A stretch of 64,000 nt of DNA from Rhodospirillaceae bacterium. Its GTDB lineage: Bacteria; Pseudomonadota; Alphaproteobacteria; SHVZ01. The notes under the pieces are model-generated. The model was not told the DNA's origin, ran no database searches, and saw nothing but the letters and a program-made list of their open reading frames with translations. Shown here one piece after another: positions 1 through 64,000 of this stretch. Where the stretch lies: contig JAEULB010000159.1 in assembly GCA_016792585.1 (NCBI GenBank), positions 47,097-111,096 of the forward strand, in the 5' to 3' direction. Positions within the stretch are counted from its first letter, which is position 1. Each line of letters opens with the position of its first letter. Position numbers and translations under genes: made by a program.

Positions 1-1
1 C

Positions 2-211
2 CAGGGCCTCGACGCGCCGGTCGAAGGCGAGACGCCGAGCCCGCTCGATCCGCCGAAGGGCTGTCCCTTCCACACCCGCTGCCCGCGCAAGGTAGGCACG
101 ATCTGCGAGGCCGCGCGTCCGCCAGAGCAGGTGACGCCCGCCGGCCATCGCATGGCCTGCCACATCCCGATGGCCGATCTCGCCCGCGTCCAGGAGAAAG
201 AGCTGACATGA
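2..211 (+). CDS. Dpp/Opp-type ABC transporter ATP-binding protein, C-terminal fragment (5' end outside window)
   Basis: Frame-2 translation ends ...GCPFHTRCPRKVGTICEAARPPEQVTPAGHRMACHIPMADLARVQEKELT*. This is the Cys/His-rich C-terminal tail typical of DppF/OppF ATPases. The stop overlaps the next start (ATGA at 208-211). Confidence 0.75.
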   Translation, partial: QGLDAPVEGETPSPLDPPKGCPFHTRCPRKVGTICEAARPPEQVTPAGHRMACHIPMADLARVQEKELT

Positions 212-1917
212 TTCAGAGCCAGATGGTCGCGACCCGCACCGAGGTCGCGGGCACGCGCGGTGTCGTCACCGGCGGGCATCCGGCCGAGGCCGCGGCCGGC
301 GTGGCAATGATCGAGGCCGGCGGCAATGCGATCGATGCCGTCGTCGCCGCCGCGTTCGTAGGATTCGTCGTCGAGCCGGCTTCGTGCGGCATCGGCGGCT
401 ACGGCCACCTCGCGGTCTGGCTCGGCAAGGAAAAGCGCTTCGTCACCTTCGACCACTATGTCCGCGCGCCGGGTGCGGCACGACCCGACATGTTCGAGAT
501 CGATCGCACCAAGCCGAACAAGTACTACGGCTTCCCCTACACGGTCGGGATGAAGGCCGAGCAGGGTCCGCTGGCGCCGGCGGTGCCGGGCGCCGTCGCG
601 GGCCTGTGCGATGCGCACCGCATGTTCGGCCGGCTGCCGCTGGCCAAGGTGCTGGAGCCGGCGATCGCCGAGGCCGAAGCCGGCATCGAGGTCACCTGGC
701 AGCTGCTGCTGCCGATCTCCGAGCGCCTCGCCGCGATCCAGGCATTGCCGGCGACCGCCGACTGGCTGCTGCGCAACAACCTGCCGCCGAAGGCCGCGGG
801 CCAGCTCGCCGGCGGCGGCGACCGTCTCGACGGCAAGGATCTCGCGAAGACGCTCCGCCGCATCGCCGAGAAGGGTGCGGCCGGCTTCTACGAAGGGCCG
901 GTCGCCGAGGCGATCGAGCGCCATGTGACCGGCCAGGGCGGCATCCTGACCGCCGCCGATCTCGCGACATACAAGACCCGCATCCTGGAAGAGAAGCCGA
1001 CCCGCTATCGCGGCCTCAACTGCAACACCTGCTACGACCAGGTGACCTACGAGGCGCTCAACATCCTCGAATGCTTCGACCTCAAGGCCCTCGGCAAGGA
1101 CAGCCTCGCCTTCCGCCATCTGATCGCCGAGGCGCTCGCCTGCGGCTTCATCGACAGCATGACGCATTACGGCGACCCGGACTTCGAGCGGGCACCGGTC
1201 GAAGGCCTCGCCAGCCCCGAGTTCGGGAAGATGCGCGCCCAGCAGCTCCGCATGGACCGCGCCCTGCCGCGTCCGGTCGCCGCCGCCGATCCCTGGCCCT
1301 ACGACAACTCGGCCGAGAGGCCGAAGAAGATCGCCAACGAGCCGGGCATCGCCAAGCTCGCCGGCACCAGCCAGATGGCCTCGGCCGATGCCGAGGGGAA
1401 CGTCTGCGCCTTGATCACCAGCCTCACCAGCGGCTTCGGATCGCTGATGATCGTTCCCGGTACCGGGGTAATCCTCAACAACTCGATGCAGAACTTCGAC
1501 CCGCGGCCCGACCAGGCGAACCGCATCAAGCCGGGCAAGATGCCGATCTTCGCCGCCCCTTCGCTGGTCGCCGAGAAGGACGGCCGCGCCGTCTTCGCCG
1601 GCTGCGGCTCGGGCGGCTACCGGATCACCACGGGCGTGCTGCACGCCTTCCTCTACGCGACCGAGTTCGGGATGGGCCCGCAGGCGGCGGTCGATGCGCC
1701 GCGGATCCACTGCCAGGGCCAGGAGACCTATGTCGACGGCCGCATTCCGCAGGAGGTGCGCGACGGTCTCGCGGCGATGGGCCACAAGGTCGTGGTCCAG
1801 ACCGAGTCCCCCGGCCTCAACGCCTTTGGCCGTGTGAACGCAATCACCGTCGCCAAGGACGGCTCGATGCGCGCCGGTTCGGGCCCGGCCTGGGCCTCCG
1901 CCGCGGCCGCGTGCTGA
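208..1917 (+). CDS. gamma-glutamyltransferase family protein (Ntn hydrolase), paralog 1
   Basis: 569-aa ORF with GGNAIDAVVAAAF, nucleophile region LAG-TSQMASADAEGNVCALITSL and GSGGYRI...DAPRIH. No N-terminal signal peptide is visible. Confidence 0.85.
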   Translation: MIQSQMVATRTEVAGTRGVVTGGHPAEAAAGVAMIEAGGNAIDAVVAAAFVGFVVEPASCGIGGYGHLAVWLGKEKRFVTFDHYVRAPGAARPDMFEIDRTKPNKYYGFPYTVGMKAEQGPLAPAVPGAVAGLCDAHRMFGRLPLAKVLEPAIAEAEAGIEVTWQLLLPISERLAAIQALPATADWLLRNNLPPKAAGQLAGGGDRLDGKDLAKTLRRIAEKGAAGFYEGPVAEAIERHVTGQGGILTAADLATYKTRILEEKPTRYRGLNCNTCYDQVTYEALNILECFDLKALGKDSLAFRHLIAEALACGFIDSMTHYGDPDFERAPVEGLASPEFGKMRAQQLRMDRALPRPVAAADPWPYDNSAERPKKIANEPGIAKLAGTSQMASADAEGNVCALITSLTSGFGSLMIVPGTGVILNNSMQNFDPRPDQANRIKPGKMPIFAAPSLVAEKDGRAVFAGCGSGGYRITTGVLHAFLYATEFGMGPQAAVDAPRIHCQGQETYVDGRIPQEVRDGLAAMGHKVVVQTESPGLNAFGRVNAITVAKDGSMRAGSGPAWASAAAAC

Positions 1918-1942
1918 GGTGATGAGGAGAAGTGACTTCCTA

Positions 1943-1972
1943 CCCCCACTCCCGCCGAAGGCGGGGGAGGGT
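1943..1972. repeat. REP-like imperfect GC hairpin (CCCCACTCCCGCC-GAA-GGCGGGGGAGGG)
   Basis: Inverted repeat read directly between the two GGT genes. It shares the CTCCCGC...GCGGGGGAGGG core with the element at 45944-46094. Confidence 0.4.
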
Positions 1973-1993
1973 TCCGATGGAAGCGGGTCGGCC

Positions 1994-3667
1994 ATGAGGC
2001 CCGGCTCGGTCATCCTCGGCCGGACGCCGATCAGCGGTACCAAGGGCGCCGTCGCCTGCGGGCACCAGACAGCGGCCGATGTCGGCGTCGAGATCATCCG
2101 CCAGGGCGGCAATGCGGTGGATGCGGCGATCGCCGGCGCCTTCGCCTCCTTCGTCGTCGAGCCGCAGATGTGCGGGATCGGCGGGCATGGCCGGATGTCG
2201 GTCTATCTCGCGAAGACCGATAAGGCCGTCGGCATCGACCACTTCATCCGGGCGCCCAAGGCGGCGACGCCGGAGATGTACACGCGGGCTCTCGCCAAGT
2301 GGCGCAACGCCGGCTGGGGCGGCGTCGAGGGCGCGATCAACACCACGGGCCACCTCTCGGTCGGAATCCCCGGCACCATCGCCGGCCTCTGGGAGGCGCA
2401 TCGCCTCTTCGCCAAGCTGCCGTGGAAGTCGTTGGTCGGCCCCGCGATCGAGCTTGCCCGCGCCGGCGTCGTCGCCGATCCGAGGCTGACCGCCTCGATC
2501 GCCGGCCGGACGGTCGAGATCCGCCAGTATGCCGAGGCGGCGAAGTGGCTGCTGCCTGACGACGCGCCGCCCCGCCCGGCCAATGCCGGCGGCGCTTTCC
2601 ACCGCTTCGACTTCTCCGACATGGCCCGGACGCTGGAGACCATCGCCGAGAAAGGCGCCGCCGCCTTCTATGACGGCCGGCTCGCCGCCGCGATCGACCG
2701 TGAGATGCAGTCCGCCGGCGGCCTGCTGACGTCAGAGGACCTCGCCGGCTACAAGCCCGACACTTTCCTTCAGCCCTGGCACGACTACCGCGGACGCGAC
2801 TACGTCACCTGCGGCGACCTTATCTATGTCGAGGCCCTCAACATCCTCGAGCGCTTCGACCTGGGATCGCTCGACCCGCACGGGGCCGAGGTCCGGCACC
2901 TAGTCGCCGAGGCCCTGGCCCAGTCCTTCGCCGACAACTTCGCCCATGCCGCCGACCCGAGGCACCTGAAGGCGCCGCTCGAGGGTCTGGCCAGCAAGGC
3001 CTTCGCCGCCGAGCAGGCGGCGCTTATCCGGACCGAAAAGGCGCGCACCAAGGTCGAGCCGGGCAACCCGTGGCCGCACCAGGGACCGACGCCGTCGGTC
3101 CCGCCGCCGCCCTTCGAGGGCACGACCCAGATCGTCGCCGCCGACGGCGACGGCAACATGGCGAGCCTGATCACCAGCCTCGGCAGCGCTTTCGGCTCGC
3201 TGGTCATGATCCCTGGAACCGGGGTCTTCCTCGGCAACGCCATGCAGTGGTTCGACCCGCGCCCTGGCCAGGCCAACTCGGTCGGCCCCGGACGCATGCC
3301 CCTTTATGCCGCCCCGGTCGCGATCTTCCGCGAAGGCGGCCGATCGATCGGTGGGATCGCCGGCTCCGGCGGCTATCGCATCCTCTCGGCAATTCTAATC
3401 TTAACACTCAATTATCTTAACCATCTATTTGATCCACAACAATCTATCGACCTTCCGCGAATTCACACGGAGGGTGGCGACCTCGAGGTCGACAGCCGCA
3501 CCTCCCCGGCCGCCATCGATCGCTTGAAAGCCCTCGGCCACCGGGTCCGGCTGGTCGACGGCGTCGGCCTGCCGACCGCCTTCGGCCGCCCGTCTGCGGT
3601 GTGGCGGACGGCCGACGGCCTGGTTCCCGCCAGCGACGCGCGCTCCGGCGGCGTCGCCGCCTTCTGA
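1994..3667 (+). CDS. gamma-glutamyltransferase family protein, paralog 2
   Basis: From ORF 1919-3667. I moved the start to ATG 1994 (MRPGSVILGR...) because 1943-1972 is a REP-like hairpin. Motifs GGNAVDAAIAGAF, EG-TTQIVAADGDGNMASLITSL and GSGGYRI...LPRIH. No signal peptide. Confidence 0.8.
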   Translation: MRPGSVILGRTPISGTKGAVACGHQTAADVGVEIIRQGGNAVDAAIAGAFASFVVEPQMCGIGGHGRMSVYLAKTDKAVGIDHFIRAPKAATPEMYTRALAKWRNAGWGGVEGAINTTGHLSVGIPGTIAGLWEAHRLFAKLPWKSLVGPAIELARAGVVADPRLTASIAGRTVEIRQYAEAAKWLLPDDAPPRPANAGGAFHRFDFSDMARTLETIAEKGAAAFYDGRLAAAIDREMQSAGGLLTSEDLAGYKPDTFLQPWHDYRGRDYVTCGDLIYVEALNILERFDLGSLDPHGAEVRHLVAEALAQSFADNFAHAADPRHLKAPLEGLASKAFAAEQAALIRTEKARTKVEPGNPWPHQGPTPSVPPPPFEGTTQIVAADGDGNMASLITSLGSAFGSLVMIPGTGVFLGNAMQWFDPRPGQANSVGPGRMPLYAAPVAIFREGGRSIGGIAGSGGYRILSAILILTLNYLNHLFDPQQSIDLPRIHTEGGDLEVDSRTSPAAIDRLKALGHRVRLVDGVGLPTAFGRPSAVWRTADGLVPASDARSGGVAAF

Positions 3668-3744
3668 CCGATGCCGGTCGCTTTGCGGCAGGTACGGACC
3701 CTGTCCGCGACGTGAGATGATCCACCGCTTCCCAGAGGAATGAG

Positions 3745-5091
3745 ATGTCCCTTCCCGCCAAAGCCAAATACGTCGTCATCGGCGCCGGTGTTCACGGCCT
3801 ATCGACCGCCTATCACCTGGCCGAGAAGCTGGAGGCGACCGGCAAGGGCTCGGGCAAGGACATCGTGATCCTGGACAAGACCGGCATCGCCGCCGGCGCC
3901 TCGGGCATCGCCTGCGGGGTCATCCGCAACAACTACTTCCAGCCGGCGATGCGCGAGCTGATGGCCGAGTGCGTGTCGGTCTGGGAGTCGGACCCCAAAG
4001 CCTTCTCCTACCACCCCGTAGGCTACATGCAGATCTCTCCTGAAGTGATGCATGAGAATGTCGGGCAGATCGCCAAGCAGCAGAAAGATATCGGCTACGA
4101 CTCTGTTTTCATTGAGGGCAAGGCCGACTGCACCAAGTACATGAAGGGCCTGTTCGACGACTGGCAGGCCAAGGGCATCACCTCGGTCCTGCACGAGAAG
4201 AAGGGCGGCTACGCCAACAACCGGGCGTCCATGTACGGGCTCGCCAAGAAGGCTGAGGCGAACGGTGTCCAGATCGTGGCGCCGACCAAGGTCACCGGCT
4301 TCAAGTTCGCGTCCAACTCGACGGCGGTCTCGGCGGTCGAGACCGACCGCGGCACGATCGAGTGCGACTTCGTGGTGGTCGGCGTCGGCCCCTGGATCAA
4401 CCAGGTCTGGAAGATGCTTGACCTGCCCAAGACCGTCGACATCAAGGGCCGCGACGGCAAGGTCCACAAGGCCGTCGGCATGTGGACCTACTGGTGCCTG
4501 GAGGAAGGCACGCTCGGCGTCGATCCCAAGTATGGCCTCATGAACGACGGCAAGATGGGCCCGGTCATGCACGTCGACACCGACGCGCCGTTGCACTCGG
4601 ACGAGGATGGCTCCCTCATCACCGACAAGCTCTGGGGCATCTACTACAAGCCCGACTTCAACTTCGACGGCATCCAGGGCGGCGCCATGCCGTACAAGGT
4701 CGAGACCCCGGTAGATGAGGTGAAGATCGACCCTTACGGCCCTGACTCACCTGAGTTCATTGTCGACGCCAACTTCGCGCACATGTTCACCTCGGCCCTC
4801 GCCTTCTGCCAGAAGCGCTACTCGGGCCAGGCGCACAAGTGGAAGCACGAGCCGTCTGGCGGGCTGGGCTGCTTCACCCCGGACAGCTTCCCGGTCTTCG
4901 ACGTCTTCCGCGACAACGTCTATGTGCTGGCCGACTCGAACCACGGGTACAAGATGATCGCGGTCGGCAAGCTCGCAGCCGGCGAGATCGTCAGCGGCAC
5001 CAAGAGCAAGCTGCTCGAGCCCTTCCGGATCTCGCGCTTCCCCGAGGGCAAGCTGCACCCGGTCTCCAACAGCCCCTTCCCCTGGAGCTGA
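3745..5091 (+). CDS. FAD-dependent oxidoreductase (DAO / sarcosine-oxidase-beta-like)
   Basis: 448-aa ORF with N-terminal dinucleotide-binding motif KYVVIGAGVHGLSTAYHLA and C-terminal SNHGYKM typical of the DAO family. Confidence 0.8.
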   Translation: MSLPAKAKYVVIGAGVHGLSTAYHLAEKLEATGKGSGKDIVILDKTGIAAGASGIACGVIRNNYFQPAMRELMAECVSVWESDPKAFSYHPVGYMQISPEVMHENVGQIAKQQKDIGYDSVFIEGKADCTKYMKGLFDDWQAKGITSVLHEKKGGYANNRASMYGLAKKAEANGVQIVAPTKVTGFKFASNSTAVSAVETDRGTIECDFVVVGVGPWINQVWKMLDLPKTVDIKGRDGKVHKAVGMWTYWCLEEGTLGVDPKYGLMNDGKMGPVMHVDTDAPLHSDEDGSLITDKLWGIYYKPDFNFDGIQGGAMPYKVETPVDEVKIDPYGPDSPEFIVDANFAHMFTSALAFCQKRYSGQAHKWKHEPSGGLGCFTPDSFPVFDVFRDNVYVLADSNHGYKMIAVGKLAAGEIVSGTKSKLLEPFRISRFPEGKLHPVSNSPFPWS

Positions 5092-5094
5092 CCC

Positions 5095-6516
5095 ATGCCC
5101 GCGCCGATGGATTTCATCCACAAGCTCAAGTTCGACGACCTTCCGGCGAAGGTGGTCGAGCAGGCCAAGCTCTGCCTCGTGGACCTCATCGGCGCGGCGG
5201 CAGCCGGCAGCGAGACCGCGATGTCGCGGATCATCCGCGACCACGCGGTCGAGACCTTCGGGGCGCGCAAGAACGCCGTCCGCCTGATGCTGGACGGCCG
5301 CAAGGTCGGCCCCGCCGGCGCCGCGATGGCCGGCGGCATCACCATCGACGCCTTCGACTCCCATGACGGCCACGTGCTGACCAAGGGCCATGCGGGCGTC
5401 GCGATCCTGCCGACCCTGCTGGCCCTGGCCGACCCGCTGAAGAAGGTCGCCGGCCGCGAATTCCTGACGAGCCTGGTGATCGGCTACGAGATCGCGATCC
5501 GCGCCGGCATCGCCACCCATCGGACGGCGAAGGACTATCACACCTCCGGGTCCTGGAACTCGCTCGGCGCCGCCGCGGTCGTGGCGCGCTGGATGAAGCT
5601 CTCCCCGGCGCTAACCCGGGAGGCCCTCGGCATCGCCGAGTATCATGGCCCCCGCAGCCAGATGATGCGCTGCATCGACTTCCCGACCATGGTGAAGGAC
5701 GGCTCCGGCTGGGGTGCCATGGCCGGCGTCAGCGCGGCACTGCTGGCGAAGGCCGGTTTCACCGGCGCTCCGGCCCTGGTCTGGGAGGGCGCCGACGTCG
5801 CCGATCTCTGGCGCGACCTCGGCAAGCGCTGGCGGATCATGGAGATGTACTTCAAGCCCTACCCGGTCTGCCGCTGGGCCCAGCCGCCGATCACCGCCAG
5901 CCTCGGCCTGCTCAAGAAGCACGGCATCAAGGGCGATGAGGTGACCCAGATCGAGGTCTCGACCTTCCACAACGCCGTCCGGCTCGCGACCCGGACGCCG
6001 AAGTCGACCGAGGAGGCGCAGTACAGCCTGCCCTTCCCGGTCGCCGCCGCGATCGTTCACGGCAAGGTCACCGCCCGCGAAGTCGACGGCAAGGGCCTGA
6101 CCGATCCCCGTGTGCTCAAGCTCGCCCGCGGCATGAAGCTGACCGAGGACCTGTCGCTGACCGCCGAGTTCCCGGCCCGCCGCATCGCCCGCGTCGCCTT
6201 GACCATCAAGGACGGCCGTGTGCTCAAGTCCGATCTCGTCGAGGCGCTCGGCGATCCGGAGCGGCCACTGGGCGCGGCCGGCATCGTCGCCAAGTACCGC
6301 GAGACAGCCGAGGCCGTGCTCGGCAAGGCCCGCACCGAGAAGATCTTGGCTCAGGCGATGGCGATGGACGGAGCGCGAGCCGATGCCCGCGCGCTGGTCG
6401 ACCTGGTGCTGGCGCCGGTGAAGGTGCAGAAGCCGGCGACGACGAAGCGCCGCGCGGCGGGCCGGCCGAAGACGCGCGCCAATGGCAGCGTCCAGGCCCT
6501 CGCCGCCGACGACTGA
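5095..6516 (+). CDS. MmgE/PrpD family protein (2-methylcitrate dehydratase-like) with basic C-terminal tail
   Basis: 473-aa ORF starting 4 nt after the previous stop. The opening FIHKLKFDDLPAKVVEQAKLCLVDLIGAAAAG is typical of MmgE/PrpD. The tail reads KVQKPATTKRRAAGRPKTRANG. Confidence 0.8.
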   Translation: MPAPMDFIHKLKFDDLPAKVVEQAKLCLVDLIGAAAAGSETAMSRIIRDHAVETFGARKNAVRLMLDGRKVGPAGAAMAGGITIDAFDSHDGHVLTKGHAGVAILPTLLALADPLKKVAGREFLTSLVIGYEIAIRAGIATHRTAKDYHTSGSWNSLGAAAVVARWMKLSPALTREALGIAEYHGPRSQMMRCIDFPTMVKDGSGWGAMAGVSAALLAKAGFTGAPALVWEGADVADLWRDLGKRWRIMEMYFKPYPVCRWAQPPITASLGLLKKHGIKGDEVTQIEVSTFHNAVRLATRTPKSTEEAQYSLPFPVAAAIVHGKVTAREVDGKGLTDPRVLKLARGMKLTEDLSLTAEFPARRIARVALTIKDGRVLKSDLVEALGDPERPLGAAGIVAKYRETAEAVLGKARTEKILAQAMAMDGARADARALVDLVLAPVKVQKPATTKRRAAGRPKTRANGSVQALAADD

Positions 6517-6535
6517 TCCGCTTCGAGGCGCCCGG

Positions 6536-6691
6536 CTATTCGGCCGGCGCGCCCGCCGGAAGATTCGCCGTTCCCTGTCGCTCGATCAGTTTGTCGCGCT
6601 CGACCATCCAGCCGCGGAAGATGACCACCATCCCGAGCATCACCAGGACGGTGAAGATCATGATCATGATCGGCAGGAATACCTCATGCAT
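6536..6691 (-). CDS. small hydrophobic protein, 51 aa (below the ORF-track cutoff)
   Basis: My translation is MHEVFLPIMIMIFTVLVMLGMVVIFRGWMVERDKLIERQGTANLPAGAPAE*. It has one predicted TM helix and a G-rich RBS-like AGGGGG a few nt upstream. It lies 88 nt downstream of the ABC ATPase on the same strand. Confidence 0.35.
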   Translation of the reverse strand: MHEVFLPIMIMIFTVLVMLGMVVIFRGWMVERDKLIERQGTANLPAGAPAE

Positions 6692-6779
6692 GTCAGCCCC
6701 CTGAAATTCTTCAGCAAAAGAAGGATTTCAGAGTTGGCCGTGGTCAGCATTGATTCAGGTCAAATTTGCGGAGAACCGC

Positions 6780-8495
6780 CTAGTTCACGTAGCGGTGCCG
6801 GGCGTGGATGCGGCGCTCGCGCGGATCGGGGCGCGGCACGGCTGAGAGCAGTGCCTTCGTGTAGCCGTGAACAGGGTCGTTGCAGACCTGCTCGGCATCG
6901 CCGGTCTCGACCACCTTGCCGCGATACATCACCGCGACCCGGTCGCAGATGTAGCGGATGACGCTGATGTCGTGGCTGACGAAGACGTAGGCGAGCTTGA
7001 GCTCGTCCTGGAGCTGCAGCATCAGGTCGAGCATCTGGGCACGGAGGGAGACGTCGAGGGCCGAGGTCGCCTCGTCCGCGACGATCAGGCGCGGGCTCAA
7101 GGCCAGCGCGCGAGCGATGCCGATGCGCTGGCGCTGGCCGCCGGAGAAGGCGTGCGGGTAGCGCTCGGCCCAGTCCGGATTGAGCCCGACGCGCTTCAAG
7201 AGTGCGGCGACCCGGTCGTGCAGCTCCGAGCCCTCGGCGATGCCGTTCACCAGCAACGGCTCGCCGATGATCTGGCCGACGGTCATGCGCGGATTGAGCG
7301 AGGCGAACGGATCCTGGAAGATCATGCGCATCTCGCGCCGGCACTCCCGCAGCCTGTCCTTCTCCAGGCTGGCCACGTCGTCGACGCTGCCGTCGGGACG
7401 GCGATAGAGGATCTGCCCGGCAGTCGGCTCGTAGACGCGAAGCAGGCAGCGGCCGAGCGTGGTCTTGCCCGAGCCGGACTCGCCGACGATACCGAGCGTC
7501 TCGCCCGCGCGCACGACGATGTCGACGTCGTCGACGGCGCGGACATGGTCGACCACCTTGCGGAAGAAACCCTTCCGGATCGGGAAGTGCATCTTGAGCC
7601 CGCGCACGTCGAGCAATGGCGGCTCCTCGGCGGAGACCGGCTCGCGCGCGGCGCGGATCTGGGAAGGCCGCTCCAGCTTCAGCACGTTGCCGAGCAGCAT
7701 CTGGGTATAGGGATCCTGGGGGGCGTGGAAGATCTGCTCGACCGGGCCGCGCTCGACCACCTTTCCCTGGTACATGACCACGACCTCGTCGGCGATCTCG
7801 GCGACGACGCCCATGTCGTGGGTGATGAACATCACCGCCATGCCGCGCTCGGCCTGGAGGCGCTTCATCAGGTCGAGGATCTCGGCCTGGGTGGTGACAT
7901 CCAGAGCCGTGGTCGGCTCGTCGGCGATCAGCACCTGCGGATTGCAGGCCAAGGCCATCGCGATCATCGCCCGCTGCCGCATGCCGCCCGAGTACTCGAA
8001 GGTGTAGCGCTCGATCGCACGCTCCGGATTCGGAATCTCGACTGCGCGCAGAAGCTCGATCGCCCGCGCCGTCGCCTCCTTCTTGCTCATGCCGAGATGG
8101 AGCGTCAGCACCTCGGTGATCTGGTTGCCGATCGTGTGCACCGGCGACAGCGACGACATCGGCTCCTGGAAGATCATCGCGATCTCGGCGCCGCGCACCG
8201 ACCGGATCTCGCGCCCGCGCGGGTTCAGGGAAGCGAGGTCGACCGATGTACCGTTCGTGCGGTTGAAGACGATCGAGCCCTTCTCCACGCGGCCGGGCGG
8301 ATCGACGATCTGCAGGATCGAGCGGGCAGTCACGCTCTTGCCCGACCCCGACTCGCCGACGACGCAGACGGTCTTGCCGCGCGAGAGGTCGAAAGAGACG
8401 CCGTCGACCGCCTTCACCACGCCGCCGCGCACGGGGAAGTGGGTGTGGAGGTCGCGGATCGAGATGATCGGCTGGCCAGGGGAAGCAGTAGTCAT
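6780..8495 (-). CDS. ABC transporter ATP-binding protein, fused double ATPase (DppD/DppF-like)
   Basis: 571 aa with two Walker A sites (GESGSGKS twice), two signature motifs ([16 protein letters not shown]) and two Walker B sites (LIADEPT, IVADEAT). Confidence 0.9.
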
Positions 8496-9643
8496 TTGTT
8501 ATACGGATCGGCGGCGTCACGAAGCCCGTCGCCGAGGAAGTTGAGGGCAAGGACGGCGATCACCACCGCCGCCCCCGGCGCGAACAGCCAGGGCGCGGTC
8601 ACGATCGAGCGGATGTTCTGCGCCTCCCGCAGCAGCACGCCCCAGGAGATCACCGGCGGCTGCAGGCCGAGGCCAAGGAACGAAAGGGCCGTCTCGGCGA
8701 GGATCATCGCCGGGATCGCCAGCGTGACGCTGGCGACGATGTGGCTCATGAAGCTCGGCAGCATGTGGCGGAAGATGATGCGCATCTCGGACGCGCCGTC
8801 GAGGCGCGCCGCGGTCACGAAGTCCTCGGTGCGAAGCGAGAGGAAGCGGCCCCGGACGACGCGCGCGAGCTGGGCCCAGCCGATCAGCGAAAGGATCAGC
8901 GTGATCATGAAGTAGTGCAGCAGCGCCGGCCAGTTCTGCGGCAAGGCGGCGGCGAGCGCCAGCCAGATCGGGATCGTCGGCAGCGCCAGGATGAACTCGA
9001 TCACGCGCTGGATCACGAAATCGATCCGGCCGCCGTAATAGCCGGAGATGCCGCCGAGCAGGATGCCGATCAGCAGCGACATCGCCACGCCGACGAGGCC
9101 GATCGACATCGAGATCTGGCACCCCTTGACGATCCGGCTCCACACGTCGCGACCGAGGCGGTCGGAGCCCAGGAAGAAGATCTGCTGGCGCGGGTCCGTG
9201 CTGCCGATCAGATGGGTCTTCGAAGGGATCAGGCCGAAAAGGTGATAAGCGTAGCCCTCGGCGAAGAAGCGAAGGTCGATCCTCCGCGTCGGATCCTCGG
9301 TGTAGATCGGCGCCAGCGTGACCGGGTCGCGCTTCAGCACCATCTGCTTGACGTGCGGGCTGAAGACCGTGCTGCCGTCAGGCAGGGTCGCGAACAGGTG
9401 GAGAGGCTGCGGCGGATGGTAGACCGCACGCGCATTCTGCTGGCTCGGATCGGTGGTGGCGAAGAAATCCGGCACCGCCGCGACGATGTAGATCATCAGC
9501 GTGACGATGGCGCCGAGCATCGCCAGCTTGTGCTTGCGGAACGACCACCAGACCAGCTGCCACTGGGACGCGGTGGTGAAGCGCGAGGCGGCGGTCGGCG
9601 GGGTCGGCTGCTCCGGTGGCGCGGTCTCGGTCTTGGCGGTCAT
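8492..9643 (-). CDS. ABC transporter permease (DppC/OppC-like)
   Basis: 383 aa, multi-TM, with an EAA-loop-like region AARLDGASEMRIIFRHMLP. ATGA overlap with the ATPase gene. Confidence 0.85.
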   Translation of the reverse strand: MTAKTETAPPEQPTPPTAASRFTTASQWQLVWWSFRKHKLAMLGAIVTLMIYIVAAVPDFFATTDPSQQNARAVYHPPQPLHLFATLPDGSTVFSPHVKQMVLKRDPVTLAPIYTEDPTRRIDLRFFAEGYAYHLFGLIPSKTHLIGSTDPRQQIFFLGSDRLGRDVWSRIVKGCQISMSIGLVGVAMSLLIGILLGGISGYYGGRIDFVIQRVIEFILALPTIPIWLALAAALPQNWPALLHYFMITLILSLIGWAQLARVVRGRFLSLRTEDFVTAARLDGASEMRIIFRHMLPSFMSHIVASVTLAIPAMILAETALSFLGLGLQPPVISWGVLLREAQNIRSIVTAPWLFAPGAAVVIAVLALNFLGDGLRDAADPYNK

Positions 9644-10629
9644 CAGTCGAACCGGATGCGCGGGTCGACCAGCGCCAGCAGGATGTCACTGAGCAGCGTG
9701 CCGACGAGGGTCAGCGTGCACATCAGCAGCACGAACGCGCCAGCGAGGTACATGTCCTGGCTCATCAGCGACTGCAGCAGCAGCGGTCCTGCGATCGGCA
9801 GGCTCAGCACCACGGCGACGATAAGCGCGCCGGAGATCAGGTTCGGCAGTAGCCAGCCGATGGTTGAGATGAACGGATTGATCGCGACCCTGACCGGATA
9901 CTTGAGCAGCAGACGGAACTCGGAAAGTCCCTTGGCGCGGGCGGTCGTGACGTAGGGTCGGTGCAGCTCGTCCAGCATGTTGGCGCGCATGATGCGGATC
10001 AGGCTGGCGGTGCCGTTGGTGGCAAGGATGACCACCGGCACCCACAGGTGCTCGACCAGGTTCTGAACCTTCCCCCAGCTCCAGGGCGCGGTCTGGTATT
10101 CCGGCGAGAACAGCCCACCGACATCGGCCCCGAACAGCACGACGGCGACGTACATCAGAACCAACGCCAGCAGGAAGGACGGAATCGCGAGCCCGAGGAA
10201 GCCGAGGAAGGTGAAGAAGTAGTCGCCGATCGAGTACTGGCGCACCGCCGAATAGACACCGATCGGGAACGCCAGCGCCCAGGTCATCAGCAGGGTCGAC
10301 GAGGTGACGACCAGGGTCAGCGCCATGCGCTCCCAGATCAGCTCGGAGACCGGCTGCTGCCACTCGAAGCTGAGGCCGAAATCGCCGCGCGTGACGATCC
10401 CGACGATCCACTTGAAGTATTGGACGATGAACGGCTGGTCGAGCCCGAAGCGCGTGCGCAGCTCGGCCGCCGCGGTGCGGTCGACGATCTCGTTCGAGGC
10501 CGCCAGGGTCGCAATGTAGGTGGTGACGTAGTCGCCGGGCGGAAGCTGGATCAGGACGAACGCAAGAAAGCTGACGGCGAACAGCGACGGAACCATCCAC
10601 AACAGACGCTTAATGATGAAGCCCAGCAT
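9643..10629 (-). CDS. ABC transporter permease (DppB/OppB-like)
   Basis: 328 aa. The opening MLGFIIKRLLWMVPSLFAVSFLAFVLIQLPPGD is the typical DppB opening. 1-nt overlap with the next permease. Confidence 0.85.
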   Translation of the reverse strand: MLGFIIKRLLWMVPSLFAVSFLAFVLIQLPPGDYVTTYIATLAASNEIVDRTAAAELRTRFGLDQPFIVQYFKWIVGIVTRGDFGLSFEWQQPVSELIWERMALTLVVTSSTLLMTWALAFPIGVYSAVRQYSIGDYFFTFLGFLGLAIPSFLLALVLMYVAVVLFGADVGGLFSPEYQTAPWSWGKVQNLVEHLWVPVVILATNGTASLIRIMRANMLDELHRPYVTTARAKGLSEFRLLLKYPVRVAINPFISTIGWLLPNLISGALIVAVVLSLPIAGPLLLQSLMSQDMYLAGAFVLLMCTLTLVGTLLSDILLALVDPRIRFD

Positions 10630-10683
10630 CTAGGTGAAGTCCGGCGCGCCCCTCCCCGTCGGAACGGCGCGCCGGCAAGTCCT

Positions 10684-12642
10684 TTAGCTCGTGAAGAAGT
10701 ACTGCTGCGGCATCGACGGACCGGGATTCGGCCACGACCAGGCGCCGGGCATCTTGGCCGGAACGTTGCGGAGCCGGTTGTTGGCGATGCCGAACAGGTT
10801 CGGCGCGAGGCAGATGCCGATCGCATCGAAGGCGTCGGCGGCGAGATCGAGGATCTCCTTCATCAGCTCGCCCTGGCGCTTGACGTCGGAGATCGAACGC
10901 GCCTCGTCATAGAGCTTGGTGCGTCGCTTATGGTTCTCCGGCGGCTCGGCGCCTTCCTTGCCGTTGCTCGAGTACCAGACCGCCCACGGAATCGCGTAGC
11001 GCGAACCCTGCGGATGGATCGGCACCCAGTCGCGGGCGTCGATCAGCGGCTCGAGGCCGCCCGGCCCCTGCCAGACCGCGAAGTCGTGGTCGTTGTTGTC
11101 GCCGCGCGTGTAGTAGAGCGCGCGCTCGATCGTGTTGACCTTCATATCGACGCCGACCGCCGCCCAATGACGCTTGCACAGCTCGAGCGCGTCGACCTGG
11201 TCGGGATAGAGGGTCGGGATCACGTCGACGGCGAAGAACAGCTTCTGGCCGTCCGGGCGCAGTCGGAAGTTCTGGCCGTCGCGCTTCGAGAACCCGAGCT
11301 TGTCGAGCATCTCGTTCGACTTCTTAGGATCGAACTCGGTGTACTGGCGTGCGAACTTCGCATGATACCAGGGATGCGTCGGACGCGGCCCGAACTGCCA
11401 CGGCTCCGACTGCCCGAGATAGACGATGTCGATGATCTCCTGGCGGTTGATCGCGTGGGAGAGCGCGATGCGGAAGTCCTTGTTGGCGAAGATCGCCCTG
11501 AGCGCCGGGTCCTTGTGGGTGGCGTTGGGGTAGATCGACATCTGCTGGCTGTTGGCGTTGATCGTCTCGAACAGGCGGTAGTTCCCGCGCTGTGCCGACT
11601 GCGCCACCGTCGGCTTGTTCTGGAGCGTGTCGATGTGGCGCTCCTGGATGTCGATCTTGCCCGACACCACGTCGAGCATCAGCGACTCGACGTCCTGGGC
11701 GATGCTGAAGGTGATTCCGTCGACGTAGGGCAGCTGGTTGCCCTCGGTATCGACCTGCCAGAAATACGGATTCCGCTTCAGAACGACGCGGGTGGCGCCT
11801 CCGGTATAGGGCTCGGCGATGGTCCACGGATCGAGCGTCGGCTTCTCGGTGTTGCCCCAGCGCGAGGGGATCTCGATGTCGCCGCAGCGGAGCCGAAACA
11901 GGGCGCCCCAGTCCGGCACGTTCGCGGCCTTGGCGAGGTCGGCGACGTTGTTCGCATACTTCGGATGGAATTTCGAGCAGTAGTGCTTCGGGAAAAGCGT
12001 CGGATGCTGTCCCAACGGCGTCGCCATCTGCTGAAGGAACATGCCGTAGGGGCCGTCGAAGGTGAACTTGACGGTGACATCATCGACCTTCGAGACCTTG
12101 CACATCTTGCCGTTGATCGTCCAAAGCGCCGGCGGCGACTTGTAGAGCTCGGTGTTGGCGAGGCAGTCCTCGAACACGAAGACGATGTCGTCGGCGGTGA
12201 ACGGATGGCCGTCCGACCACTTCATGCCCGGGCGCAGATGGAAGGTGAACTCGTTGTTGCCGGCGTTCACGTCCCACTTGTGCGCGACGCCCGGCAGCAC
12301 GTCGGTGAACTCGAGGTTCCAGCGGGTCAGGCCCTGGTTGCCGACCATGCGCAGGATGCCGTTGTGGTCGGCCGAGCCGCGGAGCCCGCGGCGGATCTGG
12401 CCGCCGTAACGGCCGACGCGCTCGACCGGCTGAACCACCAGCGGGATCTTCGGCAGGCGCTCGGCGAGCGGCGGCAGCTTCTTGTCGGCGACCGCCTGAA
12501 CGAACTCCGGCGCTTCCTTGGCGGCGCCCTGAGCCAAGGCGCTCCACGACACCAGGCTGGTCGCTGCCATGCCGCCGGCGCCGGCCATCAGTTGGCGGCG
12601 AGTCAGCTTCAAGCCGCCGGAATTGTTGCGTTTGCGTGCCAT
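10684..12642 (-). CDS. ABC transporter substrate-binding protein, family 5, with Tat-type signal
   Basis: Real start is MARKRNNSGGLKLTRRQLMAGAGGMAATSLVSWSALAQG (twin-Arg signal) with a GGAGGAAACC RBS upstream. The 915-aa track ORF is a read-through N-terminal extension. The protein is 652 aa. Confidence 0.8.
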   Translation of the reverse strand: MARKRNNSGGLKLTRRQLMAGAGGMAATSLVSWSALAQGAAKEAPEFVQAVADKKLPPLAERLPKIPLVVQPVERVGRYGGQIRRGLRGSADHNGILRMVGNQGLTRWNLEFTDVLPGVAHKWDVNAGNNEFTFHLRPGMKWSDGHPFTADDIVFVFEDCLANTELYKSPPALWTINGKMCKVSKVDDVTVKFTFDGPYGMFLQQMATPLGQHPTLFPKHYCSKFHPKYANNVADLAKAANVPDWGALFRLRCGDIEIPSRWGNTEKPTLDPWTIAEPYTGGATRVVLKRNPYFWQVDTEGNQLPYVDGITFSIAQDVESLMLDVVSGKIDIQERHIDTLQNKPTVAQSAQRGNYRLFETINANSQQMSIYPNATHKDPALRAIFANKDFRIALSHAINRQEIIDIVYLGQSEPWQFGPRPTHPWYHAKFARQYTEFDPKKSNEMLDKLGFSKRDGQNFRLRPDGQKLFFAVDVIPTLYPDQVDALELCKRHWAAVGVDMKVNTIERALYYTRGDNNDHDFAVWQGPGGLEPLIDARDWVPIHPQGSRYAIPWAVWYSSNGKEGAEPPENHKRRTKLYDEARSISDVKRQGELMKEILDLAADAFDAIGICLAPNLFGIANNRLRNVPAKMPGAWSWPNPGPSMPQQYFFTS

Positions 12643-12713
12643 GGTTTCCTCCGTTTCGCTGCGCCGCTTAAGCGCGTGTTTAAGGCCAGAATGAAGGTTG
12701 CTCAGTCGATCTG

Positions 12714-13718
12714 TCAAACCGCCCGTTTCCCGGTGTCGAGGGTCTGCAGCAATGCCGCGATGTAGCCGTAGCAATAGGCGAAGGCCACGCCCTGCGGGTC
12801 CTTGCCGTCGATGATCGGCACGTGGTCCGGCATGATCATGTACTTGTAGCCGACGTCCCGGTAGAGGCGCAGCGCCGCCGGCATGTCCATGTCGCCTTCG
12901 TCGGGGAAGGTCTCCATGAAGTCGAGCTTGCGCCCGCGGATGTTGCGGAAGTGCACGTTGAAGATCTTGCCGCGGCTGCCGAACCACTCGATCACCGCGC
13001 CGACCTCCTTCGCCGGGTCGTCGAGCATCTCGCCGATCGTGCCCTGGCAGAAGTTGAGGCCGTGATAGGGGCTTTCCTCGGTCTCGACGAAGCGCTTCAG
13101 GCCCTCGACCGTGCCGAGCACGCGCGTCACACCCTTCCAGCCGGGCGGCGTGTAGGGATCGTGCGGGTGGCAAGCAAGCCGGACCTTGTTGGCCGTCGCG
13201 ACCGGCACCACGCGCTTGAGGAAATACTCGATCCGCGCCCAGTTCTCCTCCGGGTCGACGACGCCGGCGATGCCGGGCTTCGCATCCTGGTCGGCCTCGG
13301 ACCAGCGGAAGGACTCGTTGCGCGAGCCGCCCCGGCCGATCGAGTGCTTCGTGCGCGGGATGCCGATGATGTTGAGATTGTACTTGGCCGCCGGAATGCC
13401 GGCCTTGGCCAATCGCTCGATCAGCGCGCAAATTGAATCGATCTGGCGGTCGCGGTCGGGGCCGGCCGTCAGCACGTCCGGGCTCTCCTGCTCCTCGATC
13501 GGCCGCGAGTTCATCGGCAGCTGAACCATGTCGAGGACGAGGCCGAAGCTTTCGACCGTCTCGCGATGGCGATTCAGGACGTCGAGCGACCAGTGATGCG
13601 GGTTGCCGTCGGGATCGGCGCAGACATGGCGCACGCCGAGCTGAGCCCAGACACGATAGTCGCTGTCGTCGCGGGCCTTGACCTGGGTCCCGAGATACAC
13701 CGCCCCTCCCCGATGCAT
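12714..13718 (-). CDS. mannonate dehydratase-like protein (UxuA family, TIM-barrel, short form)
   Basis: 334 aa starting MHRGGAVYLG. Motifs RLACHPHDP, FNVHFRNIRG and IMPDHVP resemble UxuA. The 557-aa track ORF is an extension. Confidence 0.6.
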   Translation of the reverse strand: MHRGGAVYLGTQVKARDDSDYRVWAQLGVRHVCADPDGNPHHWSLDVLNRHRETVESFGLVLDMVQLPMNSRPIEEQESPDVLTAGPDRDRQIDSICALIERLAKAGIPAAKYNLNIIGIPRTKHSIGRGGSRNESFRWSEADQDAKPGIAGVVDPEENWARIEYFLKRVVPVATANKVRLACHPHDPYTPPGWKGVTRVLGTVEGLKRFVETEESPYHGLNFCQGTIGEMLDDPAKEVGAVIEWFGSRGKIFNVHFRNIRGRKLDFMETFPDEGDMDMPAALRLYRDVGYKYMIMPDHVPIIDGKDPQGVAFAYCYGYIAALLQTLDTGKRAV

Positions 13719-13844
13719 TGAGGCTTCTTCGTTGCTTGTAGGATAACCGGACAGGCGCCTTCGAGGCAGCCCCAGACTTTCGGACGGGGGCCTCGAAGAC
13801 TGCACAAAAAAGAGGCTACGATCCGCGCCAGCGAAGGAGATGCC

Positions 13845-14549
13845 ATGAACGTGGATGCGTTGGTCTTCGATGTCTTCGGCACCTGCGTCGACTGGCGCGG
13901 CTCGATCGTTCGCGAGGCTCGGCGCTGGAGCCGCGACCTCGGCCGCACGATCGACGGCGAAGGCCTCGCCGATGCCTGGCGCGCGGCCTATGGGCCGTCG
14001 ATGGAGGAAGTGAAGTCGGGCCGCCGCCCCTTCACCTATCTCGATACCCTCCATCGCGAGACCCTGGATCGCATCGCCGGCCGCTTCGGCCTCGGCGGGC
14101 TCGAGGAGAAGACGCTCGCTCACATCAATCGCGTCTGGCACCGGCTCGACCCGTGGCCGGACACGGTGCCGGGCCTGCGTCGTCTTCGCGCGAAGTTCCT
14201 GCTGGCCCCGCTCTCGAACGGCGGCGTGGCGCTGCTGACCAGAATGGCGAAGCGCGCCGCCATGCCCTGGGACCTGATCCTCTCCGGCGAGCTGTTCGAG
14301 GGCTACAAGCCGGAGCCCAAGGTCTATCTCGGCGCCGCGCGCCTGCTCGACCTTCCGCCCGAGCGCGTGATGATGGTCGCCGCCCACAACGGCGACCTCG
14401 AAGCGGCTGCGGCGCTGGGCCTCAAGACGGCCTTCGTGCTGCGCCCGACCGAGTACGGCCCGGCGCAGACGACCGATCTCGCGCCGTCGCGGACATGGGA
14501 CTGCTCCGTCGACAGCATGGAAGCGCTCGCCGACGCGCTCGGCTGCTAG
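13845..14549 (+). CDS. haloacid dehalogenase type II (HAD superfamily)
   Basis: 234 aa. N-terminal ALVFDVFGTCVDW carries the HAD motif I Asp, and the C-terminal half reads MVAAHNGDLEAA. GAAGGAGA RBS. Confidence 0.75.
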   Translation: MNVDALVFDVFGTCVDWRGSIVREARRWSRDLGRTIDGEGLADAWRAAYGPSMEEVKSGRRPFTYLDTLHRETLDRIAGRFGLGGLEEKTLAHINRVWHRLDPWPDTVPGLRRLRAKFLLAPLSNGGVALLTRMAKRAAMPWDLILSGELFEGYKPEPKVYLGAARLLDLPPERVMMVAAHNGDLEAAAALGLKTAFVLRPTEYGPAQTTDLAPSRTWDCSVDSMEALADALGC

Positions 14550-15103
14550 AGACCGAACGGCTCCAGCGCGCGCATGACGGCGTGGTCGACGACGTCGTCG
14601 ATCGTCTTCGGCTTGAGATGGAAGGCCGGCACCGGCGGCATCACCGTGGCGCCGTAGGAGACCGCCCGCTCCATGAGCTCGATGTGGCCCAAGTGCAGCG
14701 GCGTCTCGCGCAGCAGCAGCACGAGGCGCCGGCGCTCCTTCAGGCAGACATCGGCGGCACGGACGACCAGGTTCTCGTCATAGGAATTGGCGATCCCGCT
14801 CAGGGTGCGGATCGAGCAAGGCGCCACCAGCATCCCCTCGGTGCGGAACGAGCCGCTCGCCATCGAGGCGCCGATGTCCTTGTAGCTGTGGACCTGGGAG
14901 GCGAGCCGGCGCACCTGCAGGGCCGTGCGGTCCGTCTCTTCTTCTATGGTCCGGAGCGCCGAGGGCGACAGGATCAGATGGGTCTCGACCGCCTTTTCCC
15001 TAAGCCGCTCCAGTGCCCTGATGCCGAAGATCGCCCCGGAGGCGCCGGTGATCGCGACGATCAGGCGCTTCGGCTGGGCCTTGGGGGCGGGTTTCCGGGG
15101 CAC
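14546..15103 (-). CDS. ubiX: UbiX family flavin prenyltransferase
   Basis: 185 aa. RLIVAITGASGAIFGIRALERL and the overall length are typical of UbiX/Pad1. Confidence 0.85.
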   Translation of the reverse strand: MPRKPAPKAQPKRLIVAITGASGAIFGIRALERLREKAVETHLILSPSALRTIEEETDRTALQVRRLASQVHSYKDIGASMASGSFRTEGMLVAPCSIRTLSGIANSYDENLVVRAADVCLKERRRLVLLLRETPLHLGHIELMERAVSYGATVMPPVPAFHLKPKTIDDVVDHAVMRALEPFGL

Positions 15104-15167
15104 AGGCTCACATGACCCAAGGGGCGCCTGGGACGCAATGGGGTTACTGACATCCCAGATTCGCTAA

Positions 15168-15196
15168 TTGACATTTCAATGTCGCCATACTGGAAT
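15168..15196 (+). promoter_or_regulatory. candidate sigma70-like promoter (TTGACA-N17-TGGAAT) with embedded inverted repeat GACAT-TTCA-ATGTC (15170-15183)
   Basis: Read directly in the AT-richer ubiX/gntR divergent intergenic region. The repeat resembles the GT..AC core of GntR/FadR-type operators. Confidence 0.25.
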
Positions 15197-15228
15197 TCCG
15201 GCCCCGCCTCGTCCCAACGGCCCTTCGC

Positions 15229-15957
15229 ATGCTCGATATCTCTCGCACCCTTCCCGCCGACAGCGAGACGCGCCAGAGCGACATCGCCTTCGAGATGGTG
15301 AAGGCCGATATCGTCGCCTGCCGGCTGGCTCCGGGCACGAGCGTGACCGAAGCCGAGCTCGCCGAGCGTTATCAGCTGGGCAAGGCGCCGATCCGGATGG
15401 CTCTGACCCGGCTCGCCGACCGCGACTGGCTGCGCGCGCTTCCCCGGCGCGGCTATCTGGTGAAGCCGGTCGCGATGCGCGACGTCACCGAGATCTTCGA
15501 TCTTCGCCTGATCATCGAGCCGGCCGCGGCGCGCGCCGCCGCCGGCCGCGTCGAGGTCAGCCGCCTCGAGCATCTGGACGCCGTCTGCCGTGCCGGCTTC
15601 GTGCCGGGCGACGCCGCCAGCGAAGCGACCTACCTTCAGGCGCACCGTCAGTTCCACTTCGCGATCGTGCTGGCAGCCGGCAATCGGCGCCTCGGCCGCA
15701 GCTTCGAGCCGCTGTGGGACGAGACCGAGCGCGTGCTGCACCACACCGGCCTGCTTCGCCGTGACGCCGAGCCGCTTCGCCACGACCACAAGCCGCTGAT
15801 CGAGGCGCTCCGCGCCGGCGACGGCGCCGCCGCCGAATCCGAGATGCGCGAGGAGGTCCAGCACCTCAGCCGCGCGATCATGGAGACCGCGCTCAAGACC
15901 GCGATCCTCCCTGCCCCGTCCGCCGAGACGGAGCGGGCCGAGGACGCGCGCTGGTGA
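15229..15957 (+). CDS. GntR family transcriptional regulator (FadR/FCD type)
   Basis: 242 aa with a winged-helix segment LAPGTSVTEAELAERYQLGKAPIRMALTRLA followed by an FCD-like helical domain. Confidence 0.85.
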   Translation: MLDISRTLPADSETRQSDIAFEMVKADIVACRLAPGTSVTEAELAERYQLGKAPIRMALTRLADRDWLRALPRRGYLVKPVAMRDVTEIFDLRLIIEPAAARAAAGRVEVSRLEHLDAVCRAGFVPGDAASEATYLQAHRQFHFAIVLAAGNRRLGRSFEPLWDETERVLHHTGLLRRDAEPLRHDHKPLIEALRAGDGAAAESEMREEVQHLSRAIMETALKTAILPAPSAETERAEDARW

Positions 15958-16009
15958 CTACCTGCGCCGGCAGGGGGCCGGCACGTCGTTCCAACCTGGG
16001 AGGCTCAAC

Positions 16010-17509
16010 ATGAACCGATGGTCGATATGGCTCAGGACCGCCGCGCTCGCGACGGTGCTCGCCGCCGGACAAGCCTACGCCGCCAAGGATGTGCTGGTTA
16101 TCGATCTCGCCAGCGAGCCCGCCTCGCTCGACCCGCATGTCCAGTGGAACCCGGACAGCTACTGGGTCTACCGCAACATCTTCGACAACGTCGTGACGCG
16201 CGACGACGACGGCAAGATCATCCCGCAGGTCGCGACCTCGTGGAAAGCGATCGACGACAAGACGATCGAGTTCGCGCTCCGCAGCGACATCACGTTCCAT
16301 GACGGCACGGCGATGACCGCCGACGACGTCGCCTTCACCGTCAAGCGCATCACCGATCCCGCCTTCAAGAGCCCGCAGCTCGACCAGTTCAACAAGATCG
16401 TCGCGACCGAGGTGGTCAATCCGACGACGATCCGCTTCAGGACCGACAGCGTCTATCCGGTGCTCATGGCGCAGCTGACCAAGCTCAGCGTCGTGCCGAA
16501 GGCGCATGTCGAGAAGGTCGGCAACGAAGCCTTCAACCAGGGCCCGGTCGGCAGCGGCGCCTACAAGTTCCAGTCGATCCAGCGCGGCGTGAAGACGACA
16601 CTGGTGCGCAACGACGCCTATTGGGGCCAGAAGGGCGCCTTCCCGACGGTCGAGTTCCGGCCGGTGCCTGACCAGGCGACCCGCATGGCCGATCTCCGCT
16701 CCGGCAAGGCCGACCTGATCGTCACGATCAACGCCGACCACGCCAAGGAGCTGAAGGCCGATGCCAATACCAAGGTGCTGAGCGTGCTCAGCGAGCGCGT
16801 CGCCTACTTCATGCTGAACTCGCTGACCGGCCCGACCTCGGACCTCCGTGTCCGCCAGGCGATCTCGCACGCGATCGACCGCCAGGGCATCATCGACGGC
16901 CTGATGGGCGGCTACGACAAGCCGGTCGCGACCATGCTGTCGCCCGTCCATGTCGGCTTCTCCGACGGCTTCAAGGGCCCGGTCTACGACCCCAACAAGG
17001 CGAAGGAGCTCTTGAAGGCCGTCGGCGCCCCAGCGCAAGGCACCTTCACCCTCTTCACCTCGCCGGTCTTCGACCAGCGCATCGTCGTCGCGATCCAGCA
17101 GATGCTGCGCGACGTCGGGCTCAAGGTCGAGATCACCTCCAGCGACTTCGCCAACTGGCTGAAGCGCGCCCAGGCCTCGCCGCAGGAGTTCGGCGAGGTC
17201 ACCTTCAGCCGCTGGTCCTGCGGCTGCCAGGACGCCGACGGCATCCTCTTCCCGCTCTACCACTCGAAGAGCCAGTGGGCGAAGTCGAACAACCCGGCGA
17301 TGGACGCCGAGCTCGATGCCGGCCGCTCAACCCTCGACGTGGCGAAGCGCACCCAGCACTACAAGAAGGCGAACGAGCTCGCCGAGGCGACCGTCCCGCT
17401 GGTGCCGCTCTACCAGGCCGCCATCCTCTACGGCGCCCGCAAGGAGCTGCGCTGGAAGCCGACGCCGAACGAGAGCTTCTTCATCAACCGCATCGGCTGG
17501 GACGGCTGA
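16010..17509 (+). CDS. ABC transporter substrate-binding protein, family 5 (no adjacent permease)
   Basis: 499 aa. Signal peptide MNRWSIWLRTAALATVLAAGQAYAA followed by a typical SBP_bac_5 sequence. Confidence 0.85.
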   Translation: MNRWSIWLRTAALATVLAAGQAYAAKDVLVIDLASEPASLDPHVQWNPDSYWVYRNIFDNVVTRDDDGKIIPQVATSWKAIDDKTIEFALRSDITFHDGTAMTADDVAFTVKRITDPAFKSPQLDQFNKIVATEVVNPTTIRFRTDSVYPVLMAQLTKLSVVPKAHVEKVGNEAFNQGPVGSGAYKFQSIQRGVKTTLVRNDAYWGQKGAFPTVEFRPVPDQATRMADLRSGKADLIVTINADHAKELKADANTKVLSVLSERVAYFMLNSLTGPTSDLRVRQAISHAIDRQGIIDGLMGGYDKPVATMLSPVHVGFSDGFKGPVYDPNKAKELLKAVGAPAQGTFTLFTSPVFDQRIVVAIQQMLRDVGLKVEITSSDFANWLKRAQASPQEFGEVTFSRWSCGCQDADGILFPLYHSKSQWAKSNNPAMDAELDAGRSTLDVAKRTQHYKKANELAEATVPLVPLYQAAILYGARKELRWKPTPNESFFINRIGWDG

Positions 17510-17522
17510 TCGGTCTATGATC

Positions 17523-17562
17523 GGGCGAGGGCGCCGTCGGGTGCCCTCGCCCTTTTCCTTTT
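17523..17562 (+). terminator. rho-independent terminator/attenuator
   Basis: GGGCGAGGGC-N10-GCCCTCGCCC followed by TTTTCCTTTT, 14 nt after the SBP stop. Confidence 0.6.
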
Positions 17563-17575
17563 CCGGGAATCCCAC

Positions 17576-18379
17576 ATGGCCGCCATGAGCTGGGGCGACG
17601 AGTTCGCCGGCAAGCGCGTCGTCGTCACCGGCGCCTGCGGCATCTACGGCCGCTGGATCGCCAAGGCCTTCGACGCGGTCGGGGCGAAGCTCTGCCTCTC
17701 CGACGTGAAGGACAAGGATCTCGCTGCCTTCGCCGCGGAACTGAAGCTCTCGGACAAGGACGGGCTCACCCACAAGACCGATCTGACCGACGCCGCTTCG
17801 ATCGACGACCTCGTCGCCAGCGTGGCCAAGGCCTGGGGTGCCGCCGACATCGTCGTCAACAATGCCGGCATCTATCCGAGCGGCTTCCTTCTCGATATCG
17901 ACGTGAAAGAGTGGGACCGGATCATCGGGGTCAACCTGCGCGCGCCCTTCCTGGTCTCGCGCGGCTTCGCCAAGCTGATGATCCGGCACAAGGTCAAGGG
18001 CAGCATCGTCGACATCTCCTCGGGCGCGTCGCGCAAGATGCGGCGCACGGTGGCGCCCTACTGCCTCTCCAAGACCGCGCTCGACCGCCTCAACAAGGGC
18101 TTCGCGATCGAGCTCGCCGAGTTCGGCATCCGCGTCAACATCGTCGAGCCCGGCTTCGCGCCGGGATCGACCGCGAGCCCCCTGACGCCCGCCCATGTCG
18201 AGGCGACCCTGGCGCAGATCCCGCTCGGCCGTGCGACGCTGCCCAACGAGGCGCCGGATGCGGTGCTGTTCCTCTGCTCGAGCAAGGCCGAGTACATCAC
18301 CGGCACGACGCTGACCGTCGACGGCGGCAACTCGATCGGCAGCCTCGCCGTCCATCAGGACAAGAAGCGTCCCGGGTGA
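17576..18379 (+). CDS. SDR family oxidoreductase
   Basis: 267 aa with GKRVVVTGACGIYG (cofactor motif), NNAG and a YCLSK catalytic Y-x3-K. Confidence 0.85.
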   Translation: MAAMSWGDEFAGKRVVVTGACGIYGRWIAKAFDAVGAKLCLSDVKDKDLAAFAAELKLSDKDGLTHKTDLTDAASIDDLVASVAKAWGAADIVVNNAGIYPSGFLLDIDVKEWDRIIGVNLRAPFLVSRGFAKLMIRHKVKGSIVDISSGASRKMRRTVAPYCLSKTALDRLNKGFAIELAEFGIRVNIVEPGFAPGSTASPLTPAHVEATLAQIPLGRATLPNEAPDAVLFLCSSKAEYITGTTLTVDGGNSIGSLAVHQDKKRPG

Positions 18380-19905
18380 CATCGTCGACGTCGAAGCGCG
18401 CCGTCGCCTCCCCTCGCGGCGTCGTCGCCGCCCAGCACCCCGCCGCCGCCGAAGCCGGGATCCGCATGCTGGCATCCGGCGGCAACGCGATCGACGCCGC
18501 GGTTGCCGCGACCCTGGCGGTTGGCGTCGTCGAGCCCTGGCTCAGCGGCATCGGCGGCGGCGGCCTGATGCTGCTTCGGCTTGCGGCCGAGGGCGTCACC
18601 CGAGGCATCGACTTCTCGATGGTCTCGCCGCGCCGCCTCGATCCGGCACGCTATGCGCTGGCGACCGGCACCGATGCAGGGCTCTTCCAGTGGCCGCGCG
18701 TCGTGGGCGACCGCAACATTTCCGGTCCGGAGTCGATCTGCGTTCCGGGGACGATCGCCGGCCTCGGCCTCGCCACCGAGCGTTTCGCCAGGCTTTCGTG
18801 GCGCCAACTGATCCAGCCGGCGATCGAACTCGCCGAAGCCGGCCTGCCTGTCGACTGGTTCACCGCACTGACCATCGGCGTCGAGGCCGGGCTCGAGGCG
18901 TATCCGGCGACGCGGATGGTGTTCCTGCCGGGCGGCGCCGCGCCGAAGGCCGATACCGGTCTGAGGCTCGCCAACCCGGCGCTGACGGGGACACTCCGCC
19001 GTCTTGCCGATGCCGGCCCCGGCGACTTCTACGAAGGCGGGATCGCCCGCGGCATCGTCGCCGACCTCGCCGCGCATGGCAGCGTGATCGATCGCGACGA
19101 CCTCGCCGGCTACGAGGCGCGGATGGTCGAACCGGCGTCGCTCGACTATCGGGGAACCGCGATCGAGGCGATGCCCGGCTTGACCGGCGGCCCGACCTAC
19201 CTCGCGGCGATGCGCGGGCTTCTGCACGACATCGTGCCCGGCACCTCGCCGACACCCGAGGCGTTCGTCGCCTACGCTCGCGCCCTCACCGCAGCCTATG
19301 CCGACCGGTTCGCGACCCACGGCCATGCCGGCCTCACCCACGATTCCGGATGCACCTCGCATGTCAGCGTCATCGACGCGGACGGCAACATGGCGTCGGT
19401 CACCAACACGCTGCTCGCCCGCTTCGGCGCCAAGCTGGTGCTGCCGTCGACCGGCATCCTCATGAACAACGGCATGATGTGGTTCGACCCGCGCCCCGGC
19501 GCCGCAAACGCGATCGCGGCGGGCAAACGGCCGCTTGCGAACATGTGCCCGCTGCTGGCGACGCGCAACGGCACGCCGGTCTTCGTCATGGGGGCCGCCG
19601 GCGGGCGGCAGATCGTGCCGGCGCTGGTGCAGCTGACCTCGCTCCTGCTCGACTTCGGCATGTCGGTCGACGAGGCGCTGCGCGTCCCGCGCCTGGACGC
19701 CAGCACCTCGACCGTGATCTGCGACGACCGCATGCCCGCGGGCCAGGTCGCGGCGATCGCACAGTCGTTTCCGGTCTCGCGCATCGCCGACACCGTCTAT
19801 CCGGTGCAGTTCGGCGTGCCTAACGCAGTGGTTCGCGAGCGCGGCCTCAATATCGGCATGGCGCATCCGACCACGCCGTGGCCAGTCGCGCTGGCGGAGA
19901 GCTAG
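18376..19905 (+). CDS. gamma-glutamyltransferase family protein, paralog 3
   Basis: GTG start overlaps the SDR stop (GTGA). 509 aa with GGNAIDAAVAATLAVGVVEP and GC-TSHVSVIDADGNMASVTNTL. No signal peptide. The 664-aa track ORF is an out-of-gene extension. Confidence 0.8.
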   Translation: MTSSTSKRAVASPRGVVAAQHPAAAEAGIRMLASGGNAIDAAVAATLAVGVVEPWLSGIGGGGLMLLRLAAEGVTRGIDFSMVSPRRLDPARYALATGTDAGLFQWPRVVGDRNISGPESICVPGTIAGLGLATERFARLSWRQLIQPAIELAEAGLPVDWFTALTIGVEAGLEAYPATRMVFLPGGAAPKADTGLRLANPALTGTLRRLADAGPGDFYEGGIARGIVADLAAHGSVIDRDDLAGYEARMVEPASLDYRGTAIEAMPGLTGGPTYLAAMRGLLHDIVPGTSPTPEAFVAYARALTAAYADRFATHGHAGLTHDSGCTSHVSVIDADGNMASVTNTLLARFGAKLVLPSTGILMNNGMMWFDPRPGAANAIAAGKRPLANMCPLLATRNGTPVFVMGAAGGRQIVPALVQLTSLLLDFGMSVDEALRVPRLDASTSTVICDDRMPAGQVAAIAQSFPVSRIADTVYPVQFGVPNAVVRERGLNIGMAHPTTPWPVALAES

Positions 19906-20282
19906 GCGAGTTCCTTCGCGAGCTCGTCCAACATGTGGAAGGCGGTGTTGGCCGCAGGCACGCCGCAGTAGATCGCCTGCTGCAGCACGATCTCCTTGAG
20001 GTCGTCGGGAGAGAACCCGCCCTCGACAAGCGCCGCGCGCGCATGCATGCGGAACTCGTCCCAGCGCGACAGCGCAAGCAGGGTGCCGATCACCAGGATC
20101 CGCCTGGTGCGGATGTCGAGGCCGGGTCGGGTCCAGATCTCGCCCCAGGCGTAGCGCGTGATCAGGTCCTGGAAGTCGCGCGTGAGGTCGTTGGTCTTCG
20201 CCACCGAGCGGTCGACATGGGCGTCGCCGAGCACCTTGCGGCGGACGCTCATGCCGGCGGCATGGCGCTCCTTCTCATCCAT
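19902..20282 (-). CDS. pcaC: 4-carboxymuconolactone decarboxylase
   Basis: 126 aa of the CMD family (RYAWGEIWTRPGLDIRTRRIL...QAIYCGVPAAN). Sits in a pca gene context. Confidence 0.85.
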   Translation of the reverse strand: MDEKERHAAGMSVRRKVLGDAHVDRSVAKTNDLTRDFQDLITRYAWGEIWTRPGLDIRTRRILVIGTLLALSRWDEFRMHARAALVEGGFSPDDLKEIVLQQAIYCGVPAANTAFHMLDELAKELA

Positions 20283-21621
20283 TCCCGACCTCCTTCGACA
20301 GCACCTGCTCGACGAACTCGGCCGCCACGCCGAGATAGGTCTCGGGCATCATCAGCACCTCGATCTCGTCGGGGCTGAGATATCGGGAGACCTGTGGATC
20401 CTCGGCAAGAACCGTCTTCAATGGCAGGCCCTCGGCGATCGACCTGCGGCAGGCCGCCTCGATCAGCTCATGCGCCTTGGCTTTGCCGAGCCGGCTGCCC
20501 AGCGTCGCCGAGACCGCCTCCGCCAGCACCAGCCCACCGGTCACCTCGATGTTGGCGCGCATCCGCTTCGCATCGACGACGAGGCCGCCGAGCGCGTCGG
20601 CGATCGAGCGTGCTGCGCCGCCGGTGATCCGCACCAATTCCGGCAGCGTCTCCCATTCGGCCTGCCAGCCGCCGAGCCCGCGCTCGTGCTCCTGGCCCAT
20701 CGAACCCAGCATCGTCGCGACCAGGCCCGGCGCGCGCGATGCCGCCGCCAGCGCCACGGAGGCGGAAACCGGGTTGCGCTTGTGCGGCATCGTCGAAGAT
20801 CCGCCACGGCCCGCCGCCGGCGCCTCATAGGCCTCGCCGATCTCGGTCTGGCCCATCAGCGCGAGGTCGCGCGCAATCTTGGACAAGGTTCCGGCGACGA
20901 GGCCGAGCGTCGTCGCCAGCGCGACGAGGCGCTCGCGCTGCGCATGCCAGGGCAGATCCGGGACCGGCAGGCCCAGGCGGAAACCGAGCACGCGGCCGAC
21001 CTCCGGACCGTCGCCGCCGAGCGAGGCCAGCGTGCCGGCAGCGCCGCCGAACTGAAGCACGCAAGCCGCCTCCAGATCGGCATCAAGCCGGGCGCGCACG
21101 CGGCGAAGCGCGTCGAGCCAGCCCGCCGCCTTGAGTCCGAAGGTGACCGGCACCGCCTGCTGCATCCAGGTGCGTCCGATCATCGGCGTCTCGGCATGCA
21201 CGCGCGCGTGGCCGGCAGCCGCGGTCGCGGCGCGGGCCAGATGCGCCGAGATCGACGGGATCGCCTTCCTGAGCTGGAGCACCAGTCCGGTGTCGATGAT
21301 GTCCTGGCTGGTGGCGCCGATATGGACGAACCTGGCGGCATCCGCGTCCGACGCCGCGACCAGCGCCGTCATCGCCTTGACCAGCGGGATCGCCAGGTTG
21401 CCGGCCCTGGCCGCGTCCTCGGCGAGCGCCGCGCGATCGTAGAGCTGCGCCTTGCCGGCATTCCTGATCGACGCCAACGCCTCGCTCGGCACCAGGCCGA
21501 TATCGGAGGCCGCCTCGGCGAGCGCCACCTCGACATCGAGCATCGCCTGCAGGCGTGCCTCGTCGGAGAGCGCGCTATTGACCTCGGCGTCGCCGAAGAG
21601 ATGGGACGTCAGCTCGCTCAC
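20275..21621 (-). CDS. pcaB: 3-carboxy-cis,cis-muconate cycloisomerase
   Basis: 448 aa of the fumarate-lyase superfamily (GSSTMPHKRNP signature). 8-nt overlap with pcaC. Confidence 0.85.
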   Translation of the reverse strand: MSELTSHLFGDAEVNSALSDEARLQAMLDVEVALAEAASDIGLVPSEALASIRNAGKAQLYDRAALAEDAARAGNLAIPLVKAMTALVAASDADAARFVHIGATSQDIIDTGLVLQLRKAIPSISAHLARAATAAAGHARVHAETPMIGRTWMQQAVPVTFGLKAAGWLDALRRVRARLDADLEAACVLQFGGAAGTLASLGGDGPEVGRVLGFRLGLPVPDLPWHAQRERLVALATTLGLVAGTLSKIARDLALMGQTEIGEAYEAPAAGRGGSSTMPHKRNPVSASVALAAASRAPGLVATMLGSMGQEHERGLGGWQAEWETLPELVRITGGAARSIADALGGLVVDAKRMRANIEVTGGLVLAEAVSATLGSRLGKAKAHELIEAACRRSIAEGLPLKTVLAEDPQVSRYLSPDEIEVLMMPETYLGVAAEFVEQVLSKEVGNG

Positions 21622-22172
21622 GGAGCGAAGAAGACGGTCTCGTCCTTCCCCTGCAGCACGATGTCGAACCGGTAGCGGCCGTCGGCGACGCGTTTGGCGA
21701 TCAGCGTCGGGGCGCGATCGGCCGGCACCAGCTCGAGGATCGGGTCCTGGTCGTTGGCGGCTTCGCCGTCGAAATAGAGCCGGGTCACCAGCCGCGTCAG
21801 CAGGCCGCGGGCGAAGACGCCGACCACCAGGTGCGGTGCCTGCTGGCGGTTGCCGGGGCCGGGCACCGGACCGGGCATCACCGTGGTCAGGCTGAAGCGG
21901 CCTTCGGGATCGGTCGGAGCGCGGCGGAATCCGTCGAATGCCGTCGCGGTTCCGGCGCGGCCGTCCTCGGGATGATGGTAGCGGCCGGACGAGTCTGCCT
22001 GCCAGGTCTCGATCAGCGCATCCGGCACCGGCGCGCCGGCGCCGTCGCGGACCGTTCCCTCGATCGTGACGCGCGCGCCGTCGGGCGAACCGACGATCTC
22101 GCTGCAGCCGTCGAAGACGAGGCCGAAGCGGAAGAACGGCCCGACGGTCTGGAAGGGAGTGGCGCCGGTCAT
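21618..22172 (-). CDS. pcaG: protocatechuate 3,4-dioxygenase alpha subunit
   Basis: Start MTGATPFQTVGPFF with ATGA overlap on the pcaH stop. Intradiol dioxygenase fold motifs present. Confidence 0.85.
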   Translation of the reverse strand: MTGATPFQTVGPFFRFGLVFDGCSEIVGSPDGARVTIEGTVRDGAGAPVPDALIETWQADSSGRYHHPEDGRAGTATAFDGFRRAPTDPEGRFSLTTVMPGPVPGPGNRQQAPHLVVGVFARGLLTRLVTRLYFDGEAANDQDPILELVPADRAPTLIAKRVADGRYRFDIVLQGKDETVFFAP

Positions 22173-22879
22173 CCTTGCGCTTCCATCGGCGTCGCGTTGC
22201 GACCGCGCACGATCATGTCGAAGCGGTAGCCCAGCGCCCATTCCGGCTTGGTCAGGTTGAAGTCGAACGTCGAGACCATCCGGTCGCGCGCCTTCGGATC
22301 GCTGGTCGAGTTGAAGATCGGGTCGTGCGCCAGCAGCGGGTCACCCGGGAAGTACATCTGGGTGATCAGCCGCGTGAGGAAACTGGGCCCGAAGATCGAG
22401 AAGTGCAGATGCGCCGGCCGCCAGGCGTTGTGATGGTTCCGCCAGGGATAGGCGCCGGGCTTGATCGTGACGAAGCGATAGCGTCCCTCGGCATCGGTGA
22501 TCGCACGGCCCGCGCCGGTGAAGTTGGGGTCCAAAGGCGCGTCGTGCTGGTCGCCATCATGGCGGTAGCGCCCGGCGGCATTCGCCTGCCAGAGCTCGAC
22601 CAGCGTGTTCGGGATCGGGCGCTCGTCCTCGTCCAGCACCAGGCCCTCGACGATGATCCGCTCGCCCTGGGCCGGCGCCTTGCCCTGCATCGTCAGGTCG
22701 ACCTCGAGCGGGCCGAAGCGCTCGAATCCGGCGACCGGTCCGGTGATCTCGGACAACGTCTGCGGGATCGTGATCGCCGCCTGCTTGGGATGCCGGAGCT
22801 TGGTCGAGCCGTAGCCTTCGTAGGCATTCGACGGATGGGTTCCGTCTGGGATCGGCCGATAGGGTCTGAGGCTGGTCAT
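22169..22879 (-). CDS. pcaH: protocatechuate 3,4-dioxygenase beta subunit
   Basis: Start MTSLRPYRPIPDGTHPS. Motifs LWQANAAGRYRH and RPAHLHFSIF (Fe ligands). Confidence 0.85.
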   Translation of the reverse strand: MTSLRPYRPIPDGTHPSNAYEGYGSTKLRHPKQAAITIPQTLSEITGPVAGFERFGPLEVDLTMQGKAPAQGERIIVEGLVLDEDERPIPNTLVELWQANAAGRYRHDGDQHDAPLDPNFTGAGRAITDAEGRYRFVTIKPGAYPWRNHHNAWRPAHLHFSIFGPSFLTRLITQMYFPGDPLLAHDPIFNSTSDPKARDRMVSTFDFNLTKPEWALGYRFDMIVRGRNATPMEAQG

Positions 22880-22934
22880 CCGATGAGTCCCGGTGAATCC
22901 TGCCCGCATGTTAGCAGCCGTCCGCGAATTGCGC

Positions 22935-22948
22935 CCGGCAATTGCCGG
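22935..22948. promoter_or_regulatory. perfect 14-bp palindrome CCGGCAATTGCCGG in the pcaH / Ldh_2 divergent intergenic region
   Basis: Read directly. Preceded by a partial copy (GAATTGCG). Candidate operator with no known regulator in the window. Confidence 0.25.
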
Positions 22949-23010
22949 CCTCCAAGGCCCGTGGCAGGGTGGCGGCCCGCCGATTTCCTGACCATTCCAG
23001 CGAGACTTCC

Positions 23011-24108
23011 ATGGCCGAGACGACGCGCTATCACCGGATCGCGCCCGCCAACCTCAAGAAGGCGATCATGCTCGTCTTCGCACAGGTCGGCAGCAGCACG
23101 CGCGAGCAGGAGCTGACCGCAGACCACCTGGTCGCGGCCAACCTCGCCGGCCACGACTCCCACGGCGTCGGGATGATCCCGGCCTACCTGCAGGCCTGGC
23201 GCGAGAAGAAGCTGACGATCAATGGCCGGCACACGGTCGCGGTCGACTCGGGACCGATCCTGACCGTCGATGGCGGCTTGGGCCTCGGCCAGGTGATCGC
23301 CTACGACGCGATGAACCTCGGCATGGAGCGGGCGAGGCAGATGGGCGTCTGCATCCTCGGCATCCGGAACGCTCATCACACCGGCCGCATCGGCCACTGG
23401 GCCGAGCAATGTGCCGCCGGGGGCTTCGTCTCGATGCACTATGTCGCGGGCTTCGCCGGCGTGACCTCGGTCGCCCCCTTCGGCGGCAGCCAGACCCGCT
23501 TCCAGACCAATCCCTATTCAGCGGGATTCCCGCTGCCGGGCCGGCCGCCGATCATCCTCGACTTCGCCACCTCGAAGATCGCGATGGGCAAGGTGCGCGT
23601 CGCCTTCAACAAGGGCGAGCAGGTGCCGGAGAACTGCCTGATCGACGCCGAGGGCAAGCCCACCCGCGATCCGGGCGTGATGTACGCGCCGTCCGACAAG
23701 CGCGGCGCCCTCTTCACCTTCGGCGAGCACAAGGGCTCGGGGCTGGCGATGATCTGCGAGCTGTTCGCCGGCGCGCTCACCGGCGGCGGCACGACATACC
23801 CGGGCAACTACGAGAACCGCCCGATCATGAACAGCATGCTGTCGATCATCGTCGAGCCGTCCAGGCTCGGCGGCGGCGACAATGTCGGGCCCGAGGCGAA
23901 CCGCTTCGTCGACTGGGTCAAGTCATCGAAGCCGTTGCCGGGCGTCCAGGAAGTGCTGGTCGCGGGCGAGCCCGAGCGCAAGCGCCGCGCCGAGCGCGAG
24001 CGCGACGGCATTCCCGTCGACATCACCACCTGGAGCGAGGTGGCGAAGGCTGCCGAAGCCGCCGGCCTCAAGCGTTCCGACCTCGACAAGGCAGCGAGCC
24101 TCGCCTGA
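23011..24108 (+). CDS. Ldh_2 family (malate/L-lactate/ureidoglycolate-type) dehydrogenase
   Basis: 365 aa from MAETTRYHRI. Motifs GHDSHGVGMIP and NAHHTGRIG are typical of Ldh_2. Confidence 0.75.
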   Translation: MAETTRYHRIAPANLKKAIMLVFAQVGSSTREQELTADHLVAANLAGHDSHGVGMIPAYLQAWREKKLTINGRHTVAVDSGPILTVDGGLGLGQVIAYDAMNLGMERARQMGVCILGIRNAHHTGRIGHWAEQCAAGGFVSMHYVAGFAGVTSVAPFGGSQTRFQTNPYSAGFPLPGRPPIILDFATSKIAMGKVRVAFNKGEQVPENCLIDAEGKPTRDPGVMYAPSDKRGALFTFGEHKGSGLAMICELFAGALTGGGTTYPGNYENRPIMNSMLSIIVEPSRLGGGDNVGPEANRFVDWVKSSKPLPGVQEVLVAGEPERKRRAERERDGIPVDITTWSEVAKAAEAAGLKRSDLDKAASLA

Positions 24109-25598
24109 TGGCGAAGATGCTTTCGTGGTCCGAGTGGTCGTCGCTCGACGCGATCGCATTGGCCAAGCGGATACGCTCCGGCGAGATCAGCGCGAAGGAA
24201 GCTGCTCAGCAGGTCGCCGCCGGCATCGCCCAGCTCAATCCGAAGCTGAGGGCCGTGCTGGAGGTGTTCGAGGAGGTCGTCGCCAATCCCGACACGGACG
24301 GCCCGGACCGCGCTGGCCCCTTCTACGGCGTGCCGCTGCTGCTCAAGGACGTACTGTCGGGCCTCAAGGGCCGGAAGCTCGAGAACGGCTCGCGACAGTT
24401 CCGGGGCAACGTGGCACAGGCGACCGACCCGCTGATCGAGAACTATCTCGGCATGGGCCTGGTGCCGATCGGGCGGTCGACGACGCCGGAGTTCGGCTGG
24501 ACCTTCGACACCACCACCGACTACCTCGACGAGCTGATCGTCACCCGCAGTCCCTGGAACCTCGAGCGCACGCCTGGCGGATCCTCCGGCGGATCGGCGG
24601 CGATGGTCTCGGCCGGCGTGCTGCCGATCAGCATGGCCTCCGACGGCGGCGGCTCGATCCGCATCCCGGCCTCGTTCTCAGGTCTCGTCGGACACAAGCC
24701 GTCGCGAGGCCTGGTGCCGCGGAACCTCTCGTCCAGCGAGTACATGACCCGCCATGTCTACGAAGGCGTGGTGACACGGACCGTGCGCGACACGGCGCTT
24801 GCCCTCGACGGGCTCGCGCGCGGGCCGGAAGGCGGTTTCTTCATCCGGGCGACACCGGCCGTCCCCTCCTTCCTCGCCGCGATCGGCGACCTGCCGACGC
24901 GATGGCGGATCGGATTCTCCTGCGGGTCCTGGGGAGCCAGGTCGCCGGTCGACGCGGCCGTCGTCCAGCGGCTCGGCGAGGTCGCGAAGCTCCTCGAGAG
25001 CCTCGGCCATACGGTCGAGGAGGTGAAGGACGCCGACCTCTGCGATTTCGAAAGGCTCCGGCGCGGCTACACGACCCACAATCGCGCCGTCCGGCGCGGC
25101 CAGATCGAGGCGGCCAGGCAGCGCGGCCAGAGCCTCGAGGATCTGGCCAAGCTGATGTCGCCGACCTACTACCAGCACATGCTCACCTCGCAGGAAACGA
25201 CGCTGTTCGACCTGCAGCGCGCATTCGCCGACAACAACGCCTCGATCCGCAGCTTCGGTCACGCCATGGCGACGTTCGACGCGCTGCTGACGCCGACCCT
25301 GTCAATCCGCGTGCCGAAGGCCAACGGCCCCTACTCGCCCTACAGCGACGAGCCCTTCGCGCCCTGGTTCGAGCGTCTCTACGATGCCTGCCGCTACACC
25401 ATCCCAGGGAACGAGACCGGCATGCCCTCAGTCTCGGTTCCGGCCGGCCTCGATGCCGACGGCATGCCGATCGGCGCGCTGCTCCACGGCAAGTTCGGAC
25501 GCGACGACATGGTGCTCAGACTCGCCGCCCAGATCGAGGCGGCGAAACCCGAGTGGTTCTCGCCGAGACCTCGCCACCACATCGCGGCCAATCCGTAG
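24108..25598 (+). CDS. amidase (amidase-signature family), copy 1
   Basis: 496 aa. Start overlaps the Ldh_2 stop (TGATG). Contains LLLKDV (Lys) and [33 protein letters not shown] (Ser-cisSer). Confidence 0.85.
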   Translation: MAKMLSWSEWSSLDAIALAKRIRSGEISAKEAAQQVAAGIAQLNPKLRAVLEVFEEVVANPDTDGPDRAGPFYGVPLLLKDVLSGLKGRKLENGSRQFRGNVAQATDPLIENYLGMGLVPIGRSTTPEFGWTFDTTTDYLDELIVTRSPWNLERTPGGSSGGSAAMVSAGVLPISMASDGGGSIRIPASFSGLVGHKPSRGLVPRNLSSSEYMTRHVYEGVVTRTVRDTALALDGLARGPEGGFFIRATPAVPSFLAAIGDLPTRWRIGFSCGSWGARSPVDAAVVQRLGEVAKLLESLGHTVEEVKDADLCDFERLRRGYTTHNRAVRRGQIEAARQRGQSLEDLAKLMSPTYYQHMLTSQETTLFDLQRAFADNNASIRSFGHAMATFDALLTPTLSIRVPKANGPYSPYSDEPFAPWFERLYDACRYTIPGNETGMPSVSVPAGLDADGMPIGALLHGKFGRDDMVLRLAAQIEAAKPEWFSPRPRHHIAANP

Positions 25599-25679
25599 GA
25601 TTTCGGTCAAGCCCGGCTTCGCTTGACGCAATCGGCGGCGCCTCGCCACGCTCGGTCTGGGAAATTCCTGGAGGGAACG

Positions 25680-27182
25680 ATGGCGAAGCAGGCTCTGTCG
25701 TGGTCGGAATGGGCGTCGCTGGACGCGCTGGCGCTGGCCGATCTCGTCGCCAGGAAGAAGGTCTCGGCGAAGGAGGTCGCGGCCCAGGCCAAGGCCGGCA
25801 TCGACGCGGCAAACCCGACGCTCGAAGCGGTGCTGGAAGTCTTCGAGGACGTCGTCGCCAATCCCGACAAGGACAGGCCGAACAAGGACGGCGCCTTCTA
25901 CGGCGTGCCGCTGCTGCTGAAGGACATCGGCTCCGGTCTCAAGGGCCGCAAGCAGGAGTCGGGATCGAAGCTGCTCCGCGACTTCGTCGTGGCCGAGACC
26001 GATCCGCTGGTCGCCAACTTCCTCGGCGGCGGCCTGGTGCCGATCGGCCGCTCGACCACGCCAGAGTTCGGCATGACCTTCGACACCACCACCAGCTACC
26101 TCGACAAGGTCATCACCACCCGCAATCCGTGGAACCTGAAGCACACGCCGGGCGGATCGTCGGGCGGGTCGGCGGCGATGGTCTCGGCCGGCGTGCTGCC
26201 GATCAGCATGGCCTCCGACGGCGGCGGCTCGACCCGCATTCCCGCCTCGTATTGCGGCCTGGTCGGTCACAAGTCGTCGCGCGGCCTGGTGCCGCGCCAG
26301 ATCGGCGGCAGCGACTACCAGTCGCGCCATGTCAACGAAGGCGTGGTCACCCGGTCGGTCCGCGACACCGCGGCCGCGTTGGACGCGATCGGGCACGGAC
26401 CGCAGGGCGGCTTCTTCGTCCGCGTGACGCCGGCGGTGCCGTCGTTCCTGGACGCCCTGAAGGACGTGCCGAAGGGATGGAAGATCGGACTCTCGACCGG
26501 TCCCTGGGGCCGGTCGACGCCGGTCGACGACCAGGTCGCCGCCCGTATCCGCGAGGTCGGCAAGCTGCTCGAGAGCCTCGGCCACACGGTCGAGGAAGTG
26601 AAAGACGAGCAGGTCTGCGACTGGACCGCGATGTGGCGCGGCTACATCGCTCACTGGATCTCCAGCCGCATGGCGCATCAGGGCCTGGCACGCAGCCGCA
26701 ACGTCGACGCCTCGCGGATCAAGGACTTCATGGTGCCGATGGTCTGGCGGCACTTCGAGGCGGCGCAGACCTACAAGCTGGTCGACCTGATGAACGCGAT
26801 GAACGACAACAACGTCGTTACCCGCGCCTTCGGCAAGCTGATGGACAGGTACGACATGCTGCTGACGCCAACCCTGGCGATCCGCGTGCCGCTGGCGAAC
26901 GGCCCCTACTCCCTGCTCCGCGACGAGCCGCTGACCGGCTGGATGGACCGCCTCGCGGATGCCTGCCGCTTCACCATGCCCGGCAACGAGACCGGCGTGC
27001 CGGCGATCTCGGTTCCGGCCGGCCTCGACTCCGACGGCCTGCCGATCGGCGCCCAGCTTCACGGCAAGTTCGGCCGCGACGACATGGTGCTGAGGCTGGC
27101 GGCCCAGGTCGAGGCGGCGAAGCCGGAGTGGTTTGCCGCGCGGCCGAAGAACCACATCGCGGCAGGTACGTGGAGCGTCTGA
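25680..27182 (+). CDS. amidase (amidase-signature family), copy 2 (tandem paralog)
   Basis: 500 aa from [11 protein letters not shown] with a GGAGGGA RBS. Same signature block, collinear with copy 1 throughout. Confidence 0.85.
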
Positions 27183-27192
27183 GGCTGTCTTG

Positions 27193-27229
27193 AACGTTCC
27201 GTTGCGATTTGGCGTCGCAACGGAACGTT
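27193..27229 (+). terminator. perfect 15-bp stem hairpin (AACGTTCCGTTGCGA-TTTGGCG-TCGCAACGGAACGTT), possible terminator without U-tract
   Basis: Read directly 11 nt after the amidase-2 stop. No T-run follows, so the terminator function is uncertain. Confidence 0.35.
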
Positions 27230-27280
27230 AACCCCGATGGTGGTAGCGAGAGCTTCGACTAGCTGCCACATTCGAGACAA

Positions 27281-28966
27281 ATGCGCTCTAGCGCCACGCA
27301 CCACCGGACGCTGACAGCGATCGTCGTCGCCGCCGTCGTGGCCGTGTCGGCGATCTGGGCGGCGGCGATCTCGCTGGCGATCCAGGACCGGCGCGACGTG
27401 TTCCGCGATGCGGAGACCGAGCTGATCGGCACGCAGAACGCGATCTCGGCGCATGTCGAGCGCACTTTCGAGAACGGCCGCTTTCTCCTGACGGCGGTCG
27501 ACCTCTGGCTCGGCGATGCGGACAACCAGCGCCCGCTCGACCAGCTGGCCTCGTGGATCACGACGCTCGAAAGCGCACAGGAGACCCCGCTCACGGTCCA
27601 CCTGTTCGACCAGGCCGGCGACATCGTCCGCTACGGCGATCCGAGAGTCGATGCCGTCAACATCCGCGACCGCGACTACTTTCAGGAGCTGCAACGCCGG
27701 TTCCCGCGATATCACTACGTCGGCGCGGGGATCGTCGGCCGCGACACCGGCCGCAGAGTCATCCCGCTCGCGACCAAGATCCCGGTCAATCGCTTCGGCA
27801 TCGCCTATGCCGTCGCCTCGATCCCGACCCAGGTGCTGGTCGAGGCCTTCGAGGGCCTGCTGGTGACCGCTCCCGGCGTCGTCGGCATCATCCGCGAGGA
27901 CGGTACCTTCCTGCTGAGGACGCCGGACGAGAAAGCCCTGACCGGCACCCAGATCGACCTGAGCAGCGTGCTGAGCCTGACGCCGGAGTCCCCGCGCGCC
28001 GGCTTCTTCATTCACCGCCTGGGCAGCGGCGCCGAGGCCATGACCGCCTACTCGCGCCTGAACTCGCTGCCCCTCTACGTCTTCGGCACCTTCCAGATAT
28101 CCGACCTACTCGCCAAGGTTCAGGATCGGTCACGTCCGAAAATCCTGACCGCGGCCGCCTCGACCGTTCTCGTCGTGCTCGCCGCCGCCCTTCTCGGATT
28201 CCTGATCGTGCAGCGCGAGAGGGAGGCCAGGCGCGTCGCCGATGCGCTGGTCGCCGCCGACGAGGCGAGTGCGGCGAAGACCCAGTTCCTCGCCAATGTC
28301 AGCCACGAGCTCCGCACGCCGCTCAACGCCGTCATCGGCTTCTCGGAGACGCTGGCGGGGCAGTTCTTCGGGCCGTTGTCGGATCGCTATCGCGGATATG
28401 CCGAGGACATCCTGTCGTCCGGGCGACACCTGCTCAGCATCGTCGACCAGCTGCTCGACATGGCCTCGATCGAGGCCCGGCGCGAGCATCTGAGACCCGA
28501 GCCGGTCGCGATCGACGAGATCGCCGATGCGGTCGCCCATATGATGCGGCCGATGGCCGACCAGCGCGGCATCCGCGTGGCCGTCCGCCACCCGGGCGAA
28601 CCGATCACGATCGAGAGCGACAGCCGTTGCGTCCGCCAGATCCTGATCAACCTGATGAGCAACGCCATCCGCTTCTGCCGCGCCGGCGGCGAGGTCGCGC
28701 TGTCCTGGAACCGCGACGGCGGCCACGTGAACGTGGCGATCGAGGACCAAGGCCCCGGCATCGCCGAGGAAGACCTGCCGCGGATCTTCGATCTCTTCTG
28801 GCAGAGCGAGGACGCCTATGCGCGACGCCACGGCGGCATCGGCCTCGGCCTGCCGCTGACCAAGACGCTGACGACGGCGCTCGGCGGCACCATCGCGGTC
28901 ACCAGCGAGGTCGGCGTCGGGAGCCGCTTCGTCGTGCGGCTTCCCGACACGCTGACTGCCGCCTAG
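27281..28966 (+). CDS. sensor histidine kinase (periplasmic Cache-like sensor, HisKA + HATPase_c)
   Basis: 561 aa with two TM segments flanking a sensor region of about 250 aa. H-box FLANVSHELRTPLN. N/G boxes LINLMSNAIRF, DQGPGI and GGIGLGL. Confidence 0.8.
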   Translation: MRSSATHHRTLTAIVVAAVVAVSAIWAAAISLAIQDRRDVFRDAETELIGTQNAISAHVERTFENGRFLLTAVDLWLGDADNQRPLDQLASWITTLESAQETPLTVHLFDQAGDIVRYGDPRVDAVNIRDRDYFQELQRRFPRYHYVGAGIVGRDTGRRVIPLATKIPVNRFGIAYAVASIPTQVLVEAFEGLLVTAPGVVGIIREDGTFLLRTPDEKALTGTQIDLSSVLSLTPESPRAGFFIHRLGSGAEAMTAYSRLNSLPLYVFGTFQISDLLAKVQDRSRPKILTAAASTVLVVLAAALLGFLIVQREREARRVADALVAADEASAAKTQFLANVSHELRTPLNAVIGFSETLAGQFFGPLSDRYRGYAEDILSSGRHLLSIVDQLLDMASIEARREHLRPEPVAIDEIADAVAHMMRPMADQRGIRVAVRHPGEPITIESDSRCVRQILINLMSNAIRFCRAGGEVALSWNRDGGHVNVAIEDQGPGIAEEDLPRIFDLFWQSEDAYARRHGGIGLGLPLTKTLTTALGGTIAVTSEVGVGSRFVVRLPDTLTAA

Positions 28967-30372
28967 GCCGCCATCGTCTTCAGCAGCGCCAGCGCTTCCT
29001 TCTCCAGGGTCTCGGCCGCGGTCGGCGCATAGGGCGTCGCCCATTCGGTCTCGTAGCCGCCTTCGGCATAGGCGTCGGCGACCGGCACGTAGCCCTGCCA
29101 GCCGTTCGAGTATCCGGCGAGCTGGACCACCGGCAGCGGCGCGGCATCGCGGACGCGCGCGCCGATCCGCGAGAACGGCTCCAGCGGCGCCCCGATCAGA
29201 CCGACATTGCCCAGGCGGATTCCATGCAGGTCGACGCTCATATGGGTCTGGCCCTGGGTGATCCTCGCCCAATGCGCGTTCATCGCCGCCCGTTTGTAGC
29301 GGGCATTGGTGTCGGAGATCTCCTGCGGGCTGGCCTTGGTCTTGTCGATCGCGACCATCGCCTGGGCGAGACGCTCCTGCTCTGCCGTCGCGTCCGCGGC
29401 AGAGCCGTAGTTGCGCACCGGCAGCTTCGCCTTCCGGGTCGTCACCACCAGCTTGGTCTCGGCCTCGGGCCCGGTGTCCTCGGCCCAGAGGCCGAGGGGC
29501 GCGCCCGACTCCACAACCTTGTCGAAGCGCCTGACGATCGGGCGCGTGCGGAGCGCCATCAGGACCCGCGACGCCTCGGCGCCGAGCCTGGTCCCGATCC
29601 GCCGCGGGATCCGCACGTCGCCGGTCAGGCCTTGCTCCGGCATCTGGTCGCCGGCGCAACCCTGCAGGAACAGGCAGGGCGCACCGGTCAGCTGCTCGAC
29701 CACGCGCTTCACCGTTCCCGGATAGTCCGGGCTGATCAGCCGGTTCTGATGCGCCAGCGTGATCGGATGCGTGCCGAAGCCGACGATGGAGGCGATCGGC
29801 TTCTCGTCCAGGTCGTCGATGCGGACCGCCGTGACGGTCTGGTCGACATACCCGTCGCGGTTCTCGGCGACCAGCACCGCGCCCGACGGCCCCTTGAAGC
29901 GCCGGTTCACGGTGATGTCGCTCTTGCCGTAGCCGCCGATCACGCGCGCCTGCTTCGGCGCCATCATCGCCTGGCGCACGGCGCCGACGAGCTGCGCGCG
30001 CACATAGTCCTGATATGCCGGCACCAGCTCGGCGCCCGGAAGCTTGCTGTTGCCGCCGAAGCCGCCGGAGACCGACCAGGGCGGACCGGCATGGGTGTGC
30101 GTGTAGGCAAGACGTACGGCCTCCGCCGGCACGCCGGCGACGTCGCCGATCATCTTCCGAAGCTCGTCCGACTCGTCCATGCCGAAGGAGCCGAAGTCGA
30201 CATCCATCAGGACGGCCTTGGTGTTGCCGTCCTCGATGATCATCGCCGTCGCCCAGAGCTCCATGTCGATGCCCTCGGCACGGTCGTGCACGCGGGCACC
30301 CCAGTTGGTGTGCGCGATGCCGACGGGCGGCGTGATGTCGGTGCGGCCGACGCCGACACGAAGCTTGGACAT
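28963..30372 (-). CDS. neutral/alkaline ceramidase N-terminal-domain-like hydrolase (function unknown)
   Basis: 469 aa. MSKLRVGVGRTDITPPVG...YTHTHAGPP resembles the Ceramidase_alk N-terminal pattern. No signal peptide. Confidence 0.5.
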   Translation of the reverse strand: MSKLRVGVGRTDITPPVGIAHTNWGARVHDRAEGIDMELWATAMIIEDGNTKAVLMDVDFGSFGMDESDELRKMIGDVAGVPAEAVRLAYTHTHAGPPWSVSGGFGGNSKLPGAELVPAYQDYVRAQLVGAVRQAMMAPKQARVIGGYGKSDITVNRRFKGPSGAVLVAENRDGYVDQTVTAVRIDDLDEKPIASIVGFGTHPITLAHQNRLISPDYPGTVKRVVEQLTGAPCLFLQGCAGDQMPEQGLTGDVRIPRRIGTRLGAEASRVLMALRTRPIVRRFDKVVESGAPLGLWAEDTGPEAETKLVVTTRKAKLPVRNYGSAADATAEQERLAQAMVAIDKTKASPQEISDTNARYKRAAMNAHWARITQGQTHMSVDLHGIRLGNVGLIGAPLEPFSRIGARVRDAAPLPVVQLAGYSNGWQGYVPVADAYAEGGYETEWATPYAPTAAETLEKEALALLKTMAA

Positions 30373-30393
30373 GGGTCAGGTCTCCTTGATTAC

Positions 30394-30786
30394 TCAGGCA
30401 GCGCGCGCGGCGACCGCCTCGATCTCCACTAGGAACTCGGGCCGGGCGAGCCCGGCGACGATCACGAAGGTAGAGGCCGGAAAGTCCGGCCCCGGAAGAT
30501 GCTTCAGCCGCGCCGTGCGCACGGCCGGGATCAGGTCGCGGTCGACGACAAAGGTCGTCACCTTGACCAGGTCGGCCTCGGTCATGCCGCCTGATGCCAG
30601 CACGCGGAAGACGTTGGACCAGGCGTGATCGGCCTGCGCTTCCGCGCCCTCGGCCAGCGTGCCGTCCGGCGCAATGCCGAGCTGGCCGGACACGAAGATC
30701 CAGCGCAACCCCTTCTCGACCGCGATCCCGTGACTGTAGGCGCCGAGCGGCGGCGCCATTGTCGGCGGGTTGAGGCGTTCGTGCAT
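30394..30786 (-). CDS. RidA family protein (YjgF/enamine-imine deaminase family)
   Basis: 130 aa from MHERLNPP. Motifs APPLGAYSHG...FVSGQLG...FLVEIEAVA. Confidence 0.85.
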   Translation of the reverse strand: MHERLNPPTMAPPLGAYSHGIAVEKGLRWIFVSGQLGIAPDGTLAEGAEAQADHAWSNVFRVLASGGMTEADLVKVTTFVVDRDLIPAVRTARLKHLPGPDFPASTFVIVAGLARPEFLVEIEAVAARAA

Positions 30787-30793
30787 CGACGCT

Positions 30794-31771
30794 TCAGCTC
30801 TTGGGACGGACACCCATCGCCAACAGTCGGTCCCTCATCCGGTCGGTCGCGGCTGTGATCGCCGCGGCGATCGTCGGCTCGACGCTCTTGTGGCCGGCCT
30901 CCAGAACCCAGGTGAACTCCGCCTCGGGCCATGCCTTGTGCAGCTTCCAGGCGACGTAAGGGCGCGTGGTCTGGTCGTAGCGGCCCTGGATGATCGCGCC
31001 CGGGATGTGGCGGATCTTGGAGACGCCGTCGATCAGCTGGTTGGGCTTCAGGTAGAACTTGTTGACGCAGTAGTCGGTCCAGAATCGCGCCAGCGGAATG
31101 CAGGCCTCCGGCGCGAGGCCGCCCGGCAGCGCCGTCGGATCCTCGCGGAACGGGATGGTGAAGCAGCTGTATGTGGCGAGCGCGCGCGCCGCCGGCAGAT
31201 GCACCTTGGGATCCGGGTCGAGCGCCCGCTTGTGATAGGCCTTCAGGAGGTCGCCGCGCTCGGCTTCGGGAATGAAGCTGGCGAGCTCCCACCAGCGTTC
31301 CGGGAAGATGTTCTTCTGACCGTTCCACCACCAGTCGACCTCGTCGTCGCCGCCGGTGAAGATGCCGCGGATGACGATGCCGTGGCAGCGCTCGGGGTGG
31401 TTCTGGGCGTAGTGCAGCGACATGAAGCTCGACCACGAGCCGCCGGTCACCAGCCACTTCTCGACGCCCATCTCCTTCCGCACCTTCTCATAGTCGGCGA
31501 GGATGTGGGCCGTGGTGTTGTTGGCGAGCTCGCCGTTCGACGACGACTTTCCGGTCCCGCGCTGGTCGAAGACGATGATGTCGAAGAAGTCCGGATCGTA
31601 GTTGCGGCGATTGTCCGGCACCGTCCGCCCGCCCGGCCCGCCATGCGTGAAGATCACCGGCACGCCCTTCGGGTTGCCCGACCGCTCCCAGTAGAGCTCG
31701 TGAAGATTGTCGACCTTGAGCTTGCCGGTCGTATGCGGCTCGATCGACGGGTAGAGAGCGGGCGAGGCCAT
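30794..31771 (-). CDS. pip: prolyl aminopeptidase (proline iminopeptidase, S33)
   Basis: 325 aa from MASPALYPSIEP. Motifs HGGPGG, DQRGTGKS and the GGSWSS nucleophile elbow. Confidence 0.85.
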   Translation of the reverse strand: MASPALYPSIEPHTTGKLKVDNLHELYWERSGNPKGVPVIFTHGGPGGRTVPDNRRNYDPDFFDIIVFDQRGTGKSSSNGELANNTTAHILADYEKVRKEMGVEKWLVTGGSWSSFMSLHYAQNHPERCHGIVIRGIFTGGDDEVDWWWNGQKNIFPERWWELASFIPEAERGDLLKAYHKRALDPDPKVHLPAARALATYSCFTIPFREDPTALPGGLAPEACIPLARFWTDYCVNKFYLKPNQLIDGVSKIRHIPGAIIQGRYDQTTRPYVAWKLHKAWPEAEFTWVLEAGHKSVEPTIAAAITAATDRMRDRLLAMGVRPKS

Positions 31772-31849
31772 CGATGAAGTCTCCGTGACGTGAGACCGGC
31801 GGCGCACCTGGGCGCGCCGCCGGTCGGACTTGACGCTATGCCGAGGAGA

Positions 31850-33448
31850 TCAGTCCTTGGCGATGTTGAACAGCACCAGCTTCGAGGTGGGAAGCACGCC
31901 GGAGACGTTCTTCCGCCAGGCGTAGGGCTGGTCGTACTGGCCGGTCATGACGTAGGGCACGACCTCCCAGAGGCGACGGTGCAGCTTGTCGAGGACCGCC
32001 ATGCGCTCTTCCTTGGTCTGGGCGGCGATGAAGGCATTGCGCAGCTTCTCGGTCTCCTCGTCGGCGGCCCAGCCGGCCCAGCTCGAATCCGTCGACATGT
32101 TGGTGCCGAGGTTGGTCAGCGGGTTATGCCAGGTCGACCACGAGCCCGAGGCCGACCACAGATGCCAGCCGCCGCTCTCGCCGGGCTTGTTCTTGTTGCC
32201 GCCGAACCGGGTCACCATCGTGCCCCAGTCCATCATCTCGAGCTCGACGTTGACACCGGTCTTGCGCAGGCCGTCGACGAGGACCTCGGTGATCGCGCCG
32301 ATGTGGGCGATCTCCTTGGTGCCGATCACGTAGATCTTCTCGCCCTTGTAGCCGGCCTCGGCGAGAAGCTGCTTCGCCTTCTCGCGGTTGACCTTGCGGT
32401 AGGGCTCGGAGCCGACCTCGGTGCCATAGGCCGACTTGCAGACGAAGAAGCTGTAGCACTCGTTCCACCACTTCTTGTCGCCGAAGCCGGCGGCAAGGAA
32501 GTCCTCCTGCGAGGCGATCAAGGCGAGGGCCTGACGGGCCTTGATGTTGTTGAACGGCGGGTGCAGGCCGTTCGGGCGGAAGAAGCCGAAGCCGCCGACC
32601 GGATGCACCTTCTGGACGACGATGTCCTTGTCCTTCTCGAGCAAGGGCAGGATGTCGCCGGCCGGCATGTCGATCATGTCGACTTCGCTCTTGAGGAGCG
32701 CGGCGGCGGCGGTGTTGGCGTCGGGAATCACCTTGAACACGAGGCGATCGACCTTCGCCTGCTTGCCGCCGGCCATCGCATTCGGCGGCTCGGAGCGCGG
32801 CACGTAGTCCGGGTTCTTGACGTAGACGACCTCGGAGCCCGGCTTCCACTCGGAGGCGACGAACTTGAACGGACCGGAGCCGATCTGCGCATCGTTGGGG
32901 ACGGCGGTGAACGGATCGACCATCGCCTCCTTCTCGCGCATCATCGCCGGGAAGTTGCCTGCGTGGTTGCCGAGCGAGTACTCGACCCAGGCATAGGGCT
33001 GCTTCATCTTGATGACGAAGGTGTTGGCATCGGTCGCGGTGATGCCGGCGACGCTCTCGCCCATCTTGCGGCCGATCGGGTCGCGCTTCATCCAGCGGTT
33101 GATCGAGGCGATGATGTCCTTGGTCGTGACCGCGGTGCCGTCATGCCACTTGAGGCCGGGCCTGAGCGTCATCGTGTAGGTCAGCTTGTCCGCCGAGACC
33201 GCGGAGTTGCTCACCATCTGCGGCATCGGCTGCAGATCGACGTCCCAGGCGAAGAGCTGATCGTAGATGTTGGTCGCATGCATCGTCGTGATCGTCGCCG
33301 CCGCCTGCAGCGGGTCGAGCACGCGAAGATCGGCATGCGGGATGATGGTCAGCGTCTTCTGCGCCGACGCCGGTTGCGCATGGAGCCCGAGGCCCAAGGC
33401 CAAGGACATCGCCGTCAGGGCGCCCAAGCGCCCGGTGTAGGATTTCAT
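31850..33448 (-). CDS. ABC transporter substrate-binding protein, family 5 (no adjacent permease)
   Basis: 532 aa from MKSYTGRLGALTAMSLALGLGLHAQPASAQ with a GGAGG RBS. Paralog of the next gene. Confidence 0.85.
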   Translation of the reverse strand: MKSYTGRLGALTAMSLALGLGLHAQPASAQKTLTIIPHADLRVLDPLQAAATITTMHATNIYDQLFAWDVDLQPMPQMVSNSAVSADKLTYTMTLRPGLKWHDGTAVTTKDIIASINRWMKRDPIGRKMGESVAGITATDANTFVIKMKQPYAWVEYSLGNHAGNFPAMMREKEAMVDPFTAVPNDAQIGSGPFKFVASEWKPGSEVVYVKNPDYVPRSEPPNAMAGGKQAKVDRLVFKVIPDANTAAAALLKSEVDMIDMPAGDILPLLEKDKDIVVQKVHPVGGFGFFRPNGLHPPFNNIKARQALALIASQEDFLAAGFGDKKWWNECYSFFVCKSAYGTEVGSEPYRKVNREKAKQLLAEAGYKGEKIYVIGTKEIAHIGAITEVLVDGLRKTGVNVELEMMDWGTMVTRFGGNKNKPGESGGWHLWSASGSWSTWHNPLTNLGTNMSTDSSWAGWAADEETEKLRNAFIAAQTKEERMAVLDKLHRRLWEVVPYVMTGQYDQPYAWRKNVSGVLPTSKLVLFNIAKD

Positions 33449-33576
33449 CTCTTCGCCTCCCGTTTTGATCCGCCCCGAAGTCTCTCGGATCGGAAACCGA
33501 TCCGGACGATGCAACTGTCCGACCGGCGTCATTCCCTGTCAATTGCGGGCAAGGACGGCCGAAACCGGACTTCTCC

Positions 33577-33618
33577 AAAAGAAAAGGCCGGCGGGACACG
33601 GATGCGCGCCGCCGGCCC
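33577..33618 (-). terminator. rho-independent terminator (minus strand)
   Basis: On the minus strand GGCCGGCGG-N14-CCGCCGGCC is followed by TTTTCTTTT, 19 nt after the stop of SBP 33637-35226. Confidence 0.55.
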
Positions 33619-33636
33619 TTTATCCACGTCAGGCGC

Positions 33637-35226
33637 CTATTCCTTGCTGATGTTCCAGAGCACCAGCTTGGAGGTGGGCAGCACGCCCTTGATGTTGTTG
33701 CGCCAGGCATACTGCTGGTCGAACTGGCCGGTGACGACGTAGGGCATGACCTCGTACATGCGGCGCTGCAGCTTCTCGAGCAGCTCCATGCGGGTCTTCT
33801 GGTCGGTCGCCTCGATGAAGGCGACGCGGAGCTTCTCGCCCTCGTCGTCGGTCGGCCAGCCGGCCCAGCTGCCCTCGGCGTTCAGCACCACGCCGATGTT
33901 GGTCAGCGGGTTGTGCCAGGTCGACCACGAGTTGGTCGTCGTGAAGATGTTCCAATGGCCCGGCTGCCCGACCGGTGCCTTGTTGGTGAGGAAGCGGGTC
34001 AGCGTCGTGCCCCAGTCGGCCCATTCGACCTCGGCCTTGACGCCGATCGCGTTGAGCGCGGCAGCCAGAACCTCGGCCTGCGCGCCGATCGCGGCGATCT
34101 CGCGGGTCGAGGTGATGACGATGCGCTCGCCCTTGTATCCCGCTTCCTCGAACAGCTTCTTCGCGCGCGCCGGATCGGGCTTGCGGAAGCCCTCGGAGCC
34201 GGCCTCGGAGCCGTAGACCGACTTGCAGACGAAGAACGAGAAGCACTCGTTCCAGTTCTTGGTGCCGACCGCGGTGATCATGTAGTCGGACTGCGGGGCG
34301 ACGAGGGCCAGCGCCTGGCGGGCCTTCGCGTTGTTGAACGGCGGGTGGAGAGCGTTGGCCCGGATGGCGCCGAAGCCGCCGACCGGGGCCAGCTTCGACA
34401 CGGTCACCTGGTTCGACTTCTCGAGCTGCGGCAGCACGTCGGCGGCCGGGCTGTCGATGAAGTCGACCTCGCCCTTCAGCAGCGCCGAGGCGGCGGTCTG
34501 CGGATCGGGGATGATCTTGAAGATCAGCCGGTCGACCTTAGCCTGGCGGCCGCCGGCCATGCCGTCCGGGGCCTCCGCGCGCGGCACGTAGTCGGCGTTC
34601 TTGACGTAGACCACCTCGTCGCCCGGCTTCCACTGGTCCCTGGCGAACTTGTAGGGGCCTGAGCCGATCTGCGCGTCGGCGCCGACCGCGGTCATCGGGT
34701 CGATAAGCGCTTCCTTCTCGCGCATGATCGCCGGGTAGTTGCCGGCATGGTTGCCGAGCGAGTACTCGACCCACGAGTAGGGCTGCTTCAGCTTGAAGAC
34801 GAAGGTCTTGTCGTCGACGATGTCGATCGAGGCGAGAACGCCCGCCAGGCGCCGGCCGACGCCGTCGCGGACCATCCAGCGCTTGACCGAGGCGACCGCG
34901 TCCTTCGAGGTCACCGTTGAGCCGTCATGGAACTTGAGGCCCGGACGCAGCGTCATCGTATAGGTGAGCTTGTCGTCCGAGACCTTGTAGTCGCTGATCA
35001 TCTGCGGCTTGGACTGCAGATTCACGTCCCAGGCGAACAGCTGGTCGTAGATGTTCGACGCATGCATCGTCGTGATCGTCGCCGCCGCCTGCAGCGGATC
35101 GAGGATGCGGAGATCGGCATGCGGAACCACATAGACAGTCTTCTGCGCCTCGGCCGGCGCCGCCGTCAGGGCGAGAGCCGCCAGGGGCAGGGCCAAGAAC
35201 GCCAGCCTTTTGCGATAAAGGGTCAT
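33637..35226 (-). CDS. ABC transporter substrate-binding protein, family 5 (tandem paralog)
   Basis: 529 aa from MTLYRKRLAFLALPLAALALTAAPAEAQ with a GGAGGTGGTG RBS. Long collinear identity with 31850-33448 (for example VPHADLRILDPLQAAATITTMHA). Confidence 0.85.
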   Translation of the reverse strand: MTLYRKRLAFLALPLAALALTAAPAEAQKTVYVVPHADLRILDPLQAAATITTMHASNIYDQLFAWDVNLQSKPQMISDYKVSDDKLTYTMTLRPGLKFHDGSTVTSKDAVASVKRWMVRDGVGRRLAGVLASIDIVDDKTFVFKLKQPYSWVEYSLGNHAGNYPAIMREKEALIDPMTAVGADAQIGSGPYKFARDQWKPGDEVVYVKNADYVPRAEAPDGMAGGRQAKVDRLIFKIIPDPQTAASALLKGEVDFIDSPAADVLPQLEKSNQVTVSKLAPVGGFGAIRANALHPPFNNAKARQALALVAPQSDYMITAVGTKNWNECFSFFVCKSVYGSEAGSEGFRKPDPARAKKLFEEAGYKGERIVITSTREIAAIGAQAEVLAAALNAIGVKAEVEWADWGTTLTRFLTNKAPVGQPGHWNIFTTTNSWSTWHNPLTNIGVVLNAEGSWAGWPTDDEGEKLRVAFIEATDQKTRMELLEKLQRRMYEVMPYVVTGQFDQQYAWRNNIKGVLPTSKLVLWNISKE

Positions 35227-35336
35227 CACCACCTCCAATTGAAATTCCTTGATCCCCGCTCGGCGGGGCGAAACGACTGGCCATGACTGTCGAGCGGGCG
35301 CTTTGGGCTGTCAATCGCGCCGCCGGGTTGGCGAAA

Positions 35337-36536
35337 TCACGATTGCCTGTAGCGCCCGACGATCTCGTCATTCAGTGAGACTCCGAAGCCCGGCTGGTCC
35401 GAAAGCGCGATCTCGCCGTTCTCGACGGTCGGCTCGCCGTGGAAGAGCTCGGAGAAGAAGGTGTCGCCGTCGCGCTCCGGATGCGGGAAGAATTCGGCGA
35501 GCGGCATGTTGGCGCTCGCCATCACCAGATGAAGGTTGTGGTAGTTGTGCGCGTGCGGCACGACCGGAAGGTTGAAGGCCTGCGCCAGCGCCACGATCTT
35601 GCGAGCCTCCGTCAGCCCGCCGACCCGGTTGACGTCGAGCTGCACGTAGTCGACGGCGCGCCGCTCGATCAGCTCGCGGAAGCCCCAGCGGGTGAACTCG
35701 TGCTCTCCGCCGGCGATGGCGACGCCCCCTTCCCGCTTGATCCGCGCATAGCCCTCGATGTCGTCGGGAATCACCGGCTCCTCCACCCAGGCGAGGTGAT
35801 AGGGCTCGAGCATCCTCAGCATCTCGATCGCGTATTGCGCGGTCCAGCCCATGTAGGCGTCGGCCATCAGGTCGATGTCATCGCCGATCGCCTCGCGCAC
35901 GACCTTCACCAGATCAAGGTTCTTCTTCATGCCGGGCCTTCCGTCGCCGGGGCCATAGCCGAAGCGCATCTTCATCGCGGTGTAGCCGTCCCTGGCATAT
36001 CCGGCGGCGATCTCGGCCAGGCGCTCGGGCTTCTTCATCGCGTAGAGCGAGCTCGCGTAGGCCCGGAGCTTGCCCCGCGTCCTGCCGCCGAGCAGGTTGT
36101 AGACCGGCTGCCTGGTCGCCTTCCCCATGATGTCCCAGAGCGCGATGTCGATGCCGCTGATCGCCTCCAGGACCAAGCCCTTGCGACCGATGTTGATGGT
36201 CGAGCGGTACATCTTTTCCCACAGAAGCTCGACGTCGAACGGCGAGCCGCCGATCACGAGCGGGCCTAGGATGTTCTCGACCACCTGCGCCATCGCCTCG
36301 GACCCAAGCGCGATGCCGCCCAAGCCCTCGATGCCGTCGTCGGTGGTGACCTTGACGATCACCACCGTCACCTTGTCCTTCCGCATCTCGATCGGCGCAT
36401 TGTAGAGGCCGACTGCCATCTCGCGCATCTCGCGGCCGAGATCGAACAGGACGTCGGTCGGCGTCGTGCTCCACCAGATCGGCGGCGACCACTCGGGTTC
36501 GCGGATGCGGATGGCGTCGACCTTGGCGATGCGCAT
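35337..36536 (-). CDS. mandelate racemase / muconate lactonizing enzyme family protein (enolase superfamily)
   Basis: 399 aa from MRIAKVDAIRI. Contains KMRFGYG, DAYMGW, WVEEP and AGGEHE metal/acid-base motifs. Confidence 0.8.
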   Translation of the reverse strand: MRIAKVDAIRIREPEWSPPIWWSTTPTDVLFDLGREMREMAVGLYNAPIEMRKDKVTVVIVKVTTDDGIEGLGGIALGSEAMAQVVENILGPLVIGGSPFDVELLWEKMYRSTINIGRKGLVLEAISGIDIALWDIMGKATRQPVYNLLGGRTRGKLRAYASSLYAMKKPERLAEIAAGYARDGYTAMKMRFGYGPGDGRPGMKKNLDLVKVVREAIGDDIDLMADAYMGWTAQYAIEMLRMLEPYHLAWVEEPVIPDDIEGYARIKREGGVAIAGGEHEFTRWGFRELIERRAVDYVQLDVNRVGGLTEARKIVALAQAFNLPVVPHAHNYHNLHLVMASANMPLAEFFPHPERDGDTFFSELFHGEPTVENGEIALSDQPGFGVSLNDEIVGRYRQS

Positions 36537-36684
36537 TGAGGACTCCAGTCTGAAGGCGCCGCAGGTCACTCGGCCGGGTTGCGGGTGTCAAGCCGACCCG
36601 CTGTTTCACGGACCCGAATGCAACCTTGCCCCTTGCGCATCCTCGCCTCTAGGCTCGCCGCACCTTTCCTGGAGATCCGTCCCG

Positions 36685-37719
36685 ATGGCCACTGAGACAA
36701 TCCGCGTCGGCGTGACGCGCGACGCCCTCCTCGCCGGCACCGAGAAGACTTTCTTCGATCCGTCCGCGCTGGAGATCCTGAAAGGCGCCAAGGAGATCAC
36801 CTGGGAGTACCTGCCGGAGGCCAAGAAAGTCCTGACCGCCGACGACGCGGCCAAGTACGACATCATTTCGGTCGTCGCCGCAGGCATCGGCGCCGACGCG
36901 CTCGGCCGGGCCGACCAGAAGCTGAAGCTGGTCGCAGGGTTCGGCGCCGGCTACGACAACCGCGACGTCAAGGCGCTGACCGCCAACGGCGTGCTGCTGA
37001 CCAACAACCCGGACGCCGTGCGCCGACCGATGGCGACGACGCAGCTGACCTTCATCCTGGCGCTCGCGCACAAGCTGAACCACAAGGACCGCATCACCCG
37101 CGCCGGCAAATGGACCGACCAGCGCCAGTACTACGGCGTCGGCCTCACCGGGCGCACGCTCGGCACGATCGGCTTCGGCAACATCGCCAAGGAGCTGTTC
37201 AAGATCGCGAAGCCGCTCGACATGAAGTTCATCGCCCACGACCCCTACGCGAAGGAAGAGGATGCGAAGGCGTTGGGCGTGAAGCTGGTCGACTACGACA
37301 CGCTGTTCCGCGAATCCGACTTCGCCTGCGTCAACGTGCTGCTGAACGACTCGACCCGGAAGCTGGTCGGTGAGCGTGCCTTCAGCCTGATGAAGCCGAC
37401 CGCCTATTTCATTTCCGCCGCGCGCGGGCCGATCGTCGACGAGAAGGCGATGTACGACGCGCTGGCGAGCAACAGGATCGCCGGCGCCGGCATCGACGTG
37501 TTCGAGCAGGAGCCGACGCCGCCGGACAACCCGATCCTGAAGCTCGAGAACGTCTTCGTCTCCCCGCACTCGCTCTGCCATACCGACGAGTGCAACCGGC
37601 TGCTCGCCGAAGGCTCGTTCAGGTCGGCGACCGCGTACGCGCGGAAGGAGACGCCGCCGAAGCTGATCAACCCCGACGCGCTCCAGCACCCGCGTCAGAA
37701 GGCCTGGTTCGGGAAGTAG
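36685..37719 (+). CDS. D-isomer-specific 2-hydroxyacid dehydrogenase family protein
   Basis: 344 aa from MATETIRVGV. Contains GTIGFGNIAKE (NAD motif) and SAARG...DVFEQEP...SPH (catalytic R/E/H). Confidence 0.8.
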   Translation: MATETIRVGVTRDALLAGTEKTFFDPSALEILKGAKEITWEYLPEAKKVLTADDAAKYDIISVVAAGIGADALGRADQKLKLVAGFGAGYDNRDVKALTANGVLLTNNPDAVRRPMATTQLTFILALAHKLNHKDRITRAGKWTDQRQYYGVGLTGRTLGTIGFGNIAKELFKIAKPLDMKFIAHDPYAKEEDAKALGVKLVDYDTLFRESDFACVNVLLNDSTRKLVGERAFSLMKPTAYFISAARGPIVDEKAMYDALASNRIAGAGIDVFEQEPTPPDNPILKLENVFVSPHSLCHTDECNRLLAEGSFRSATAYARKETPPKLINPDALQHPRQKAWFGK

Positions 37720-37723
37720 GCGC

Positions 37724-38275
37724 CTAGTTCGACAGCGGCGTCCGCGTCACCGGGATCCGTGGCGCCGCAGCGGGCACGCCCTCGACGTTCTTCGGCGGCA
37801 GCAGCTTGACCGCGGCATCGAGCGCGTCGATCAGCTGAGCGTCGACATGCTCGCCCGGGGGCAACGCGTTGGTCTTCCGGAAGCTCACGATCGCGACCTT
37901 GGTCCGCCGGCCGAGCGCACCGTCGGCGGCGCCGATCTGGTAGCCCAGCTGCTCCAGATAGAACTGCGTGCGTGCGATCGCCCGACGGTCAACGACGAAA
38001 GGTTCCGGAGGCGGCGGTGCCGCGACCGGCGGCGGTAGTGCAGCGACTGACGGGGGCGCCGATGCCGGCGGTGGCTCCGACGATTGCGGCGGTGGCGGTG
38101 GCGTGGGCGAAGGGGCGGCCGGCACTGGCTGCGGCGGCAGGGCCAGCGTCACCTGGGTGGCCGGCGCCGCGCTGCGATCCGGCTTCGGCACGAAGCGCCA
38201 GCCAAGCCAACCAGCCGCGACGACGGTCGCCGCGACGCCAATCCAGCCCACTGCCTTCCCGAGCTTCCTCGACAC
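37724..38275 (-). CDS. membrane-anchored Pro-rich protein with peptidoglycan-binding-like domain
   Basis: 183 aa with an N-terminal TM segment (VGWIGVAATVVAAGWLGW) and a Pro/Ala-rich linker. C-terminal TQFYLEQLGYQIGAADGALGRRTKVAIVSFRK resembles PG_binding_1. Confidence 0.6.
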   Translation of the reverse strand: MSRKLGKAVGWIGVAATVVAAGWLGWRFVPKPDRSAAPATQVTLALPPQPVPAAPSPTPPPPPQSSEPPPASAPPSVAALPPPVAAPPPPEPFVVDRRAIARTQFYLEQLGYQIGAADGALGRRTKVAIVSFRKTNALPPGEHVDAQLIDALDAAVKLLPPKNVEGVPAAAPRIPVTRTPLSN

Positions 38276-38297
38276 GCCCTCGCCTGCCTTTCGCAGT

Positions 38298-38867
38298 CTA
38301 CATCGCCGGCGGCAGGGTCTTGGTTCCCACGCCGTCGATCAGCTTCTTCGCCTCGGCCATGTCCATCTGCGTGCCGGCCGGCTTGCAGACGACCGCGGTG
38401 ACCCGCTCGGCGATCTGCGATCCCGACCGTGCATACTGGCCGACCACGCAGGGGCGGTCCGCATTCTGCGGCCGATAGGTGAAGAGGCGGAACTTCCCTT
38501 CGGCGTTGCCGCGGAAATAGGGCTGCTCGGTGCGGGCGAAAACGAGGTTCTTGTCGGCGATCCAGGCGAGATCCTCGACCACCGCACGCAGGCCCGCGTC
38601 GCGCCACTTGGCCGGGCCGCCCACGAACTCGTACCAGAAGACCCCGAGCAGGCCATCGGCGGCATAGCCCGCCTTGTCGGTGGTCGGCACCGCCGGCGCC
38701 TCGCCCTTGGCGGGTTCGCCTTCGGCACGGTCAAAAAAAGAAGGCTTCGCGTCCTTCAGGGCGGGGATCGCGATGACCAGCGCTGAGTCCGCCGGCTCGA
38801 TCTTCTTCCAGTCCTGGGCAAAGGCCGGGGCTGTCGCCAAGAGTGCGAGGAGTATGAGAAAACGCAT
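38298..38867 (-). CDS. secreted hypothetical protein
   Basis: 189 aa with signal peptide MRFLILLALLATAPAFAQ. I recognise no family. Confidence 0.5.
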   Translation of the reverse strand: MRFLILLALLATAPAFAQDWKKIEPADSALVIAIPALKDAKPSFFDRAEGEPAKGEAPAVPTTDKAGYAADGLLGVFWYEFVGGPAKWRDAGLRAVVEDLAWIADKNLVFARTEQPYFRGNAEGKFRLFTYRPQNADRPCVVGQYARSGSQIAERVTAVVCKPAGTQMDMAEAKKLIDGVGTKTLPPAM

Positions 38868-38899
38868 GCGGGAACGGTAGCGGCCCCGCCGCCGGCTGA

Positions 38900-39961
38900 C
38901 TACCGCCTTTGGGCGCGCAGCCTTCCGACGATGCCGGTCGGGAAGAAGTAGACGCTGAGCACGAACAGGATGCCGAGCCAGAGCAGCCAGCGGTCGGGAT
39001 GCAGGAGCTGCGGCAGCAGCGGAATGCCGTCCGTCGCGGCCGAGAGCTTGCCCATAACCACCTGCAGGTAGTTCTGCGCCAGGATGAAGATCGCCGCCCC
39101 CAGCACGGCGCCATAGAGGGTGCCCATGCCGCCGATCACGACCATCAGCAGGATGTCGATCATGATCGCAAAACTGAGCGTGGTGTCGGGGCCGGTGTAG
39201 CGGAGCCAGAGCGCCATCAGCACGCCGGCCAAAGTCGCCATCGTCGCCGAGAGCACGCTGGCGACCGTTCGGTAGACGACGACGCGGTATCCGAGGGCCT
39301 CGGCGCGAAACTCGTTCTCGCGGATCGCCTGCAGCACGCGGCCGAAGGGCGAGTTGACGATCCGAAGCGCCAGCAGGAAGAGACCGAGGGAGGCGAAGAA
39401 GACCAGGTAATAGGTGAGGATGCGGCCGGTGATCGAGACGCCGAGGACCTGGTCCTCGATCAGGCGGAAGGACGGGCGCAGCATCGCCGGCACCGAATAG
39501 CTGCGGCCGTCCTCGCCGCCGGTGATGTCGCGGAGCTGGGAGGCCAGCACGGCGAAGGCCGAGGCGACCGCCAGCGTGATCATCGCGAAGAAGATCGCCC
39601 GCACGCGGAGCGAGAAGAGACCGATGACGACGGCGAGGATCAGCGACAGCAGCAAGGCGAGGGCCACACCGACGCCCATGGCCCCCCAGGTGGCGCCGAT
39701 CCCGTGCATCGCGACCGCCACCCCGTAGCCGCCGATCCCGTAGAACATCGTGTGCGCGAAGGAGACGATGCCGGTGTAGCCCAGCAGCAGGTCGTAGCTG
39801 GCCGCCAGCACGATGAAGACGCAGATCTTGGCCGCGACATTCAGCGACTGGCTGCCCGGAAACAGGAACGGCGCGAAGGCGAGCGAGACCAGGACGACCA
39901 CCAGCGCGACGGTCAGCGCATGCGAGCGCGGCAGGTCGCCGGAGAGGAGCCGATGGAGCAT
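38900..39961 (-). CDS. branched-chain-amino-acid-type ABC transporter permease (LivM-like)
   Basis: 353 aa from MLHRLLSGDLPRSHALT. Multi-TM with LLLGYTGIVSFAHTMFYGIGGY. The track ORF runs on upstream. 1-nt overlap with the upstream permease stop. Confidence 0.8.
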   Translation of the reverse strand: MLHRLLSGDLPRSHALTVALVVVLVSLAFAPFLFPGSQSLNVAAKICVFIVLAASYDLLLGYTGIVSFAHTMFYGIGGYGVAVAMHGIGATWGAMGVGVALALLLSLILAVVIGLFSLRVRAIFFAMITLAVASAFAVLASQLRDITGGEDGRSYSVPAMLRPSFRLIEDQVLGVSITGRILTYYLVFFASLGLFLLALRIVNSPFGRVLQAIRENEFRAEALGYRVVVYRTVASVLSATMATLAGVLMALWLRYTGPDTTLSFAIMIDILLMVVIGGMGTLYGAVLGAAIFILAQNYLQVVMGKLSAATDGIPLLPQLLHPDRWLLWLGILFVLSVYFFPTGIVGRLRAQRR

Positions 39962-40947
39962 CAGCGCCTCGCCACCGGGTAGAGGCCCTGCGGCCGCCAG
40001 GAGAGGATCGCCAGCATCAGCACGATGTTGGAGACCAACGCCAGCTTCGGCACCAGGAAGCCCGAGTAGTTGGCGAGCAGCGCCAGCAGGATCGATCCGG
40101 CGAAGCAGCCGCCGACCGAGCCCAAGCCGCCGATGATGATGGCGATGAAGATCAGCACCATCATCTCCATGCCCATCGAGGCGACCAGGATCTGGCGATA
40201 GAGAGCCCAGAGCACGCCGCCTAGGCCGGCCAGCGCCGAGCCGGCGACGAAGACGCCGACGAAGATCTTCCTGATGTCGTATCCCAGCGCCTCGACCATC
40301 TCGGTGTTCTCGACGCCGGCGCGGATCAGGAGGCCGATCCGGGTGCGGTTGAGGCCGAGATGCATGCCGGCGAAGACGGCGAGACCCAGCAGGATCGCGA
40401 AGACGCGGAAGCGCTCGACCGCGGCATCGCCGATCACGAAGGAACCGCGCAAGGTCTCGGGCAGGCGCACCGGGATCGGGTTGGCACCCCAGAGCGCGTG
40501 GATCAGCTGTTCGGCGACGATCAGCCCGCCGGTGGTGATCAGGATCTGCTTCAAGTGCTGGCCGTAGACCGGCCGGATCACCACGCGCTCGAAGAAGTAG
40601 CCGAGCGCGCCGGTCGCGACCATCGCGACGACCGCCGCGAGCCCGATCACGCCGAGATTGAGGCCGAGCGAGTCGGCGGTACCCCAAGCCGCCAGCGGAA
40701 CCAGCACGAGCAGCGCCACATAGGCGCCGATCGAGATGAAGACGCCATGGCCGAAGTTGATGACGTCCATCAGGCCGAAGACCAGGGTCAATCCTGAGGA
40801 CATCACGAAGATCATCATGCCCATCGCCAGGCCGGCGACGGTCAGCGTTACCCAGGTGGACAGGCTGCCGACGAAGGGCAGCGCCCCCAGCGCCAAGGCC
40901 GCGATCAGGATCAGCGGCGCCCAGTCAGCATGCTTCGTCTCGGTCAC
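39961..40947 (-). CDS. branched-chain-amino-acid-type ABC transporter permease (LivH-like)
   Basis: 328 aa from GTG (VTETKHADW) overlapping the ATPase stop (GTGA). Contains LTLVFGLMDVINFGHGVF. Confidence 0.75.
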   Translation of the reverse strand: MTETKHADWAPLILIAALALGALPFVGSLSTWVTLTVAGLAMGMMIFVMSSGLTLVFGLMDVINFGHGVFISIGAYVALLVLVPLAAWGTADSLGLNLGVIGLAAVVAMVATGALGYFFERVVIRPVYGQHLKQILITTGGLIVAEQLIHALWGANPIPVRLPETLRGSFVIGDAAVERFRVFAILLGLAVFAGMHLGLNRTRIGLLIRAGVENTEMVEALGYDIRKIFVGVFVAGSALAGLGGVLWALYRQILVASMGMEMMVLIFIAIIIGGLGSVGGCFAGSILLALLANYSGFLVPKLALVSNIVLMLAILSWRPQGLYPVARR

Positions 40948-41669
40948 TGATGGCGATCCAGGCTGAGGCCGAGCAGCCGGTGCTGAAGCTCGGCATTCTC
41001 GGCGAGCTCGGCCATCGGACCGGCATGGACGACGCGCCCGTCGTCCATCACCGCGACCGTATCGCCGAGCGCCTTGGCGGCGGCGAAGTTCTGCTCGACC
41101 AGCAGGATCGTGGCGCCCGACGCCTTCAGCTCGCGGAAGGCGGAGATCATGTTGGCGACGATGGCCGGCGCCAGGCCCTTGGTCGGCTCGTCGACGAGAT
41201 AGAGCTTGCGCGGCTCGATGATCGCACGCGCGATCGCCAGCATCTGCTTCTGCCCACCGGACAGCGCCCCGGCGGCGAGCGCCCAGAATTTCTCCAGCGC
41301 CGGGAACAGGCCGAACACCCATTTCAGGCGCTCGGCATCGATCTCCCCTTCCCTGGCGGCCAGCACCAGGTTCTCGCGCACCGTGAGGTCGGCGAAGATG
41401 CCCATGTTCTCCGGCACGTAAGCGAGACCGGAACGCGCGATCTGCGGGGTCGGACGCTGGGTCACGTTCTCGCCGGCGAGCGTCACGCGGCCGGACGAGG
41501 CGCGCCAGAGACCCATGATCGTGCGCAAGGTCGAGGTTTTCCCCGCCCCGTTGCGGCCGAGCAGCATCGTGACGCCGCTCTCCGGCACGACGAGATCGAC
41601 GCCATGCAGGATGTGATAGCGCCCGACATGGGTGTGGACGCCCGAAAGCGAGAGCAGCGGTGCGGTCAT
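40944..41669 (-). CDS. ABC transporter ATP-binding protein (LivF-like)
   Basis: 241 aa with GRNGAGKTS, LSGGQKQML and LYLVDEPT. Confidence 0.85.
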   Translation of the reverse strand: MTAPLLSLSGVHTHVGRYHILHGVDLVVPESGVTMLLGRNGAGKTSTLRTIMGLWRASSGRVTLAGENVTQRPTPQIARSGLAYVPENMGIFADLTVRENLVLAAREGEIDAERLKWVFGLFPALEKFWALAAGALSGGQKQMLAIARAIIEPRKLYLVDEPTKGLAPAIVANMISAFRELKASGATILLVEQNFAAAKALGDTVAVMDDGRVVHAGPMAELAENAELQHRLLGLSLDRHQ

Positions 41670-42439
41670 GCCGCCGCCACGCCGAGATAGGCTTCCTGGA
41701 CGACGGCCGAGGCGATCACCTCGGCCGGCAGGCCGTCGGCAACGAGCTGGCCGTTATGCAAAACGATGATGCGGTCGGCGAGCGAGCGGACCACGTCCAT
41801 CTTGTGCTCGACCAGCAGGATGGTGGCGTTCGCCCGCGCCTTGATCTCCTGGATCAGCTCCAGGATGGTCGGCACCTCGTCGACGCTCATGCCGGCGGTC
41901 GGCTCATCGAACATGAAGATGTCAGGCTCGAGCGCCAGCATCAGCGCGACTTCGAGCTTCCGCTGGTCGCCATGCGACAGCGAGGCGACAGCAGCGTCGC
42001 GGCGGTCGGCAAGACGCACGCGCGCCAGCATCGCCTCCGCCTTCTCGATCAGCGCGCGCCGGTCGCTCCACAGGCTGACGAGGTCGAGCCCGACCCGCGC
42101 CCGGCTCTGCACGGCAAGCCGCACGTTCTCGGCGACGGTGAGGTTGGGAAACAGGTTGGTCAGCTGGAAGGCGCGGCCCATGCCGCGATGGGTGCGGGCC
42201 GAGACCGGGAGTCCGGTCACGTCCTCGCCCTTCAGCAGCACCGTGCCGGCGCTGGCCTTGAGCTGTCCCGAGATCAGGTTGAAGTAGGTGGTCTTGCCGG
42301 CGCCGTTGGGACCGACGATCGCGGTCAGGCTGCCGGAGCGGAAGCTGCAGCTAACCTTGTCGACGGCGACATGGCCGCCGAAGCGGATGGTGAGGTCGCG
42401 CGTCTCCAGCGCCGGCGCGTCCATCTTTGTCCCCGACAC
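41666..42439 (-). CDS. ABC transporter ATP-binding protein (LivG-like)
   Basis: 257 aa with GPNGAGKTT, LSHGDQRKLEV and FMFDEPTAG. Confidence 0.85.
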   Translation of the reverse strand: MSGTKMDAPALETRDLTIRFGGHVAVDKVSCSFRSGSLTAIVGPNGAGKTTYFNLISGQLKASAGTVLLKGEDVTGLPVSARTHRGMGRAFQLTNLFPNLTVAENVRLAVQSRARVGLDLVSLWSDRRALIEKAEAMLARVRLADRRDAAVASLSHGDQRKLEVALMLALEPDIFMFDEPTAGMSVDEVPTILELIQEIKARANATILLVEHKMDVVRSLADRIIVLHNGQLVADGLPAEVIASAVVQEAYLGVAAA

Positions 42440-42477
42440 GAGCGGGGCGACCTCTCGGCCGCCCCTGCCCTTCGATC

Positions 42478-43680
42478 TTAGCGCTTGTTGCGGATCGGCA
42501 CCGGGATCGCCGAGGCCGGGATCTCGTTGACGAGGTCGAGCAGGTCGTACTGGTCCTTCCCGTCCTTCTTGACCCGGAAGTGATACATCGCCTGCATCGC
42601 CTGATGGTCCTCCTTGCGGAAGGTCATCTTGCCCTTGGGCGTGTCGAACTCGAGCCCTTCCATCGCGGCGATCAGCTTCTCGGTGTCGCTGCCGCCGGCC
42701 TTGGTGATGGCGGCAAGCACGGCCGAGGCCGCGGCCATTCCGCCGGCAGTGAAGAAGTCGGGCGGCATGTTGAAGCGCTTCTGGTGCTCGGCCACCAGCC
42801 AGTCGTTCATCGGGTTCTTCGGGAATCCCCAGTAGTAATAGATCGCCCCTTCCATGCCCGGATAGGCCTTGTAGGGCACCATCGCCGGCAGGATGTTGCC
42901 GCCCGGCGCGATCTCGATGTTGAAGCGCTCGGGCTTGAGGTCGGCGATCTTGGTCAGCGGGTGAGGGCCGGCCCAGATGATCACGATCACCTTGCGGCCC
43001 GGCTTGTCCTTCAACGCGTCGAACAGGCGCTGGGCCGAGGCAGTGAAGTCGGTGGTGTTCTGCGGCGCATATTCCTCGAACACGACCTTGGACGGGCTCT
43101 TCACCGCCTCAAGCGCGTCCTTCATCGCCTTCACACCGTCGCGGCCGAAGGCGTAGTCCTGCGCCAGGGTCGCGATCTGCATCGGCTCCTTCGAGAGCGC
43201 GACCGCGGCCGCGACGCCGTCCTGGGAGGAGTTGCGGCCCGTGCGGAAGATGTAGCGGTTCCACTTGTCGCCGGTGATCGAGTCGGCGACTGCCGGCTCG
43301 ACCAGCAGCACCTTCTTGTACTCCTCGGCGACCGAGAGGGCGGCCAGTGCCGCCGCCGACGAGGTGGTGCCGACCGCGATGTCGACCTTGTCGTCGCCAT
43401 AGGCCTGCTCGAGCAGCGACTTGGCGAGGTCGGGCTTCAGTTGGTCGTCCTTGACGATGACGCGGATCTTCCGGCCGTTCAGCTCCATGGAACCTTTGGT
43501 CAGATACTCGAGGCCCATCATGAAGCCGGCCTCGGTCTGCTTGGCATAGGCCTCGAGCGGGCCGGTCTTGCCGGCGATCAAGGCGATCTTGAGCTCCTGC
43601 GCCGAAGCAACTCCCCAAGACAGGGCGACGGCGGCCGCACCGCCCATTACGACACGCAGGAACCTGGAATACGCGCCCAT
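42478..43680 (-). CDS. Liv-type (type I periplasmic) ABC substrate-binding protein
   Basis: 400 aa from MGAYSRFLRVVMGGAAAVALSWGVASAQELKIALI with a GGGAGGTGAGC RBS. Confidence 0.8.
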   Translation of the reverse strand: MGAYSRFLRVVMGGAAAVALSWGVASAQELKIALIAGKTGPLEAYAKQTEAGFMMGLEYLTKGSMELNGRKIRVIVKDDQLKPDLAKSLLEQAYGDDKVDIAVGTTSSAAALAALSVAEEYKKVLLVEPAVADSITGDKWNRYIFRTGRNSSQDGVAAAVALSKEPMQIATLAQDYAFGRDGVKAMKDALEAVKSPSKVVFEEYAPQNTTDFTASAQRLFDALKDKPGRKVIVIIWAGPHPLTKIADLKPERFNIEIAPGGNILPAMVPYKAYPGMEGAIYYYWGFPKNPMNDWLVAEHQKRFNMPPDFFTAGGMAAASAVLAAITKAGGSDTEKLIAAMEGLEFDTPKGKMTFRKEDHQAMQAMYHFRVKKDGKDQYDLLDLVNEIPASAIPVPIRNKR

Positions 43681-43700
43681 GCTCACCTCCCTGGCTGGAC

Positions 43701-43716
43701 CGTCATTCATATGACG
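43701..43716. promoter_or_regulatory. inverted repeat CGTCAT-TCAT-ATGACG (candidate TetR operator)
   Basis: Read directly in the SBP/tetR divergent intergenic region. Shares the ATGACG half-site with 43808-43827. Confidence 0.35.
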
Positions 43717-43807
43717 ATCAATTCATGTTTGACCTGAAAATAGCCGCGCCCTCATGAAACGTCAACAAGGCCACGTTTCTTGACATAAGCGGCCGATAGG
43801 CGCAGGT

Positions 43808-43827
43808 ATATGACGCCATCGTCATAT
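43808..43827. promoter_or_regulatory. perfect inverted repeat ATATGACG-CCAT-CGTCATAT (candidate TetR operator)
   Basis: Read directly 9 nt upstream of the tetR ATG. Confidence 0.4.
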
Positions 43828-43835
43828 TGGACCCG

Positions 43836-44438
43836 ATGACCGCTCGCGCCGCCGCCAAGCCCCAGCCCAAGACCGACCGCGGCGAGCGGACGCGGCGGAA
43901 GATCCTGTCTGCTGCCTCGGCGGAGATCGGTCGCCGCGGTTTCAGCGTCACCTCGATCAGCGACATCACGGCCGCTGCTGGCGTCGGCCAAGGCACCTTC
44001 TACATCTACTTCGAGAGCAAGGAAGACGTGCTGCGCGAGCTGGTGCTCCAGCTTGGCCGCGACCTCCGGCATCACCTATCGGGAGCGATCGCACGCACGA
44101 AGAACCGGCTGGAGGCCGAGCGCGAGGGCCTCCGCGCCTTCATCGAGTTCGTGCGCGGCAATCCCGGCCTCTACCGCATCATCGAGGAATCGCAGTTCGT
44201 CGACGATGCGATCTATCGCCGCCACTACATGGACTTCGCGGCCACGTACCGGTCGGCCCTCGAGGTCGCCGAGCAGCGGGGCGAGATCCGCAAGGGCAAC
44301 GCCGAGGTCCGCGCCTGGGCGCTGATGGGCATGGCGGTCCTACTGGGCCAGCGCTACGGGATCTGGGACGTGGCGACCCCCCTCGACGACGTGATCGGGC
44401 CCGCCGTCGACCTGATCGGGAGAGGCATCCAGCCCTGA
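43836..44438 (+). CDS. TetR/AcrR family transcriptional regulator
   Basis: About 200 aa from ATG 43836. HTH region RRKILSAASAEIGRRGFSVTSISDITAAAGVGQGTFYIYFESKEDV. Confidence 0.85.
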   Translation: MTARAAAKPQPKTDRGERTRRKILSAASAEIGRRGFSVTSISDITAAAGVGQGTFYIYFESKEDVLRELVLQLGRDLRHHLSGAIARTKNRLEAEREGLRAFIEFVRGNPGLYRIIEESQFVDDAIYRRHYMDFAATYRSALEVAEQRGEIRKGNAEVRAWALMGMAVLLGQRYGIWDVATPLDDVIGPAVDLIGRGIQP

Positions 44439-44459
44439 TCTCGGGTAGCGTCGTGGGCA

Positions 44460-45938
44460 ATGGTCGCCGACTTCGCCCGACGCCGTGCCGAGACCACCCC
44501 CGACCGCATCGCCTTCGTCGAAGCGGCGAGCGGCCAGTCCTTCTCCTATCGCGAATTCGACGACCGGGCGGACCGGGCGGCGACTCTTCTCCGCGATCTC
44601 GGCGTTACCACGGGCGACCGCATCGCGACGCTGACGCTGAACGAGGTCGCCTTCTTCGAGATCCTGGTCGCGGCCGCGCGTATCGGCGCGATCATGGTGC
44701 CGCTCAACTGGCGGTTTGCCGCCGATGAGCTCGCCCCGATCCTTGCGGATTGCAGCCCCCGCTTGATCGTCCATGACGGCGCCAACGAGGCGATGGCGCG
44801 ACGGCTCTCCGCGCCCCGCCTGTCGCTCACCGACTACGAGGCGCGGATCGCGACGGCCTCTCCGTTCGCCCATCGCGCGGAGCCATGGCCCGCCGACGGC
44901 GTCTGGTATCTGCTCTACACCTCCGGCACGACCGGGAGGCCCAAGGCCGTGATCCAGACCTTCGGCATGGCTGAGGCCAATCACGTCAACCTGAGCCACG
45001 CGATCGGGCTCACCGCCGAAGACCGCACACTCAACTTCCTTCCCCTCTTCCACACGGCCGGCATCAACCTGCACACGCTGCCGACGCTGATATCTGGCGG
45101 CACGGTGACGATCTTCCCGAAGTTCGACGCCGACAGGGTGATCGCCGCGATCGGTTCCGGCCAGGTCACCTGCTTCTTCGGCGTGCCCGCGGTCTACCAG
45201 GCGCTCGCCCTGCACCCGCGCTTCGCATCGCTGGATCTCGGCCGCGCGCGCTCCTGGGCGTCCGGCGGCGCGCCGCTGCCGGAATCCCTGCTCCGCGCCT
45301 TTCTCGCACGCGGGGCGCGCGTCTGCGCCGGCTACGGCATGACCGAGACCGGGCCGACGCTCTGCCTGATGGATCCCGGCAGCGTCGAGGCGAAGGTCGG
45401 CTCGTCCGGCAAGGCACAAACCCTTTCGCAGGTCCGCATCGTCGACGATCTCGGGCGCGACGTTCCGACCGGCATGTCGGGCGAAGTGCTGGTGAAGGGC
45501 GCCAACGTCACGCCCGGCTACTGGAACAACGACGCTGCGACCCGCGCCGCCTTCACCGCCGACGGGTGGCTCAAGACCGGCGACGTCGGGCGCCTGGATG
45601 AAGACGGCTACGTCACCATCGTCGACCGCCTCAAGGACATGTTCATCTCCGGCGGCGAGAACGTCTATCCGGCCGAGGTCGAACGCGCGCTCCTCGCCCA
45701 TCCCGACGTGCTCGAGGCCGCCGTGATCGGCGTCGCCGACGAACGCTGGGGCGAGGTCGGTCGCGCCTTCGTCGTGCCTCGGGAGAACGCGCGGCCGGAG
45801 CCGGAGCGGCTCCGCGCCTTCTGCCGCGACCGGATTGCCGGATACAAGGTGCCGCAGACGATCCTGGTCGTCGGCGACCTGCCACGCACCGCCGCCGGCA
45901 AGGTGCAGAAGCACCTGCTGCGGGTGCGTACCGACTGA
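44460..45938 (+). CDS. AMP-dependent synthetase/ligase (acyl-CoA or aryl-CoA ligase)
   Basis: 492 aa with LLYTSGTTGRPKAV (AMP motif), GYGMTETG, TGDVGRLDEDGY and a C-terminal GKVQK. Confidence 0.85.
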   Translation: MVADFARRRAETTPDRIAFVEAASGQSFSYREFDDRADRAATLLRDLGVTTGDRIATLTLNEVAFFEILVAAARIGAIMVPLNWRFAADELAPILADCSPRLIVHDGANEAMARRLSAPRLSLTDYEARIATASPFAHRAEPWPADGVWYLLYTSGTTGRPKAVIQTFGMAEANHVNLSHAIGLTAEDRTLNFLPLFHTAGINLHTLPTLISGGTVTIFPKFDADRVIAAIGSGQVTCFFGVPAVYQALALHPRFASLDLGRARSWASGGAPLPESLLRAFLARGARVCAGYGMTETGPTLCLMDPGSVEAKVGSSGKAQTLSQVRIVDDLGRDVPTGMSGEVLVKGANVTPGYWNNDAATRAAFTADGWLKTGDVGRLDEDGYVTIVDRLKDMFISGGENVYPAEVERALLAHPDVLEAAVIGVADERWGEVGRAFVVPRENARPEPERLRAFCRDRIAGYKVPQTILVVGDLPRTAAGKVQKHLLRVRTD

Positions 45939-45943
45939 GGTCG

Positions 45944-46094
45944 TCCCCCCTCTTCCGGCAAAGCCGGGGGGAGGGTTGGGGTGGGGGCGAGCGAAGCGAG
46001 GAATGGATCTAAAGAACTCAGCGACGGAAACCTCGCGACGCCTTGCATCGCTCGCCCCACCCTGCCCTCCCCCGCGTACGACGCGGGAGAGGGT
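45944..46094. repeat. roughly 150-bp nested-palindrome intergenic element (MITE/REP-like)
   Basis: The left arm is CCCCTCTTCCGGCAAAGCCGGGGGGAGGGTTGGGGTGGGGGCGAGCGA. The right arm is TCGCTCGCCCCACCCTGCCCTCCCCCGCGTACGACGCGGGAGAGGG. The arms are near reverse complements, and each contains its own hairpin. They flank a core of about 45 bp. The element fills the gap between two convergent genes. Confidence 0.5.
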
Positions 46095-46095
46095 T

Positions 46096-47310
46096 CTACG
46101 AGACCAGCAAATCCCGTAGCGTCAGCGCGATCACCTTGGTCGCCGCAACGACGTCGTCGAGCTTCACGCGCTCGTCGGCGCGATGCGCGTTGGCTTCCAG
46201 GATCGTGCGCGGGCCGGCGCCGTAGAGGATCGTCGGTATCCCCTGCTCGGCGTAGTGACGGGCGTCGGTGTAGAGCGGCACGCCGGTGACGGGGATCGCC
46301 TCGGCCAGGATTTCGGTCGCGCGGCGCGCCAGCGTCTCGGCCATCTTGCGGCTGGCATCGCTCGCGGTCAGCGGGCGCGCGAGAAGGACACACCGGATCT
46401 CGACCGAAGCGCCAGCAACCGAAACCGCCTTGGCGATGACGTCGCGCAGCTCGGCTTCGACCTCAGCCGGATTCTCTTCCGGGATCATCCGCCGGTCGAG
46501 GCGCAGCGTCACCGCGTCCGGCACGACATTGGTGTTGATGCCGCCCTTGATCAGGCCGACCGTCATCTGCGCGGCACCGATGCCGGGCGTCTTCGAAACG
46601 CGCGAAGCAAGCCCCTTGCGCCAGGCATAGAGCGCCTGGAGCACCTGGCTCGCCGCTTCCAGCGCGTCGATGCCGGTCGAGGGCGATGCGGCATGGGCCG
46701 AGCGTCCGCGCAAAGTCACTTCCAGATGCAGGCAGCCGTTATGGGCCGCGACCACCGCGTAGGAGAAGCCGGCGCAGATCACCATGTCGGGCTTCGAGAG
46801 GCCGGCTTTCAAGAGATGGCCGGGACCGATCTCGCCGCCGACCTCCTCGTCGTAGGTGAAGTGCAGCTCGACCGTGCCGCGCGTCGGCTTGACGGTTTCC
46901 AGCGCCATCAGCGCGAAAGCGTATGTGGCGAAGTCCGACTTCGAAACCGCAGCGCCGCGGCCGTACATCCAGCCGTCGACCACCTCGGCGCCGTATGGAT
47001 CGCGGGTCCAGCCCTCGCCAGGCGGCACCACATCGCCATGGGCATTGAGCGCGACGGTCGGGCCTGGCCCGAACTTCCGCCGGACGATCAGGTTGGCGGC
47101 ACTCTTCATACCGTTCGCGGCCACCAGATCAGCCGGGACCGGATGGGACTCGACCTTGAGCCCGAGGCCTTCGAGCAGTGCCGCCGCCTTGGCCGCCGCA
47201 CCGGCGAGGTCGCCCGGCGGATTGTCGGACGGAATGCGCACGAGCTCGGCCAGGAACCGCTCCTGGCGCGTCCGGTTTGCATCGATAAAACCCAGTATTT
47301 CTGACGTCAT
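46096..47310 (-). CDS. M20 family metallopeptidase (ArgE/DapE/acetylornithine deacetylase-like)
   Basis: 404 aa from MTSEILGFIDANR. Contains LNAHGDVVPPGEGW, GRGAAVSKS and FTYDEEVGG. Confidence 0.8.
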   Translation of the reverse strand: MTSEILGFIDANRTRQERFLAELVRIPSDNPPGDLAGAAAKAAALLEGLGLKVESHPVPADLVAANGMKSAANLIVRRKFGPGPTVALNAHGDVVPPGEGWTRDPYGAEVVDGWMYGRGAAVSKSDFATYAFALMALETVKPTRGTVELHFTYDEEVGGEIGPGHLLKAGLSKPDMVICAGFSYAVVAAHNGCLHLEVTLRGRSAHAASPSTGIDALEAASQVLQALYAWRKGLASRVSKTPGIGAAQMTVGLIKGGINTNVVPDAVTLRLDRRMIPEENPAEVEAELRDVIAKAVSVAGASVEIRCVLLARPLTASDASRKMAETLARRATEILAEAIPVTGVPLYTDARHYAEQGIPTILYGAGPRTILEANAHRADERVKLDDVVAATKVIALTLRDLLVS

Positions 47311-47472
47311 GACCACCCCTTCATGAGCCCGCCGCCCCAATAGCACATCCGGCGCGAGACCCGTCACGGAGCCGTGTTTCCAGGACGGACGTTCCCGATT
47401 GCCAAGCCTTTGAGAGGCATCATAGGCTTTCCTCATTCCTTATCATTCTTGTCCCTAGGGGAGGTTCGCATC

Positions 47473-49023
47473 GTGCTCAGATTGACCCTGTTGACGACGG
47501 TCAGCGCGCTCGCGCTGGCGGTCGCCATCTCGCCGGCGCTGGCGCAGAAGAAGGGCGGCAACGCCGTCGTCGGCACCTCCTCGGCGCCGCCGCTGACCGA
47601 TGCGCAGGCCTCCACGGCCGAAGCGTCGCGCAACATCTCGCTGCACTGGATCGAGACGCTGTTCGCGCGCGACGAGAACGCTAACGTGATCCCCGACCTC
47701 GCGACCAAGGCCGACATCTCGGCCGACGGCAAGACCTACGTGTTCACGCTGCGCGAGGGCGTGAAGTTCCACAACGGCCAGGAGATGACGTCGGAAGACG
47801 TGATCGCCTCGCTCGAGCGCTACGGCAAGGTCGGCGGCTCCGCCCAGATCATCAAGCCGATCACCAAGATGACCGCGACGTCGAAGTACGTCGTGACCGT
47901 CGAGCTGACCCAGCCGGTCCCGGGCTTCCTCGACCAGCTCTCCAGCCCGCGCGCCCCGGCCGGCATCATGCCGAAGTCGGAAGCCGGCAAGGAGCGCGGC
48001 AAGATCGACCACATCGGCACCGGCCCGTACCAGTTCGTCGAGTACATCCCGGACAGCCACGTCCAGGTGAAGCGCTTCGACGCCTACACGCAGAACAACA
48101 ACTTCCAGAAGCGTGACGGCTTCGGCGGCAAGAAGACCGCCTATTTCGACACCGTCCGCTTCCGTCACATCCCCGAGGGCGGCGCCCGCTCGGCCGCGCT
48201 CGAGGCCGGCGAGATCCATGCCGTCGACGCGCTGCCGCCGCCGTCGGCGAAGCGCCTCAAGGACAACCGGAACATCAAGATCATCGAGGCGATGCCCTGG
48301 GCGTTCCAGACCATCATCGTCAACGCTTCCTTCGGCCCGACCAAGGACCAGAAGGTGCGTCAGGCGATCCAGGCGATCATCGACGCCGAAGAGATCATGG
48401 CGATCGCGGGTGAAGGCCTTTATCGCCTGACCCATGGCTGGCAGCATCCGGGCACGACCTACTTCGCCGGCGACATCGGCAAGTCGGACTACAACGCGAA
48501 GGATCTGGCGAAGGCCAAGCGCCTCCTCGCCGAAGCCGGCTACAAGGGCGAGGAGATCGTCATCCTCACCGACTCGACGATCGCCAACCACCAGCAGACC
48601 GGCGTCGTCGCCGCCGAGCAGCTGAAGAAGGCCGGGCTCAACATCAAGCTCAACACGGTGGACTGGCCGACCGCATTCCAGCTTCGCGCCAAGCCGGAAG
48701 GCTGGAGCCTGTGGACGCTCGGCTTCGGCATCGAGCCCTACGAGGGCCCGTACAACGTGACCTCGTTCTTCGCCACCGACTACGACGGCAAGGGCGCCCA
48801 GTGGCTGGCCGACCCCGAGCTGCAGCGCGCCAACAACGTGCTGAACACCGCCCTCAAGCTCGAGGACCGGCAGAAGGCCTTTGCCGACTTCCAGAAGCGG
48901 TTCTTCGAGTTCGTCCCGGCCATCAAGGTCGGCGACCTCGGCCGCTACCAGGCGGTCCGCGCCAACGTGCAGAACTATGCGCCGGGCCGCATCCCGCGCA
49001 TGTGGGACGTCTGGTTCGAGTAA
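47473..49023 (+). CDS. ABC transporter substrate-binding protein, family 5 (no adjacent permease)
   Basis: GTG start 8 nt after GGGGAGG. Signal peptide VLRLTLLTTVSALALAVAISPALAQ. 516 aa. Confidence 0.8.
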   Translation: MLRLTLLTTVSALALAVAISPALAQKKGGNAVVGTSSAPPLTDAQASTAEASRNISLHWIETLFARDENANVIPDLATKADISADGKTYVFTLREGVKFHNGQEMTSEDVIASLERYGKVGGSAQIIKPITKMTATSKYVVTVELTQPVPGFLDQLSSPRAPAGIMPKSEAGKERGKIDHIGTGPYQFVEYIPDSHVQVKRFDAYTQNNNFQKRDGFGGKKTAYFDTVRFRHIPEGGARSAALEAGEIHAVDALPPPSAKRLKDNRNIKIIEAMPWAFQTIIVNASFGPTKDQKVRQAIQAIIDAEEIMAIAGEGLYRLTHGWQHPGTTYFAGDIGKSDYNAKDLAKAKRLLAEAGYKGEEIVILTDSTIANHQQTGVVAAEQLKKAGLNIKLNTVDWPTAFQLRAKPEGWSLWTLGFGIEPYEGPYNVTSFFATDYDGKGAQWLADPELQRANNVLNTALKLEDRQKAFADFQKRFFEFVPAIKVGDLGRYQAVRANVQNYAPGRIPRMWDVWFE

Positions 49024-49046
49024 GCCGAACCGCATAACGCCTAACG

Positions 49047-49077
49047 ACGGGGGGCTTCGGCCCCCCGTTTTCGTTTC
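49047..49077 (+). terminator. rho-independent terminator
   Basis: ACGGGGGGC-TTCG-GCCCCCCGT followed by TTTTCGTTT, 24 nt after the SBP stop. Confidence 0.75.
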
Positions 49078-49116
49078 TGCTACGATCCTAAAATCCCGCC
49101 CAAGAAGGAGAAGCCG

Positions 49117-49872
49117 ATGTCTTTCTACCGAGGCATGACCTGCGAGAACGTGACGATCACCGGCGACGGCGGAACCCCGATCACCGCCTATGTGGCGAAG
49201 CCGGCTGGCAGCGGCCCCTTCCCCGGGATCGTGCTGGTCCACCACATGCCCGGCTGGAGCGAGCTCTATATCGAGACGACGCGCCGCTTCGCCCATCACG
49301 GCTACATCGCGATCTGCCATAACCTCTATGAGCGCACCGGCAACGCCGATGCGAATCCCGACGACGTCGCGGCCAAGGTTCGCGCCGAGGGCGGCATCCC
49401 CGATGCCCAGATGGTCGGCGACACGGCGGCCGCAGTGAAGTGGATGCGCTCTCAAGCCAACCTCAACGGCAAGGTCGGGATCTTCGGCTCATGCTCCGGC
49501 GGACGGCACGCCCTGATCTACGCCTCGCAGAGGAAGGATGTGGACGCCTGCGCCGACCTCTGGGGCGGCCGCGTGGTGATGAGCAAGGAGGAGCTCAACC
49601 CGAAGACGCCCGTGGCGCCGATCGACATGACCAAGGACCTCTCCTGTCCGTTGCTCGGCATCTTCGGCAACGAGGACCGGGCGCCGCCGCCCGATCAGGT
49701 GAACCAGCACGAGGCGGAGCTGAAGAAGCACGGCAAGGTTTACGAATTCCACCGCTACGACGGCGCCGGCCACGGCTTCTTCTACTGGCACCGGCCGATC
49801 TACCGGCCCGAGCAGGCGATGGACGGCTGGAGCAAGGTCTTCGCCTTCTTCGGCAAGCACCTCGGGAAATAG
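49117..49872 (+). CDS. dienelactone hydrolase family protein
   Basis: 251 aa with a GAAGGAGAAG RBS. Contains PGIVLVHHMPG and GIFGSCSGGRHA (Cys nucleophile elbow). Confidence 0.8.
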   Translation: MSFYRGMTCENVTITGDGGTPITAYVAKPAGSGPFPGIVLVHHMPGWSELYIETTRRFAHHGYIAICHNLYERTGNADANPDDVAAKVRAEGGIPDAQMVGDTAAAVKWMRSQANLNGKVGIFGSCSGGRHALIYASQRKDVDACADLWGGRVVMSKEELNPKTPVAPIDMTKDLSCPLLGIFGNEDRAPPPDQVNQHEAELKKHGKVYEFHRYDGAGHGFFYWHRPIYRPEQAMDGWSKVFAFFGKHLGK

Positions 49873-49882
49873 GAAGCGCGAC

Positions 49883-50188
49883 ATGTGCACCTCGATCATT
49901 GAGATCGCGCCGGCCGAAGGCATGGCGAAGCGCGGCGACGAGTGGTTCCCGCTCTCCCGGGCCGTGATCGCCTATGACCACGCCCGGCACGCGCCTCTGG
50001 GCGACGTCATCACGCTCGACTTCACCAATGCGGCCCTCGATCCCGGCGCCAGGGCGGCGGTGGAGCTGACGCTGGCCTCGGCCAGGGAACTTCGCGCCGC
50101 CCTTGACCGCGCCATCGCCGCTGCGGAATACGAGGAAGCCGAAGTGCGCGGCAAGGGTGCCGCCCTCTATCTCCTGCGGAGCGCGTGA
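49883..50188 (+). CDS. hypothetical protein, 101 aa
   Basis: ORF packed 10 nt after the previous gene and 1 nt before the next. GC3-rich codon pattern. I recognise no family. Confidence 0.45.
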   Translation: MCTSIIEIAPAEGMAKRGDEWFPLSRAVIAYDHARHAPLGDVITLDFTNAALDPGARAAVELTLASARELRAALDRAIAAAEYEEAEVRGKGAALYLLRSA

Positions 50189-50189
50189 C

Positions 50190-50948
50190 ATGAACCTATC
50201 AGCCGCGATCCTGGCCGCCCTGCTCCTCGCCGCCCCGGCCTCGGCCGCCGAGATCAAGGTCTTGAGTGCCGGTGCCTTCAAGCCGGTCGTGGCGGCGCTG
50301 GCGCCCGACTTCGAGAAGCAGACCGGCCACAAGGTCACGATCGACAACGACACCGCGGGCGGCCTCGCCCGCCGCATCACCGGCGGCGAGGCATTCGATC
50401 TCGTGGTGATTCCGCCGGGCGGGATCGAGCCGCTGGTCAAGGCCGGCAAGGTGGTCGACGGCTCGGCGGTGCGGCTGGCGCGCGTCGCGATCGGTGTCGC
50501 GGTCAAGAAGGGCGCACCGGCGCCCGACATCGGCAGCGTCGCCGCGTTCCAGGAGGCGCTGCTGAAGGCGCGCGCGGTCGCCTATATCGATCCCGCCGCC
50601 GGCGGATCGAGCGGCATTTATCTTACGGAGCTGTTCGTGAAGCTCGGCATCGCCGACCGCATCAGGCCGAAGGCAGTGCTGGTTCCCGGCGGACTCGTCG
50701 CCGAACGGCTGGTCAATGACCAGGCCGACATCGCGCTCCACCAGATCAGCGAGATCCTGGCCGTGCCCGGTGCGACGCTGGTCGGCCCGATCCCGCGCGA
50801 GATCCAGAACTACACGGTCTATGCCGGCGCGCTCGGCACCGGCGCCCGCGACATCTCGGCGGCACGTGCGCTTCTCGCCGCGCTCAAGGGTCCGGGAGCC
50901 GAGGCGATATTGAAGGACAAGGGCATGGAACCCGCGCCCGGTGGCTGA
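50190..50948 (+). CDS. periplasmic substrate-binding protein, ModA/molybdate-like PBP2 fold (no adjacent permease)
   Basis: 252 aa from MNLSAAILAALLLAAPASAAEIKVLSAGAF. Length and opening resemble molybdate/tungstate-type binding proteins. Confidence 0.65.
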   Translation: MNLSAAILAALLLAAPASAAEIKVLSAGAFKPVVAALAPDFEKQTGHKVTIDNDTAGGLARRITGGEAFDLVVIPPGGIEPLVKAGKVVDGSAVRLARVAIGVAVKKGAPAPDIGSVAAFQEALLKARAVAYIDPAAGGSSGIYLTELFVKLGIADRIRPKAVLVPGGLVAERLVNDQADIALHQISEILAVPGATLVGPIPREIQNYTVYAGALGTGARDISAARALLAALKGPGAEAILKDKGMEPAPGG

Positions 50949-51690
50949 CGCGCTGCCACTGATCGAGGTCTGCGTCGAGGGCGTCGAGGGGCTGCTGGCC
51001 GCCCAGGATGGCGGCACCGATCGTGTCGAACTTTGCGCCAGCCTGATGGAAGGCGGGATTACGCCGAGCCTCGGCACCGTCCGGCAGGCGCAACACCTCG
51101 CCGCAATTCCGTTCTTCACGATCGTCCGTCCGCGCGGCGGCGACTTCCTCTATTCGACGGCCGAGTTCGTCTCCATGCTCGAAGACGTCGAGGCGCTGCG
51201 CGACTTGGGAGTTCCGGGTGTCGTCTTCGGGTGCCTGACCGCCGATGGGCGGATCGACGAGGAACGTATGACGGCCCTGGTCGCGCGCGCCGGTGCGATG
51301 CAGGTCACCTGTCATCGCGCCTTCGACATGACCGCCGATCCGATCGAAGCGCTCGAAGCACTGGTCCGCTGCGGCGTGCACCGCGTGCTCACCAGCGGCC
51401 AGCGCGATACCGCCCTCGAAGGGGCGCCGCTTCTGCGCGAGCTGGTACATCGGGCCGGCGACCGCATCGTCGTCATGGGCTGCGGCCGCCTGAACGCGTC
51501 CACGATCGGCGAGGTGCGGCGGCTGACCGACCTCAAGGAGATGCACTTTTCGGCGCCCGCCCAGCAGCCAAGCGGCATGACCTATCGCAATCCCCATATC
51601 CGCATGGGCGGGCCATCGGACCGCGAGTACACCGCCACGGTCACCGATCCTGATGCCGTGCGGGCCACCATCGCCGCCGCCCGCGCCTGA
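50941..51690 (+). CDS. cutC: copper homeostasis protein CutC family
   Basis: 249 aa. LIEVCVEGVEGLLAAQDGGTDRVELC...HRAFD...RVLTSG is typical of CutC. GTG start overlaps the previous gene by 8 nt. Confidence 0.8.
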   Translation: MADALPLIEVCVEGVEGLLAAQDGGTDRVELCASLMEGGITPSLGTVRQAQHLAAIPFFTIVRPRGGDFLYSTAEFVSMLEDVEALRDLGVPGVVFGCLTADGRIDEERMTALVARAGAMQVTCHRAFDMTADPIEALEALVRCGVHRVLTSGQRDTALEGAPLLRELVHRAGDRIVVMGCGRLNASTIGEVRRLTDLKEMHFSAPAQQPSGMTYRNPHIRMGGPSDREYTATVTDPDAVRATIAAARA

Positions 51691-51693
51691 GGG

Positions 51694-52149
51694 TCAGCCG
51701 GGTTCCTTCATCACGGTGATGTCGACCACGCGGTTGCGAGGCTCGGACTTCTCGTCGGCCGTCGCGACATCCGGCCGGCGTTCGCCGGTCCAGCCCCAGT
51801 CGATCCGTGCCGTCGGCATCCCGGCGGCAACGAGCTCGGCCAGGACCGCCTCGGTCCGCCGCTTCGACAGCGCCATGTTGACCGGCGGGGAACCGACGCG
51901 GTCGGTCTTCCCGATCACCCGCACGCTCATCTTGTCGTTGTTGGCGGCGACGGCGGCGATCGCGGCGACGACGGCCTGTCCGCGCGCATCGATCTCGGCG
52001 CTGTCGGTGTCGAAGAAGACCTGGTACTCCGTGCGCGCTTCCGCCGGCGCCACGACGGCCTGGGTCGTCGGCGCCGGCCGGGCGCATCCCGCGATGGCGA
52101 CCGAAAGCGTCAGCAAAAGCGCCGCGAGCCGGTTCTTCGGGTAGGGCAT
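51694..52149 (-). CDS. OmpA-family lipoprotein
   Basis: 151 aa from MPYPKNRLAALLLTLSVAIAGC (lipobox). OmpA_C-like FFDTDSAEI...NMALSKRRTEAV. GGAGACAGGA RBS. Confidence 0.75.
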   Translation of the reverse strand: MPYPKNRLAALLLTLSVAIAGCARPAPTTQAVVAPAEARTEYQVFFDTDSAEIDARGQAVVAAIAAVAANNDKMSVRVIGKTDRVGSPPVNMALSKRRTEAVLAELVAAGMPTARIDWGWTGERRPDVATADEKSEPRNRVVDITVMKEPG

Positions 52150-52319
52150 TCCTGTCTCCAACTTCCGGTTGGCTTGTATCGGTACGGCTGGCCCGTCCCG
52201 GACGGGACGAACCAGGGCTGAATTGACCCGAAAGGGGATTGTGCCGGTGAGGTGAGTGCGCAGGCGTAGGCGAGCTATGGGTAACTGAACACCCCATCGG
52301 CCCGGAAGTTCCCGGATGA

Positions 52320-53075
52320 TTACGCCGCGCGCGCCGGCTCCGCCGTCGCCCAGGCGACGCAGGCGAGCGCCAGCGCGTCGGTCGCATCGAAGCACCGCTC
52401 CAGGATCTCTTTCCGCGCCGGGGCCAAGCCGACCGGGACCTCGGTGCAGCCGAGGACGACCCGGGCGGCCCCCGCCGCGAGCAGCCGCTCGACCGCTTCC
52501 TCGAGCAGCGGCGTAGCGCCCTGGGTATCGCCGGTCTTGACCTTGCGGACCGCCGGCCAGAACAGGCGCTCGCTCTCCTCGGGCCCGAGGGCCAGGCATT
52601 CGTAGCCATGCGCTTCGAGGCGGTCCTGATAGACCCGCGTCCGGACCGTCGCCTCGGTTCCGATCAACCCGACCCGGCCCTTCGGCACACCGAGCGCCAC
52701 GAGCCGCTCGGCGGCGGTCTCGCCGATGTGCAGCAGCCGGGCGCCACAGCCTCGCCGGAGGCCCTCATACCAGTAGTGCGCCGTGTTGCAGGCGATCGCG
52801 ATGCATCCGGCGCCCATCTGCTCCAGCCGCCGGACGCCCTCCTGCATCATCGGCAGCGGCGACTCGCCGGTACCGAAGATCGCCGCGGACCGGTCCGGGA
52901 TCTGCGGCACCGACCAGGCGACCATCGGGATGTGGTCCTGGTCCTTCGTCGCCGGGGTCGCCTCGATCACTTTGCGCATGAAGTCGGTGGTCGCCAGCGG
53001 CCCCATGCCGCCCAGCACGCCGATCATACGCCGGCCCACCCGAGAGGCGCGGCCACCGGAATCATCCGTCGTCAT
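52320..53075 (-). CDS. aspartate/glutamate racemase family protein
   Basis: 251 aa from MTTDDSGG. Contains IGVLGGMGPLAT and both catalytic Cys contexts (IACNTAHYW and LGCTEVP). ATGA overlap with the upstream gene. Confidence 0.8.
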   Translation of the reverse strand: MTTDDSGGRASRVGRRMIGVLGGMGPLATTDFMRKVIEATPATKDQDHIPMVAWSVPQIPDRSAAIFGTGESPLPMMQEGVRRLEQMGAGCIAIACNTAHYWYEGLRRGCGARLLHIGETAAERLVALGVPKGRVGLIGTEATVRTRVYQDRLEAHGYECLALGPEESERLFWPAVRKVKTGDTQGATPLLEEAVERLLAAGAARVVLGCTEVPVGLAPARKEILERCFDATDALALACVAWATAEPARAA

Positions 53076-53479
53076 GGGTCGACCGCGTACTTCTTGAGGT
53101 CTTCGAGCGAGCAATAGGCGAGCGCCCCTTCATGCGTCGCGCGCAGGACGACCTTCGGCGCGCGGCCGGCCTCCAGCGCCTCCTGCCAGCGCGGGGCGCA
53201 GAGGCACCATCGGTCGCCAGGCTTGAGTCCGGCGAAGCCGTATTGCGGATAGGGCGTCGAAAGGTCGTTGCCCACGCTTCTCGAATATTCCAGGAACTCG
53301 GCCGTGGTCACGCAGCAGACCGTGTGGCTGCCGATATCCTCGGGCGAGGTGTCGCAGCAGCCGTTGCGGAAGAAGCCGGTCACGGGATCGAGCGAGCAAT
53401 CTTCGAGCTTGCCACCGAGCACGTTCCTGGAAGGGCGGCGTCCGCCGCCCCCTCCCCATCTTTGATCGTCTAGTGGCAT
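53072..53479 (-). CDS. DUF2237 family protein
   Basis: 135 aa. NVLGGKLEDCSLDPVTGFFRNGCCDT...HTVCCVTTAEF...WCLCAPRW matches my recollection of the DUF2237 Cys-rich pattern. Confidence 0.7.
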   Translation of the reverse strand: MPLDDQRWGGGGGRRPSRNVLGGKLEDCSLDPVTGFFRNGCCDTSPEDIGSHTVCCVTTAEFLEYSRSVGNDLSTPYPQYGFAGLKPGDRWCLCAPRWQEALEAGRAPKVVLRATHEGALAYCSLEDLKKYAVDP

Positions 53480-53523
53480 TGTCCGGCTGCCGTCGATGGA
53501 CCCTGCCGGATACTACCGCAGCC

Positions 53524-55248
53524 TCACGCCGCCCGCGCCTTCTTCGTCGCCTCGGCATCGACCACCGGCGGCTCGCCGGTGATGACGACGCCATAGGCCA
53601 GGCGCGCGTGCTCGCGGTCGACCTTGCCGAGCTTCACATCCTCCAGCACGCACTCGGGATCGCGCTCGAACGGGTTGCCCCAGCCGCCAGCGCCTGGAAG
53701 CACGTGGCGGAAGAGATCGCCGTTGCGAAGCGTCACCGGGTTGGTGATCAGCACCGGGAGGCTGCGTGCCTCGCCGTCGGGGTTGACGATCGACAGGCAC
53801 GGTGCCCCCGCCCTGCCGCCGGAAAGGCCGAAGGGCGGGAAGCGGCGCTTGTCCGAGCGAAGGGTCATCGTGCCGGCGTCGCCGAGGAAGCGATAGTCGC
53901 GGATCATCGACAGCCCGCCACGATACTTGCCGGGCCCGCCGGTGTTCGGCACCAGGCCGTACTGCTCGATGCGGATCGGATACTCGGCCTCGATCATCTC
54001 GACCGGTACGTTCGACTGGTTGGCACCCATGTGGGTCACGCCTTCCTGGCCGTCGCCGGAGGCCGATCCGCCCCAGTTGCCCATGAAGGTCTCGACGAAG
54101 ACGAAGGGCTTGCCCTGGTACTCCCCGCCGATCGCCGGGATCGAGGAGCCGCCATTGCCGTCCGCCGGCACCCGGTGCGGTACCGCCTGGGCCAGCGCGC
54201 CGAACACCGTGTCCATGGTGCGGAAGCCGGTGATGCCACGGGCGCCGCAGGCGCCGGGCGGGCGCGGGTTGACGATGGAGCCCAACGGCGCCTTCACATG
54301 GATCGGCCGGGTGAAGCCCTGGGCGTTCGGGATCTCCTCGCCCATGATCGAGCGGATCGCCGCATAGCAGGCGGCCTTGGTGAAGGGCACCGGCGCGTTG
54401 ATGCCCGCCGGCACCTGCGGCGACGTCCCGTCCAGGTCGACGGTGATCTCGTCGCCGGCGACCGTGACGGCGGCGCAAAAGCGGATCGGCTCCGGGTTCT
54501 CGCCGAAGCCGTCGATCCAGGACTCGAACCTGTAGGTGCCGTCCGGGATCTCGGCGATCACCGAGCGGGCCAGGCGCTCGGCATGGTCATGGATCTCGGC
54601 GAAGGTCGCGCGCAGCGTCGCCTTGCCGTACTTGGCGAACAGCGACTGGATCTCGCGCACGCCGATCGCGGTCGCGGCAATCTGGGCATTCAGGTCGCCC
54701 AGCACCTTCTCCGGCACGCGCACGTTCGCCGAGAGGATGTCGAGGACGGCCTGGTTGTCCACGCCGTTCGAGCTGAGCTTGATGAACGGCAGGCGCAACC
54801 CTTCCTGGTAGATGTCGGTCGAGCCGATCGAGTTGCTGCCCGGAACGATGCCGCCGATGTCGTTGTGGTGCGCGACCGTGGTCGCCCAGGCCTCCAGCGT
54901 GCCTTCCACGAACACCGGCCGGATGATGTAGATGTCCGGCAGGTGCTGGCCGGCCGAGAGATAGGGGTCGTTGAAGATGAAGACATCCTTCTCGGCGACG
55001 TCGCCTTCGTAGCGCCGGATCAGCGCCTGCATCGCGTCGTGGAAGCTGCCGAGGTGCAGCGGCGTGGTGAGCCCCTGAGCCAGCGTGCCACCTTTGGCAT
55101 CGCAGACCGCCGTCGAGTAATCCATCGAGTCGCGCACGATGCCGGAGCAGGCGGTCCGCAGCACGATCAGCGCGATCTCGTCGGCGACCGCATCGAGCGC
55201 GTTGCGGACGATCTCGGTCAGCACCGGGTCGATATTGTGCTTGGCCAT
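53524..55248 (-). CDS. hyuB: hydantoinase B / oxoprolinase family protein
   Basis: 574 aa. The opening IDPVLTEIVRNALDAVADEIALIVLRTACSGIVRDSMDYSTAV is typical of Hydantoinase_B. Confidence 0.85.
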   Translation of the reverse strand: MAKHNIDPVLTEIVRNALDAVADEIALIVLRTACSGIVRDSMDYSTAVCDAKGGTLAQGLTTPLHLGSFHDAMQALIRRYEGDVAEKDVFIFNDPYLSAGQHLPDIYIIRPVFVEGTLEAWATTVAHHNDIGGIVPGSNSIGSTDIYQEGLRLPFIKLSSNGVDNQAVLDILSANVRVPEKVLGDLNAQIAATAIGVREIQSLFAKYGKATLRATFAEIHDHAERLARSVIAEIPDGTYRFESWIDGFGENPEPIRFCAAVTVAGDEITVDLDGTSPQVPAGINAPVPFTKAACYAAIRSIMGEEIPNAQGFTRPIHVKAPLGSIVNPRPPGACGARGITGFRTMDTVFGALAQAVPHRVPADGNGGSSIPAIGGEYQGKPFVFVETFMGNWGGSASGDGQEGVTHMGANQSNVPVEMIEAEYPIRIEQYGLVPNTGGPGKYRGGLSMIRDYRFLGDAGTMTLRSDKRRFPPFGLSGGRAGAPCLSIVNPDGEARSLPVLITNPVTLRNGDLFRHVLPGAGGWGNPFERDPECVLEDVKLGKVDREHARLAYGVVITGEPPVVDAEATKKARAA

Positions 55249-55250
55249 GG

Positions 55251-57335
55251 TCAGGATCCGAAGACGACGTTGACGTTGCCGAGCGCGTCGCGCGAGGCCG
55301 AGGCGCCGGGGGGAACGACGGTGGTGCCTTCGTACTCCTCGATGATCAGCGGTCCCTGCCTGGGGCTCGAGGTCAGCGCGGCGCGGCCGAGCACCGGCGT
55401 GTCGATGCGGCCGTGACGCGGGCCGAAGTAGGCAGGGCGCCTCAGCTCCTTTGCTTCACCGCGGCCGGATGAGACCTTCATGGTCTCGGCCGAGCCGCCG
55501 GCCGGCGCTGTCGCGGTCACCGAGAGAGCCACGATCTCGGTCGGCACCGTGCCGCGGAAATTATGGCCGTAGGTGGCCTGATGCTCGGCCTCGAAGCGCG
55601 CCGGCAGTGCTTTCAGCGTCTTGGCCGTCGCCGTGCCGTCGGGGATCGCGACCGGCAGCTCGAAGGCCTGGCTGGTGTAGCGCATCGAGGCGACGCGCAA
55701 GAGGGTCGCCGTCTTCGCCCAAGGCCCCAGCTTCGCCAGCACCTCGGCAGCAAGCTCATCAAGGATGCGCGAGACCTCGGCCGGATCGGCGGTGAGCGTC
55801 TGCTTGAGGTATCCCCGCGAGCGGCCGAAGGCCACGTCGGAAACCAGGAGCCCGATCGCCGAGAGCACGCCCGCCGCCGGCGGCACGATCACGCGCGCGA
55901 TGCCGAGCTCCTTCGCCAGATGCGGGCCGAAGACGCCGCCATTGCCGCCGAAGGCGACGAGGCCGAACTCGCGCGGGTCGCGGCCGCGATAGGTGGAGAC
56001 CGCCTTGAGTGCCCGCATCATCGTCGCCGATGCGACCTCGAACACGCTCCAGGCCGCGGCTTCCGCCGTGGTGCCGAGGCGGTGCGCGACCATCTCCTCG
56101 ATCACGGCTTTCGCCTTCGCGGCATCGATCGGCACTGTGCCGCCCGCCAGCGCCGTCGGGTTGACGAAGCCCAGGATCACATTGGCGTCCGTCACCGTCG
56201 CCTCGGCGCCGCCGAGGCCATAGCAGGCAGGCCCCGGCATGGCGCCGGCGCTTTCCGGACCGACCTTGAGGCCGCCACCGCGGTCGAATCTGACCAGGCT
56301 GCCGCCGCCGGCGCCGACCTCCGATATGTCGATCACCGGCAGCTTCAGCGCATATCCGCCGCCTTTCACCAGGCGGCTCGAGAGCGAGATGCCACCGCCG
56401 ACCTCGTACTCGTCAGTATGCGCGATCTTGCCGCCTTCGATCAGCGAGGCTTTCGCCGTGGTGCCGCCCATGTCGAGCGTCAGCACATCCTTCATGCCGG
56501 CGGCGGACGCGACCTGCGCCGCGCCGATCACGCCGGCGGCCGGACCGCATTCGACGATGCGCGCCGGCTGGTCCATCACCGTCGGCGCGTCGAGGATGCC
56601 GCCGGACGACTGCATCACCAGCAGCCTGCCGGCAACGCCGTCACCCGCGAGACGCCTGGCCAGCGCGCCGATATAGGTCTTCACCGGCGGGCCGACATAG
56701 GCGTTCACCACCGAGGTGCTGGTCCGCTCGTACTCGCGGATCTCCGGCAGGATGTCGACCGAGAGCGTGACGAAGGCGTCCGGGAACGCCTGTCTCAGCT
56801 TCTCGCCGACGCGACGCTCGTGATCCGGGTTCGCATAGGAGTGGAGGAAGCAGACGGCGATCGCCTCGACGCCGGCCTTCCGGATCTCGGCGACGGCGCG
56901 ATCGAGATCCTTCTCGTCCAGCGGCGTCAGAACGCTGCCGTCCGGGTTCAGGCGCTCGGTCACCTCGAAACGCAGGTTGCGCGGCACCAGCGGCTGCGGC
57001 TTGACCCAGAGCGGATCGTAGAGCTTCGGCACGCGAACGCGGCGAAGCTCGAGCACGTCGCGGAACCCCTTCGTGGTGATCAGCGCGGTCTTCGCCCCCT
57101 TCCCTTCCAGGATCGCGTTGGTAGCGACCGTGCAGGCATGCAAGACCTCGGAGACGTCGGCGCCTTTCACTCCGCACGCCCTCAGGAGATCGCGGACGCC
57201 GTCGACCACCGCCGCGGCGTAGTCGGCGGGCGTCGACAGCACTTTGTGGGTGGCGATGGTGCCGTCGGGAAGCGTCGCGGCGATGTCGGTGAAGGTGCCG
57301 CCGATGTCGGCGGCGATGCGAATGGCGGAACTCAT
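55251..57335 (-). CDS. hyuA: hydantoinase A / oxoprolinase family protein
   Basis: 694 aa from MSSAIRIAADIGGTFTDIA. The 794-aa track ORF is an upstream extension. 2-nt gap to hyuB. Confidence 0.85.
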   Translation of the reverse strand: MSSAIRIAADIGGTFTDIAATLPDGTIATHKVLSTPADYAAAVVDGVRDLLRACGVKGADVSEVLHACTVATNAILEGKGAKTALITTKGFRDVLELRRVRVPKLYDPLWVKPQPLVPRNLRFEVTERLNPDGSVLTPLDEKDLDRAVAEIRKAGVEAIAVCFLHSYANPDHERRVGEKLRQAFPDAFVTLSVDILPEIREYERTSTSVVNAYVGPPVKTYIGALARRLAGDGVAGRLLVMQSSGGILDAPTVMDQPARIVECGPAAGVIGAAQVASAAGMKDVLTLDMGGTTAKASLIEGGKIAHTDEYEVGGGISLSSRLVKGGGYALKLPVIDISEVGAGGGSLVRFDRGGGLKVGPESAGAMPGPACYGLGGAEATVTDANVILGFVNPTALAGGTVPIDAAKAKAVIEEMVAHRLGTTAEAAAWSVFEVASATMMRALKAVSTYRGRDPREFGLVAFGGNGGVFGPHLAKELGIARVIVPPAAGVLSAIGLLVSDVAFGRSRGYLKQTLTADPAEVSRILDELAAEVLAKLGPWAKTATLLRVASMRYTSQAFELPVAIPDGTATAKTLKALPARFEAEHQATYGHNFRGTVPTEIVALSVTATAPAGGSAETMKVSSGRGEAKELRRPAYFGPRHGRIDTPVLGRAALTSSPRQGPLIIEEYEGTTVVPPGASASRDALGNVNVVFGS

Positions 57336-57486
57336 GGGGGCCGAGCCTAGGGCGAAGGAATTGAGGGGTCGAGTAGCGCTTCCCGATTTAACCCGATAAG
57401 CGTCGCTGATAGGCCCGATCAGCGCCGTTTCACCTTTGCAATCCGCGGCTTGGAAGCACCCGCGGAGACGCCTAGCCTCGGGCCTC

Positions 57487-59511
57487 ATGAAGCCCGTCCG
57501 CACCAAGTATCCCCGCCGCGTCCGCACCATCGAGAACGTCTTCATCCCGATGCCGGACGGCCGCAAGCTCGCCGCCCGCATGTGGATTCCGGAGGACGCC
57601 GAGACCGACAAGGTGCCGGCGCTCATGGAATACATGCCCTACCGCAAGCGCGACCAGAGCCGCGCCCGCGACGAGGCGATCCATCACTATCTCGCCGGCC
57701 ATGGCTATGCGTCGTTCCGAGTCGACACGCGCGGCTCAGGCGACTCCGACGGTCTGCTCCGCGGAGAATGGGAGCAGGGCGAGATCGATGACGGGCTCGC
57801 GATCATCGACTGGTTCGTCAAACAGCCCTGGTGCTCGGGCGCCGTCGGCATGATCGGCAAGTCGTGGAGCGGCTTCTCGGCGCTGGCGCTCGCCGGCACC
57901 GCTCATCCGGCCCTCAAGGCGATCATCCCGGTCTGCGCCGGCGACGACCGCTATCACCAGTCGCTGCACTGGACAGGCGGCACCTTCCTGGCCGAGCAGC
58001 TGTGGTGGACCGACACCATGGTGATCTTCAACGCGCGCCCGCCCGATCCGGAGATCGTGGGCGATCGGTGGCGCGAGATGTGGAAGGCGCGGCTCGACGA
58101 CAATCATCCCTGGATGATCGACTGGCTGAAGCATCAGCGCCGCGACGCTTTCTGGAAGCACGCCTCGCTCTCTGAGAAGGACAAGGTGACGGCCGCGGTC
58201 TTCGCCGTCGGCGGCTGGGCCGACTACATATCGCGCGCGGTGCCCAGGATGATGTCGAACCTGAAAGGCCCGCGCTTCGCGCTGCTGGGCCCCTGGGGCC
58301 ATCACTATCCGCATGACGGCGTGCCGCCGCCGACGACCGGCTTCCTGCAGGACTGCATCCGCTTCTTCGACCGCTACTGCAAGAACCTCGACAACGGCTG
58401 GGACAAGGAGCCGACGTACCGCGCCTTTCTCTCCTCCTTCCAGAAGCCGTCGACGAAGTATGCAGAGAAGCCCGGCCGCTGGGTGGCGCTCGACGCGTGG
58501 CCGTCCGACATGGTCCAGCGGCTCGCCTTCCATCTCAACTCCGGCCGCCTCGACAAGCGCGGCAGGCCAGAGCAGGCGCTGCAGCATTCTTCGCCGCTCG
58601 CGACCGGCTTCGCCGCGACCGAGTGGCTCAGCATGGATATCGAGGGCGAGCAGCCGCGCGACCAAAGAGAGGACGACGGCCGCTCCCTTACCTTCGACTC
58701 CGATCCGCTGACGAAGACTATCGACATCCTCGGCCGTGCCTCGCTCGAGATCGACGTCGCCGTCGACCGGCCGGTGGCCCAGCTCTGCGCGCGCCTCTGC
58801 GACGTGGCGCCGGACGGCACCTCGGTCCGCGTCGCGTTCCAGGTCCTCAACCTGACCCATCGAGACAACCACGAACAGCCGACGGCGCTGACGCCTGGCA
58901 AGCGCATGCGCGTCCGCCTCGACCTTCCGGATGTGGGCTACAGCTTCACCAAAGGGCACCGGGTGCGCCTGGCGCTCTCCACCTCCTACTGGCCGATCGT
59001 CTGGCCGGCGCCGGAGTCGGTGACGATGACGGTCTTCACCGGCGCCAGTACCTTCTCGCTGCCGGTGCTGAAGGGCACGACGAAGAAGCCGAAGTTCGGC
59101 ACGAACGAGCGCGGGCCCGAGATCGCGGTCGAGGTGATCGAGCCGAAGAAGATCGAGCGGCGCATTGTCCAGGACGGCATGACTGGCGAGATCGCGGTCG
59201 AGACCATCGGCACCGGCGGCTTCCTCGGCCCCGGCCGCAAATGGAAGATCACGCCGATCGGCACCGTGATCGGCCACACGCTCTACAAGCGCTTCGGCAT
59301 CGTCGAGGGCGATCCGACCTCGGCCAAGGGCGAGTACCGCCAGACCTACGAGCTGGAACGCGGTGACTGGAAGATCCGCATCCAGACGCATCTGACTTTC
59401 CACGCCACCAAGACCGACTGGGTGCTGAAGCAGGAGGGCGTCGCCTATGAAGGCGACACCGAAGTCTTCCGCAAGACCTGGTCCCACACCCAGCCGCGAG
59501 ACCTGATGTGA
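57487..59511 (+). CDS. CocE/NonD family hydrolase (S15 X-Pro dipeptidyl-peptidase fold), copy 1
   Basis: 674 aa from MKPVRTKYPRRV. Contains EYMPYRKRD, RVDTRGSGDSDG and the nucleophile elbow GKSWSG. Confidence 0.8.
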   Translation: MKPVRTKYPRRVRTIENVFIPMPDGRKLAARMWIPEDAETDKVPALMEYMPYRKRDQSRARDEAIHHYLAGHGYASFRVDTRGSGDSDGLLRGEWEQGEIDDGLAIIDWFVKQPWCSGAVGMIGKSWSGFSALALAGTAHPALKAIIPVCAGDDRYHQSLHWTGGTFLAEQLWWTDTMVIFNARPPDPEIVGDRWREMWKARLDDNHPWMIDWLKHQRRDAFWKHASLSEKDKVTAAVFAVGGWADYISRAVPRMMSNLKGPRFALLGPWGHHYPHDGVPPPTTGFLQDCIRFFDRYCKNLDNGWDKEPTYRAFLSSFQKPSTKYAEKPGRWVALDAWPSDMVQRLAFHLNSGRLDKRGRPEQALQHSSPLATGFAATEWLSMDIEGEQPRDQREDDGRSLTFDSDPLTKTIDILGRASLEIDVAVDRPVAQLCARLCDVAPDGTSVRVAFQVLNLTHRDNHEQPTALTPGKRMRVRLDLPDVGYSFTKGHRVRLALSTSYWPIVWPAPESVTMTVFTGASTFSLPVLKGTTKKPKFGTNERGPEIAVEVIEPKKIERRIVQDGMTGEIAVETIGTGGFLGPGRKWKITPIGTVIGHTLYKRFGIVEGDPTSAKGEYRQTYELERGDWKIRIQTHLTFHATKTDWVLKQEGVAYEGDTEVFRKTWSHTQPRDLM

Positions 59512-61424
59512 CCGAAAAGCTCTACAGCCGCGCTCCCTCCTTCGGCGTCGTCGTCTCCGAGGACGTGATGGTGAAGATGGCCGACGGGATCCATCTCGCC
59601 ACCGACATCTACCGCCCGGCCCTTCCCGACGGCTCGCCCGCGCCCGGCAAGTTCCCGGTGATCTTCACCCGCACTTCCTACGACAAGTCGAACCCGGTGA
59701 TGCAGATCGGGCCGGTGGCGAAGTTCTTCACGCCCAGAGGCTACGTGACCGTGGTGCAGGACCTGCGCGGCCGCGGCCTCTCGGAAGGCCATGGCCAGTA
59801 CTTCCACGTGGCCAATGTCCGCGAGGGGCTCGACGGCGTCGATTCACTTGCGTGGATCGCGAGCCAACCCTGGTGCGACGGGCGCGTCGGCATGGTCGGC
59901 AGCTCGCATTCCGGCATCGTTCAGAACGTCGCCGCCTTCCATAAGCCGCCGTCGCTGAAGGCGCTGTGGGTCGACGTCTGCCCGACCTCGGCCTTCGATT
60001 GGGAGGCGCGCCAGGGCGGCGCCCAGGCGCTGCAGATGTTCGCCGCCCTCTTCCTGCACGGCTGGGACGTGCCGGAGATCCAGAACGATCCCGCCGCCAA
60101 GCGGCGGATCGAGTCGGCGGTCGAGAACATGCGCTCGCTGCTGCCGACCGGCCCCTGGAAGAAGGGACAGAACCCGCTCTCGGTCGTGCCCAACCTCGAG
60201 CAGGTCCTGATGCGCTACCAGAACAACGGCATCAAGGACGACTGGTGGAACATGGAGGTGCTGGAGCACAAGGCGCACTTCGACCGTTTCGCTGATATCC
60301 CCTGCGTCGTCTCCTCGGGCTGGTTCGATCCCTTCGTCGCCGATGTCGCCGGCCAATACCAGGCGCTGTCGAAGCGCCTGAAGTCTCCGCAGCGCATGAT
60401 CGTCGGCCCCTGGGGCCATGCCGGCATGCGCGCCGGCGGCAGCGCCTCGATCGAGGTCGATTTCGGCCCGGGCGCCGACTGGGGCTATCGCGTCTACAAC
60501 GCCGAGCGGCTTCGCTGGTTCGACAAGTGGCTGAAGGACATCGACACCGGCGTCGAGAGGGACGTGCCGGTGCGCTACTTCGAGATGGGGGGCGGCACCG
60601 GCACCCGCACCAGGCGCAGGCACCTCGACCATGGCGGCGTCTGGCGCGCCGCCGGCCAGTGGCCGCCGACGGGCTCGACACCGACGACGTTCTATCTCGC
60701 CGCCGACGGCGTGCTCGCGACGGCGCCGGCCGATGCGGCGCCGATCTCTTGGACGCATGACCCCGACCATCCGGTCGCCACCATCGGCGGCGCGGTTGCC
60801 GGCTTCCTCGAATGGGTGAAGCCGGGCGAGGGCATGGACCTCTCCTATGTCAGCCCCCGCGCGCGCATGCGCTCGCTCGTCCCCGACGGGCCGATGCACC
60901 AGAAGGAGCGCCCCGATCAGGTCGGCTCGCGTCCACCCTACCCGCTGCTGGCCGAACGGCCCGATGTGCTCGTGTTCGAGACCGCGCCGCTGAAGGAAGA
61001 CGTGGTGATCGCCGGCCCGATCGAGGCCAAGGTCTGGGTCGCCTCCTCCGCACTCGACACCGACGTGACCGTGAAGCTGCTCGACATCTCGCCGCCGACG
61101 GCGGAAGACCCCGCCGGCTTCCACATGCTGCTCTGCGACTCGATCCGGAGGCTCCGCTTCCGCAACGGCTACGACAAGGAGGAGCTGCTGGCGCCCGGCG
61201 AGATCGTCGAGGTGACCGTCGAGCTTCCGCCCTTGTCGAACCGCTTCAAGGCCGGCCACCGGATCCGCGTCGACATCGCGTCGTCGAACTTCCCGCGCTT
61301 CGACATCAACCCGGGCACAGGCGAGCCGCTCGGCCGCCATACCCACAAGGTCAAGGCGCGGAACACGCTCCATCTCGACAAGAAGCATCCGTCGCACATC
61401 GTGCTGCCGGTGATGAAAGGCTGA
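59508..61424 (+). CDS. CocE/NonD family hydrolase, copy 2
   Basis: 638 aa. GTG start overlaps the previous stop (GTGA). Contains VQDLRGRGLSEG and the elbow GSSHSG. Confidence 0.8.
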   Translation: MTEKLYSRAPSFGVVVSEDVMVKMADGIHLATDIYRPALPDGSPAPGKFPVIFTRTSYDKSNPVMQIGPVAKFFTPRGYVTVVQDLRGRGLSEGHGQYFHVANVREGLDGVDSLAWIASQPWCDGRVGMVGSSHSGIVQNVAAFHKPPSLKALWVDVCPTSAFDWEARQGGAQALQMFAALFLHGWDVPEIQNDPAAKRRIESAVENMRSLLPTGPWKKGQNPLSVVPNLEQVLMRYQNNGIKDDWWNMEVLEHKAHFDRFADIPCVVSSGWFDPFVADVAGQYQALSKRLKSPQRMIVGPWGHAGMRAGGSASIEVDFGPGADWGYRVYNAERLRWFDKWLKDIDTGVERDVPVRYFEMGGGTGTRTRRRHLDHGGVWRAAGQWPPTGSTPTTFYLAADGVLATAPADAAPISWTHDPDHPVATIGGAVAGFLEWVKPGEGMDLSYVSPRARMRSLVPDGPMHQKERPDQVGSRPPYPLLAERPDVLVFETAPLKEDVVIAGPIEAKVWVASSALDTDVTVKLLDISPPTAEDPAGFHMLLCDSIRRLRFRNGYDKEELLAPGEIVEVTVELPPLSNRFKAGHRIRVDIASSNFPRFDINPGTGEPLGRHTHKVKARNTLHLDKKHPSHIVLPVMKG

Positions 61425-61429
61425 AGCCC

Positions 61430-62911
61430 ATGCGTATCGCGACCATCCACGTCGGCCAGGAAACCAACGACTTCAACCCGCTGCCGACGACGATCGACGA
61501 CTTCAAGGCCTTCGGCATTCTCGAAGGCCAGGAGATCATCGAGAAGATGGCCGGCAAGGGCCAGGTCGGCGGCTGCGTCGACGCGATGGCGGCTTCGGGC
61601 ATGAACGTCGAGTGGGTTCCGATCATCTCCGGCTGGGCGATGGCCGGCGGGCGCATCGACACCGGCGCACGTCTGTTCTTCGAGGAGCGGATCGGCACGG
61701 GCCTCCGCAAGGCGGGCAAGATCGACGCGCTGGCTCTCCACCTGCACGGGGCCGCCGCGGCCGAGGGCGTCGACGATGTCGAAGGCGCGCAGCTCGCGAT
61801 CTGCCGTGCCGTCCTCGGGCCGGACGTGCCGATCGTGCTCTCGCTTGACCATCACGCCAACGTCACGCGCCAGATGGTCGAGCTGTCGGACGCGATCGTC
61901 GCCCACCGCACCCAGCCGCACGACACCTACGACACCGGCCGGCTCGCCGGCGACATGCTGGTGCGCATCCTCAGGAAGGAGATCAAGCCGGTGATGGCCT
62001 GGCGGAAGATCCGCCTCGTCACGCATCAGGAACAGTTCCTCACGTCCCAGGGCCCGATGAAGAAGTGGTTCGACCAGGCCCGCGAGTGGGAGAAGAAGGA
62101 CAAGCGCGTGCTGCACGTGGCGCTCTGCCCGATGCAGCCCTGGCTCGACGTCACCGAGGGTGGCTGGACCACGATCGTCAACGTCGACGGCGACCGGGAT
62201 CTCGCCGAGAAGCTCGCCGACGAGTCCGCCGACTTCGCCTGGTCGATGCGGAAGGACTTCATGGTCAAGGAAGCGGTCGCGGTCGACGAGGCGGTGCGCC
62301 GTGCCCACCAGGCGGCCAAGGGCGTTGTCGTGCTCAGCGACACCGGCGACACGGTGTTCGGTGGCACCGCCGGCGACTCGAACCTGATCCTGGAGTCGAT
62401 CCTCCGCCTCGGCATCAAGAGCAAGGCGCTGATGCCGCTGATCGAGCCGCAGACGGTGGCGAAGCTGGTCGCCGCCGGCGAGGGCGCCGAGGTGACGCTT
62501 CCGGTCGGCGGTCACAGCTCGCCGAAGTTCTTCAAGCCGCTCCTCGTCACCGGCCGGGTGAGGAAGATCGCCTCGGGCGTGGTCAAGGTCCCGGTCTTCC
62601 AGCAGCCCGAGCACGACATGGGCCGCACCGTGTTCTTCGAGGTCGGGCCTGCGACGCTGATGGTCAGCGAGAAGCCCGGCGCCGCCGGCAACGTGCCCGA
62701 GGTCTATCGCTGGTTCGGCTACGAGCCATCGGACTTCAAGATGGCGGTCCTGAAGACTGCGTCGAACTTCCAGTTCTTCAAGCCGATCACCTCCGAGGTG
62801 ATTCGCGTCGACACCCGCGGCCCCGGCCAGTCCGACGTGGTCGGCCTGCCGTGGCAACGGGTGCCGCGGCCGATGTATCCGATGGAGGATCCGAAGAGCT
62901 GGCGCGGATAG
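61430..62911 (+). CDS. M81 family metallopeptidase (MlrC-like)
   Basis: 493 aa from MRIATIHVGQETNDFNP with LHLHGAAAAEGVDDVEG and SLDHHANV. This is the MlrC N- plus C-domain pattern. The track ORF 60812-62911 is an upstream extension. Confidence 0.75.
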   Translation: MRIATIHVGQETNDFNPLPTTIDDFKAFGILEGQEIIEKMAGKGQVGGCVDAMAASGMNVEWVPIISGWAMAGGRIDTGARLFFEERIGTGLRKAGKIDALALHLHGAAAAEGVDDVEGAQLAICRAVLGPDVPIVLSLDHHANVTRQMVELSDAIVAHRTQPHDTYDTGRLAGDMLVRILRKEIKPVMAWRKIRLVTHQEQFLTSQGPMKKWFDQAREWEKKDKRVLHVALCPMQPWLDVTEGGWTTIVNVDGDRDLAEKLADESADFAWSMRKDFMVKEAVAVDEAVRRAHQAAKGVVVLSDTGDTVFGGTAGDSNLILESILRLGIKSKALMPLIEPQTVAKLVAAGEGAEVTLPVGGHSSPKFFKPLLVTGRVRKIASGVVKVPVFQQPEHDMGRTVFFEVGPATLMVSEKPGAAGNVPEVYRWFGYEPSDFKMAVLKTASNFQFFKPITSEVIRVDTRGPGQSDVVGLPWQRVPRPMYPMEDPKSWRG

Positions 62912-62935
62912 CCCCTGCCTGGGCGATGATGGGGG

Positions 62936-64000
62936 ATGGCGCATCCCTATCGCCGCCTGCTCCAGGACCGTGACGTAAGCACGCTCTGGGCCGGCGTCAC
63001 GATCTCCTCGATCGGCTCGGAGCTCTATGCCTTCGGCGCGATCTGGCTCGCGGTCTCGATCGCCGGCGCGGAGGGCTCCCTGCTGGCGACCGCGCGCTTT
63101 GCCACGATCCTGGTGATGAGCGTCGCCGCCGGGGCCTTCGTCGACCTGTTGCCGCGGCGTGTCCTGCTGATCGGCGCGGATCTGATCAGGGCCGCCTTCT
63201 CCTTTCTCGTGGTAATCGTCGCGCTCGCCGACGGCCTTTCGCTCTGGCTCCTGATCGCCGTCGCCATGGTGCTCTCCGCCTGCGGCACGATCTATCAGCC
63301 GACGCTGCAGTCCGGCATTCCCCAGATCGCCCCCGACCAGGACCGGCTCCGCGAGACCAACGGGCTGATCGACGCGACGATGCGCATCGCCCAGGCCATC
63401 GGACCGTTCATCGCCGCCGCCATCGTCGCGGTTCTGCCGGTCATCCATCTGCTGACGCTGAACGCCGCGAGCTACCTCGCCTCGGCCGGTGCGATCTTCC
63501 GCATGGGCCACCGGCTCGACGGCCCCATGCGCGAGACCCGGCAGACCTTCCGCAAGCGCCTGCTCCGCGGGCTCGATGCGACAAAAGGCTGCCCCGGCGC
63601 CTGGCGCATCCTGCTGACGACCTGCCTTCGCGCAGCGGTCGCCGTGCTGTGCCTCGTCGTCGGCATCCCGCTCTTCTTCGCCCAAAGCCCTGCCGGCAGC
63701 GTGAGCGCAGCCGCCTTCGTGATCGGCGCGGCGGCAATGTGGGAAGTTCTGGCGAACTTCGTCATCGTCGCCCGTCCCGTCCGCTCGACTTGGCGTTCCA
63801 TATTCCTCGGCTATGCCTCGATCGGCGCCGGCGTGGCGCTGATCGGCGTGGCCGAACTCTTCCTGTCGGGCCTGATGCAGGTGACGACGATGGCGGCATC
63901 CGGCCTCCTGATCGGCTTCGGCAACTCGATGGCCGGAATCCAGATGCTGACCTGGTTCGGCAGCCGCCTGGACTCCGGCGACTTCGCCGCGATCCTCCGT
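62936..64000 (+). CDS. MFS transporter (MFS_3 / EntS-like), 3' end outside window
   Basis: Not in the ORF track because it is open-ended. My translation starts MAHPYRRLLQDRDVSTLWAGVTISSIGSELYAFGAIWLAVSIAG and runs open to 64000, with multiple TM helices. Confidence 0.65.
   Translation, partial: MAHPYRRLLQDRDVSTLWAGVTISSIGSELYAFGAIWLAVSIAGAEGSLLATARFATILVMSVAAGAFVDLLPRRVLLIGADLIRAAFSFLVVIVALADGLSLWLLIAVAMVLSACGTIYQPTLQSGIPQIAPDQDRLRETNGLIDATMRIAQAIGPFIAAAIVAVLPVIHLLTLNAASYLASAGAIFRMGHRLDGPMRETRQTFRKRLLRGLDATKGCPGAWRILLTTCLRAAVAVLCLVVGIPLFFAQSPAGSVSAAAFVIGAAAMWEVLANFVIVARPVRSTWRSIFLGYASIGAGVALIGVAELFLSGLMQVTTMAASGLLIGFGNSMAGIQMLTWFGSRLDSGDFAAILR

Follow-up and report, generated by a model that had tools for sequence, protein, structure and literature searches.

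The five genes at the start of the 64,000-nucleotide stretch of DNA analyzed here (the window) encode the end of an ABC transporter ATPase, two GGT-fold hydrolases (GGT1 and GGT2), an FAD-dependent DAO-superfamily oxidoreductase (FAD448), and a PrpD-like protein that belongs to the MmgE/PrpD family. We tentatively propose, at somewhat less than even confidence for the explanation as a whole, that in this freshwater alphaproteobacterium they form the downstream end of a single catabolic operon, which would import, and degrade in the cytoplasm, an N-methylated acidic compound with an amide linkage and not glutathione-like gamma-glutamyl peptides. The structure of the genes, the families of their products, the residues of the active sites, the conservation of the neighborhood, and the family of the regulator are read from sequence, whereas co-transcription, each catalytic step, the order of the steps, and the class of substrate are what we infer within this explanation.

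Operon layout and upstream genes

All five genes lie on the + strand. The ATPase fragment (positions 2 to 211, frame 2) comprises the last 69 codons and the stop, and its TGA (209 to 211) overlaps the ATG of GGT1 (208 to 210) to give ATGA. GGT1 (208 to 1917; 569 amino acids) is separated from GGT2 (1994 to 3667; 557 amino acids) by 76 nt, GGT2 from FAD448 (3745 to 5091; 448 amino acids) by 77 nt, and FAD448 from the PrpD-like gene (5095 to 6516; 473 amino acids) by 3 nt. These coordinates, the overlap, and the spacings of the first-pass annotation are all exact. The 76-nt spacer (1918 to 1993) contains an inserted GC-rich palindrome; the closest relatives lack this, the stop of GGT1 and the start of GGT2 there overlapping as TGATG. 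Its sequence is unique within the window and folds no better than shuffled sequence (z = -0.64). The GGT2 reading frame is open already from a GTG at 1919, the start being the ATG at 1994. A crude scan of the + strand from 1 to 7000 turned up nothing resembling a promoter or a terminator; signals of other kinds may be in use in this organism.

The upstream part of the operon could be read from a 95%-identical relative (L001), in which two permease genes precede a fused double ATPase, GGT1, GGT2, FAD448, and the PrpD-like gene, and in which genes for a GbdR-family regulator and a TAT-exported SBP are divergent from this unit. The earlier picture of a codirectional, tightly spaced unit tied to a peptide-type importer agrees with both the coordinates and the L001 genes, which show the importer to be SBP-dependent. 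The ATPase fragment matches PF08352 (oligo_HPY) and TIGR01727 and is 93% identical to the C terminus of the 681-amino-acid L001 ATPase, in which ABC_tran and oligo_HPY domains each occur twice. It had been described as a DppF-like ATPase; the peptide type (Dpp/Opp/Gsi-like) stands, but in relatives it corresponds to the C-terminal half of a 681-amino-acid fusion protein of the DppD-DppF type and not to a separate gene. The L001 regulator has a DJ-1/AraC architecture and reaches 378 bits with the GbdR model of NCBIfam, under the equivalog cutoff of 480. The L001 SBP belongs to family 5 (SBP_bac_5) and carries the twin-arginine motif DRREFLRTATLLG.

GGT1 and GGT2 as predicted, remodeled GGT-fold amidases

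GGT1 and GGT2 are 42% identical to each other and belong to PF01019 (G_glu_transpept; 3.6e-107 and 6.9e-108, respectively), the fold common to the canonical GGTs of E. coli and B. licheniformis, the class IV cephalosporin acylases, and the oxamate amidohydrolase HpxW. Among PDB entries, 4y23, 2nlz, and 2e0w are the nearest, and the last of these, E. coli GGT, was the reference for residue mapping. Alignment to it bears out the Thr nucleophile context read from both proteins in the first pass (AG-TSQ in GGT1 and EG-TTQ in GGT2, at E. coli Thr391), and the Gly-Gly oxyanion hole is kept as well. Both proteins start only about 15 residues ahead of the position that matches the mature N-terminal region of the E. 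coli enzyme; there is therefore no room for a signal peptide, in line with the cytoplasmic location suggested earlier. In this they resemble 2nlz and HpxW, likewise signal-less amidases rather than periplasmic transpeptidases. The tandem of paralogs, with GGT1 translationally coupled to an ABC ATPase, sets them further apart from canonical GGTs.

The substrate pocket, in contrast to the catalytic center, departs from that of canonical GGTs. Across the GGT1 and GGT2 subfamilies (35 and 13 sequences, respectively), all six residues that recognize the gamma-glutamyl alpha-carboxylate and alpha-amino groups are replaced (E. coli numbering): R114 by Y in the GGT1 subfamily or F in the GGT2 subfamily, N411 by T/G/S or G, Q430 by S/A or A, D433 by N or W, S462 by F or Y, and S463 by A in both. 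GGT1 itself has Y114, S409, T411, S430, N433, F462, and A463, and GGT2 has an aromatic pocket of F114, S409, G411, A430, W433, Y462, and A463. The lid loop is missing in both subfamilies, and the TIGR00066 scores (312.8 for GGT1 and 299.7 for GGT2) fall below the cutoff of 357.85. In E. coli GGT, R114 binds the gamma-glutamyl alpha-carboxylate and the D433N substitution turns the enzyme into a glutaryl acylase (PMC8062742). Asn433 of GGT1 corresponds to this glutaryl-acylase state, and Asn is also found at this position in the class IV cephalosporin acylases. Because the six recognition residues are replaced, the lid loop is gone, and the family cutoff is missed, glutathione and classical gamma-glutamyl peptides appear to be unlikely substrates, and the gamma-glutamyl substrate put forward in the first-pass annotation is not supported.

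The alternative that comes closest to the first-pass reading, in which a Gsi-like transporter takes up glutathione or some other peptide or amide of the gamma-glutamyl type and the cytoplasmic GGTs then split its gamma-glutamyl bond, seems very improbable to us. In its favor are the GGT fold with its intact nucleophile and oxyanion hole and the transporter architecture, with a fused double ATPase and GsiA, GsiC, and GsiD among the weaker NCBIfam matches of the importer. As a known system for comparison, the E. coli iaaA-gsiABCD operon joins an Ntn-hydrolase gene to a glutathione importer with a fused double ATPase, so that both systems pair a peptide-family ABC importer with an autoprocessing Ntn hydrolase for an unusual amide bond. 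The E. coli hydrolase, however, is of the asparaginase_2 type and not of the GGT fold; the GsiA, GsiB, GsiC, and GsiD scores here are all far under their cutoffs; and the E. coli operon lacks an FAD oxidase, a PrpD-like gene, and a GbdR regulator. The nitrilase-type and GATase/C26-type families, which take the place of GGT beside other PrpD-like genes, include enzymes that cleave gamma-glutamyl or 2-oxoglutaramoyl amides (Nit1, Nit2, and PuuD), which also counts for this alternative. Against it, besides the replaced pocket residues, the E. coli GGT variants R114L and R114D are inactive, and there is no obvious reason why degrading glutathione would require an FAD oxidase or a PrpD-like enzyme.

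FAD448 and the PrpD-like protein

Known models match FAD448 only over its FAD-binding N-terminal half (PF01266, residues 9 to 226), and its AlphaFold model (mean pLDDT, 58.8) is too poor for use. The family is highly conserved, with 72 to 80% identity across more than 120 clusters. In four of the six genomes sampled (L123, L125, L126, and L128), homologs with 73 to 76% identity are the first gene of operons that run DAO-GmaS-like-MgsA-MgsB-MgsC, and some homologs carry the automatic JGI name methylglutamate dehydrogenase subunit A. From this gene context and automatic name, FAD448 may act in N-methylglutamate oxidation. It is not a SoxB-type MgdA; it is 24% identical to the SoxB-like gene of L123 and scores 76.8 against the soxB cutoff of 529. 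The locus also differs from the N-methylglutamate pathway (gmaS, mgsABC, and mgdABCD) in that no MttB, GmaS, or Mgs genes are present in the window and no B, C, or D subunits adjoin FAD448.

The PrpD-like protein has both Pfam domains of its family (PF03972 and PF19305). The characterized MmgE/PrpD enzymes, among them 2-methylcitrate dehydratase, cis-aconitate decarboxylase (CAD), iminodisuccinate (IDS) epimerase, and (S)-(R)-methylsuccinate isomerase, all work on a C4 1,4-dicarboxylate backbone via an enolate (PMC12290011). The PrpD-like protein is distant from each of them (E values of 1e-21 to 1e-5), the nearest PDB entries being B. subtilis "IRG1" (1.6e-21), IDS epimerase (6e-17), and CAD (4e-16). 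Its invariant D88, H99, K201, and K254 nevertheless align with D93, H103, K207, and K272 of CAD, and its nearly invariant H149 aligns with H159; CAD Thr97 lies opposite an invariant Gly and CAD His277 opposite a gap. By alignment, this is an uncharacterized MmgE/PrpD subfamily in which the predicted C4-dicarboxylate-binding residues are kept. A role as 2-methylcitrate dehydratase was rejected, with PrpD equivalog scores of 34.5 and 18.9 against cutoffs of 575 and 458 and neither prpB nor prpC nearby. Some PrpD-like loci ("type A") contain acyl-CoA dehydrogenase, CoA ligase, and enoyl-CoA hydratase genes, an arrangement similar in its logic to the methylsuccinate cluster. N-Methylglutamate is a C5 diacid and thus a poor match for the PrpD family, which prefers C4 backbones; this counts against the reading that we propose.

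The kinship with IDS epimerase, with which the PrpD-like protein shares a Cys aligned to C259, raises the alternative that the operon degrades a secondary-amine diacid, either opine-like or an aminopolycarboxylate, for which succinamopine and iminodisuccinate-like metabolites are examples. The family-5 SBP would then serve an importer for this compound, a GGT-fold amidase would take off its side-chain amide, FAD448 would be an opine oxidase cleaving the C-N bond, and the PrpD-like protein would have the epimerase role known from iminodisuccinate degradation. Opine oxidase subunits are members of the DAO superfamily, and the PDB matches of the SBP include AgaA and AccA, which bind agropinic acid and agrocinopine; CntA-type opine and metal binders are among its weak NCBIfam matches. 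These SBP similarities are, however, generic and far under cutoffs, the FAD448 homologs occur in gmaS-mgsABC operons, and the GbdR-family regulator, together with MttB, BHMT-like, Rieske demethylase, sarcosine oxidase, and folate C1 genes in the wider context, points to N-methyl groups. We consider catabolism of such a compound quite unlikely.

Conserved neighborhoods and a proposed route

The full five-gene order is kept in six loci (L001, L002, L003, L005, L012, and L042), as the first pass would lead one to expect, and only in close relatives (GGT1 identity, 86 to 95%). Of 34 GGT1 loci, 12 have the ATPase gene immediately upstream of GGT1, nine of them with the 4-nt overlap, which persists down to 65% GGT1 identity, and about 11 loci have the GGT1-GGT2 tandem. 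GGT1 is found near a PrpD-like gene in three distant groups, the Alphaproteobacteria (including L011), the Gammaproteobacteria (L009 and L010), and the Chloroflexi (L015), with different gene orders. Because gene order, overlap, tandem, and proximity all recur, the arrangement is more than chance. Among the 34 GGT1 loci, a PrpD-like gene is present in only nine and FAD448 in five.

The FAD448 and PrpD-like proteins are 66 to 73% and 57 to 59% identical, respectively, to the products of adjacent gene pairs in Mesorhizobium and Hypericibacter. Neighbors in 86 PrpD-like loci include CN_hydrolase (24 loci), OpuAC SBP (23), FAD448 (21), MTTB (18), AraC-DJ1 (16), GGT (12), and CocE/NonD hydrolase (10). 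The hydrolases come from nonhomologous families (nitrilase-type, GATase, CocE/NonD, and GGT) amid betaine-type transporters, MttB-family methyltransferases, and GbdR/GlxA regulators; the PrpD-adjacent hydrolase has therefore been replaced nonorthologously. On a Chloroflexi contig, one operon holds GGT1 (62% identity) and a PrpD-like gene (55% identity) along with genes for an OsmF-like betaine SBP, a BHMT-like methyltransferase, and an MSOX/MTOX-family N-methyl-amino-acid oxidase (316.7 bits; cutoff, 257). Here a different N-methyl oxidase has independently taken the place of FAD448.

These contexts recall the betaine, carnitine, and sarcosine catabolism regulated by GbdR, CdhR, and SouR, as does the operon-adjacent regulator in relatives, and MttB-family quaternary-amine demethylation, since the FAD-PrpD module elsewhere lies beside OpuAC transporters, MttB homologs, Rieske demethylase pairs, sarcosine oxidase, and folD/purU. 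The present operon differs in that its regulator falls under the GbdR cutoff, its importer is peptide-type where most other loci have the OpuAC type, and the locus has no demethylase gene. The importer type and the absence of MttB and GmaS/Mgs from the window are further points against the reading that we propose. To our knowledge, no betaine pathway employs GGT-fold or PrpD-family enzymes, and a literature search found no established pathway that combines an importer, a GGT pair, an FAD oxidase, and a PrpD-like gene, as had been surmised at the outset.

Outside close relatives the transporter-GGT and FAD-PrpD modules mostly occur apart, which sits against a single pathway; two functions could therefore have come together in this operon only recently. 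One transcription unit would then hold a transporter-GGT1-GGT2 module for one amide compound and an independent FAD448/PrpD-like module for methylated-amine metabolism, without a common substrate. Transporter-GGT units without FAD or PrpD genes (L014, L017, L021, L023, and L032), FAD-PrpD pairs without GGT (L036, L038, L048, L053, L057, and others), and the confinement of the full order to one clade are consistent with this. Against it stand the GGT1/PrpD-like neighbors in three distant groups despite their different orders, the hydrolase of some family that nearly always accompanies the PrpD-like gene, and the 77- and 3-nt gaps, which are free of terminator-like sites in the crude scan. We regard such a merger as unlikely, though worth keeping in mind.

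In the single-pathway reading that we tentatively prefer, the SBP-dependent importer would take up a small peptide-like, amide-linked compound, and the two cytoplasmic GGT-fold Ntn hydrolases, whose pockets no longer seem to suit a free gamma-glutamyl head group, would cut its amide bond or bonds. FAD448, whose close homologs occupy the place of the N-methylglutamate-oxidizing enzyme in gmaS-mgsABC operons, would oxidatively N-demethylate (or deaminate) the N-methyl acidic amino acid freed by hydrolysis. The PrpD-like protein would act on a 2-substituted C4-dicarboxylate (Asp/succinate-type) backbone as an epimerase, lyase, or dehydratase and would either supply FAD448 with one stereoisomer or process the acid product. 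Hydrolysis, oxidation, and then dehydration or isomerization is one possible order, and an epimerase acting before the oxidase is equally possible. FAD448 and the PrpD-like protein make up a module of their own, which is widespread and associated with loci for methylated amines and betaines, and a predicted amidase and N-methyl oxidase are new partners for the MmgE/PrpD family.

Gene order, importer, and regulator

The 5' end of the window (68% GC) falls within an ABC ATPase gene, and four genes lie downstream of it, all in the same direction on the plus strand. The ATPase tail (positions 2 to 211, frame 2) encodes 69 residues ending in ...ACHIPMADLARVQEKELT* and matches PF08352 and TIGR01727. 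It is followed by GGT1 (208 to 1917; 569 aa) and GGT2 (1994 to 3667), which encode tandem proteins of the gamma-glutamyltransferase (GGT) fold, then by FAD448 (3745 to 5091), a flavoprotein of the DAO superfamily, and by an MmgE/PrpD protein (5095 to 6516), here called PrpD-like. The ATPase TGA (209 to 211) overlaps the GGT1 ATG (208 to 210), and the GGT1/GGT2, GGT2/FAD448, and FAD448/PrpD-like spacings are 76, 77, and 3 nt. On rereading the sequence, this layout, including the coordinates, the ATGA overlap, the gaps, and the shared direction, proved to have been drawn accurately in the first-pass annotation. A consensus scan of the plus strand found no promoter-like or terminator-like sites in positions 1 to 7000, which lends weak support to a single transcript. 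Four-base overlaps are frequent in operons; the one between the ATPase and GGT1 genes is ordinary in itself, and its weight lies in its conservation.

The upstream part of the operon was read from L001 and L002, loci in Alphaproteobacteria metagenome-assembled genomes (MAGs) that are 95% identical to the window in GGT1. In both, a DJ-1/PfpI-AraC regulator shares one strand with a family-5 binding protein that bears a twin-arginine signal; on the other strand are two permeases, a fused double ATPase of 681 aa, GGT1, GGT2, the FAD enzyme, and PrpD-like. The fused gene indicates that the window's "DppF-like ATPase" is a peptide-type ATPase, as had been proposed, but that it is the tail of a DppD-DppF fusion and not a separate gene. 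The Dpp/Opp/Gsi-type importer set is complete in L001 (a substrate-binding protein [SBP] with a TAT signal, two BPD_transp_1 permeases, and an oligo_HPY ATPase); inside the window it is represented by the oligo_HPY tail only. When the L001 proteins were compared with curated models, none of the DppA, OppA, GsiB, and NikA equivalog cutoffs was reached, and assignment to a GsiABCD or DppABCDF equivalog was ruled out by these cutoffs. The L001 regulator combines PF01965 and PF12833, a DJ-1/PfpI-like sensor fused to an AraC helix-turn-helix domain, and scored 378 bits against the GbdR model NF052371 (cutoff, 480), with FtrA as runner-up at 156. From these scores its gene, which lies outside the window, is predicted to encode a member of the GbdR family, not a GbdR equivalog. 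An AMP-ligase and two acyl-CoA dehydrogenases (ACADs) upstream of this regulator in L001 were first likened to the ligase/ACAD set of PrpD-like loci and were left out of the model because they share merely 22 to 37% identity with it.

A scan for GGT1, taking one genome per species, returned 35 loci; genes in relatives were called with a position-specific model that was checked against database calls for L038 and L040. The ATPase gene lies directly 5' of GGT1 in 12 of 34 GGT1 loci, Actinomycetota among them, and nine of those 12 have the identical 4-nt overlap, at identities as low as 65%. In about 11 loci, GGT1 is succeeded by GGT2. PrpD-like is found close to GGT1 in Acetobacteraceae (L011), Gammaproteobacteria (L009 and L010), and Chloroflexi (L015, on the same contig as L065), where it lies directly upstream of GGT1, and the window's PrpD-like is identical to a protein of a Rhodospirillaceae MAG. 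The expectation that the neighborhood is conserved in relatives thus stands for the full order, which is also present in L001, L002, L003, L005, L012, and L042, and more widely for its submodules, but the five-gene order is confined to one clade. Homologs of GGT1 and FAD448 were absent from the plasmids in PLSDB, in which PrpD-like alone was found.

In the two Gammaproteobacteria MAGs (L009, 3910 to 8149; L010, 4905 to 9144), a TonB-dependent receptor and a TPR-sulfotransferase protein lie between GGT1 (74% identity) and PrpD-like (53%), and the opposite strand holds a LysR regulator and a GGT2-like gene; the receptor suggests another uptake route for the same enzymes. The GGT1/GGT2 junction also varies. 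In L001 to L004, the GGT1 stop and GGT2 start overlap as TGATG, and a GC-rich palindromic insertion occupies the junction in the window (1918 to 1993), L012 (approximately 9340 to 9421), and L005 (approximately 11708 to 11852), as in CTCCCGCC-GAAG-GCGGGGGAG or, in L005, CCCTCTCCC-ACC-GGGAGAGGG. Its appearance is that of a small intergenic element of the REP type by which translational coupling has been broken. The spacer sequence occurs once in the window, and its hairpin folded no better than shuffled sequence, so it was not treated as a regulatory structure.

GGT1 and GGT2 as altered GGT-fold enzymes

Both GGT1 and GGT2 match PF01019 at about 1e-107 (3.6e-107 and 6.9e-108, respectively). In each, a Thr aligns with Thr391 of Escherichia coli GGT (PDB 2e0w), the predicted autoprocessing nucleophile, and a GSGG motif aligns with Gly483-Gly484; 35 GGT1-type and 13 GGT2-type orthologs preserve both this nucleophile and the Gly-Gly oxyanion hole. 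The N termini have no hydrophobic leader as an export signal, and alignment to mature E. coli GGT starts at residues 12 to 16. The first-pass annotation had described both proteins as retaining the nucleophile and as lacking the signal peptide of classical periplasmic GGTs, and it is borne out on both points.

The substrate pocket speaks against the gamma-glutamyl half of the suggestion made there, that of a gamma-glutamyl or amide-linked compound. All six positions that bind the gamma-glutamyl alpha-carboxylate and alpha-amino groups are changed family-wide in both proteins: in E. coli numbering, R114 is replaced by Y in GGT1 and F in GGT2, N411 by T and G, Q430 by S and A, D433 by N and W, S462 by F and Y, and S463 by A in both. 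Both have Ser at position 409 and lack a 10-residue segment of the lid loop in the alignment to 2e0w, and both miss the TIGR00066 cutoff of 357.85 (GGT1, 312.8; GGT2, 299.7). Published mutagenesis assigns roles in gamma-glutamyl binding to R114, D433, and S462/S463; R114 binds the alpha-carboxylate, and the R114L and R114D variants are inactive (PMC8062742). Classical gamma-glutamyl or glutathione use, with which the retained nucleophile and fold would agree, is accordingly most improbable for the operon, all six head-group-binding residues having been replaced; classical GGT function was ruled out by the cutoff together with the residue tests.

The changed pocket states are conserved in the 35 GGT1-type and 13 GGT2-type sequences, which come from several phyla; position 433 is Asn in 34 of the 35 and Trp in all 13. 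This conservation defines two subfamilies and does not resemble decay. The D433N change abolishes transpeptidation and confers glutaryl-7-ACA acylase activity, and Asn is the natural residue here in class IV cephalosporin acylases; with it, an acyl group that lacks the alpha-amino group may be accepted. The link between residue and specificity is that of PMC8062742. The second-best PDB match of GGT1 is 2nlz. We conclude that GGT1 and GGT2 are probably cytoplasmic Ntn amidohydrolases, the acyl group of which would be something other than free gamma-glutamyl.

Genes for amide hydrolases and peptide transporters are unusually frequent in the window, which has three GGT-fold genes and at least four family-5 SBP genes (at 10684, 16010, 31850, and 33637). 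On the minus strand, another complete ABC system of the peptide type (6780 to 12588; a 571-aa fused double ATPase, two permeases, and a 634-aa family-5 SBP) runs convergently toward the end of PrpD-like, a synteny kept in L001 to L003 and L043. The third GGT-family gene (18376 to 19905, plus strand; 509 aa; PF01019 at 6e-97) is the last gene of a plus-strand unit (15229 to 19905) that begins with a GntR/FCD regulator, a family-5 SBP (499 aa), and a short-chain dehydrogenase; its pocket (S114, T409, L411, G430, W433, A462, and N463) would place it in neither the GGT1 nor the GGT2 subfamily. A minus-strand cluster (19902 to 22879) of a CMD-family decarboxylase, a Lyase_1/ADSL_C cycloisomerase-like gene, and two small genes, taken from their N-terminal sequences to encode putative dioxygenase subunits, looks like protocatechuate-branch beta-ketoadipate genes. 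At 23011 to 27182 (plus strand), an Ldh_2-family (malate/L-lactate dehydrogenase-like) gene precedes tandem amidase-signature paralogs of 496 and 500 aa.

FAD448, PrpD-like, and their shared neighborhoods

The DAO-domain match of FAD448 is limited to residues 9 to 226, and the soxB subfamily cutoff was missed. The family is 72 to 80% identical over more than 120 clusters, and some members carry the JGI label methylglutamate dehydrogenase subunit A. Since the homologs are limited to >72% identity, the AlphaFold2 model was poor (mean pLDDT, 58.8; substrate domain, <50) and was set aside. Four of six sampled long contigs carry a FAD448 homolog (73 to 76% identity) at the head of an operon under GntR control; after it come a GmaS-like glutamine-synthetase homolog, MgsA (GATase_6/7), MgsB (GXGXG), and MgsC (Glu_synthase), genes of the N-methylglutamate pathway. 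The window's FAD448, in contrast, is not in such an operon. A SoxBDAG-like set adjoins in only one of these four contigs, and the other two of the six have a GbdR-like regulator and a GATase near the homolog. The step left unfilled in the four operons is N-methylglutamate oxidation. In this layout, seen in L123 (9001 to 15675), L125, L126, and L128, the leading DAO gene (445 to 447 aa) precedes a conserved 130-aa protein that fits into no known family, and the DAO protein may be an unrecognized single-subunit N-methylglutamate oxidase. A limited search of the N-methylglutamate-pathway literature found no mention of this DAO-first arrangement; a literature search on FAD genes in gmaS clusters likewise gave no account of the window's operon. 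The window's FAD448 is 76% identical to gmaS-linked and 66 to 73% identical to PrpD-linked homologs; we regard it as equally close to both, which argues for one shared reaction.

PrpD-like has both domains of the MmgE/PrpD superfamily (PF03972 at 8.5e-46 and PF19305 at 4.9e-35) together with its carboxylate-binding Asp, His, His, Lys, and Lys residues. Among 13 homologs, D88, H99, K201, and K254 are invariant and H149 is conserved in at least 90%; these align with D93, H103, K207, K272, and H159 of cis-aconitate decarboxylase (CAD). For every characterized member (2-methylcitrate dehydratase, CAD, iminodisuccinate epimerase, and methylsuccinate isomerase), the substrate has a C4 1,4-dicarboxylate backbone, and the reaction runs through an enolate that those residues hold (PMC12290011, 2025). 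The nearest solved relatives are the Bacillus subtilis "IRG1" homolog (1.6e-21), iminodisuccinate epimerase (6e-17), and CAD (4e-16); true PrpD in the PDB matches at 7e-5 only. The PrpD equivalog cutoffs were missed by far (NF006943, 34.5 versus 575; TIGR02330, 18.9 versus 458), and prpB and prpC were not seen among the identified genes of the window or of related loci, in which families were annotated in part. Identity as the 2-methylcitrate dehydratase PrpD was ruled out by the curated cutoffs and residue tests.

Homologs of PrpD-like at 57 to 59% identity in Mesorhizobium amorphae, Hypericibacter adhaerens, and a Deferrisomatales MAG are partnered by a 446- to 448-aa DAO protein, 66 to 73% identical to FAD448, by GbdR-like regulators, and by a hydrolase that comes from a different family each time (class I GATase or nitrilase-type CN_hydrolase). 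With 80 further loci from a metagenome scan, the PrpD-like set reached 86. Within six genes of PrpD-like, CN_hydrolases were present at 24 loci, OpuAC-type betaine SBPs at 23, FAD448 orthologs at 21, MttB-family methyltransferases at 18, AraC-DJ1 regulators at 16, GGTs at 12, CocE/NonD hydrolases at 10, and acyl-CoA dehydrogenases, CoA ligases, and enoyl-CoA hydratases at 8, 9, and 7, respectively. The FAD enzyme and PrpD-like are a separate, widespread module. Opine or aminopolycarboxylate catabolism, as another reading of the same flavoprotein and PrpD-like genes, appears very unlikely when set beside the betaine SBPs and methyltransferases in these counts.

A complete example is found on plasmid 1 of Paracoccus denitrificans PD1222 (locus PDEN_RS24310-24370), where PrpD-like accompanies an ABC system of the betaine type, a nitrilase-type hydrolase, an ACAD, and a CoA ligase. 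The opposite strand has a GlxA regulator, a pair of flavoproteins, and a Rieske oxygenase and reductase, and purU, folD, and sarcosine-oxidase genes are close by. In a Chloroflexi operon, GGT1 and PrpD-like occur with an OsmF-like betaine SBP, a BHMT-like methyltransferase, and an oxidase that passes the N-methyl-L-tryptophan oxidase/MSOX model (316.7 versus 257), which suggests that a different N-methyl oxidase takes the role of FAD448 there. By analogy, this operon would lend independent support to an N-methyl oxidation role for FAD448. In what we call type C loci (L048, L052, L053, L057, L076, and L095), the module is minimal: FAD448 is divergent from PrpD-like, and after PrpD-like comes a 410-aa protein in which an alpha/beta hydrolase is fused to an OsmC-like peroxiredoxin domain; no transporter or regulator lies close by. 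The OsmC-like fusion hints that FAD448 may be an H2O2-producing oxidase.

A proposed catabolic route

The operon joins an importer-GGT1-GGT2 module to the FAD448/PrpD-like module under a GbdR-family regulator. That two functionally unlinked modules have merely been fused would agree with the restriction of the joint order to a single clade, and the proximity of PrpD-like to GGT1 in other phyla speaks for a connection; we consider mere fusion unlikely. Our preferred and most economical reading, offered tentatively and at somewhat short of even confidence, is that the operon serves catabolism of an acidic compound that is imported, amide linked, and N-methylated. Substrate, reactions, and reaction order are all inferred: GGT1 and GGT2 would hydrolyze the imported compound, FAD448 would carry out N-demethylation or deamination, and PrpD-like would catalyze an epimerization or elimination on a succinate-type backbone. 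Betaine transporters, demethylases, and nonhomologous amidases may supply this core in other lineages. Old work on Pseudomonas MA reportedly described an N-methyl-2-oxoglutaramate hydrolase (EC 3.5.1.36) and its lactam; we take this enzyme as a pointer for the amidase step, not as evidence, and a literature search on N-methyl-2-oxoglutaramate returned metabolomics lists only.

Literature searches on the gene combination and on MmgE with betaine or MttB found no description of the operon's gene set, in agreement with the first-pass annotation, to which no established pathway containing it was known. The novel part is the presence of three uncharacterized enzyme subfamilies in an importer-linked catabolic operon; the families themselves are known. 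A more far-reaching joint reading, which we think improbable as a whole, is that FAD448 and PrpD-like make up an unrecognized but widespread two-enzyme core for methylated-amine catabolism and that GGT1 and GGT2 are founders of two new GGT-fold amidase subfamilies. Under this joint reading, PrpD-like would epimerize or C-N-lyse an N-methyl or N,N,N-trimethyl aspartate/succinate-type acid, a new reaction; FAD448 would be a single-subunit oxidase of N-methyl acidic amino acids that can replace MgdABCD in the N-methylglutamate pathway; and GGT1 and GGT2 would be cytoplasmic amidases for N-methylated or betaine-type amides delivered by the peptide-type importer.

Methylated amines and betaines count among the major currencies of carbon and nitrogen in lakes, oceans, and soils; to our knowledge, several steps in their breakdown are without known enzymes. 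If the reading is wrong, the locus simply joins the other orphan catabolic operons built from ordinary enzyme families. The FAD/PrpD-like module is carried by cultivable organisms (P. denitrificans PD1222, H. adhaerens, and M. amorphae). If the reading is true, GGT1 and GGT2 would represent two new specificity classes among the GGT-fold amidases, both mislabeled as gamma-glutamyltransferases in automatic annotation, PrpD-like would provide a fifth function for characterized MmgE/PrpD enzymes, and an abundant, very conserved flavoenzyme would become a possible single-subunit N-methylglutamate oxidase.

Follow-up and report, generated by a model that had tools for sequence, protein, structure and literature searches.

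In the puf operon of Rhodobacter capsulatus and R. sphaeroides, Alphaproteobacteria with 67-69% GC, RNase E cuts short AU-rich stretches within the polycistronic coding sequence (in pufQ and pufL), and this segmental mRNA stability gives the parts of the operon unlike stabilities (PMC6238624). The A/T-rich patch described here, located within a gamma-glutamyltransferase-family gene (GGT2) and known from sequence alone, resembles these sites. However, it is longer and far more extreme, lies beside a catalytic motif and is polymorphic between sister lineages. A second kind of relative are the rare-codon clusters reported by Chaney et al. (2017, PMC5438181), synonymous rare-codon runs that recur at the same alignment position in homologs of various organisms, above a null expectation. 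Unlike these clusters, the GGT2 patch is found in one clade only and is absent from paralogs and orthologs of the same fold, and it includes amino acid changes toward A/T-rich codons, which point beyond codon rarity. The patch is also reminiscent of the intragenic and antisense promoters silenced by the H-NS-like protein MucR (PMC8857273), isolated A/T-rich islands of GC-rich genomes with -10/-35-like hexamers, which are the typical target of A/T-binding silencers. The H-NS and MucR cases are mostly horizontally acquired A/T-rich genes, whereas the GGT2 patch evolved in place in a native GC-rich gene, and its likeness to a promoter is no greater than its composition predicts.

In Streptomyces, TTA codons are bldA-dependent. 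TTA is similarly rare here, at about 0.1 per 1000 codons of the genome, and the patch contains one. Unlike in the bldA system, this TTA is not conserved in the clade, as it is missing from L002, L003 and the L008 group, and we know of no bldA-like TTA regulation in Alphaproteobacteria.

Position and composition of the patch

The window, i.e., the whole 64-kb stretch of DNA that was analysed, has a mean GC content of 0.676 in 60-nt segments (sd 0.057). Its lowest 60-nt GC content, 0.283, is found at 3391-3450, about 6.9 sd under the mean, and the runner-up minimum is 0.417. A first-pass annotation had counted 18 G/C per 61 nt at 3390-3450, and our recount gave the same number. It had also described the patch as in frame, made mostly of A/T-ending codons and more extreme than any other intragenic patch in the window, and all three descriptions hold. 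The open reading frame with its stop at 3667 encodes AILILTLNYLNHLFDPQQSID at 3389-3451, where GC3 is 0.24 compared to 0.88 in the whole gene, and the other A/T-rich spots that we examined lie outside genes, either between long ORFs or at ORF ends (near 43.7 kb, 47.4 kb and 15.1 kb) or downstream of the PrpD stop (near 6.7 kb). From GGT1 to the end of the PrpD-like gene the patch is the sole A/T-rich spot. Its compositional edges are sharp, and in the window it is flanked by CAATTC and GAATTC. The patch is poor in G as well: the 78-nt segment starting at 3379 contains only 4 G, compared to a mean of 25.9 (sd 3.7), with a normal C count of 25. The direct repeats pointed out in the first-pass annotation are present (ATCTTAAC at 3398 and 3414, ATCTAT at 3423 and 3442). 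We rejected them as a signal, since a repeated 8-mer appeared in 7% and a repeated 6-mer in 60% of patch shuffles, and across the orthologs they show no conservation.

The same segment stands out in codon usage. Among 36 putative genes the rarest-codon stretch is the 20-codon window from 3386, with a mean ln w of -2.25 versus -0.35 ± 0.27; all other rare-codon extremes are located at ORF 5′ ends. In the conserved core (Table 1) the window carries the codons CAT CTA TTT GAT CCA CAA CAA TCT, where the clade consensus is TAT CGA ATT GAT CCA CAA CGA TCT.

GGT2 matches Pfam PF01019 (E = 6.9e-108) and would be 25 aa longer if translated from the alternative GTG at 1919. The alignment shows no variation in its catalytic motifs EGTTQ and SGGYR. 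GGT2 homologs include solved GGT structures, and we aligned it to Bacillus GGT chain 4y23; the patch encodes the helix directly after the Gly-Gly (SGGYRI) motif. The two paralog peptides with which the patch peptide had been aligned in the first-pass annotation were recovered at 1630-1710 and 19618-19698, both GC-normal (the latter with a GC3 of 1.0). The genes of the apparent operon are co-oriented and tightly spaced, and the order GGT1-GGT2-oxidoreductase-PrpD is kept in most loci. The 77-nt spacer between GGT2 and the oxidoreductase gene is GC-rich and contains no promoter-like or terminator-like site.

Table 1. Coordinates of the patch, of sequence matches within it and of the surrounding genes in the window.
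Feature	Position	Strand	Remarks
Upstream tandem GGT paralog, GGT1	208..1917	+	Homologous helix GC-normal, GC3 0.96
Host gene, GGT2	1994..3667	+	Downstream member of a tandem pair of gamma-glutamyltransferase-family genes; 557 aa counted from ATG 1994
Full A/T-rich, G-poor patch	3389..3466	+	78 nt: G 5, C 23, A 25, T 25
5′ extension of the patch	3389..3412	+	Very A/T-rich only in the window and its closest relatives L001 and L004
Second antisense promoter-like match, TTAAGA-17-TAGAAT	3392..3420	-	One of only three in 64 kb
Antisense sigma-70-like match, TTGTGG-N17-GATAAT	3411..3439	-	-35 at 3439..3434, -10 at 3416..3411
Zone of kept A/T third positions	3413..3463	+	Codons at 3413, 3422-3445, 3452 and 3461
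Conserved core	3422..3445	+	Eight consecutive codons, third base A/T in 11/11 aligned patch-bearing orthologs
DnaA-box-like 9-mer TGATCCACA, Caulobacter 'G-box' type	3430..3438	+	Not under constraint of its own
FAD-dependent oxidoreductase	3745-5091	+	Downstream, same apparent operon
MmgE/PrpD-family protein	5095-6516	+	Downstream, same apparent operon

Conservation of the patch across orthologs

Checking for conservation, as the first-pass annotation had proposed, we found that 13 distinct orthologous sequences, which come from separate MAG and metagenome assemblies and carry their own substitutions, all have a low-GC patch at these codons. In these sequences the GC content of the patch is 0.32-0.47 and its GC3 0.17-0.46, while GC3 is about 0.8-0.9 in the rest of each gene. 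The patch is lacking in both paralogs, in the outgroups and in the nested lineages L007 and L025/L037, whose proteins are 77-80% identical and whose DNA is GC-normal there; L025/L037 are still G-poor at this place (G 0.17, C 0.50). The composition in L009 is intermediate. A patch that is specific to one clade and missing from paralogs, outgroups and nested lineages favours regulation over a folding requirement of the shared fold. These comparisons show that the common ancestor of one uncultured clade of Alphaproteobacteria acquired the patch in place, through point substitutions. We considered recombination as the source of the GC-normal version in L007 and rejected it, as the flanks of L007 are closest to L006 along the entire gene, which leaves replacement of a very short tract, or reversion.

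The pattern of individual codon columns shows that the patch has been held A/T-rich by selection on the nucleotide sequence since its origin. Of the 534 codon columns compared across the nine full-length orthologs, 11 end in A or T in every sequence, and all 11 lie at 3413-3463; none of the approximately 510 columns outside this zone behaves in this way. Within the patch, nine of the 24 codons are A/T-ending in 11/11 orthologs, against a codon bias of about 90% GC3. The neutral expectation is 0.65 such columns, and the maximum reached in 20,000 runs of a neutral simulation was five, with the root taken as all-A/T and the tree length (3.95) scaled from flanking four-fold sites. In two additional orthologs the A/T third bases of the core are kept in eight (L040) and seven (L038) of the eight codons. 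The 5′ extension is variable in the remaining clade, by the codon table and per-column W counts.

The conserved property is composition, A or T, and no specific motif: conserved third positions swap A and T (CCA/CCT, TCT/TCA), and in two columns where the amino acid varies the codons always end in A or T. First positions have moved too, with a G fraction of 0.19 in the patch compared to 0.43 in GC-normal orthologs, which argues for a constraint on the nucleic acid beyond codon rarity alone. Parsimony counts of A/T-to-G/C versus G/C-to-A/T changes were weakly informative, and we discarded their polarity as proof because it is biased, a flank control also giving a 5:1 excess of G/C-to-A/T changes. 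The embedded cis element proposed in the first-pass annotation thus stands only in a generic sense, in that A/T is selectively kept at synonymous sites, while its specific suggestions found no support as such: the orthologs show no conserved plus-strand promoter for the internal promoter, and the IHF consensus was not found by eye.

Candidate readings of the conserved composition

The patch is probably a small regulatory signal inside the coding sequence. Our preferred, though tentative, reading places this signal at the RNA level, where the patch would be a stretch of operon mRNA that is AU-rich and unstructured, and a possible entry site of the RNase E type. On this model, about 50-70 nt of AU-rich, weakly structured RNA would interrupt a strongly structured, GC-rich polycistronic mRNA (in order, a peptide ABC transporter, GGT1, GGT2, the oxidoreductase and the PrpD-like protein). 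RNase E would enter and cleave preferentially at such a window, and a cut within it would give unlike lifetimes to the GGT segment and to the oxidoreductase/PrpD segment. Antisense initiation and slowed translation would be likely physical side-effects of the same sequence. Consistent with this model, the patch is AU-rich and, by prediction, single-stranded, as RNase E sites are: its GC content is 0.28-0.35, and its bases are predicted to be unpaired with a probability of 0.48-0.72, compared to 0.31-0.36 for the flanks and 0.28-0.42 for the corresponding position of GC-normal orthologs.

There are several points to weigh against an RNase E site. Four-fold sites in the patch have a C3:G3 ratio of 16:9, equal to that of the flanks, and with no clean strand asymmetry at these sites an RNA-level role is unproven over a DNA-level one; G-depletion, which we had considered as proof of an RNA-level role, is weakened by the same result. 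The link of the patch with the downstream genes is loose. Its co-occurrence with the oxidoreductase and PrpD genes looked promising at first, but L042, L007 and L037 break it: the oxidoreductase gene is present in L007 and L037, where the patch is absent, and it apparently lies downstream also in the patch-less outgroup L042 (judged only by its MSLPA start). Moreover, a cut within GGT2 would ruin GGT2's own message, with the spacer left unused as a site. Among other candidates, a known RNA family was rejected because searching 3000-4000 on both strands with the Rfam covariance models gave no match at E <= 1, and an overlapping gene was rejected because all five other frames contain stops in most orthologs.

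Alternatively, the signal may act in the DNA, as an intragenic promoter or as a nucleation and roadblock site for A/T-binding nucleoid proteins, for instance MucR or GapR; we regard this reading as doubtful. In its favour, every other A/T-rich island examined in the window is intergenic, MucR prefers A/T-rich DNA in Alphaproteobacteria (PMC8857273), and the patch contains one of the only three sigma-70-like matches in the window. A promoter here would most plausibly be antisense, with the form TTGnnn-N17-GATAAT and a start near 3404. By reading of the codon tables, TTGnnn-N17 followed by GATAAT or GATAGT (GATART) is fixed in place in 12 of 13 lineages, and a match at the same position with at least 8/12 matching bases was found in seven of the 11 aligned orthologs. 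The always-kept codon TAT supplies the critical A to the -10 hexamer, the likewise always-kept CAA supplies its TTG to the -35, and the zone of kept third positions would cover about -9 to -59 of such a promoter. However, random A/T-rich recoding of the peptides produced a minus-strand match in 65-89% of trials, so that 8.3 of the 11 orthologs were expected to have one and nine did. As recoding yields the motif as often, it provides no evidence beyond composition, and the antisense match is probably a by-product of it. The putative antisense product has neither a terminator nor a conserved open frame, and a promoter takes about 12 specific bases, compared to the 50-70 nt of A/T found here. The second antisense match has weaker variants in L001, L004 and L006 and none in the other orthologs.

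On the plus strand, no sigma-70-like promoter is conserved in the orthologs and none was detected window-wide at the threshold of the tool, so the island is not obviously a driver of the downstream genes. In particular, we rejected an internal promoter for the oxidoreductase gene, as conserved hexamers are absent. By eye, none of the consensus sequences of the Caulobacter sigma-73, RpoH, ECF and sigma-54 promoters fitted. Further candidates rejected by eye were the CtrA site TTAA-N7-TTAA (its spacing in the patch is 12), the CcrM site GANTC (none in the patch) and the FNR/FixK box TTGAT-N4-ATCAA, for which only the window, L001 and L004 have 9/10 and the other sequences 7-8/10. The DnaA-box-like 9-mer, which we take to be the exact G-box sequence, has a single match in 64 kb, and at least one match was obtained in 27% of shuffles. 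It is exact in eight of 11 orthologs and broken in L001, L002 and L004, among them the closest relatives, and was therefore rejected as a DnaA box; such boxes usually occur in clusters. The G-box is a T-to-G variant of the usual DnaA box (PMC4468827).

As doubtful as a DNA-level role is, to our judgement, one in translation, where the rare-codon cluster would slow ribosomes late in the synthesis of GGT2 and either help the small-subunit region to fold or assemble or limit how much GGT2 is made. The patch is the most extreme internal rare-codon run in the 36 putative genes, and its codons include TTA (0.2% of Leu codons), two CTA (1.1%), TTT (2.6%), CCA (2.1%), ACA (2.2%), TCT (2.4%), ATT (3.8%) and two CAA (6.5%). 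In eight codons in a row the third base stays A/T, be it A or T, and amino acid replacements in the core always fall on rare codons; position-specific conservation of rare-codon clusters is documented (PMC5438181). Yet the cluster recurs at the same alignment position beyond the null expectation within the clade and not outside it, and the paralogs, the outgroups, L007 and L025/L037 have none. Since GC-normal relatives share the fold, the fold is evidently independent of the cluster. Rarity also requires no change at first positions, and these have moved to A/T, with amino acid changes beside the Gly-Gly motif, while the strictly kept TAT, CAT and GAT cannot be called very rare, as they make up 32%, 36% and 20% of their synonymous codons.

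It is unlikely that the patch is a neutral relic, left by one ancestral burst of GC-to-AT mutations or by a conversion tract and now slowly being erased. The mean GC3 of the patch, 0.35, is compatible with what slow neutral amelioration of an all-A/T ancestor would give (0.38, 5-95% range 0.31-0.45), so the case for selection rests on the column pattern. The synonymous codon identity of the patch (0.68) is not higher than that of the flanks (0.69), and two nested lineages have the GC-normal version. Where the patch differs from GC-normal orthologs, the change is often a C-to-T or G-to-A transition, the commonest kind of spontaneous mutation. Against erosion, the nine codons have not reverted in any of 11 lineages, far above the neutral expectation and the simulated maximum, and the all-A/T columns of the gene are confined to 51 nt. 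A relic would also require an ancestor with essentially 0% GC3, and the lineage of the window shows G-losing replacements relative to L001, L004 and L002 (GAT to AAC, CGA to CTA, GCG to GCA). The first-pass annotation had expected a conserved patch to be a neutral, lineage-old quirk; it is lineage-old, but its column pattern is not neutral.

Less probable still is a latent Rho loading (rut) site, an unstructured stretch with more C than G that would cause polarity downstream when GGT2 is untranslated. The stretch has 23-25 C versus 4-5 G per 78 nt and low predicted structure, and the G-poverty is kept by L025/L037 without A/T-richness. However, none of the 11 orthologs has a C-ending codon among the eight of the core, though codon bias favours such codons and a rut site would gain from them, four-fold sites have the C3:G3 ratio of the flanks, and an equally large C-minus-G excess occurs elsewhere in the window.

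Finally, it is very improbable that the patch is foreign, imported from a low-GC homolog or a mobile element, or that it is a chimera of assembly or cloning. The sharp edges and the CAATTC and GAATTC around the patch in the window would fit such an origin, but 13 distinct orthologous sequences from separate assemblies carry the patch with lineage-specific substitutions and its peptide is orthologous rather than foreign. The assembly chimera considered in the first-pass annotation is refuted by these diverged versions at the same codons, and an engineered insert, suggested by the resemblance of the flanks to ligated restriction ends, was rejected on the same grounds. Short-tract recombination from a low-GC homolog, also raised there, found no support, as the peptide is nearer to the GC-normal sister lineage: by hand count its identity is about 66% with the GC-normal patch of L025 and about 31% with the low-GC Bacillus GGT, and LN.LDY..DPQR.ID is common to the patch peptide, L025 and L007. 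A database search with a 50-aa consensus peptide returned no usable candidates. Searches of the patch DNA against plasmid and phage collections gave no matches, and no further copy of the patch or its parts, as expected of an integrative-element att site, and no att-like repeat were found in 3300-7000 or in the whole window. Import would become attractive again given a low-GC genome that encodes a LNYLDYRIDPQRSID-like sequence with matching DNA.

Implications for intragenic control in GC-rich bacteria

More speculatively, and again doubtfully, the patch could be a purpose-built regulatory gate within the coding sequence of an enzyme, clade-specific and defined by composition, that sets the ratio of gamma-glutamyl to oxidoreductase/PrpD expression. 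Such a gate could act by RNase E entry, by a pause dependent on rare tRNAs or by interference from antisense transcription or a nucleoid protein, and its price would be the amino acid changes beside the active-site Gly-Gly motif. L006 and L007, found together in one population of Lake Tanganyika, would then be natural 'on' and 'off' alleles.

Bacterial synonymous sites tend to be seen as shaped by genome-wide bias alone. Here, a 50-nt zone withstands a 90% GC3 bias clade-wide, even with altered amino acids, and the patch is a clean natural case of a nucleic-acid signal that overrides protein and codon optimisation. Sister populations holding either the patch or the GC-normal version provide a ready natural allele swap. 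The immediate practical value of the patch is modest, as the host organisms are uncultured. If patches of this kind are processing or pause sites, composition scans could reveal operon-internal control points in uncultured GC-rich bacteria. If the patch is a regulatory gate, it would represent a new, evolvable class of intragenic control elements in GC-rich bacteria, recognisable by composition.

The A/T-rich patch and its setting

GGT2, the second of two tandem gamma-glutamyltransferase (GGT) family genes (PF01019), contains an A/T-rich island that is real, old in its lineage and kept by selection, and that arose within a native GC-rich gene. The first-pass annotation had counted 18 G/C among 61 nt at 3390-3450, and our recount gave the same number; the patch is in frame, as had been claimed, within the open reading frame ending at 3667, where it encodes ...SGGYRILSAILILTLNYLNHLFDPQQSIDLPRIHTEG.... 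The lowest GC content of any 60-nt stretch in the 64-kb window (0.283; mean 0.676, sd 0.057, runner-up 0.417) is found at 3391-3450, and the other A/T-rich spots examined in the window lie outside genes, which bears out its description as the most extreme intragenic spot. Over 78 nt G drops to 4 (mean 25.9, sd 3.7), while C is unchanged at 25. The patch is confined to GGT2: both other paralogs in the window were checked and are GC-normal (of ordinary high GC) at the same helix. The short direct repeats reported earlier do exist, but they are within chance and are not conserved in orthologs.

Positions of the features in window coordinates
Feature	Position	Strand	Remark
GGT-family paralog (GGT1)	208-1917		tandem with GGT2
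GGT-family paralog (GGT2)	1994-3667	+	tandem with GGT1; carries the patch
Third GGT-family paralog	~19618-19698		
Promoter-like match TTAAGA-17-TAGAAT	3420..3392	-	antisense; sigma-70 consensus-like
Promoter-like match TTGnnn-17-GATAAT	3439..3411	-	antisense; 12/13 lineages, by our reading
Sigma-70 consensus-like match	43765..43737	-	
Sigma-70 consensus-like match	47446..47419	-	
DnaA-box-like 9-mer TGATCCACA	3430-3438		single copy in window

Several features of the surroundings were recorded (L and P handles denote homologous loci or lineages from other assemblies and related proteins, respectively). A milder low-GC stretch (~0.48) at 4017-4142, within the downstream oxidoreductase gene, is owed mostly to amino-acid composition; its GC at third codon positions (GC3) remains 0.65 or higher. 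TTA is nearly absent from this genome (~0.1 per 1000 codons across the 36 putative genes); the patch has a single TTA (3401-3403), L001 has two, and most of the clade has none. No obvious signal peptide was seen in any of the three GGT paralogs of the window. An alternative GTG start at 1919 would add 25 residues to GGT2 (1919-1993; MMRRSDFLPPLP...), and as these resemble the N-terminus of P0004/L007, the start codon is ambiguous. Between GGT2 and the oxidoreductase gene (3668-3744 and homologous loci) the spacer occurs in two unrelated, GC-rich forms of 77-78 nt, with a GTCGC...GCGAC inverted repeat, and 89-90 nt; the long one is typical of the L008 group and is also that of L037, which lacks the patch. 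A 2OG-Fe(II) oxygenase gene stands ahead of both GGT genes in the P0010 lineage (L038 and L039, 1-760), at the place of a peptide ABC-transporter ATPase gene in L001, and the oxidoreductase gene is called 16 nt past GGT2.

Conservation of composition among orthologs

The nearest database proteins to GGT2 are 93-74% identical. Their DNA was retrieved, along with ortholog DNA from scans of genome and metagenome collections, and a low-GC patch lies at the same codons in 13 distinct orthologs from separate assemblies, with lakes and a membrane bioreactor among the sources (patch GC 0.32-0.47, GC3 0.17-0.46; remainder of each gene, GC3 ~0.8-0.9). In a tree built from GGT2 sequence outside the patch, the patch-bearing sequences form one clade; outgroups L010, L029, L012, L013, L041 and L042 are GC-normal, L009 is intermediate (0.57), and the nested lineages L007 and L025/L037 carry a GC-normal, ancestral-looking version. 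In the L014 ortholog (contig CAZZLX010000259.1) the patch is retained and matches run in two frames (630-1583 and 1585-2295), which would reflect a frameshift (a pseudogene) or else a fault in the assembly.

Were many relatives to share the A/T-rich codons, with no start-site or binding signal, the first-pass annotation would have regarded the patch as a neutral, lineage-old quirk; it is lineage-old, but the column-wise pattern is decisive against neutrality. We simulated neutral evolution under an F81-type model on a tree of total length 3.95, with flanking four-fold sites setting the scale. Mean patch GC3 (0.35) is close to the 0.38 predicted for neutral decay from a hypothetical all-A/T ancestor, as expected of a relic, so the mean cannot settle the matter. 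By column, however, 9 of 24 patch codons end in A/T in all 11 orthologs, eight of them consecutive (the core, 3422-3445), against 0.65 such columns expected and a maximum of 5 in 20,000 runs, which leaves a neutral relic improbable. The model is probably conservative here, since we infer that A/T-to-G/C changes, being transitions, are usually faster than modelled. Among the nine full-length orthologs, 11 of 534 alignable codons always end in A/T, and all 11 lie within 3413-3463; of further orthologs, L040 retains the whole core and L038 seven of its eight codons. Counting the direction of changes by parsimony contributed little, being too biased, and synonymous codon identity was equal in patch and flanks (0.68 and 0.69), though its chance expectation is lower in the patch.

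What is conserved is composition, not sequence. A and T swap at conserved third positions (CCA/CCT, TCT/TCA), and two core codons vary freely in amino acid while always ending in A/T (CTA, CGA, CAA, CAT, TCA or AAT in one; CAA, CGA, AGA, ACA or GGA in the other). Relative to GC-normal orthologs, first-position G falls from 0.43 to 0.19 with first-position C unchanged; the constraint thus extends past synonymous choice, and it has cost amino-acid changes directly after the SGGYRI Gly-Gly motif, whose place comes from an alignment with solved GGT structures. The few patch codons that end in G/C have, at four-fold sites, a C:G of 16:9, the flank ratio, so the G-poverty of the stretch is not clean evidence of a strand-specific (RNA) role.

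Possible roles and origin

Each of three physical effects of the patch is likely: its mRNA would offer an accessible AU-rich window, its codons would be decoded slowly, and its A/T-rich DNA could bind RNA polymerase or nucleoid proteins. We tentatively rank a role in the RNA first, because the constraint is compositional and reaches non-synonymous positions, because a feature specific to the clade and dispensable points to regulatory tuning more than to a folding need, because structure prediction leaves the patch much more open than the sequence around it (unpaired probability 0.48-0.72 against 0.31-0.36), and because there is a precedent: in GC-rich Alphaproteobacteria, RNase E cleaves AU-rich sites inside pufQ and pufL, giving operon segments different stabilities (PMC6238624). 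The puf sites are a direct precedent in being AU-rich and intragenic in such a genome; the cleavage is a feature of puf, and similar cleavage in the patch might give the segments of this apparent operon different stabilities.

Action on translation, as a conserved rare-codon cluster (PMC5438181), is rather unlikely. The patch is the top internal rare-codon run among the 36 putative genes (TTA, CTA twice, TTT, CCA, ACA, TCT, ATT, CAA twice; 0.2-6.5% of synonyms each), but it is restricted to one clade, and the fold evidently has no need of it.

Also doubtful is a DNA-level site, either an antisense promoter or a MucR-type target (PMC8857273). The TTGnnn-17-GATAAT match recurs in nearly all lineages, and 3413-3463 would cover about -9 to -59 of it. 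When these peptides are recoded with the A/T-rich codon usage of the patch, however, such a match arises in 65-89% of trials (8.3 of 11 orthologs expected, 9 of 11 observed), so the motif adds nothing beyond composition, and no terminator follows on the minus strand. No plus-strand promoter is conserved in the orthologs, nor is any consensus-like one present in the entire window at the tool's threshold. Of the embedded cis element proposed earlier, selectively kept A/T-richness is supported and a plus-strand promoter is not. The 64 kb contain just three sigma-70 consensus-like matches, none of them on the plus strand, and the organism's own promoters probably depart from the E. coli consensus. 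The 9-mer TGATCCACA, which resembles the Caulobacter G-box kind of DnaA box, was rejected: the three nearest relatives carry a broken version, and at least one copy appears in 27% of shuffles. The G-box, a T-to-G variant of the usual box, is described in PMC4468827. A Rho-loading (rut) site is very improbable: the excess of C over G in the 78-nt stretch fits, but C-ending codons are absent from the core. At the patch we found no Rfam family match and no overlapping reading frame. Co-occurrence with the downstream oxidoreductase and MmgE/PrpD-family genes is apparent but weak; L007, L037 and apparently L042 (gene identified by its start only) have the oxidoreductase and no patch.

An import or artefact is the least credible explanation, as diverged versions occur in 13 orthologs from separate assemblies and the lineage-specific substitutions in each exclude both the assembly chimera suggested earlier and a shared contaminant. 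The suggested short-tract recombination from a low-GC homolog fares no better: the peptide is the orthologous helix (LN.LDY..DPQR.ID in common with GC-normal versions; by hand count ~66% identity to L025 and ~31% to a low-GC Bacillus GGT), its DNA matches nothing in the plasmid and phage collections, and no second copy lies nearby. We conclude from these comparisons that the patch evolved in place through point substitutions and was not imported.

L006, with the patch, and L007, without it, are sisters over the entire gene and come from one Lake Tanganyika sample (metagenome Ga0194132, where they are also L023 and L024), so patch and no-patch alleles coexist. Their difference is limited to a very short tract, a natural allele swap. 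On present evidence the patch does not represent a new kind of system: functional signals carried within coding sequence are a known class, to which it belongs. Since natural alleles with and without it exist, it is a neat, experimentally tractable case.

Follow-up and report, generated by a model that had tools for sequence, protein, structure and literature searches.

Probable recent juxtaposition of hyuAB, a DUF2237 gene and an aspartate/CuyB-type racemase gene in a narrow clade of freshwater alphaproteobacteria

Introduction

Pseudomonas sp. NS671 reportedly converts 5-substituted hydantoins by means of hyuA-hyuB-hyuC-hyuE genes, a system that uses a hydantoin racemase and depends on an N-carbamoyl-amino-acid amidohydrolase. 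The window analysed here, that is, the whole stretch of 64,000 nucleotides, resembles this system in that an ATP-dependent HyuAB-type hydrolase is likewise encoded near a racemase of the PF01177 superfamily, and departs from it in that the racemase is of the aspartate/CuyB type and a carbamoylase is absent. The two-subunit A + B architecture of hyuAB in the window is also common to N-methylhydantoinase and caprolactamase (PDB 7HK5/9H03 and 6YRA; PMC8453981), whereas the partners of the window hyuAB are CocE/NonD hydrolases and an SBP_bac_5 protein and not genes of the creatinine or caprolactam pathways.

Cysteate racemase CuyB of Bilophila wadsworthia (PMC11193023) and the aspartate racemases (TIGR00035; PDB 1JFL and 3S7Z) are, like the racemase of the window, PLP-independent and marked by two catalytic-Cys motifs. 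The neighbourhood of BwCuyB holds an SDF transporter, and a CuyB homologue lies near only 668 of 1720 CuyAs (PMC11193023). Homologues of the window racemase often adjoin SDF or amino-acid ABC transporters, in likeness to BwCuyB, while the association with the D-cysteate sulfo-lyase CuyA is absent in the window.

DUF2237 (COG3651) is typically a single-domain protein (bioRxiv 10.64898/2025.12.11.693642). The family occurs in about 17% of prokaryotes and has three solved structures (PDB 4IOH, 3USH and 2LQ3), and its function is still unassigned; a true conserved partner would be valuable. Published links of the family, which includes slr1628 of Synechocystis, are to phototrophy, proteorhodopsin, a phototaxis defect and a docking-based nucleotide-binding proposal (PMC5932025; bioRxiv 10.64898/2025.12.11.693642), and nothing related was found in the window. 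Literature searches on the PDB entries and COG3651 returned nothing beyond these two DUF2237 papers.

The locus and its gene products

Four open reading frames, all on the minus strand and at coordinates unchanged from the initial annotation, make up the cluster, namely hyuA (55251..57335; 694 aa), encoding the ATP-binding subunit A of the hydantoinase/oxoprolinase family, hyuB (53524..55248; 574 aa), encoding subunit B, a single-domain DUF2237 gene (53072..53479; 135 aa) and a gene for a PLP-independent two-Cys racemase of the aspartate-racemase/CuyB family (52320..53075; 251 aa). As read from the sequence, the hyuA/hyuB junction is TGA-CC-ATG with a 2-nt gap, a minus-strand spacer of 44 nt (53480..53523), which forms a novel junction, separates the hyuB stop from the DUF2237 ATG, and the racemase ATG overlaps the DUF2237 stop in ccATGAcg. 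The gene identities, these spacings and the same-strand, operon-like layout, all put forward in the initial annotation, are borne out by the Pfam assignments and the junction reading. Chance ORFs are ruled out by E-values of 1e-44 to 1e-168 and a GC3 of 0.87-0.89 for the cluster genes, and each of the four genes is present as a single copy within the window. No terminator was detected within the cluster, and the spacer has neither a promoter-like nor a terminator-like site; the scan of 51500-57800 gave no promoter-like sites and one plus-strand terminator-like site, fewer than the shuffle expectation, and the Rfam scan of 51000-58000 (E up to 0.1), spacer included, gave no match.

The OmpA/Pal-like lipoprotein gene (51694..52149, minus strand; Pfam OmpA 61 bits), whose product carries the lipobox LSVAIAGC, lies 170 nt 3' of the racemase gene. 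On the other side, the gene of CocE/NonD family hydrolase 1 (57436..59511, plus strand; Peptidase_S15 + PepX_C, TIGR00976 208 bits) is divergent from hyuA with about 100 nt between them, and is accompanied by that of CocE/NonD family hydrolase 2 (59508..61424, plus strand; TIGR00976 343 bits). An M81 (MlrC-like) peptidase gene (61421..62911, plus strand; PF07364 + PF07171) is transcribed in the same direction as the CocE/NonD genes and is syntenic in relatives L091 and L093; its NCBIfam MlrC score of 143 is far under the cutoff of 999. A solute-binding protein of the SBP_bac_5 family (peptide/opine/nickel type) is encoded at 47374..49023 on the plus strand (PF00496, 261 bits).

With adjacent A and B subunits and the required domains, hyuAB belongs to the hydantoinase/oxoprolinase family: HyuA matched the full profiles of Hydant_A_N (PF05378, 187 bits) and Hydantoinase_A (PF01968, 282 bits), and HyuB that of Hydantoinase_B (PF02538, 561 bits). 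The fused N-methylhydantoinase (EC 3.5.2.14; 7HK5/9H03) is the best PDB relative at 447 bits for HyuA and 279 bits (7HK5) for HyuB, followed by caprolactamase (6YRA, 331 bits; 6YRA_B, 248 bits). Assignment as caprolactamase CapAB (NF050156/NF050157) is not supported, the scores of 475 and 308 bits lying far under the equivalog cutoff of 1000, and neither a sarcosine oxidase nor a carbamoylsarcosine amidase was found near hyuAB in the window. HyuAB is probably an ATP-dependent hydrolase of cyclic amides (lactam or hydantoin type) within the N-methylhydantoinase/caprolactamase family.

DUF2237 matched PF09996 at 184 bits over profile positions 1-115 of 115 and is a member of the family, and its fold occurs only in its own family. 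The Cys clusters on which the initial annotation drew are present (NGCCDT, VCCVT and RWCLCA, with 8 Cys in 135 aa) and yet do not hold as a conserved set: C28, C42, C55, C92 and C94 are the only Cys kept in two solved homologues, with H52 conserved besides, while the lineage-specific residues are C41, C56 and C123. Over residues 30-50 the AF2 model has low confidence. In Rhodobacter and Paracoccus, Zn/Mn-uptake and Fur-family genes stand close to DUF2237, a lead towards metal binding that was dropped as local synteny because these genes do not recur in the 80 genome loci.

The racemase matched PF01177 at 153 bits and the aspartate-racemase model TIGR00035 at 156 bits (cutoff 93). Its catalytic-Cys motifs, IACNTAH (C96) and GCTEVP (C210), have both cysteines invariant in 21 sequences and aligned to 3S7Z, which together with 1JFL is the closest solved relative; the solved chains matched at E <=1e-3 are aspartate, Asp/Glu and glutamate racemases only, without a hydantoin or allantoin racemase. 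An alternative start at M17, which would abolish the overlap, was rejected, the upstream ATGAC(G/T)GA start being kept in 5/5 relatives. The cysteate racemase (CuyB) model NF052483 was also passed (251 bits, cutoff 190). It is passed as well by all homologues of about 50% identity (scores 194-269), so the model may span more than cysteate racemases. No match to CuyA (PF00291) was found among about 50 ORFs of the 64-kb window, which took in the genes called up to about 10 kb from the racemase in either direction, and a PLP-enzyme cluster was not found among the neighbours of 80 racemase homologues; because no CuyA is present, a PGAP-style "cysteate racemase" label should be read cautiously. The enzyme most likely interconverts the D and L forms of an acidic amino acid.

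Gene neighbourhoods in other genomes

Linkage was assessed in 80 species-representative DUF2237 loci of other species (64-76% identity, the best 80 of >590 matches; 67/80 flanked on each side by 2 kb or more) and in 80 racemase homologue loci (31-50% identity, the best 80 of >530 matches), where contigs were often short (30/80 with flanks of 2 kb or more on each side). More distant lineages of both genes are thinly sampled in these genome and metagenome scans. A racemase lay within ±7 kb of DUF2237 in none of the 80 loci, and a hyuA-like fragment was near in a single one, 6 kb away. Conversely, neither DUF2237 nor hyuAB was found near the racemase homologues (0/80), beside which amino-acid ABC and SDF transporters and LysR regulators recur. 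Any one cluster of DUF2237 neighbours is present in 10/80 loci at most. At 81-84% identity DUF2237 stands in four unrelated contexts, all different, from which the racemase and hyuAB are absent, with a short fragment resembling hyuB at the end of one contig, 4.4 kb from the gene; likewise in four annotated replicons of Rhodobacter, Paracoccus, Chondrinema and Halorientalis the gene has neither racemase nor hyuAB nearby. Fusions were absent from the best 120 matches listed for each search (DUF2237, racemase and hyuB). Identity of DUF2237 decays smoothly (98, 90, 84, 83, 82, 81...), while that of the racemase jumps from 77% to <=54%, save one partial match at 69%, a pattern at odds with a co-inherited pair.

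Judged by these neighbourhoods and by the variable order within the clade described below, the genes do not form an operon conserved across phylogenetically separate lineages. Linkage of DUF2237 to racemase or hyu genes, whose absence elsewhere the initial annotation had itself named as counter-evidence, is confined to a narrow clade. DUF2237 is a widespread, very highly conserved stand-alone protein with a conserved Cys/His set and with unrelated neighbours almost everywhere.

Rearrangements within the clade

Only relatives with a DUF2237 of 90% identity or more carry the DUF2237-racemase pair. The clade is a narrow group of freshwater alphaproteobacteria, with contigs from Lake Tanganyika and other freshwater samples, and shows 80-95% nucleotide identity and general synteny over about 18 kb. 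HyuA of the clade relatives is 88-96% identical and HyuB at the clade loci 92-97% identical (tblastn), HyuB homologues in the database search being 83-90% identical before falling to <=68%. The four-gene order is seen only in the window and in L085 (95% nucleotide-identical). In three relatives one to four genes stand between hyuAB and the pair, either the OmpA-like gene alone (L091: hyuB-OmpA-DUF2237-racemase) or OmpA together with a response regulator, a histidine kinase and Kup (L081 and L095: hyuB-OmpA-[response regulator and histidine kinase on the opposite strand]-Kup-DUF2237-racemase-AraC). The OmpA-like gene is absent in L085 and is a mobile element of the local arrangement. L093 (hyuAB-...-racemase-AraC) has a racemase of 77-78% identity and no DUF2237. 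The distance from hyuAB to the racemase is about 1-5 kb in 6/6 clade members, the DUF2237-less L093 included.

In blastn comparison with relatives, synteny is lost at the hyuB stop (about 53523-53528) and restarts at 53493, which is 14 nt before the DUF2237 start codon; the breakpoints fall at gene-module borders. Five clade genomes inherit the block 53493..52326 whole, with varying neighbours: hyuB, OmpA or Kup upstream and OmpA, CutC, SBP_bac_11 or AraC downstream. Within this block the DUF2237-racemase gap is always short, 33-38 nt or an overlap. The ATGA overlap arose by a deletion of about 38 nt from the spacer kept by the other relatives, a deletion common only to the window and L085; being derived, it does not sustain the translational coupling and stoichiometric partnership that had been read into it.

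Origin of the cluster

We consider it likely that three functionally independent units, hyuAB, DUF2237 and the racemase, came to lie side by side recently and in this lineage alone. Against this reading stand the tight packing of the four genes on one strand with no detectable terminator, by which they may well be co-expressed, the pair that stays adjacent in five clade genomes despite changing flanks, and the proximity of hyuAB and racemase throughout the clade. The four genes are probably co-transcribed in this genome, and then only through loss of intervening DNA. The initial annotation saw instead a dedicated four-gene operon for hydantoin or 5-oxoproline utilisation with stereo-inversion, DUF2237 being joined to the racemase as a stoichiometric partner that binds a metal or an Fe-S cluster. 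The close spacing, the Cys-rich DUF2237 and the precedent of the NS671 gene set speak for such an operon, which is nevertheless extremely improbable given a racemase of the Asp/CuyB type that matches no hydantoin or allantoin racemase among solved chains (E <=1e-3), an order limited to the window and L085 with the linkage absent elsewhere, and the missing carbamoylase. The nearby M20 gene, considered as the missing N-carbamoylase, was rejected as ArgE/DapE-type (216 bits), and the 25 best NCBIfam matches listed for it include no carbamoylase or hydantase model. By gene content, a hydantoin-utilisation system with hydantoin racemase and N-carbamoyl-amino-acid amidohydrolase does not seem to be encoded at this locus.

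A narrower, clade-specific pathway, in which ring opening of a cyclic amide by HyuAB gives an (acidic) amino acid that the racemase then inverts, with DUF2237 and OmpA as passengers, is unlikely. It would account for the synteny of hyuAB and a racemase of 77-97% identity in 6/6 clade members, even where DUF2237 is lacking, and an Amidohydro_3 gene after hyuB in relatives of 61-65% identity hints at D-stereochemistry in the module; in so narrow and generally syntenic a clade, however, shared ancestry explains the co-occurrence, the link is gone outside the clade in both directions, and opposite-strand genes intervene in L081 and L095. Inheritance of 53493..52326 as a block among varying neighbours, with a gap that stays short, could also reflect a functional two-gene cassette in the clade, DUF2237 serving for example as a thiol/redox or metal accessory of the two-Cys racemase. 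This is quite improbable: the pairing is missing at the DUF2237 and racemase loci elsewhere (0/80 each), the racemase of L093 comes without a DUF2237 gene, no racemase lies near DUF2237 genes of 81-84% identity, racemase homologues of about 50% identity and the same CuyB family lack DUF2237 in the loci examined, and the overlap is a recent deletion. It is very unlikely that DUF2237 was recruited in this clade as an accessory of the CuyB-type racemase, for instance keeping its catalytic thiols reduced or delivering a ligand; if true, the recruitment would be a first biochemical handle on the family. The arrangement itself is ordinary, and since a juxtaposition of this kind is recent and confined to a narrow clade, it says little on DUF2237 function. 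Adjacency to racemase or hyu genes supplies no conserved DUF2237 partner and is unsuited for annotating DUF2237.

Partners of hyuAB

Relatives of hyuAB at 61-67% identity occur without the racemase and without DUF2237; those in L176 (67% identical) adjoin SoxA/SoxG. Loci L179-L184 carry hyuAB with both CocE/NonD paralogues and SBP_bac_5: an orthologue of hydrolase 1 (50-51% identical) near hyuAB, an orthologue of hydrolase 2 (59-60% identical) adjoining LysR and hyuAB, and an SBP_bac_5 orthologue (56% identical) near hyuAB. From these neighbourhoods, the persistent partners of hyuAB in more distant lineages are the two divergent CocE/NonD hydrolases and the SBP_bac_5 binding protein, and hyuAB is most likely part of a peptide-like or amide catabolic module. 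As a modest positive result, these stable companions steer substrate discovery towards such a module and away from hydantoin racemisation. In relatives whose hyuAB is 61-65% identical, the slot after hyuB is occupied by an amidohydrolase of the Amidohydro_3 family, which includes D-stereospecific deacylases.

Gene content and junctions of the cluster

Four minus-strand genes, all of them ordinary representatives of known families, make up the cluster: hyuA (57335..55251; 694 aa; Hydant_A_N and Hydantoinase_A), hyuB (55248..53524; 574 aa; Hydantoinase_B, 561 bits), DUF2237 (53479..53072; 135 aa; PF09996, 184 bits) and the racemase (53075..52320; 251 aa; PF01177, 153 bits). ORFs were screened by third-position GC and Pfam because the window is GC-rich (0.64–0.71). 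Direct reading of the sequence gave TGA-CC-ATG at the hyuA/hyuB junction, a 44-nt spacer after hyuB and an ATGA overlap joining DUF2237 and the racemase; the genes, spacings, overlap and Cys motifs listed in the initial annotation were thus all borne out by ORFs, Pfam and sequence reading. RNA family, promoter and terminator signals were sought in the cluster region and none was found.

HyuAB and its lasting partners

The top solved relative of HyuA and HyuB is a fused N-methylhydantoinase, 7HK5/9H03 (447 and 279 bits), followed by the Pseudomonas jessenii caprolactamase 6YRA (331 and 248 bits), and both proteins score far under the NCBIfam caprolactamase equivalog cutoffs; HyuAB is therefore a predicted ATP-dependent cyclic-amide hydrolase. 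Nine loci carrying HyuB homologues at 64–67% identity (L176–L184) were inspected, and neither racemase nor DUF2237 was present in any of them. Six of the nine (L179–L184), with hyuAB just 61–65% identical to that of the window, hold orthologues of both CocE/NonD hydrolases encoded divergently from hyuAB at 57436–61424 (60% and 51% identity) and of the nearby SBP_bac_5 protein at 47374–49023 (56%). Since these genes persist in the six loci and the racemase and DUF2237 do not, the CocE/NonD pair and SBP_bac_5 are the evolutionarily stable partners of hyuAB, and the racemase and DUF2237 are not. The same loci also hold a LysR regulator, an Amidohydro_3 enzyme, a class II aldolase and an AstE/AspA-type enzyme, with a TRAP transporter in three of the six, and the whole looks like a conserved, uncharacterised catabolic module.

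In L176–L178 the hyuB homologue adjoins a TRAP transporter and a LysR regulator, with sarcosine oxidase subunits in one. The latter locus, L176, carries sarcosine oxidase alpha and gamma, a PhyH-family gene and a TRAP transporter (1–2091 and 6851–10749) near hyuAB (63–67% identity), which would fit a pathway of creatinine/N-methylhydantoin type in this lineage.

Family and substrate class of the racemase

The racemase falls in the aspartate-racemase subfamily (TIGR00035, 156 against a cutoff of 93), has 3S7Z and 1JFL as top solved relatives and retains both catalytic-Cys motifs (C96 in IACNTAH, C210 in GCTEVP). It also exceeds the NCBIfam equivalog cutoff for the cysteate racemase CuyB (251 against 190), as did all tested homologues of about 50% identity (194–269 bits). 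The biochemical definition of CuyB comes from Bilophila wadsworthia, along with that of the adjoining D-cysteate sulfo-lyase CuyA, which belongs to PF00291 (PMC11193023). A scan of about 50 ORFs across the 64-kb window gave no PF00291 match, so the "cysteate" label is unconfirmed. As racemase homologues recurrently adjoin polar-amino-acid ABC and SDF dicarboxylate/amino-acid symporter genes, the substrate class is most likely an acidic amino acid.

Linkage of DUF2237 outside the clade

A DUF2237 scan with one genome per species yielded 594 confirmed loci, and tblastn with the window proteins was run on the best 80, which are 64–76% identical and of which 67 extend 2 kb or more to either side. 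Among these best 80 of 594, no racemase homologue lies within ±7 kb of DUF2237, a single locus contains a hyuA-like fragment at a distance of 6 kb, and clustering of neighbouring ORFs gave no family in more than 10 loci. At 81–84% identity, DUF2237 lies on four contigs in four unrelated contexts: creatinase/M24 with C26 GATase; DAO-type oxidoreductase with TRAP transporter and, 4.4 kb off at the contig end, a short hyuB-like fragment; GMC oxidoreductase with AhpC; and NMT1-type binding protein. Racemase or hydantoinase genes were likewise missing near DUF2237 in all four annotated replicons (Rhodobacter, Paracoccus, the bacteroidotal Chondrinema and the archaeal Halorientalis). From the racemase side, no DUF2237, hyuA or hyuB was seen near homologues of 31–50% identity at the best 80 metagenomic loci of more than 530 matches; many lie on short contigs, and just 30 of the 80 extend 2 kb or more to either side. 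The conserved linkage of DUF2237 to racemase or hyu genes expected from the initial annotation was hence not found from either of these sides, nor in the nine HyuB loci. Furthermore, racemase relatives comprise a small close set at 77–97% identity and then fall to 54% or less (one partial match at 69%). Identity among DUF2237 relatives instead decays smoothly, and this difference from the 77%-to-54% jump speaks against joint inheritance of the two genes.

DUF2237 is statistically associated with phototrophy and proteorhodopsin, and its knockout in Synechocystis causes a phototaxis defect (PMC5932025). The domain typically occurs alone in its protein, and a docking-based proposal has it binding purine nucleotides (bioRxiv 10.64898/2025.12.11.693642). 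Residues C28, C42, H52, C55, C92 and C94 are kept in 80 loci, partly picked via GCC and WCLC patterns, and in both solved homologues shown, while C41, C56 and C123 are not kept family-wide. Two MAG loci hold two copies less than 6 kb apart (L015, 7001–7372 and 13242–13613; L053, 7001–7396 and 4852–5181), one pair direct and the other inverted, which points to occasional local duplication of an otherwise single-copy gene. A Fur-family repressor and Zn/Mn ABC transporter lie 0.4–3.5 kb from DUF2237 in Rhodobacter sp. CZR27 (L185, 561–3532) and Paracoccus ferrooxidans (L186, 6722–10706); seen in these two Paracoccaceae replicons and not in the 80 genome loci, this neighbourhood was rejected as a general one.

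Rearrangement within the clade and probable origin of the arrangement

The close relatives of the window, all freshwater alphaproteobacteria, are 80–95% identical in nucleotides and syntenic across about 18 kb, with differing gene orders. L091 has hyuA-hyuB-OmpA-DUF2237-racemase; L081 and L095 have hyuB-OmpA, an opposite-strand response regulator and histidine kinase, then Kup-DUF2237-racemase-AraC; L093 (racemase 77–78% identical) has hyuAB, two ORFs without Pfam match and racemase-AraC, and lacks DUF2237; L085 (95% nucleotide identity) has the window order minus the OmpA gene. The OmpA-like lipoprotein gene shifts or is missing among members, the regulator-kinase-Kup block is inserted in two relatives, AraC follows the racemase in three relatives and not in the window, and CutC occurs only in the window and L085. 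In L093, hyuB (7374–9107) was called as 462 aa and the tblastn alignment spans 568 residues (7392–9095), which suggests a frameshift or assembly error, not a truncated gene.

Breakpoints in blastn lie at the stop codons of hyuB and of the racemase and at position 53493, which precedes the DUF2237 start codon by 14 nt. The DNA downstream of hyuB (51694–53523 in the window, and in L081, L085, L091, L093 and L095) is an indel and rearrangement hot-spot in this clade. Direct hyuB-DUF2237 adjacency is restricted to the window and its nearest relative, L085. The junction alignment shows a 33–38-nt DUF2237-racemase spacer, followed by the conserved racemase start ATGAC(G/T)GA, in L091, L081 and L095, and a deletion common to the window and L085 that creates the ATGA overlap. 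The overlap is real, and the translational coupling proposed from it is therefore a recent, derived accident.

Overall, we consider it likely that local deletions and rearrangements placed three independent units side by side: a hyuAB cyclic-amide hydrolase that would work with the CocE/NonD and SBP_bac_5 genes, a stand-alone DUF2237 and a CuyB-family racemase presumably acting on acidic amino acids, with their co-transcription in the window a probable by-product. A clade-specific hyuAB-racemase pathway is unlikely; all six clade members keep the two in synteny, which in so shallow a clade carries no weight. Somewhat less probable still is a clade-specific DUF2237-racemase cassette: five genomes inherited the pair as one block, but it is missing in L093 and everywhere else examined.

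The four-gene hydantoin or 5-oxoproline operon with stereo-inversion put forward in the initial annotation is very improbable, being contradicted by the aspartate/CuyB subtype of the racemase, the want of conservation and the lack of a carbamoylase, the nearby M20 candidate being of ArgE/DapE type. Pseudomonas sp. NS671 reportedly carries hyuABCE hydantoin-conversion genes; the likeness is superficial, and the defining features of that system are absent here. The cluster is a lineage-specific gene juxtaposition of little inferential value.

Other features of the window

A minus-strand protocatechuate branch cluster (19902–22909) comprises 3,4-dioxygenase beta- and alpha-like subunits, a Lyase_1/ADSL_C cycloisomerase-like gene and a CMD-family decarboxylase. 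The 101-aa ORF at 49883–50188, between dienelactone hydrolase and SBP_bac_11 genes, gave no NCBIfam match and is the counterpart of the DUF6295 gene that L081, L085 and L091 have in this position. The stretch 24110–25598 (within 23409–25598) had no Pfam match in the frame tested. The start of a 915-aa ORF (10684–13431) is probably over-extended, because its SBP_bac_5 domain begins only at residue 378. Three gamma-glutamyltranspeptidase paralogues (208–1917 and 1919–3667 in tandem, and about 18400–19905), together with at least five SBP_bac_5 genes, an amidase and several peptidases, suggest an amide- and peptide-scavenging lifestyle.
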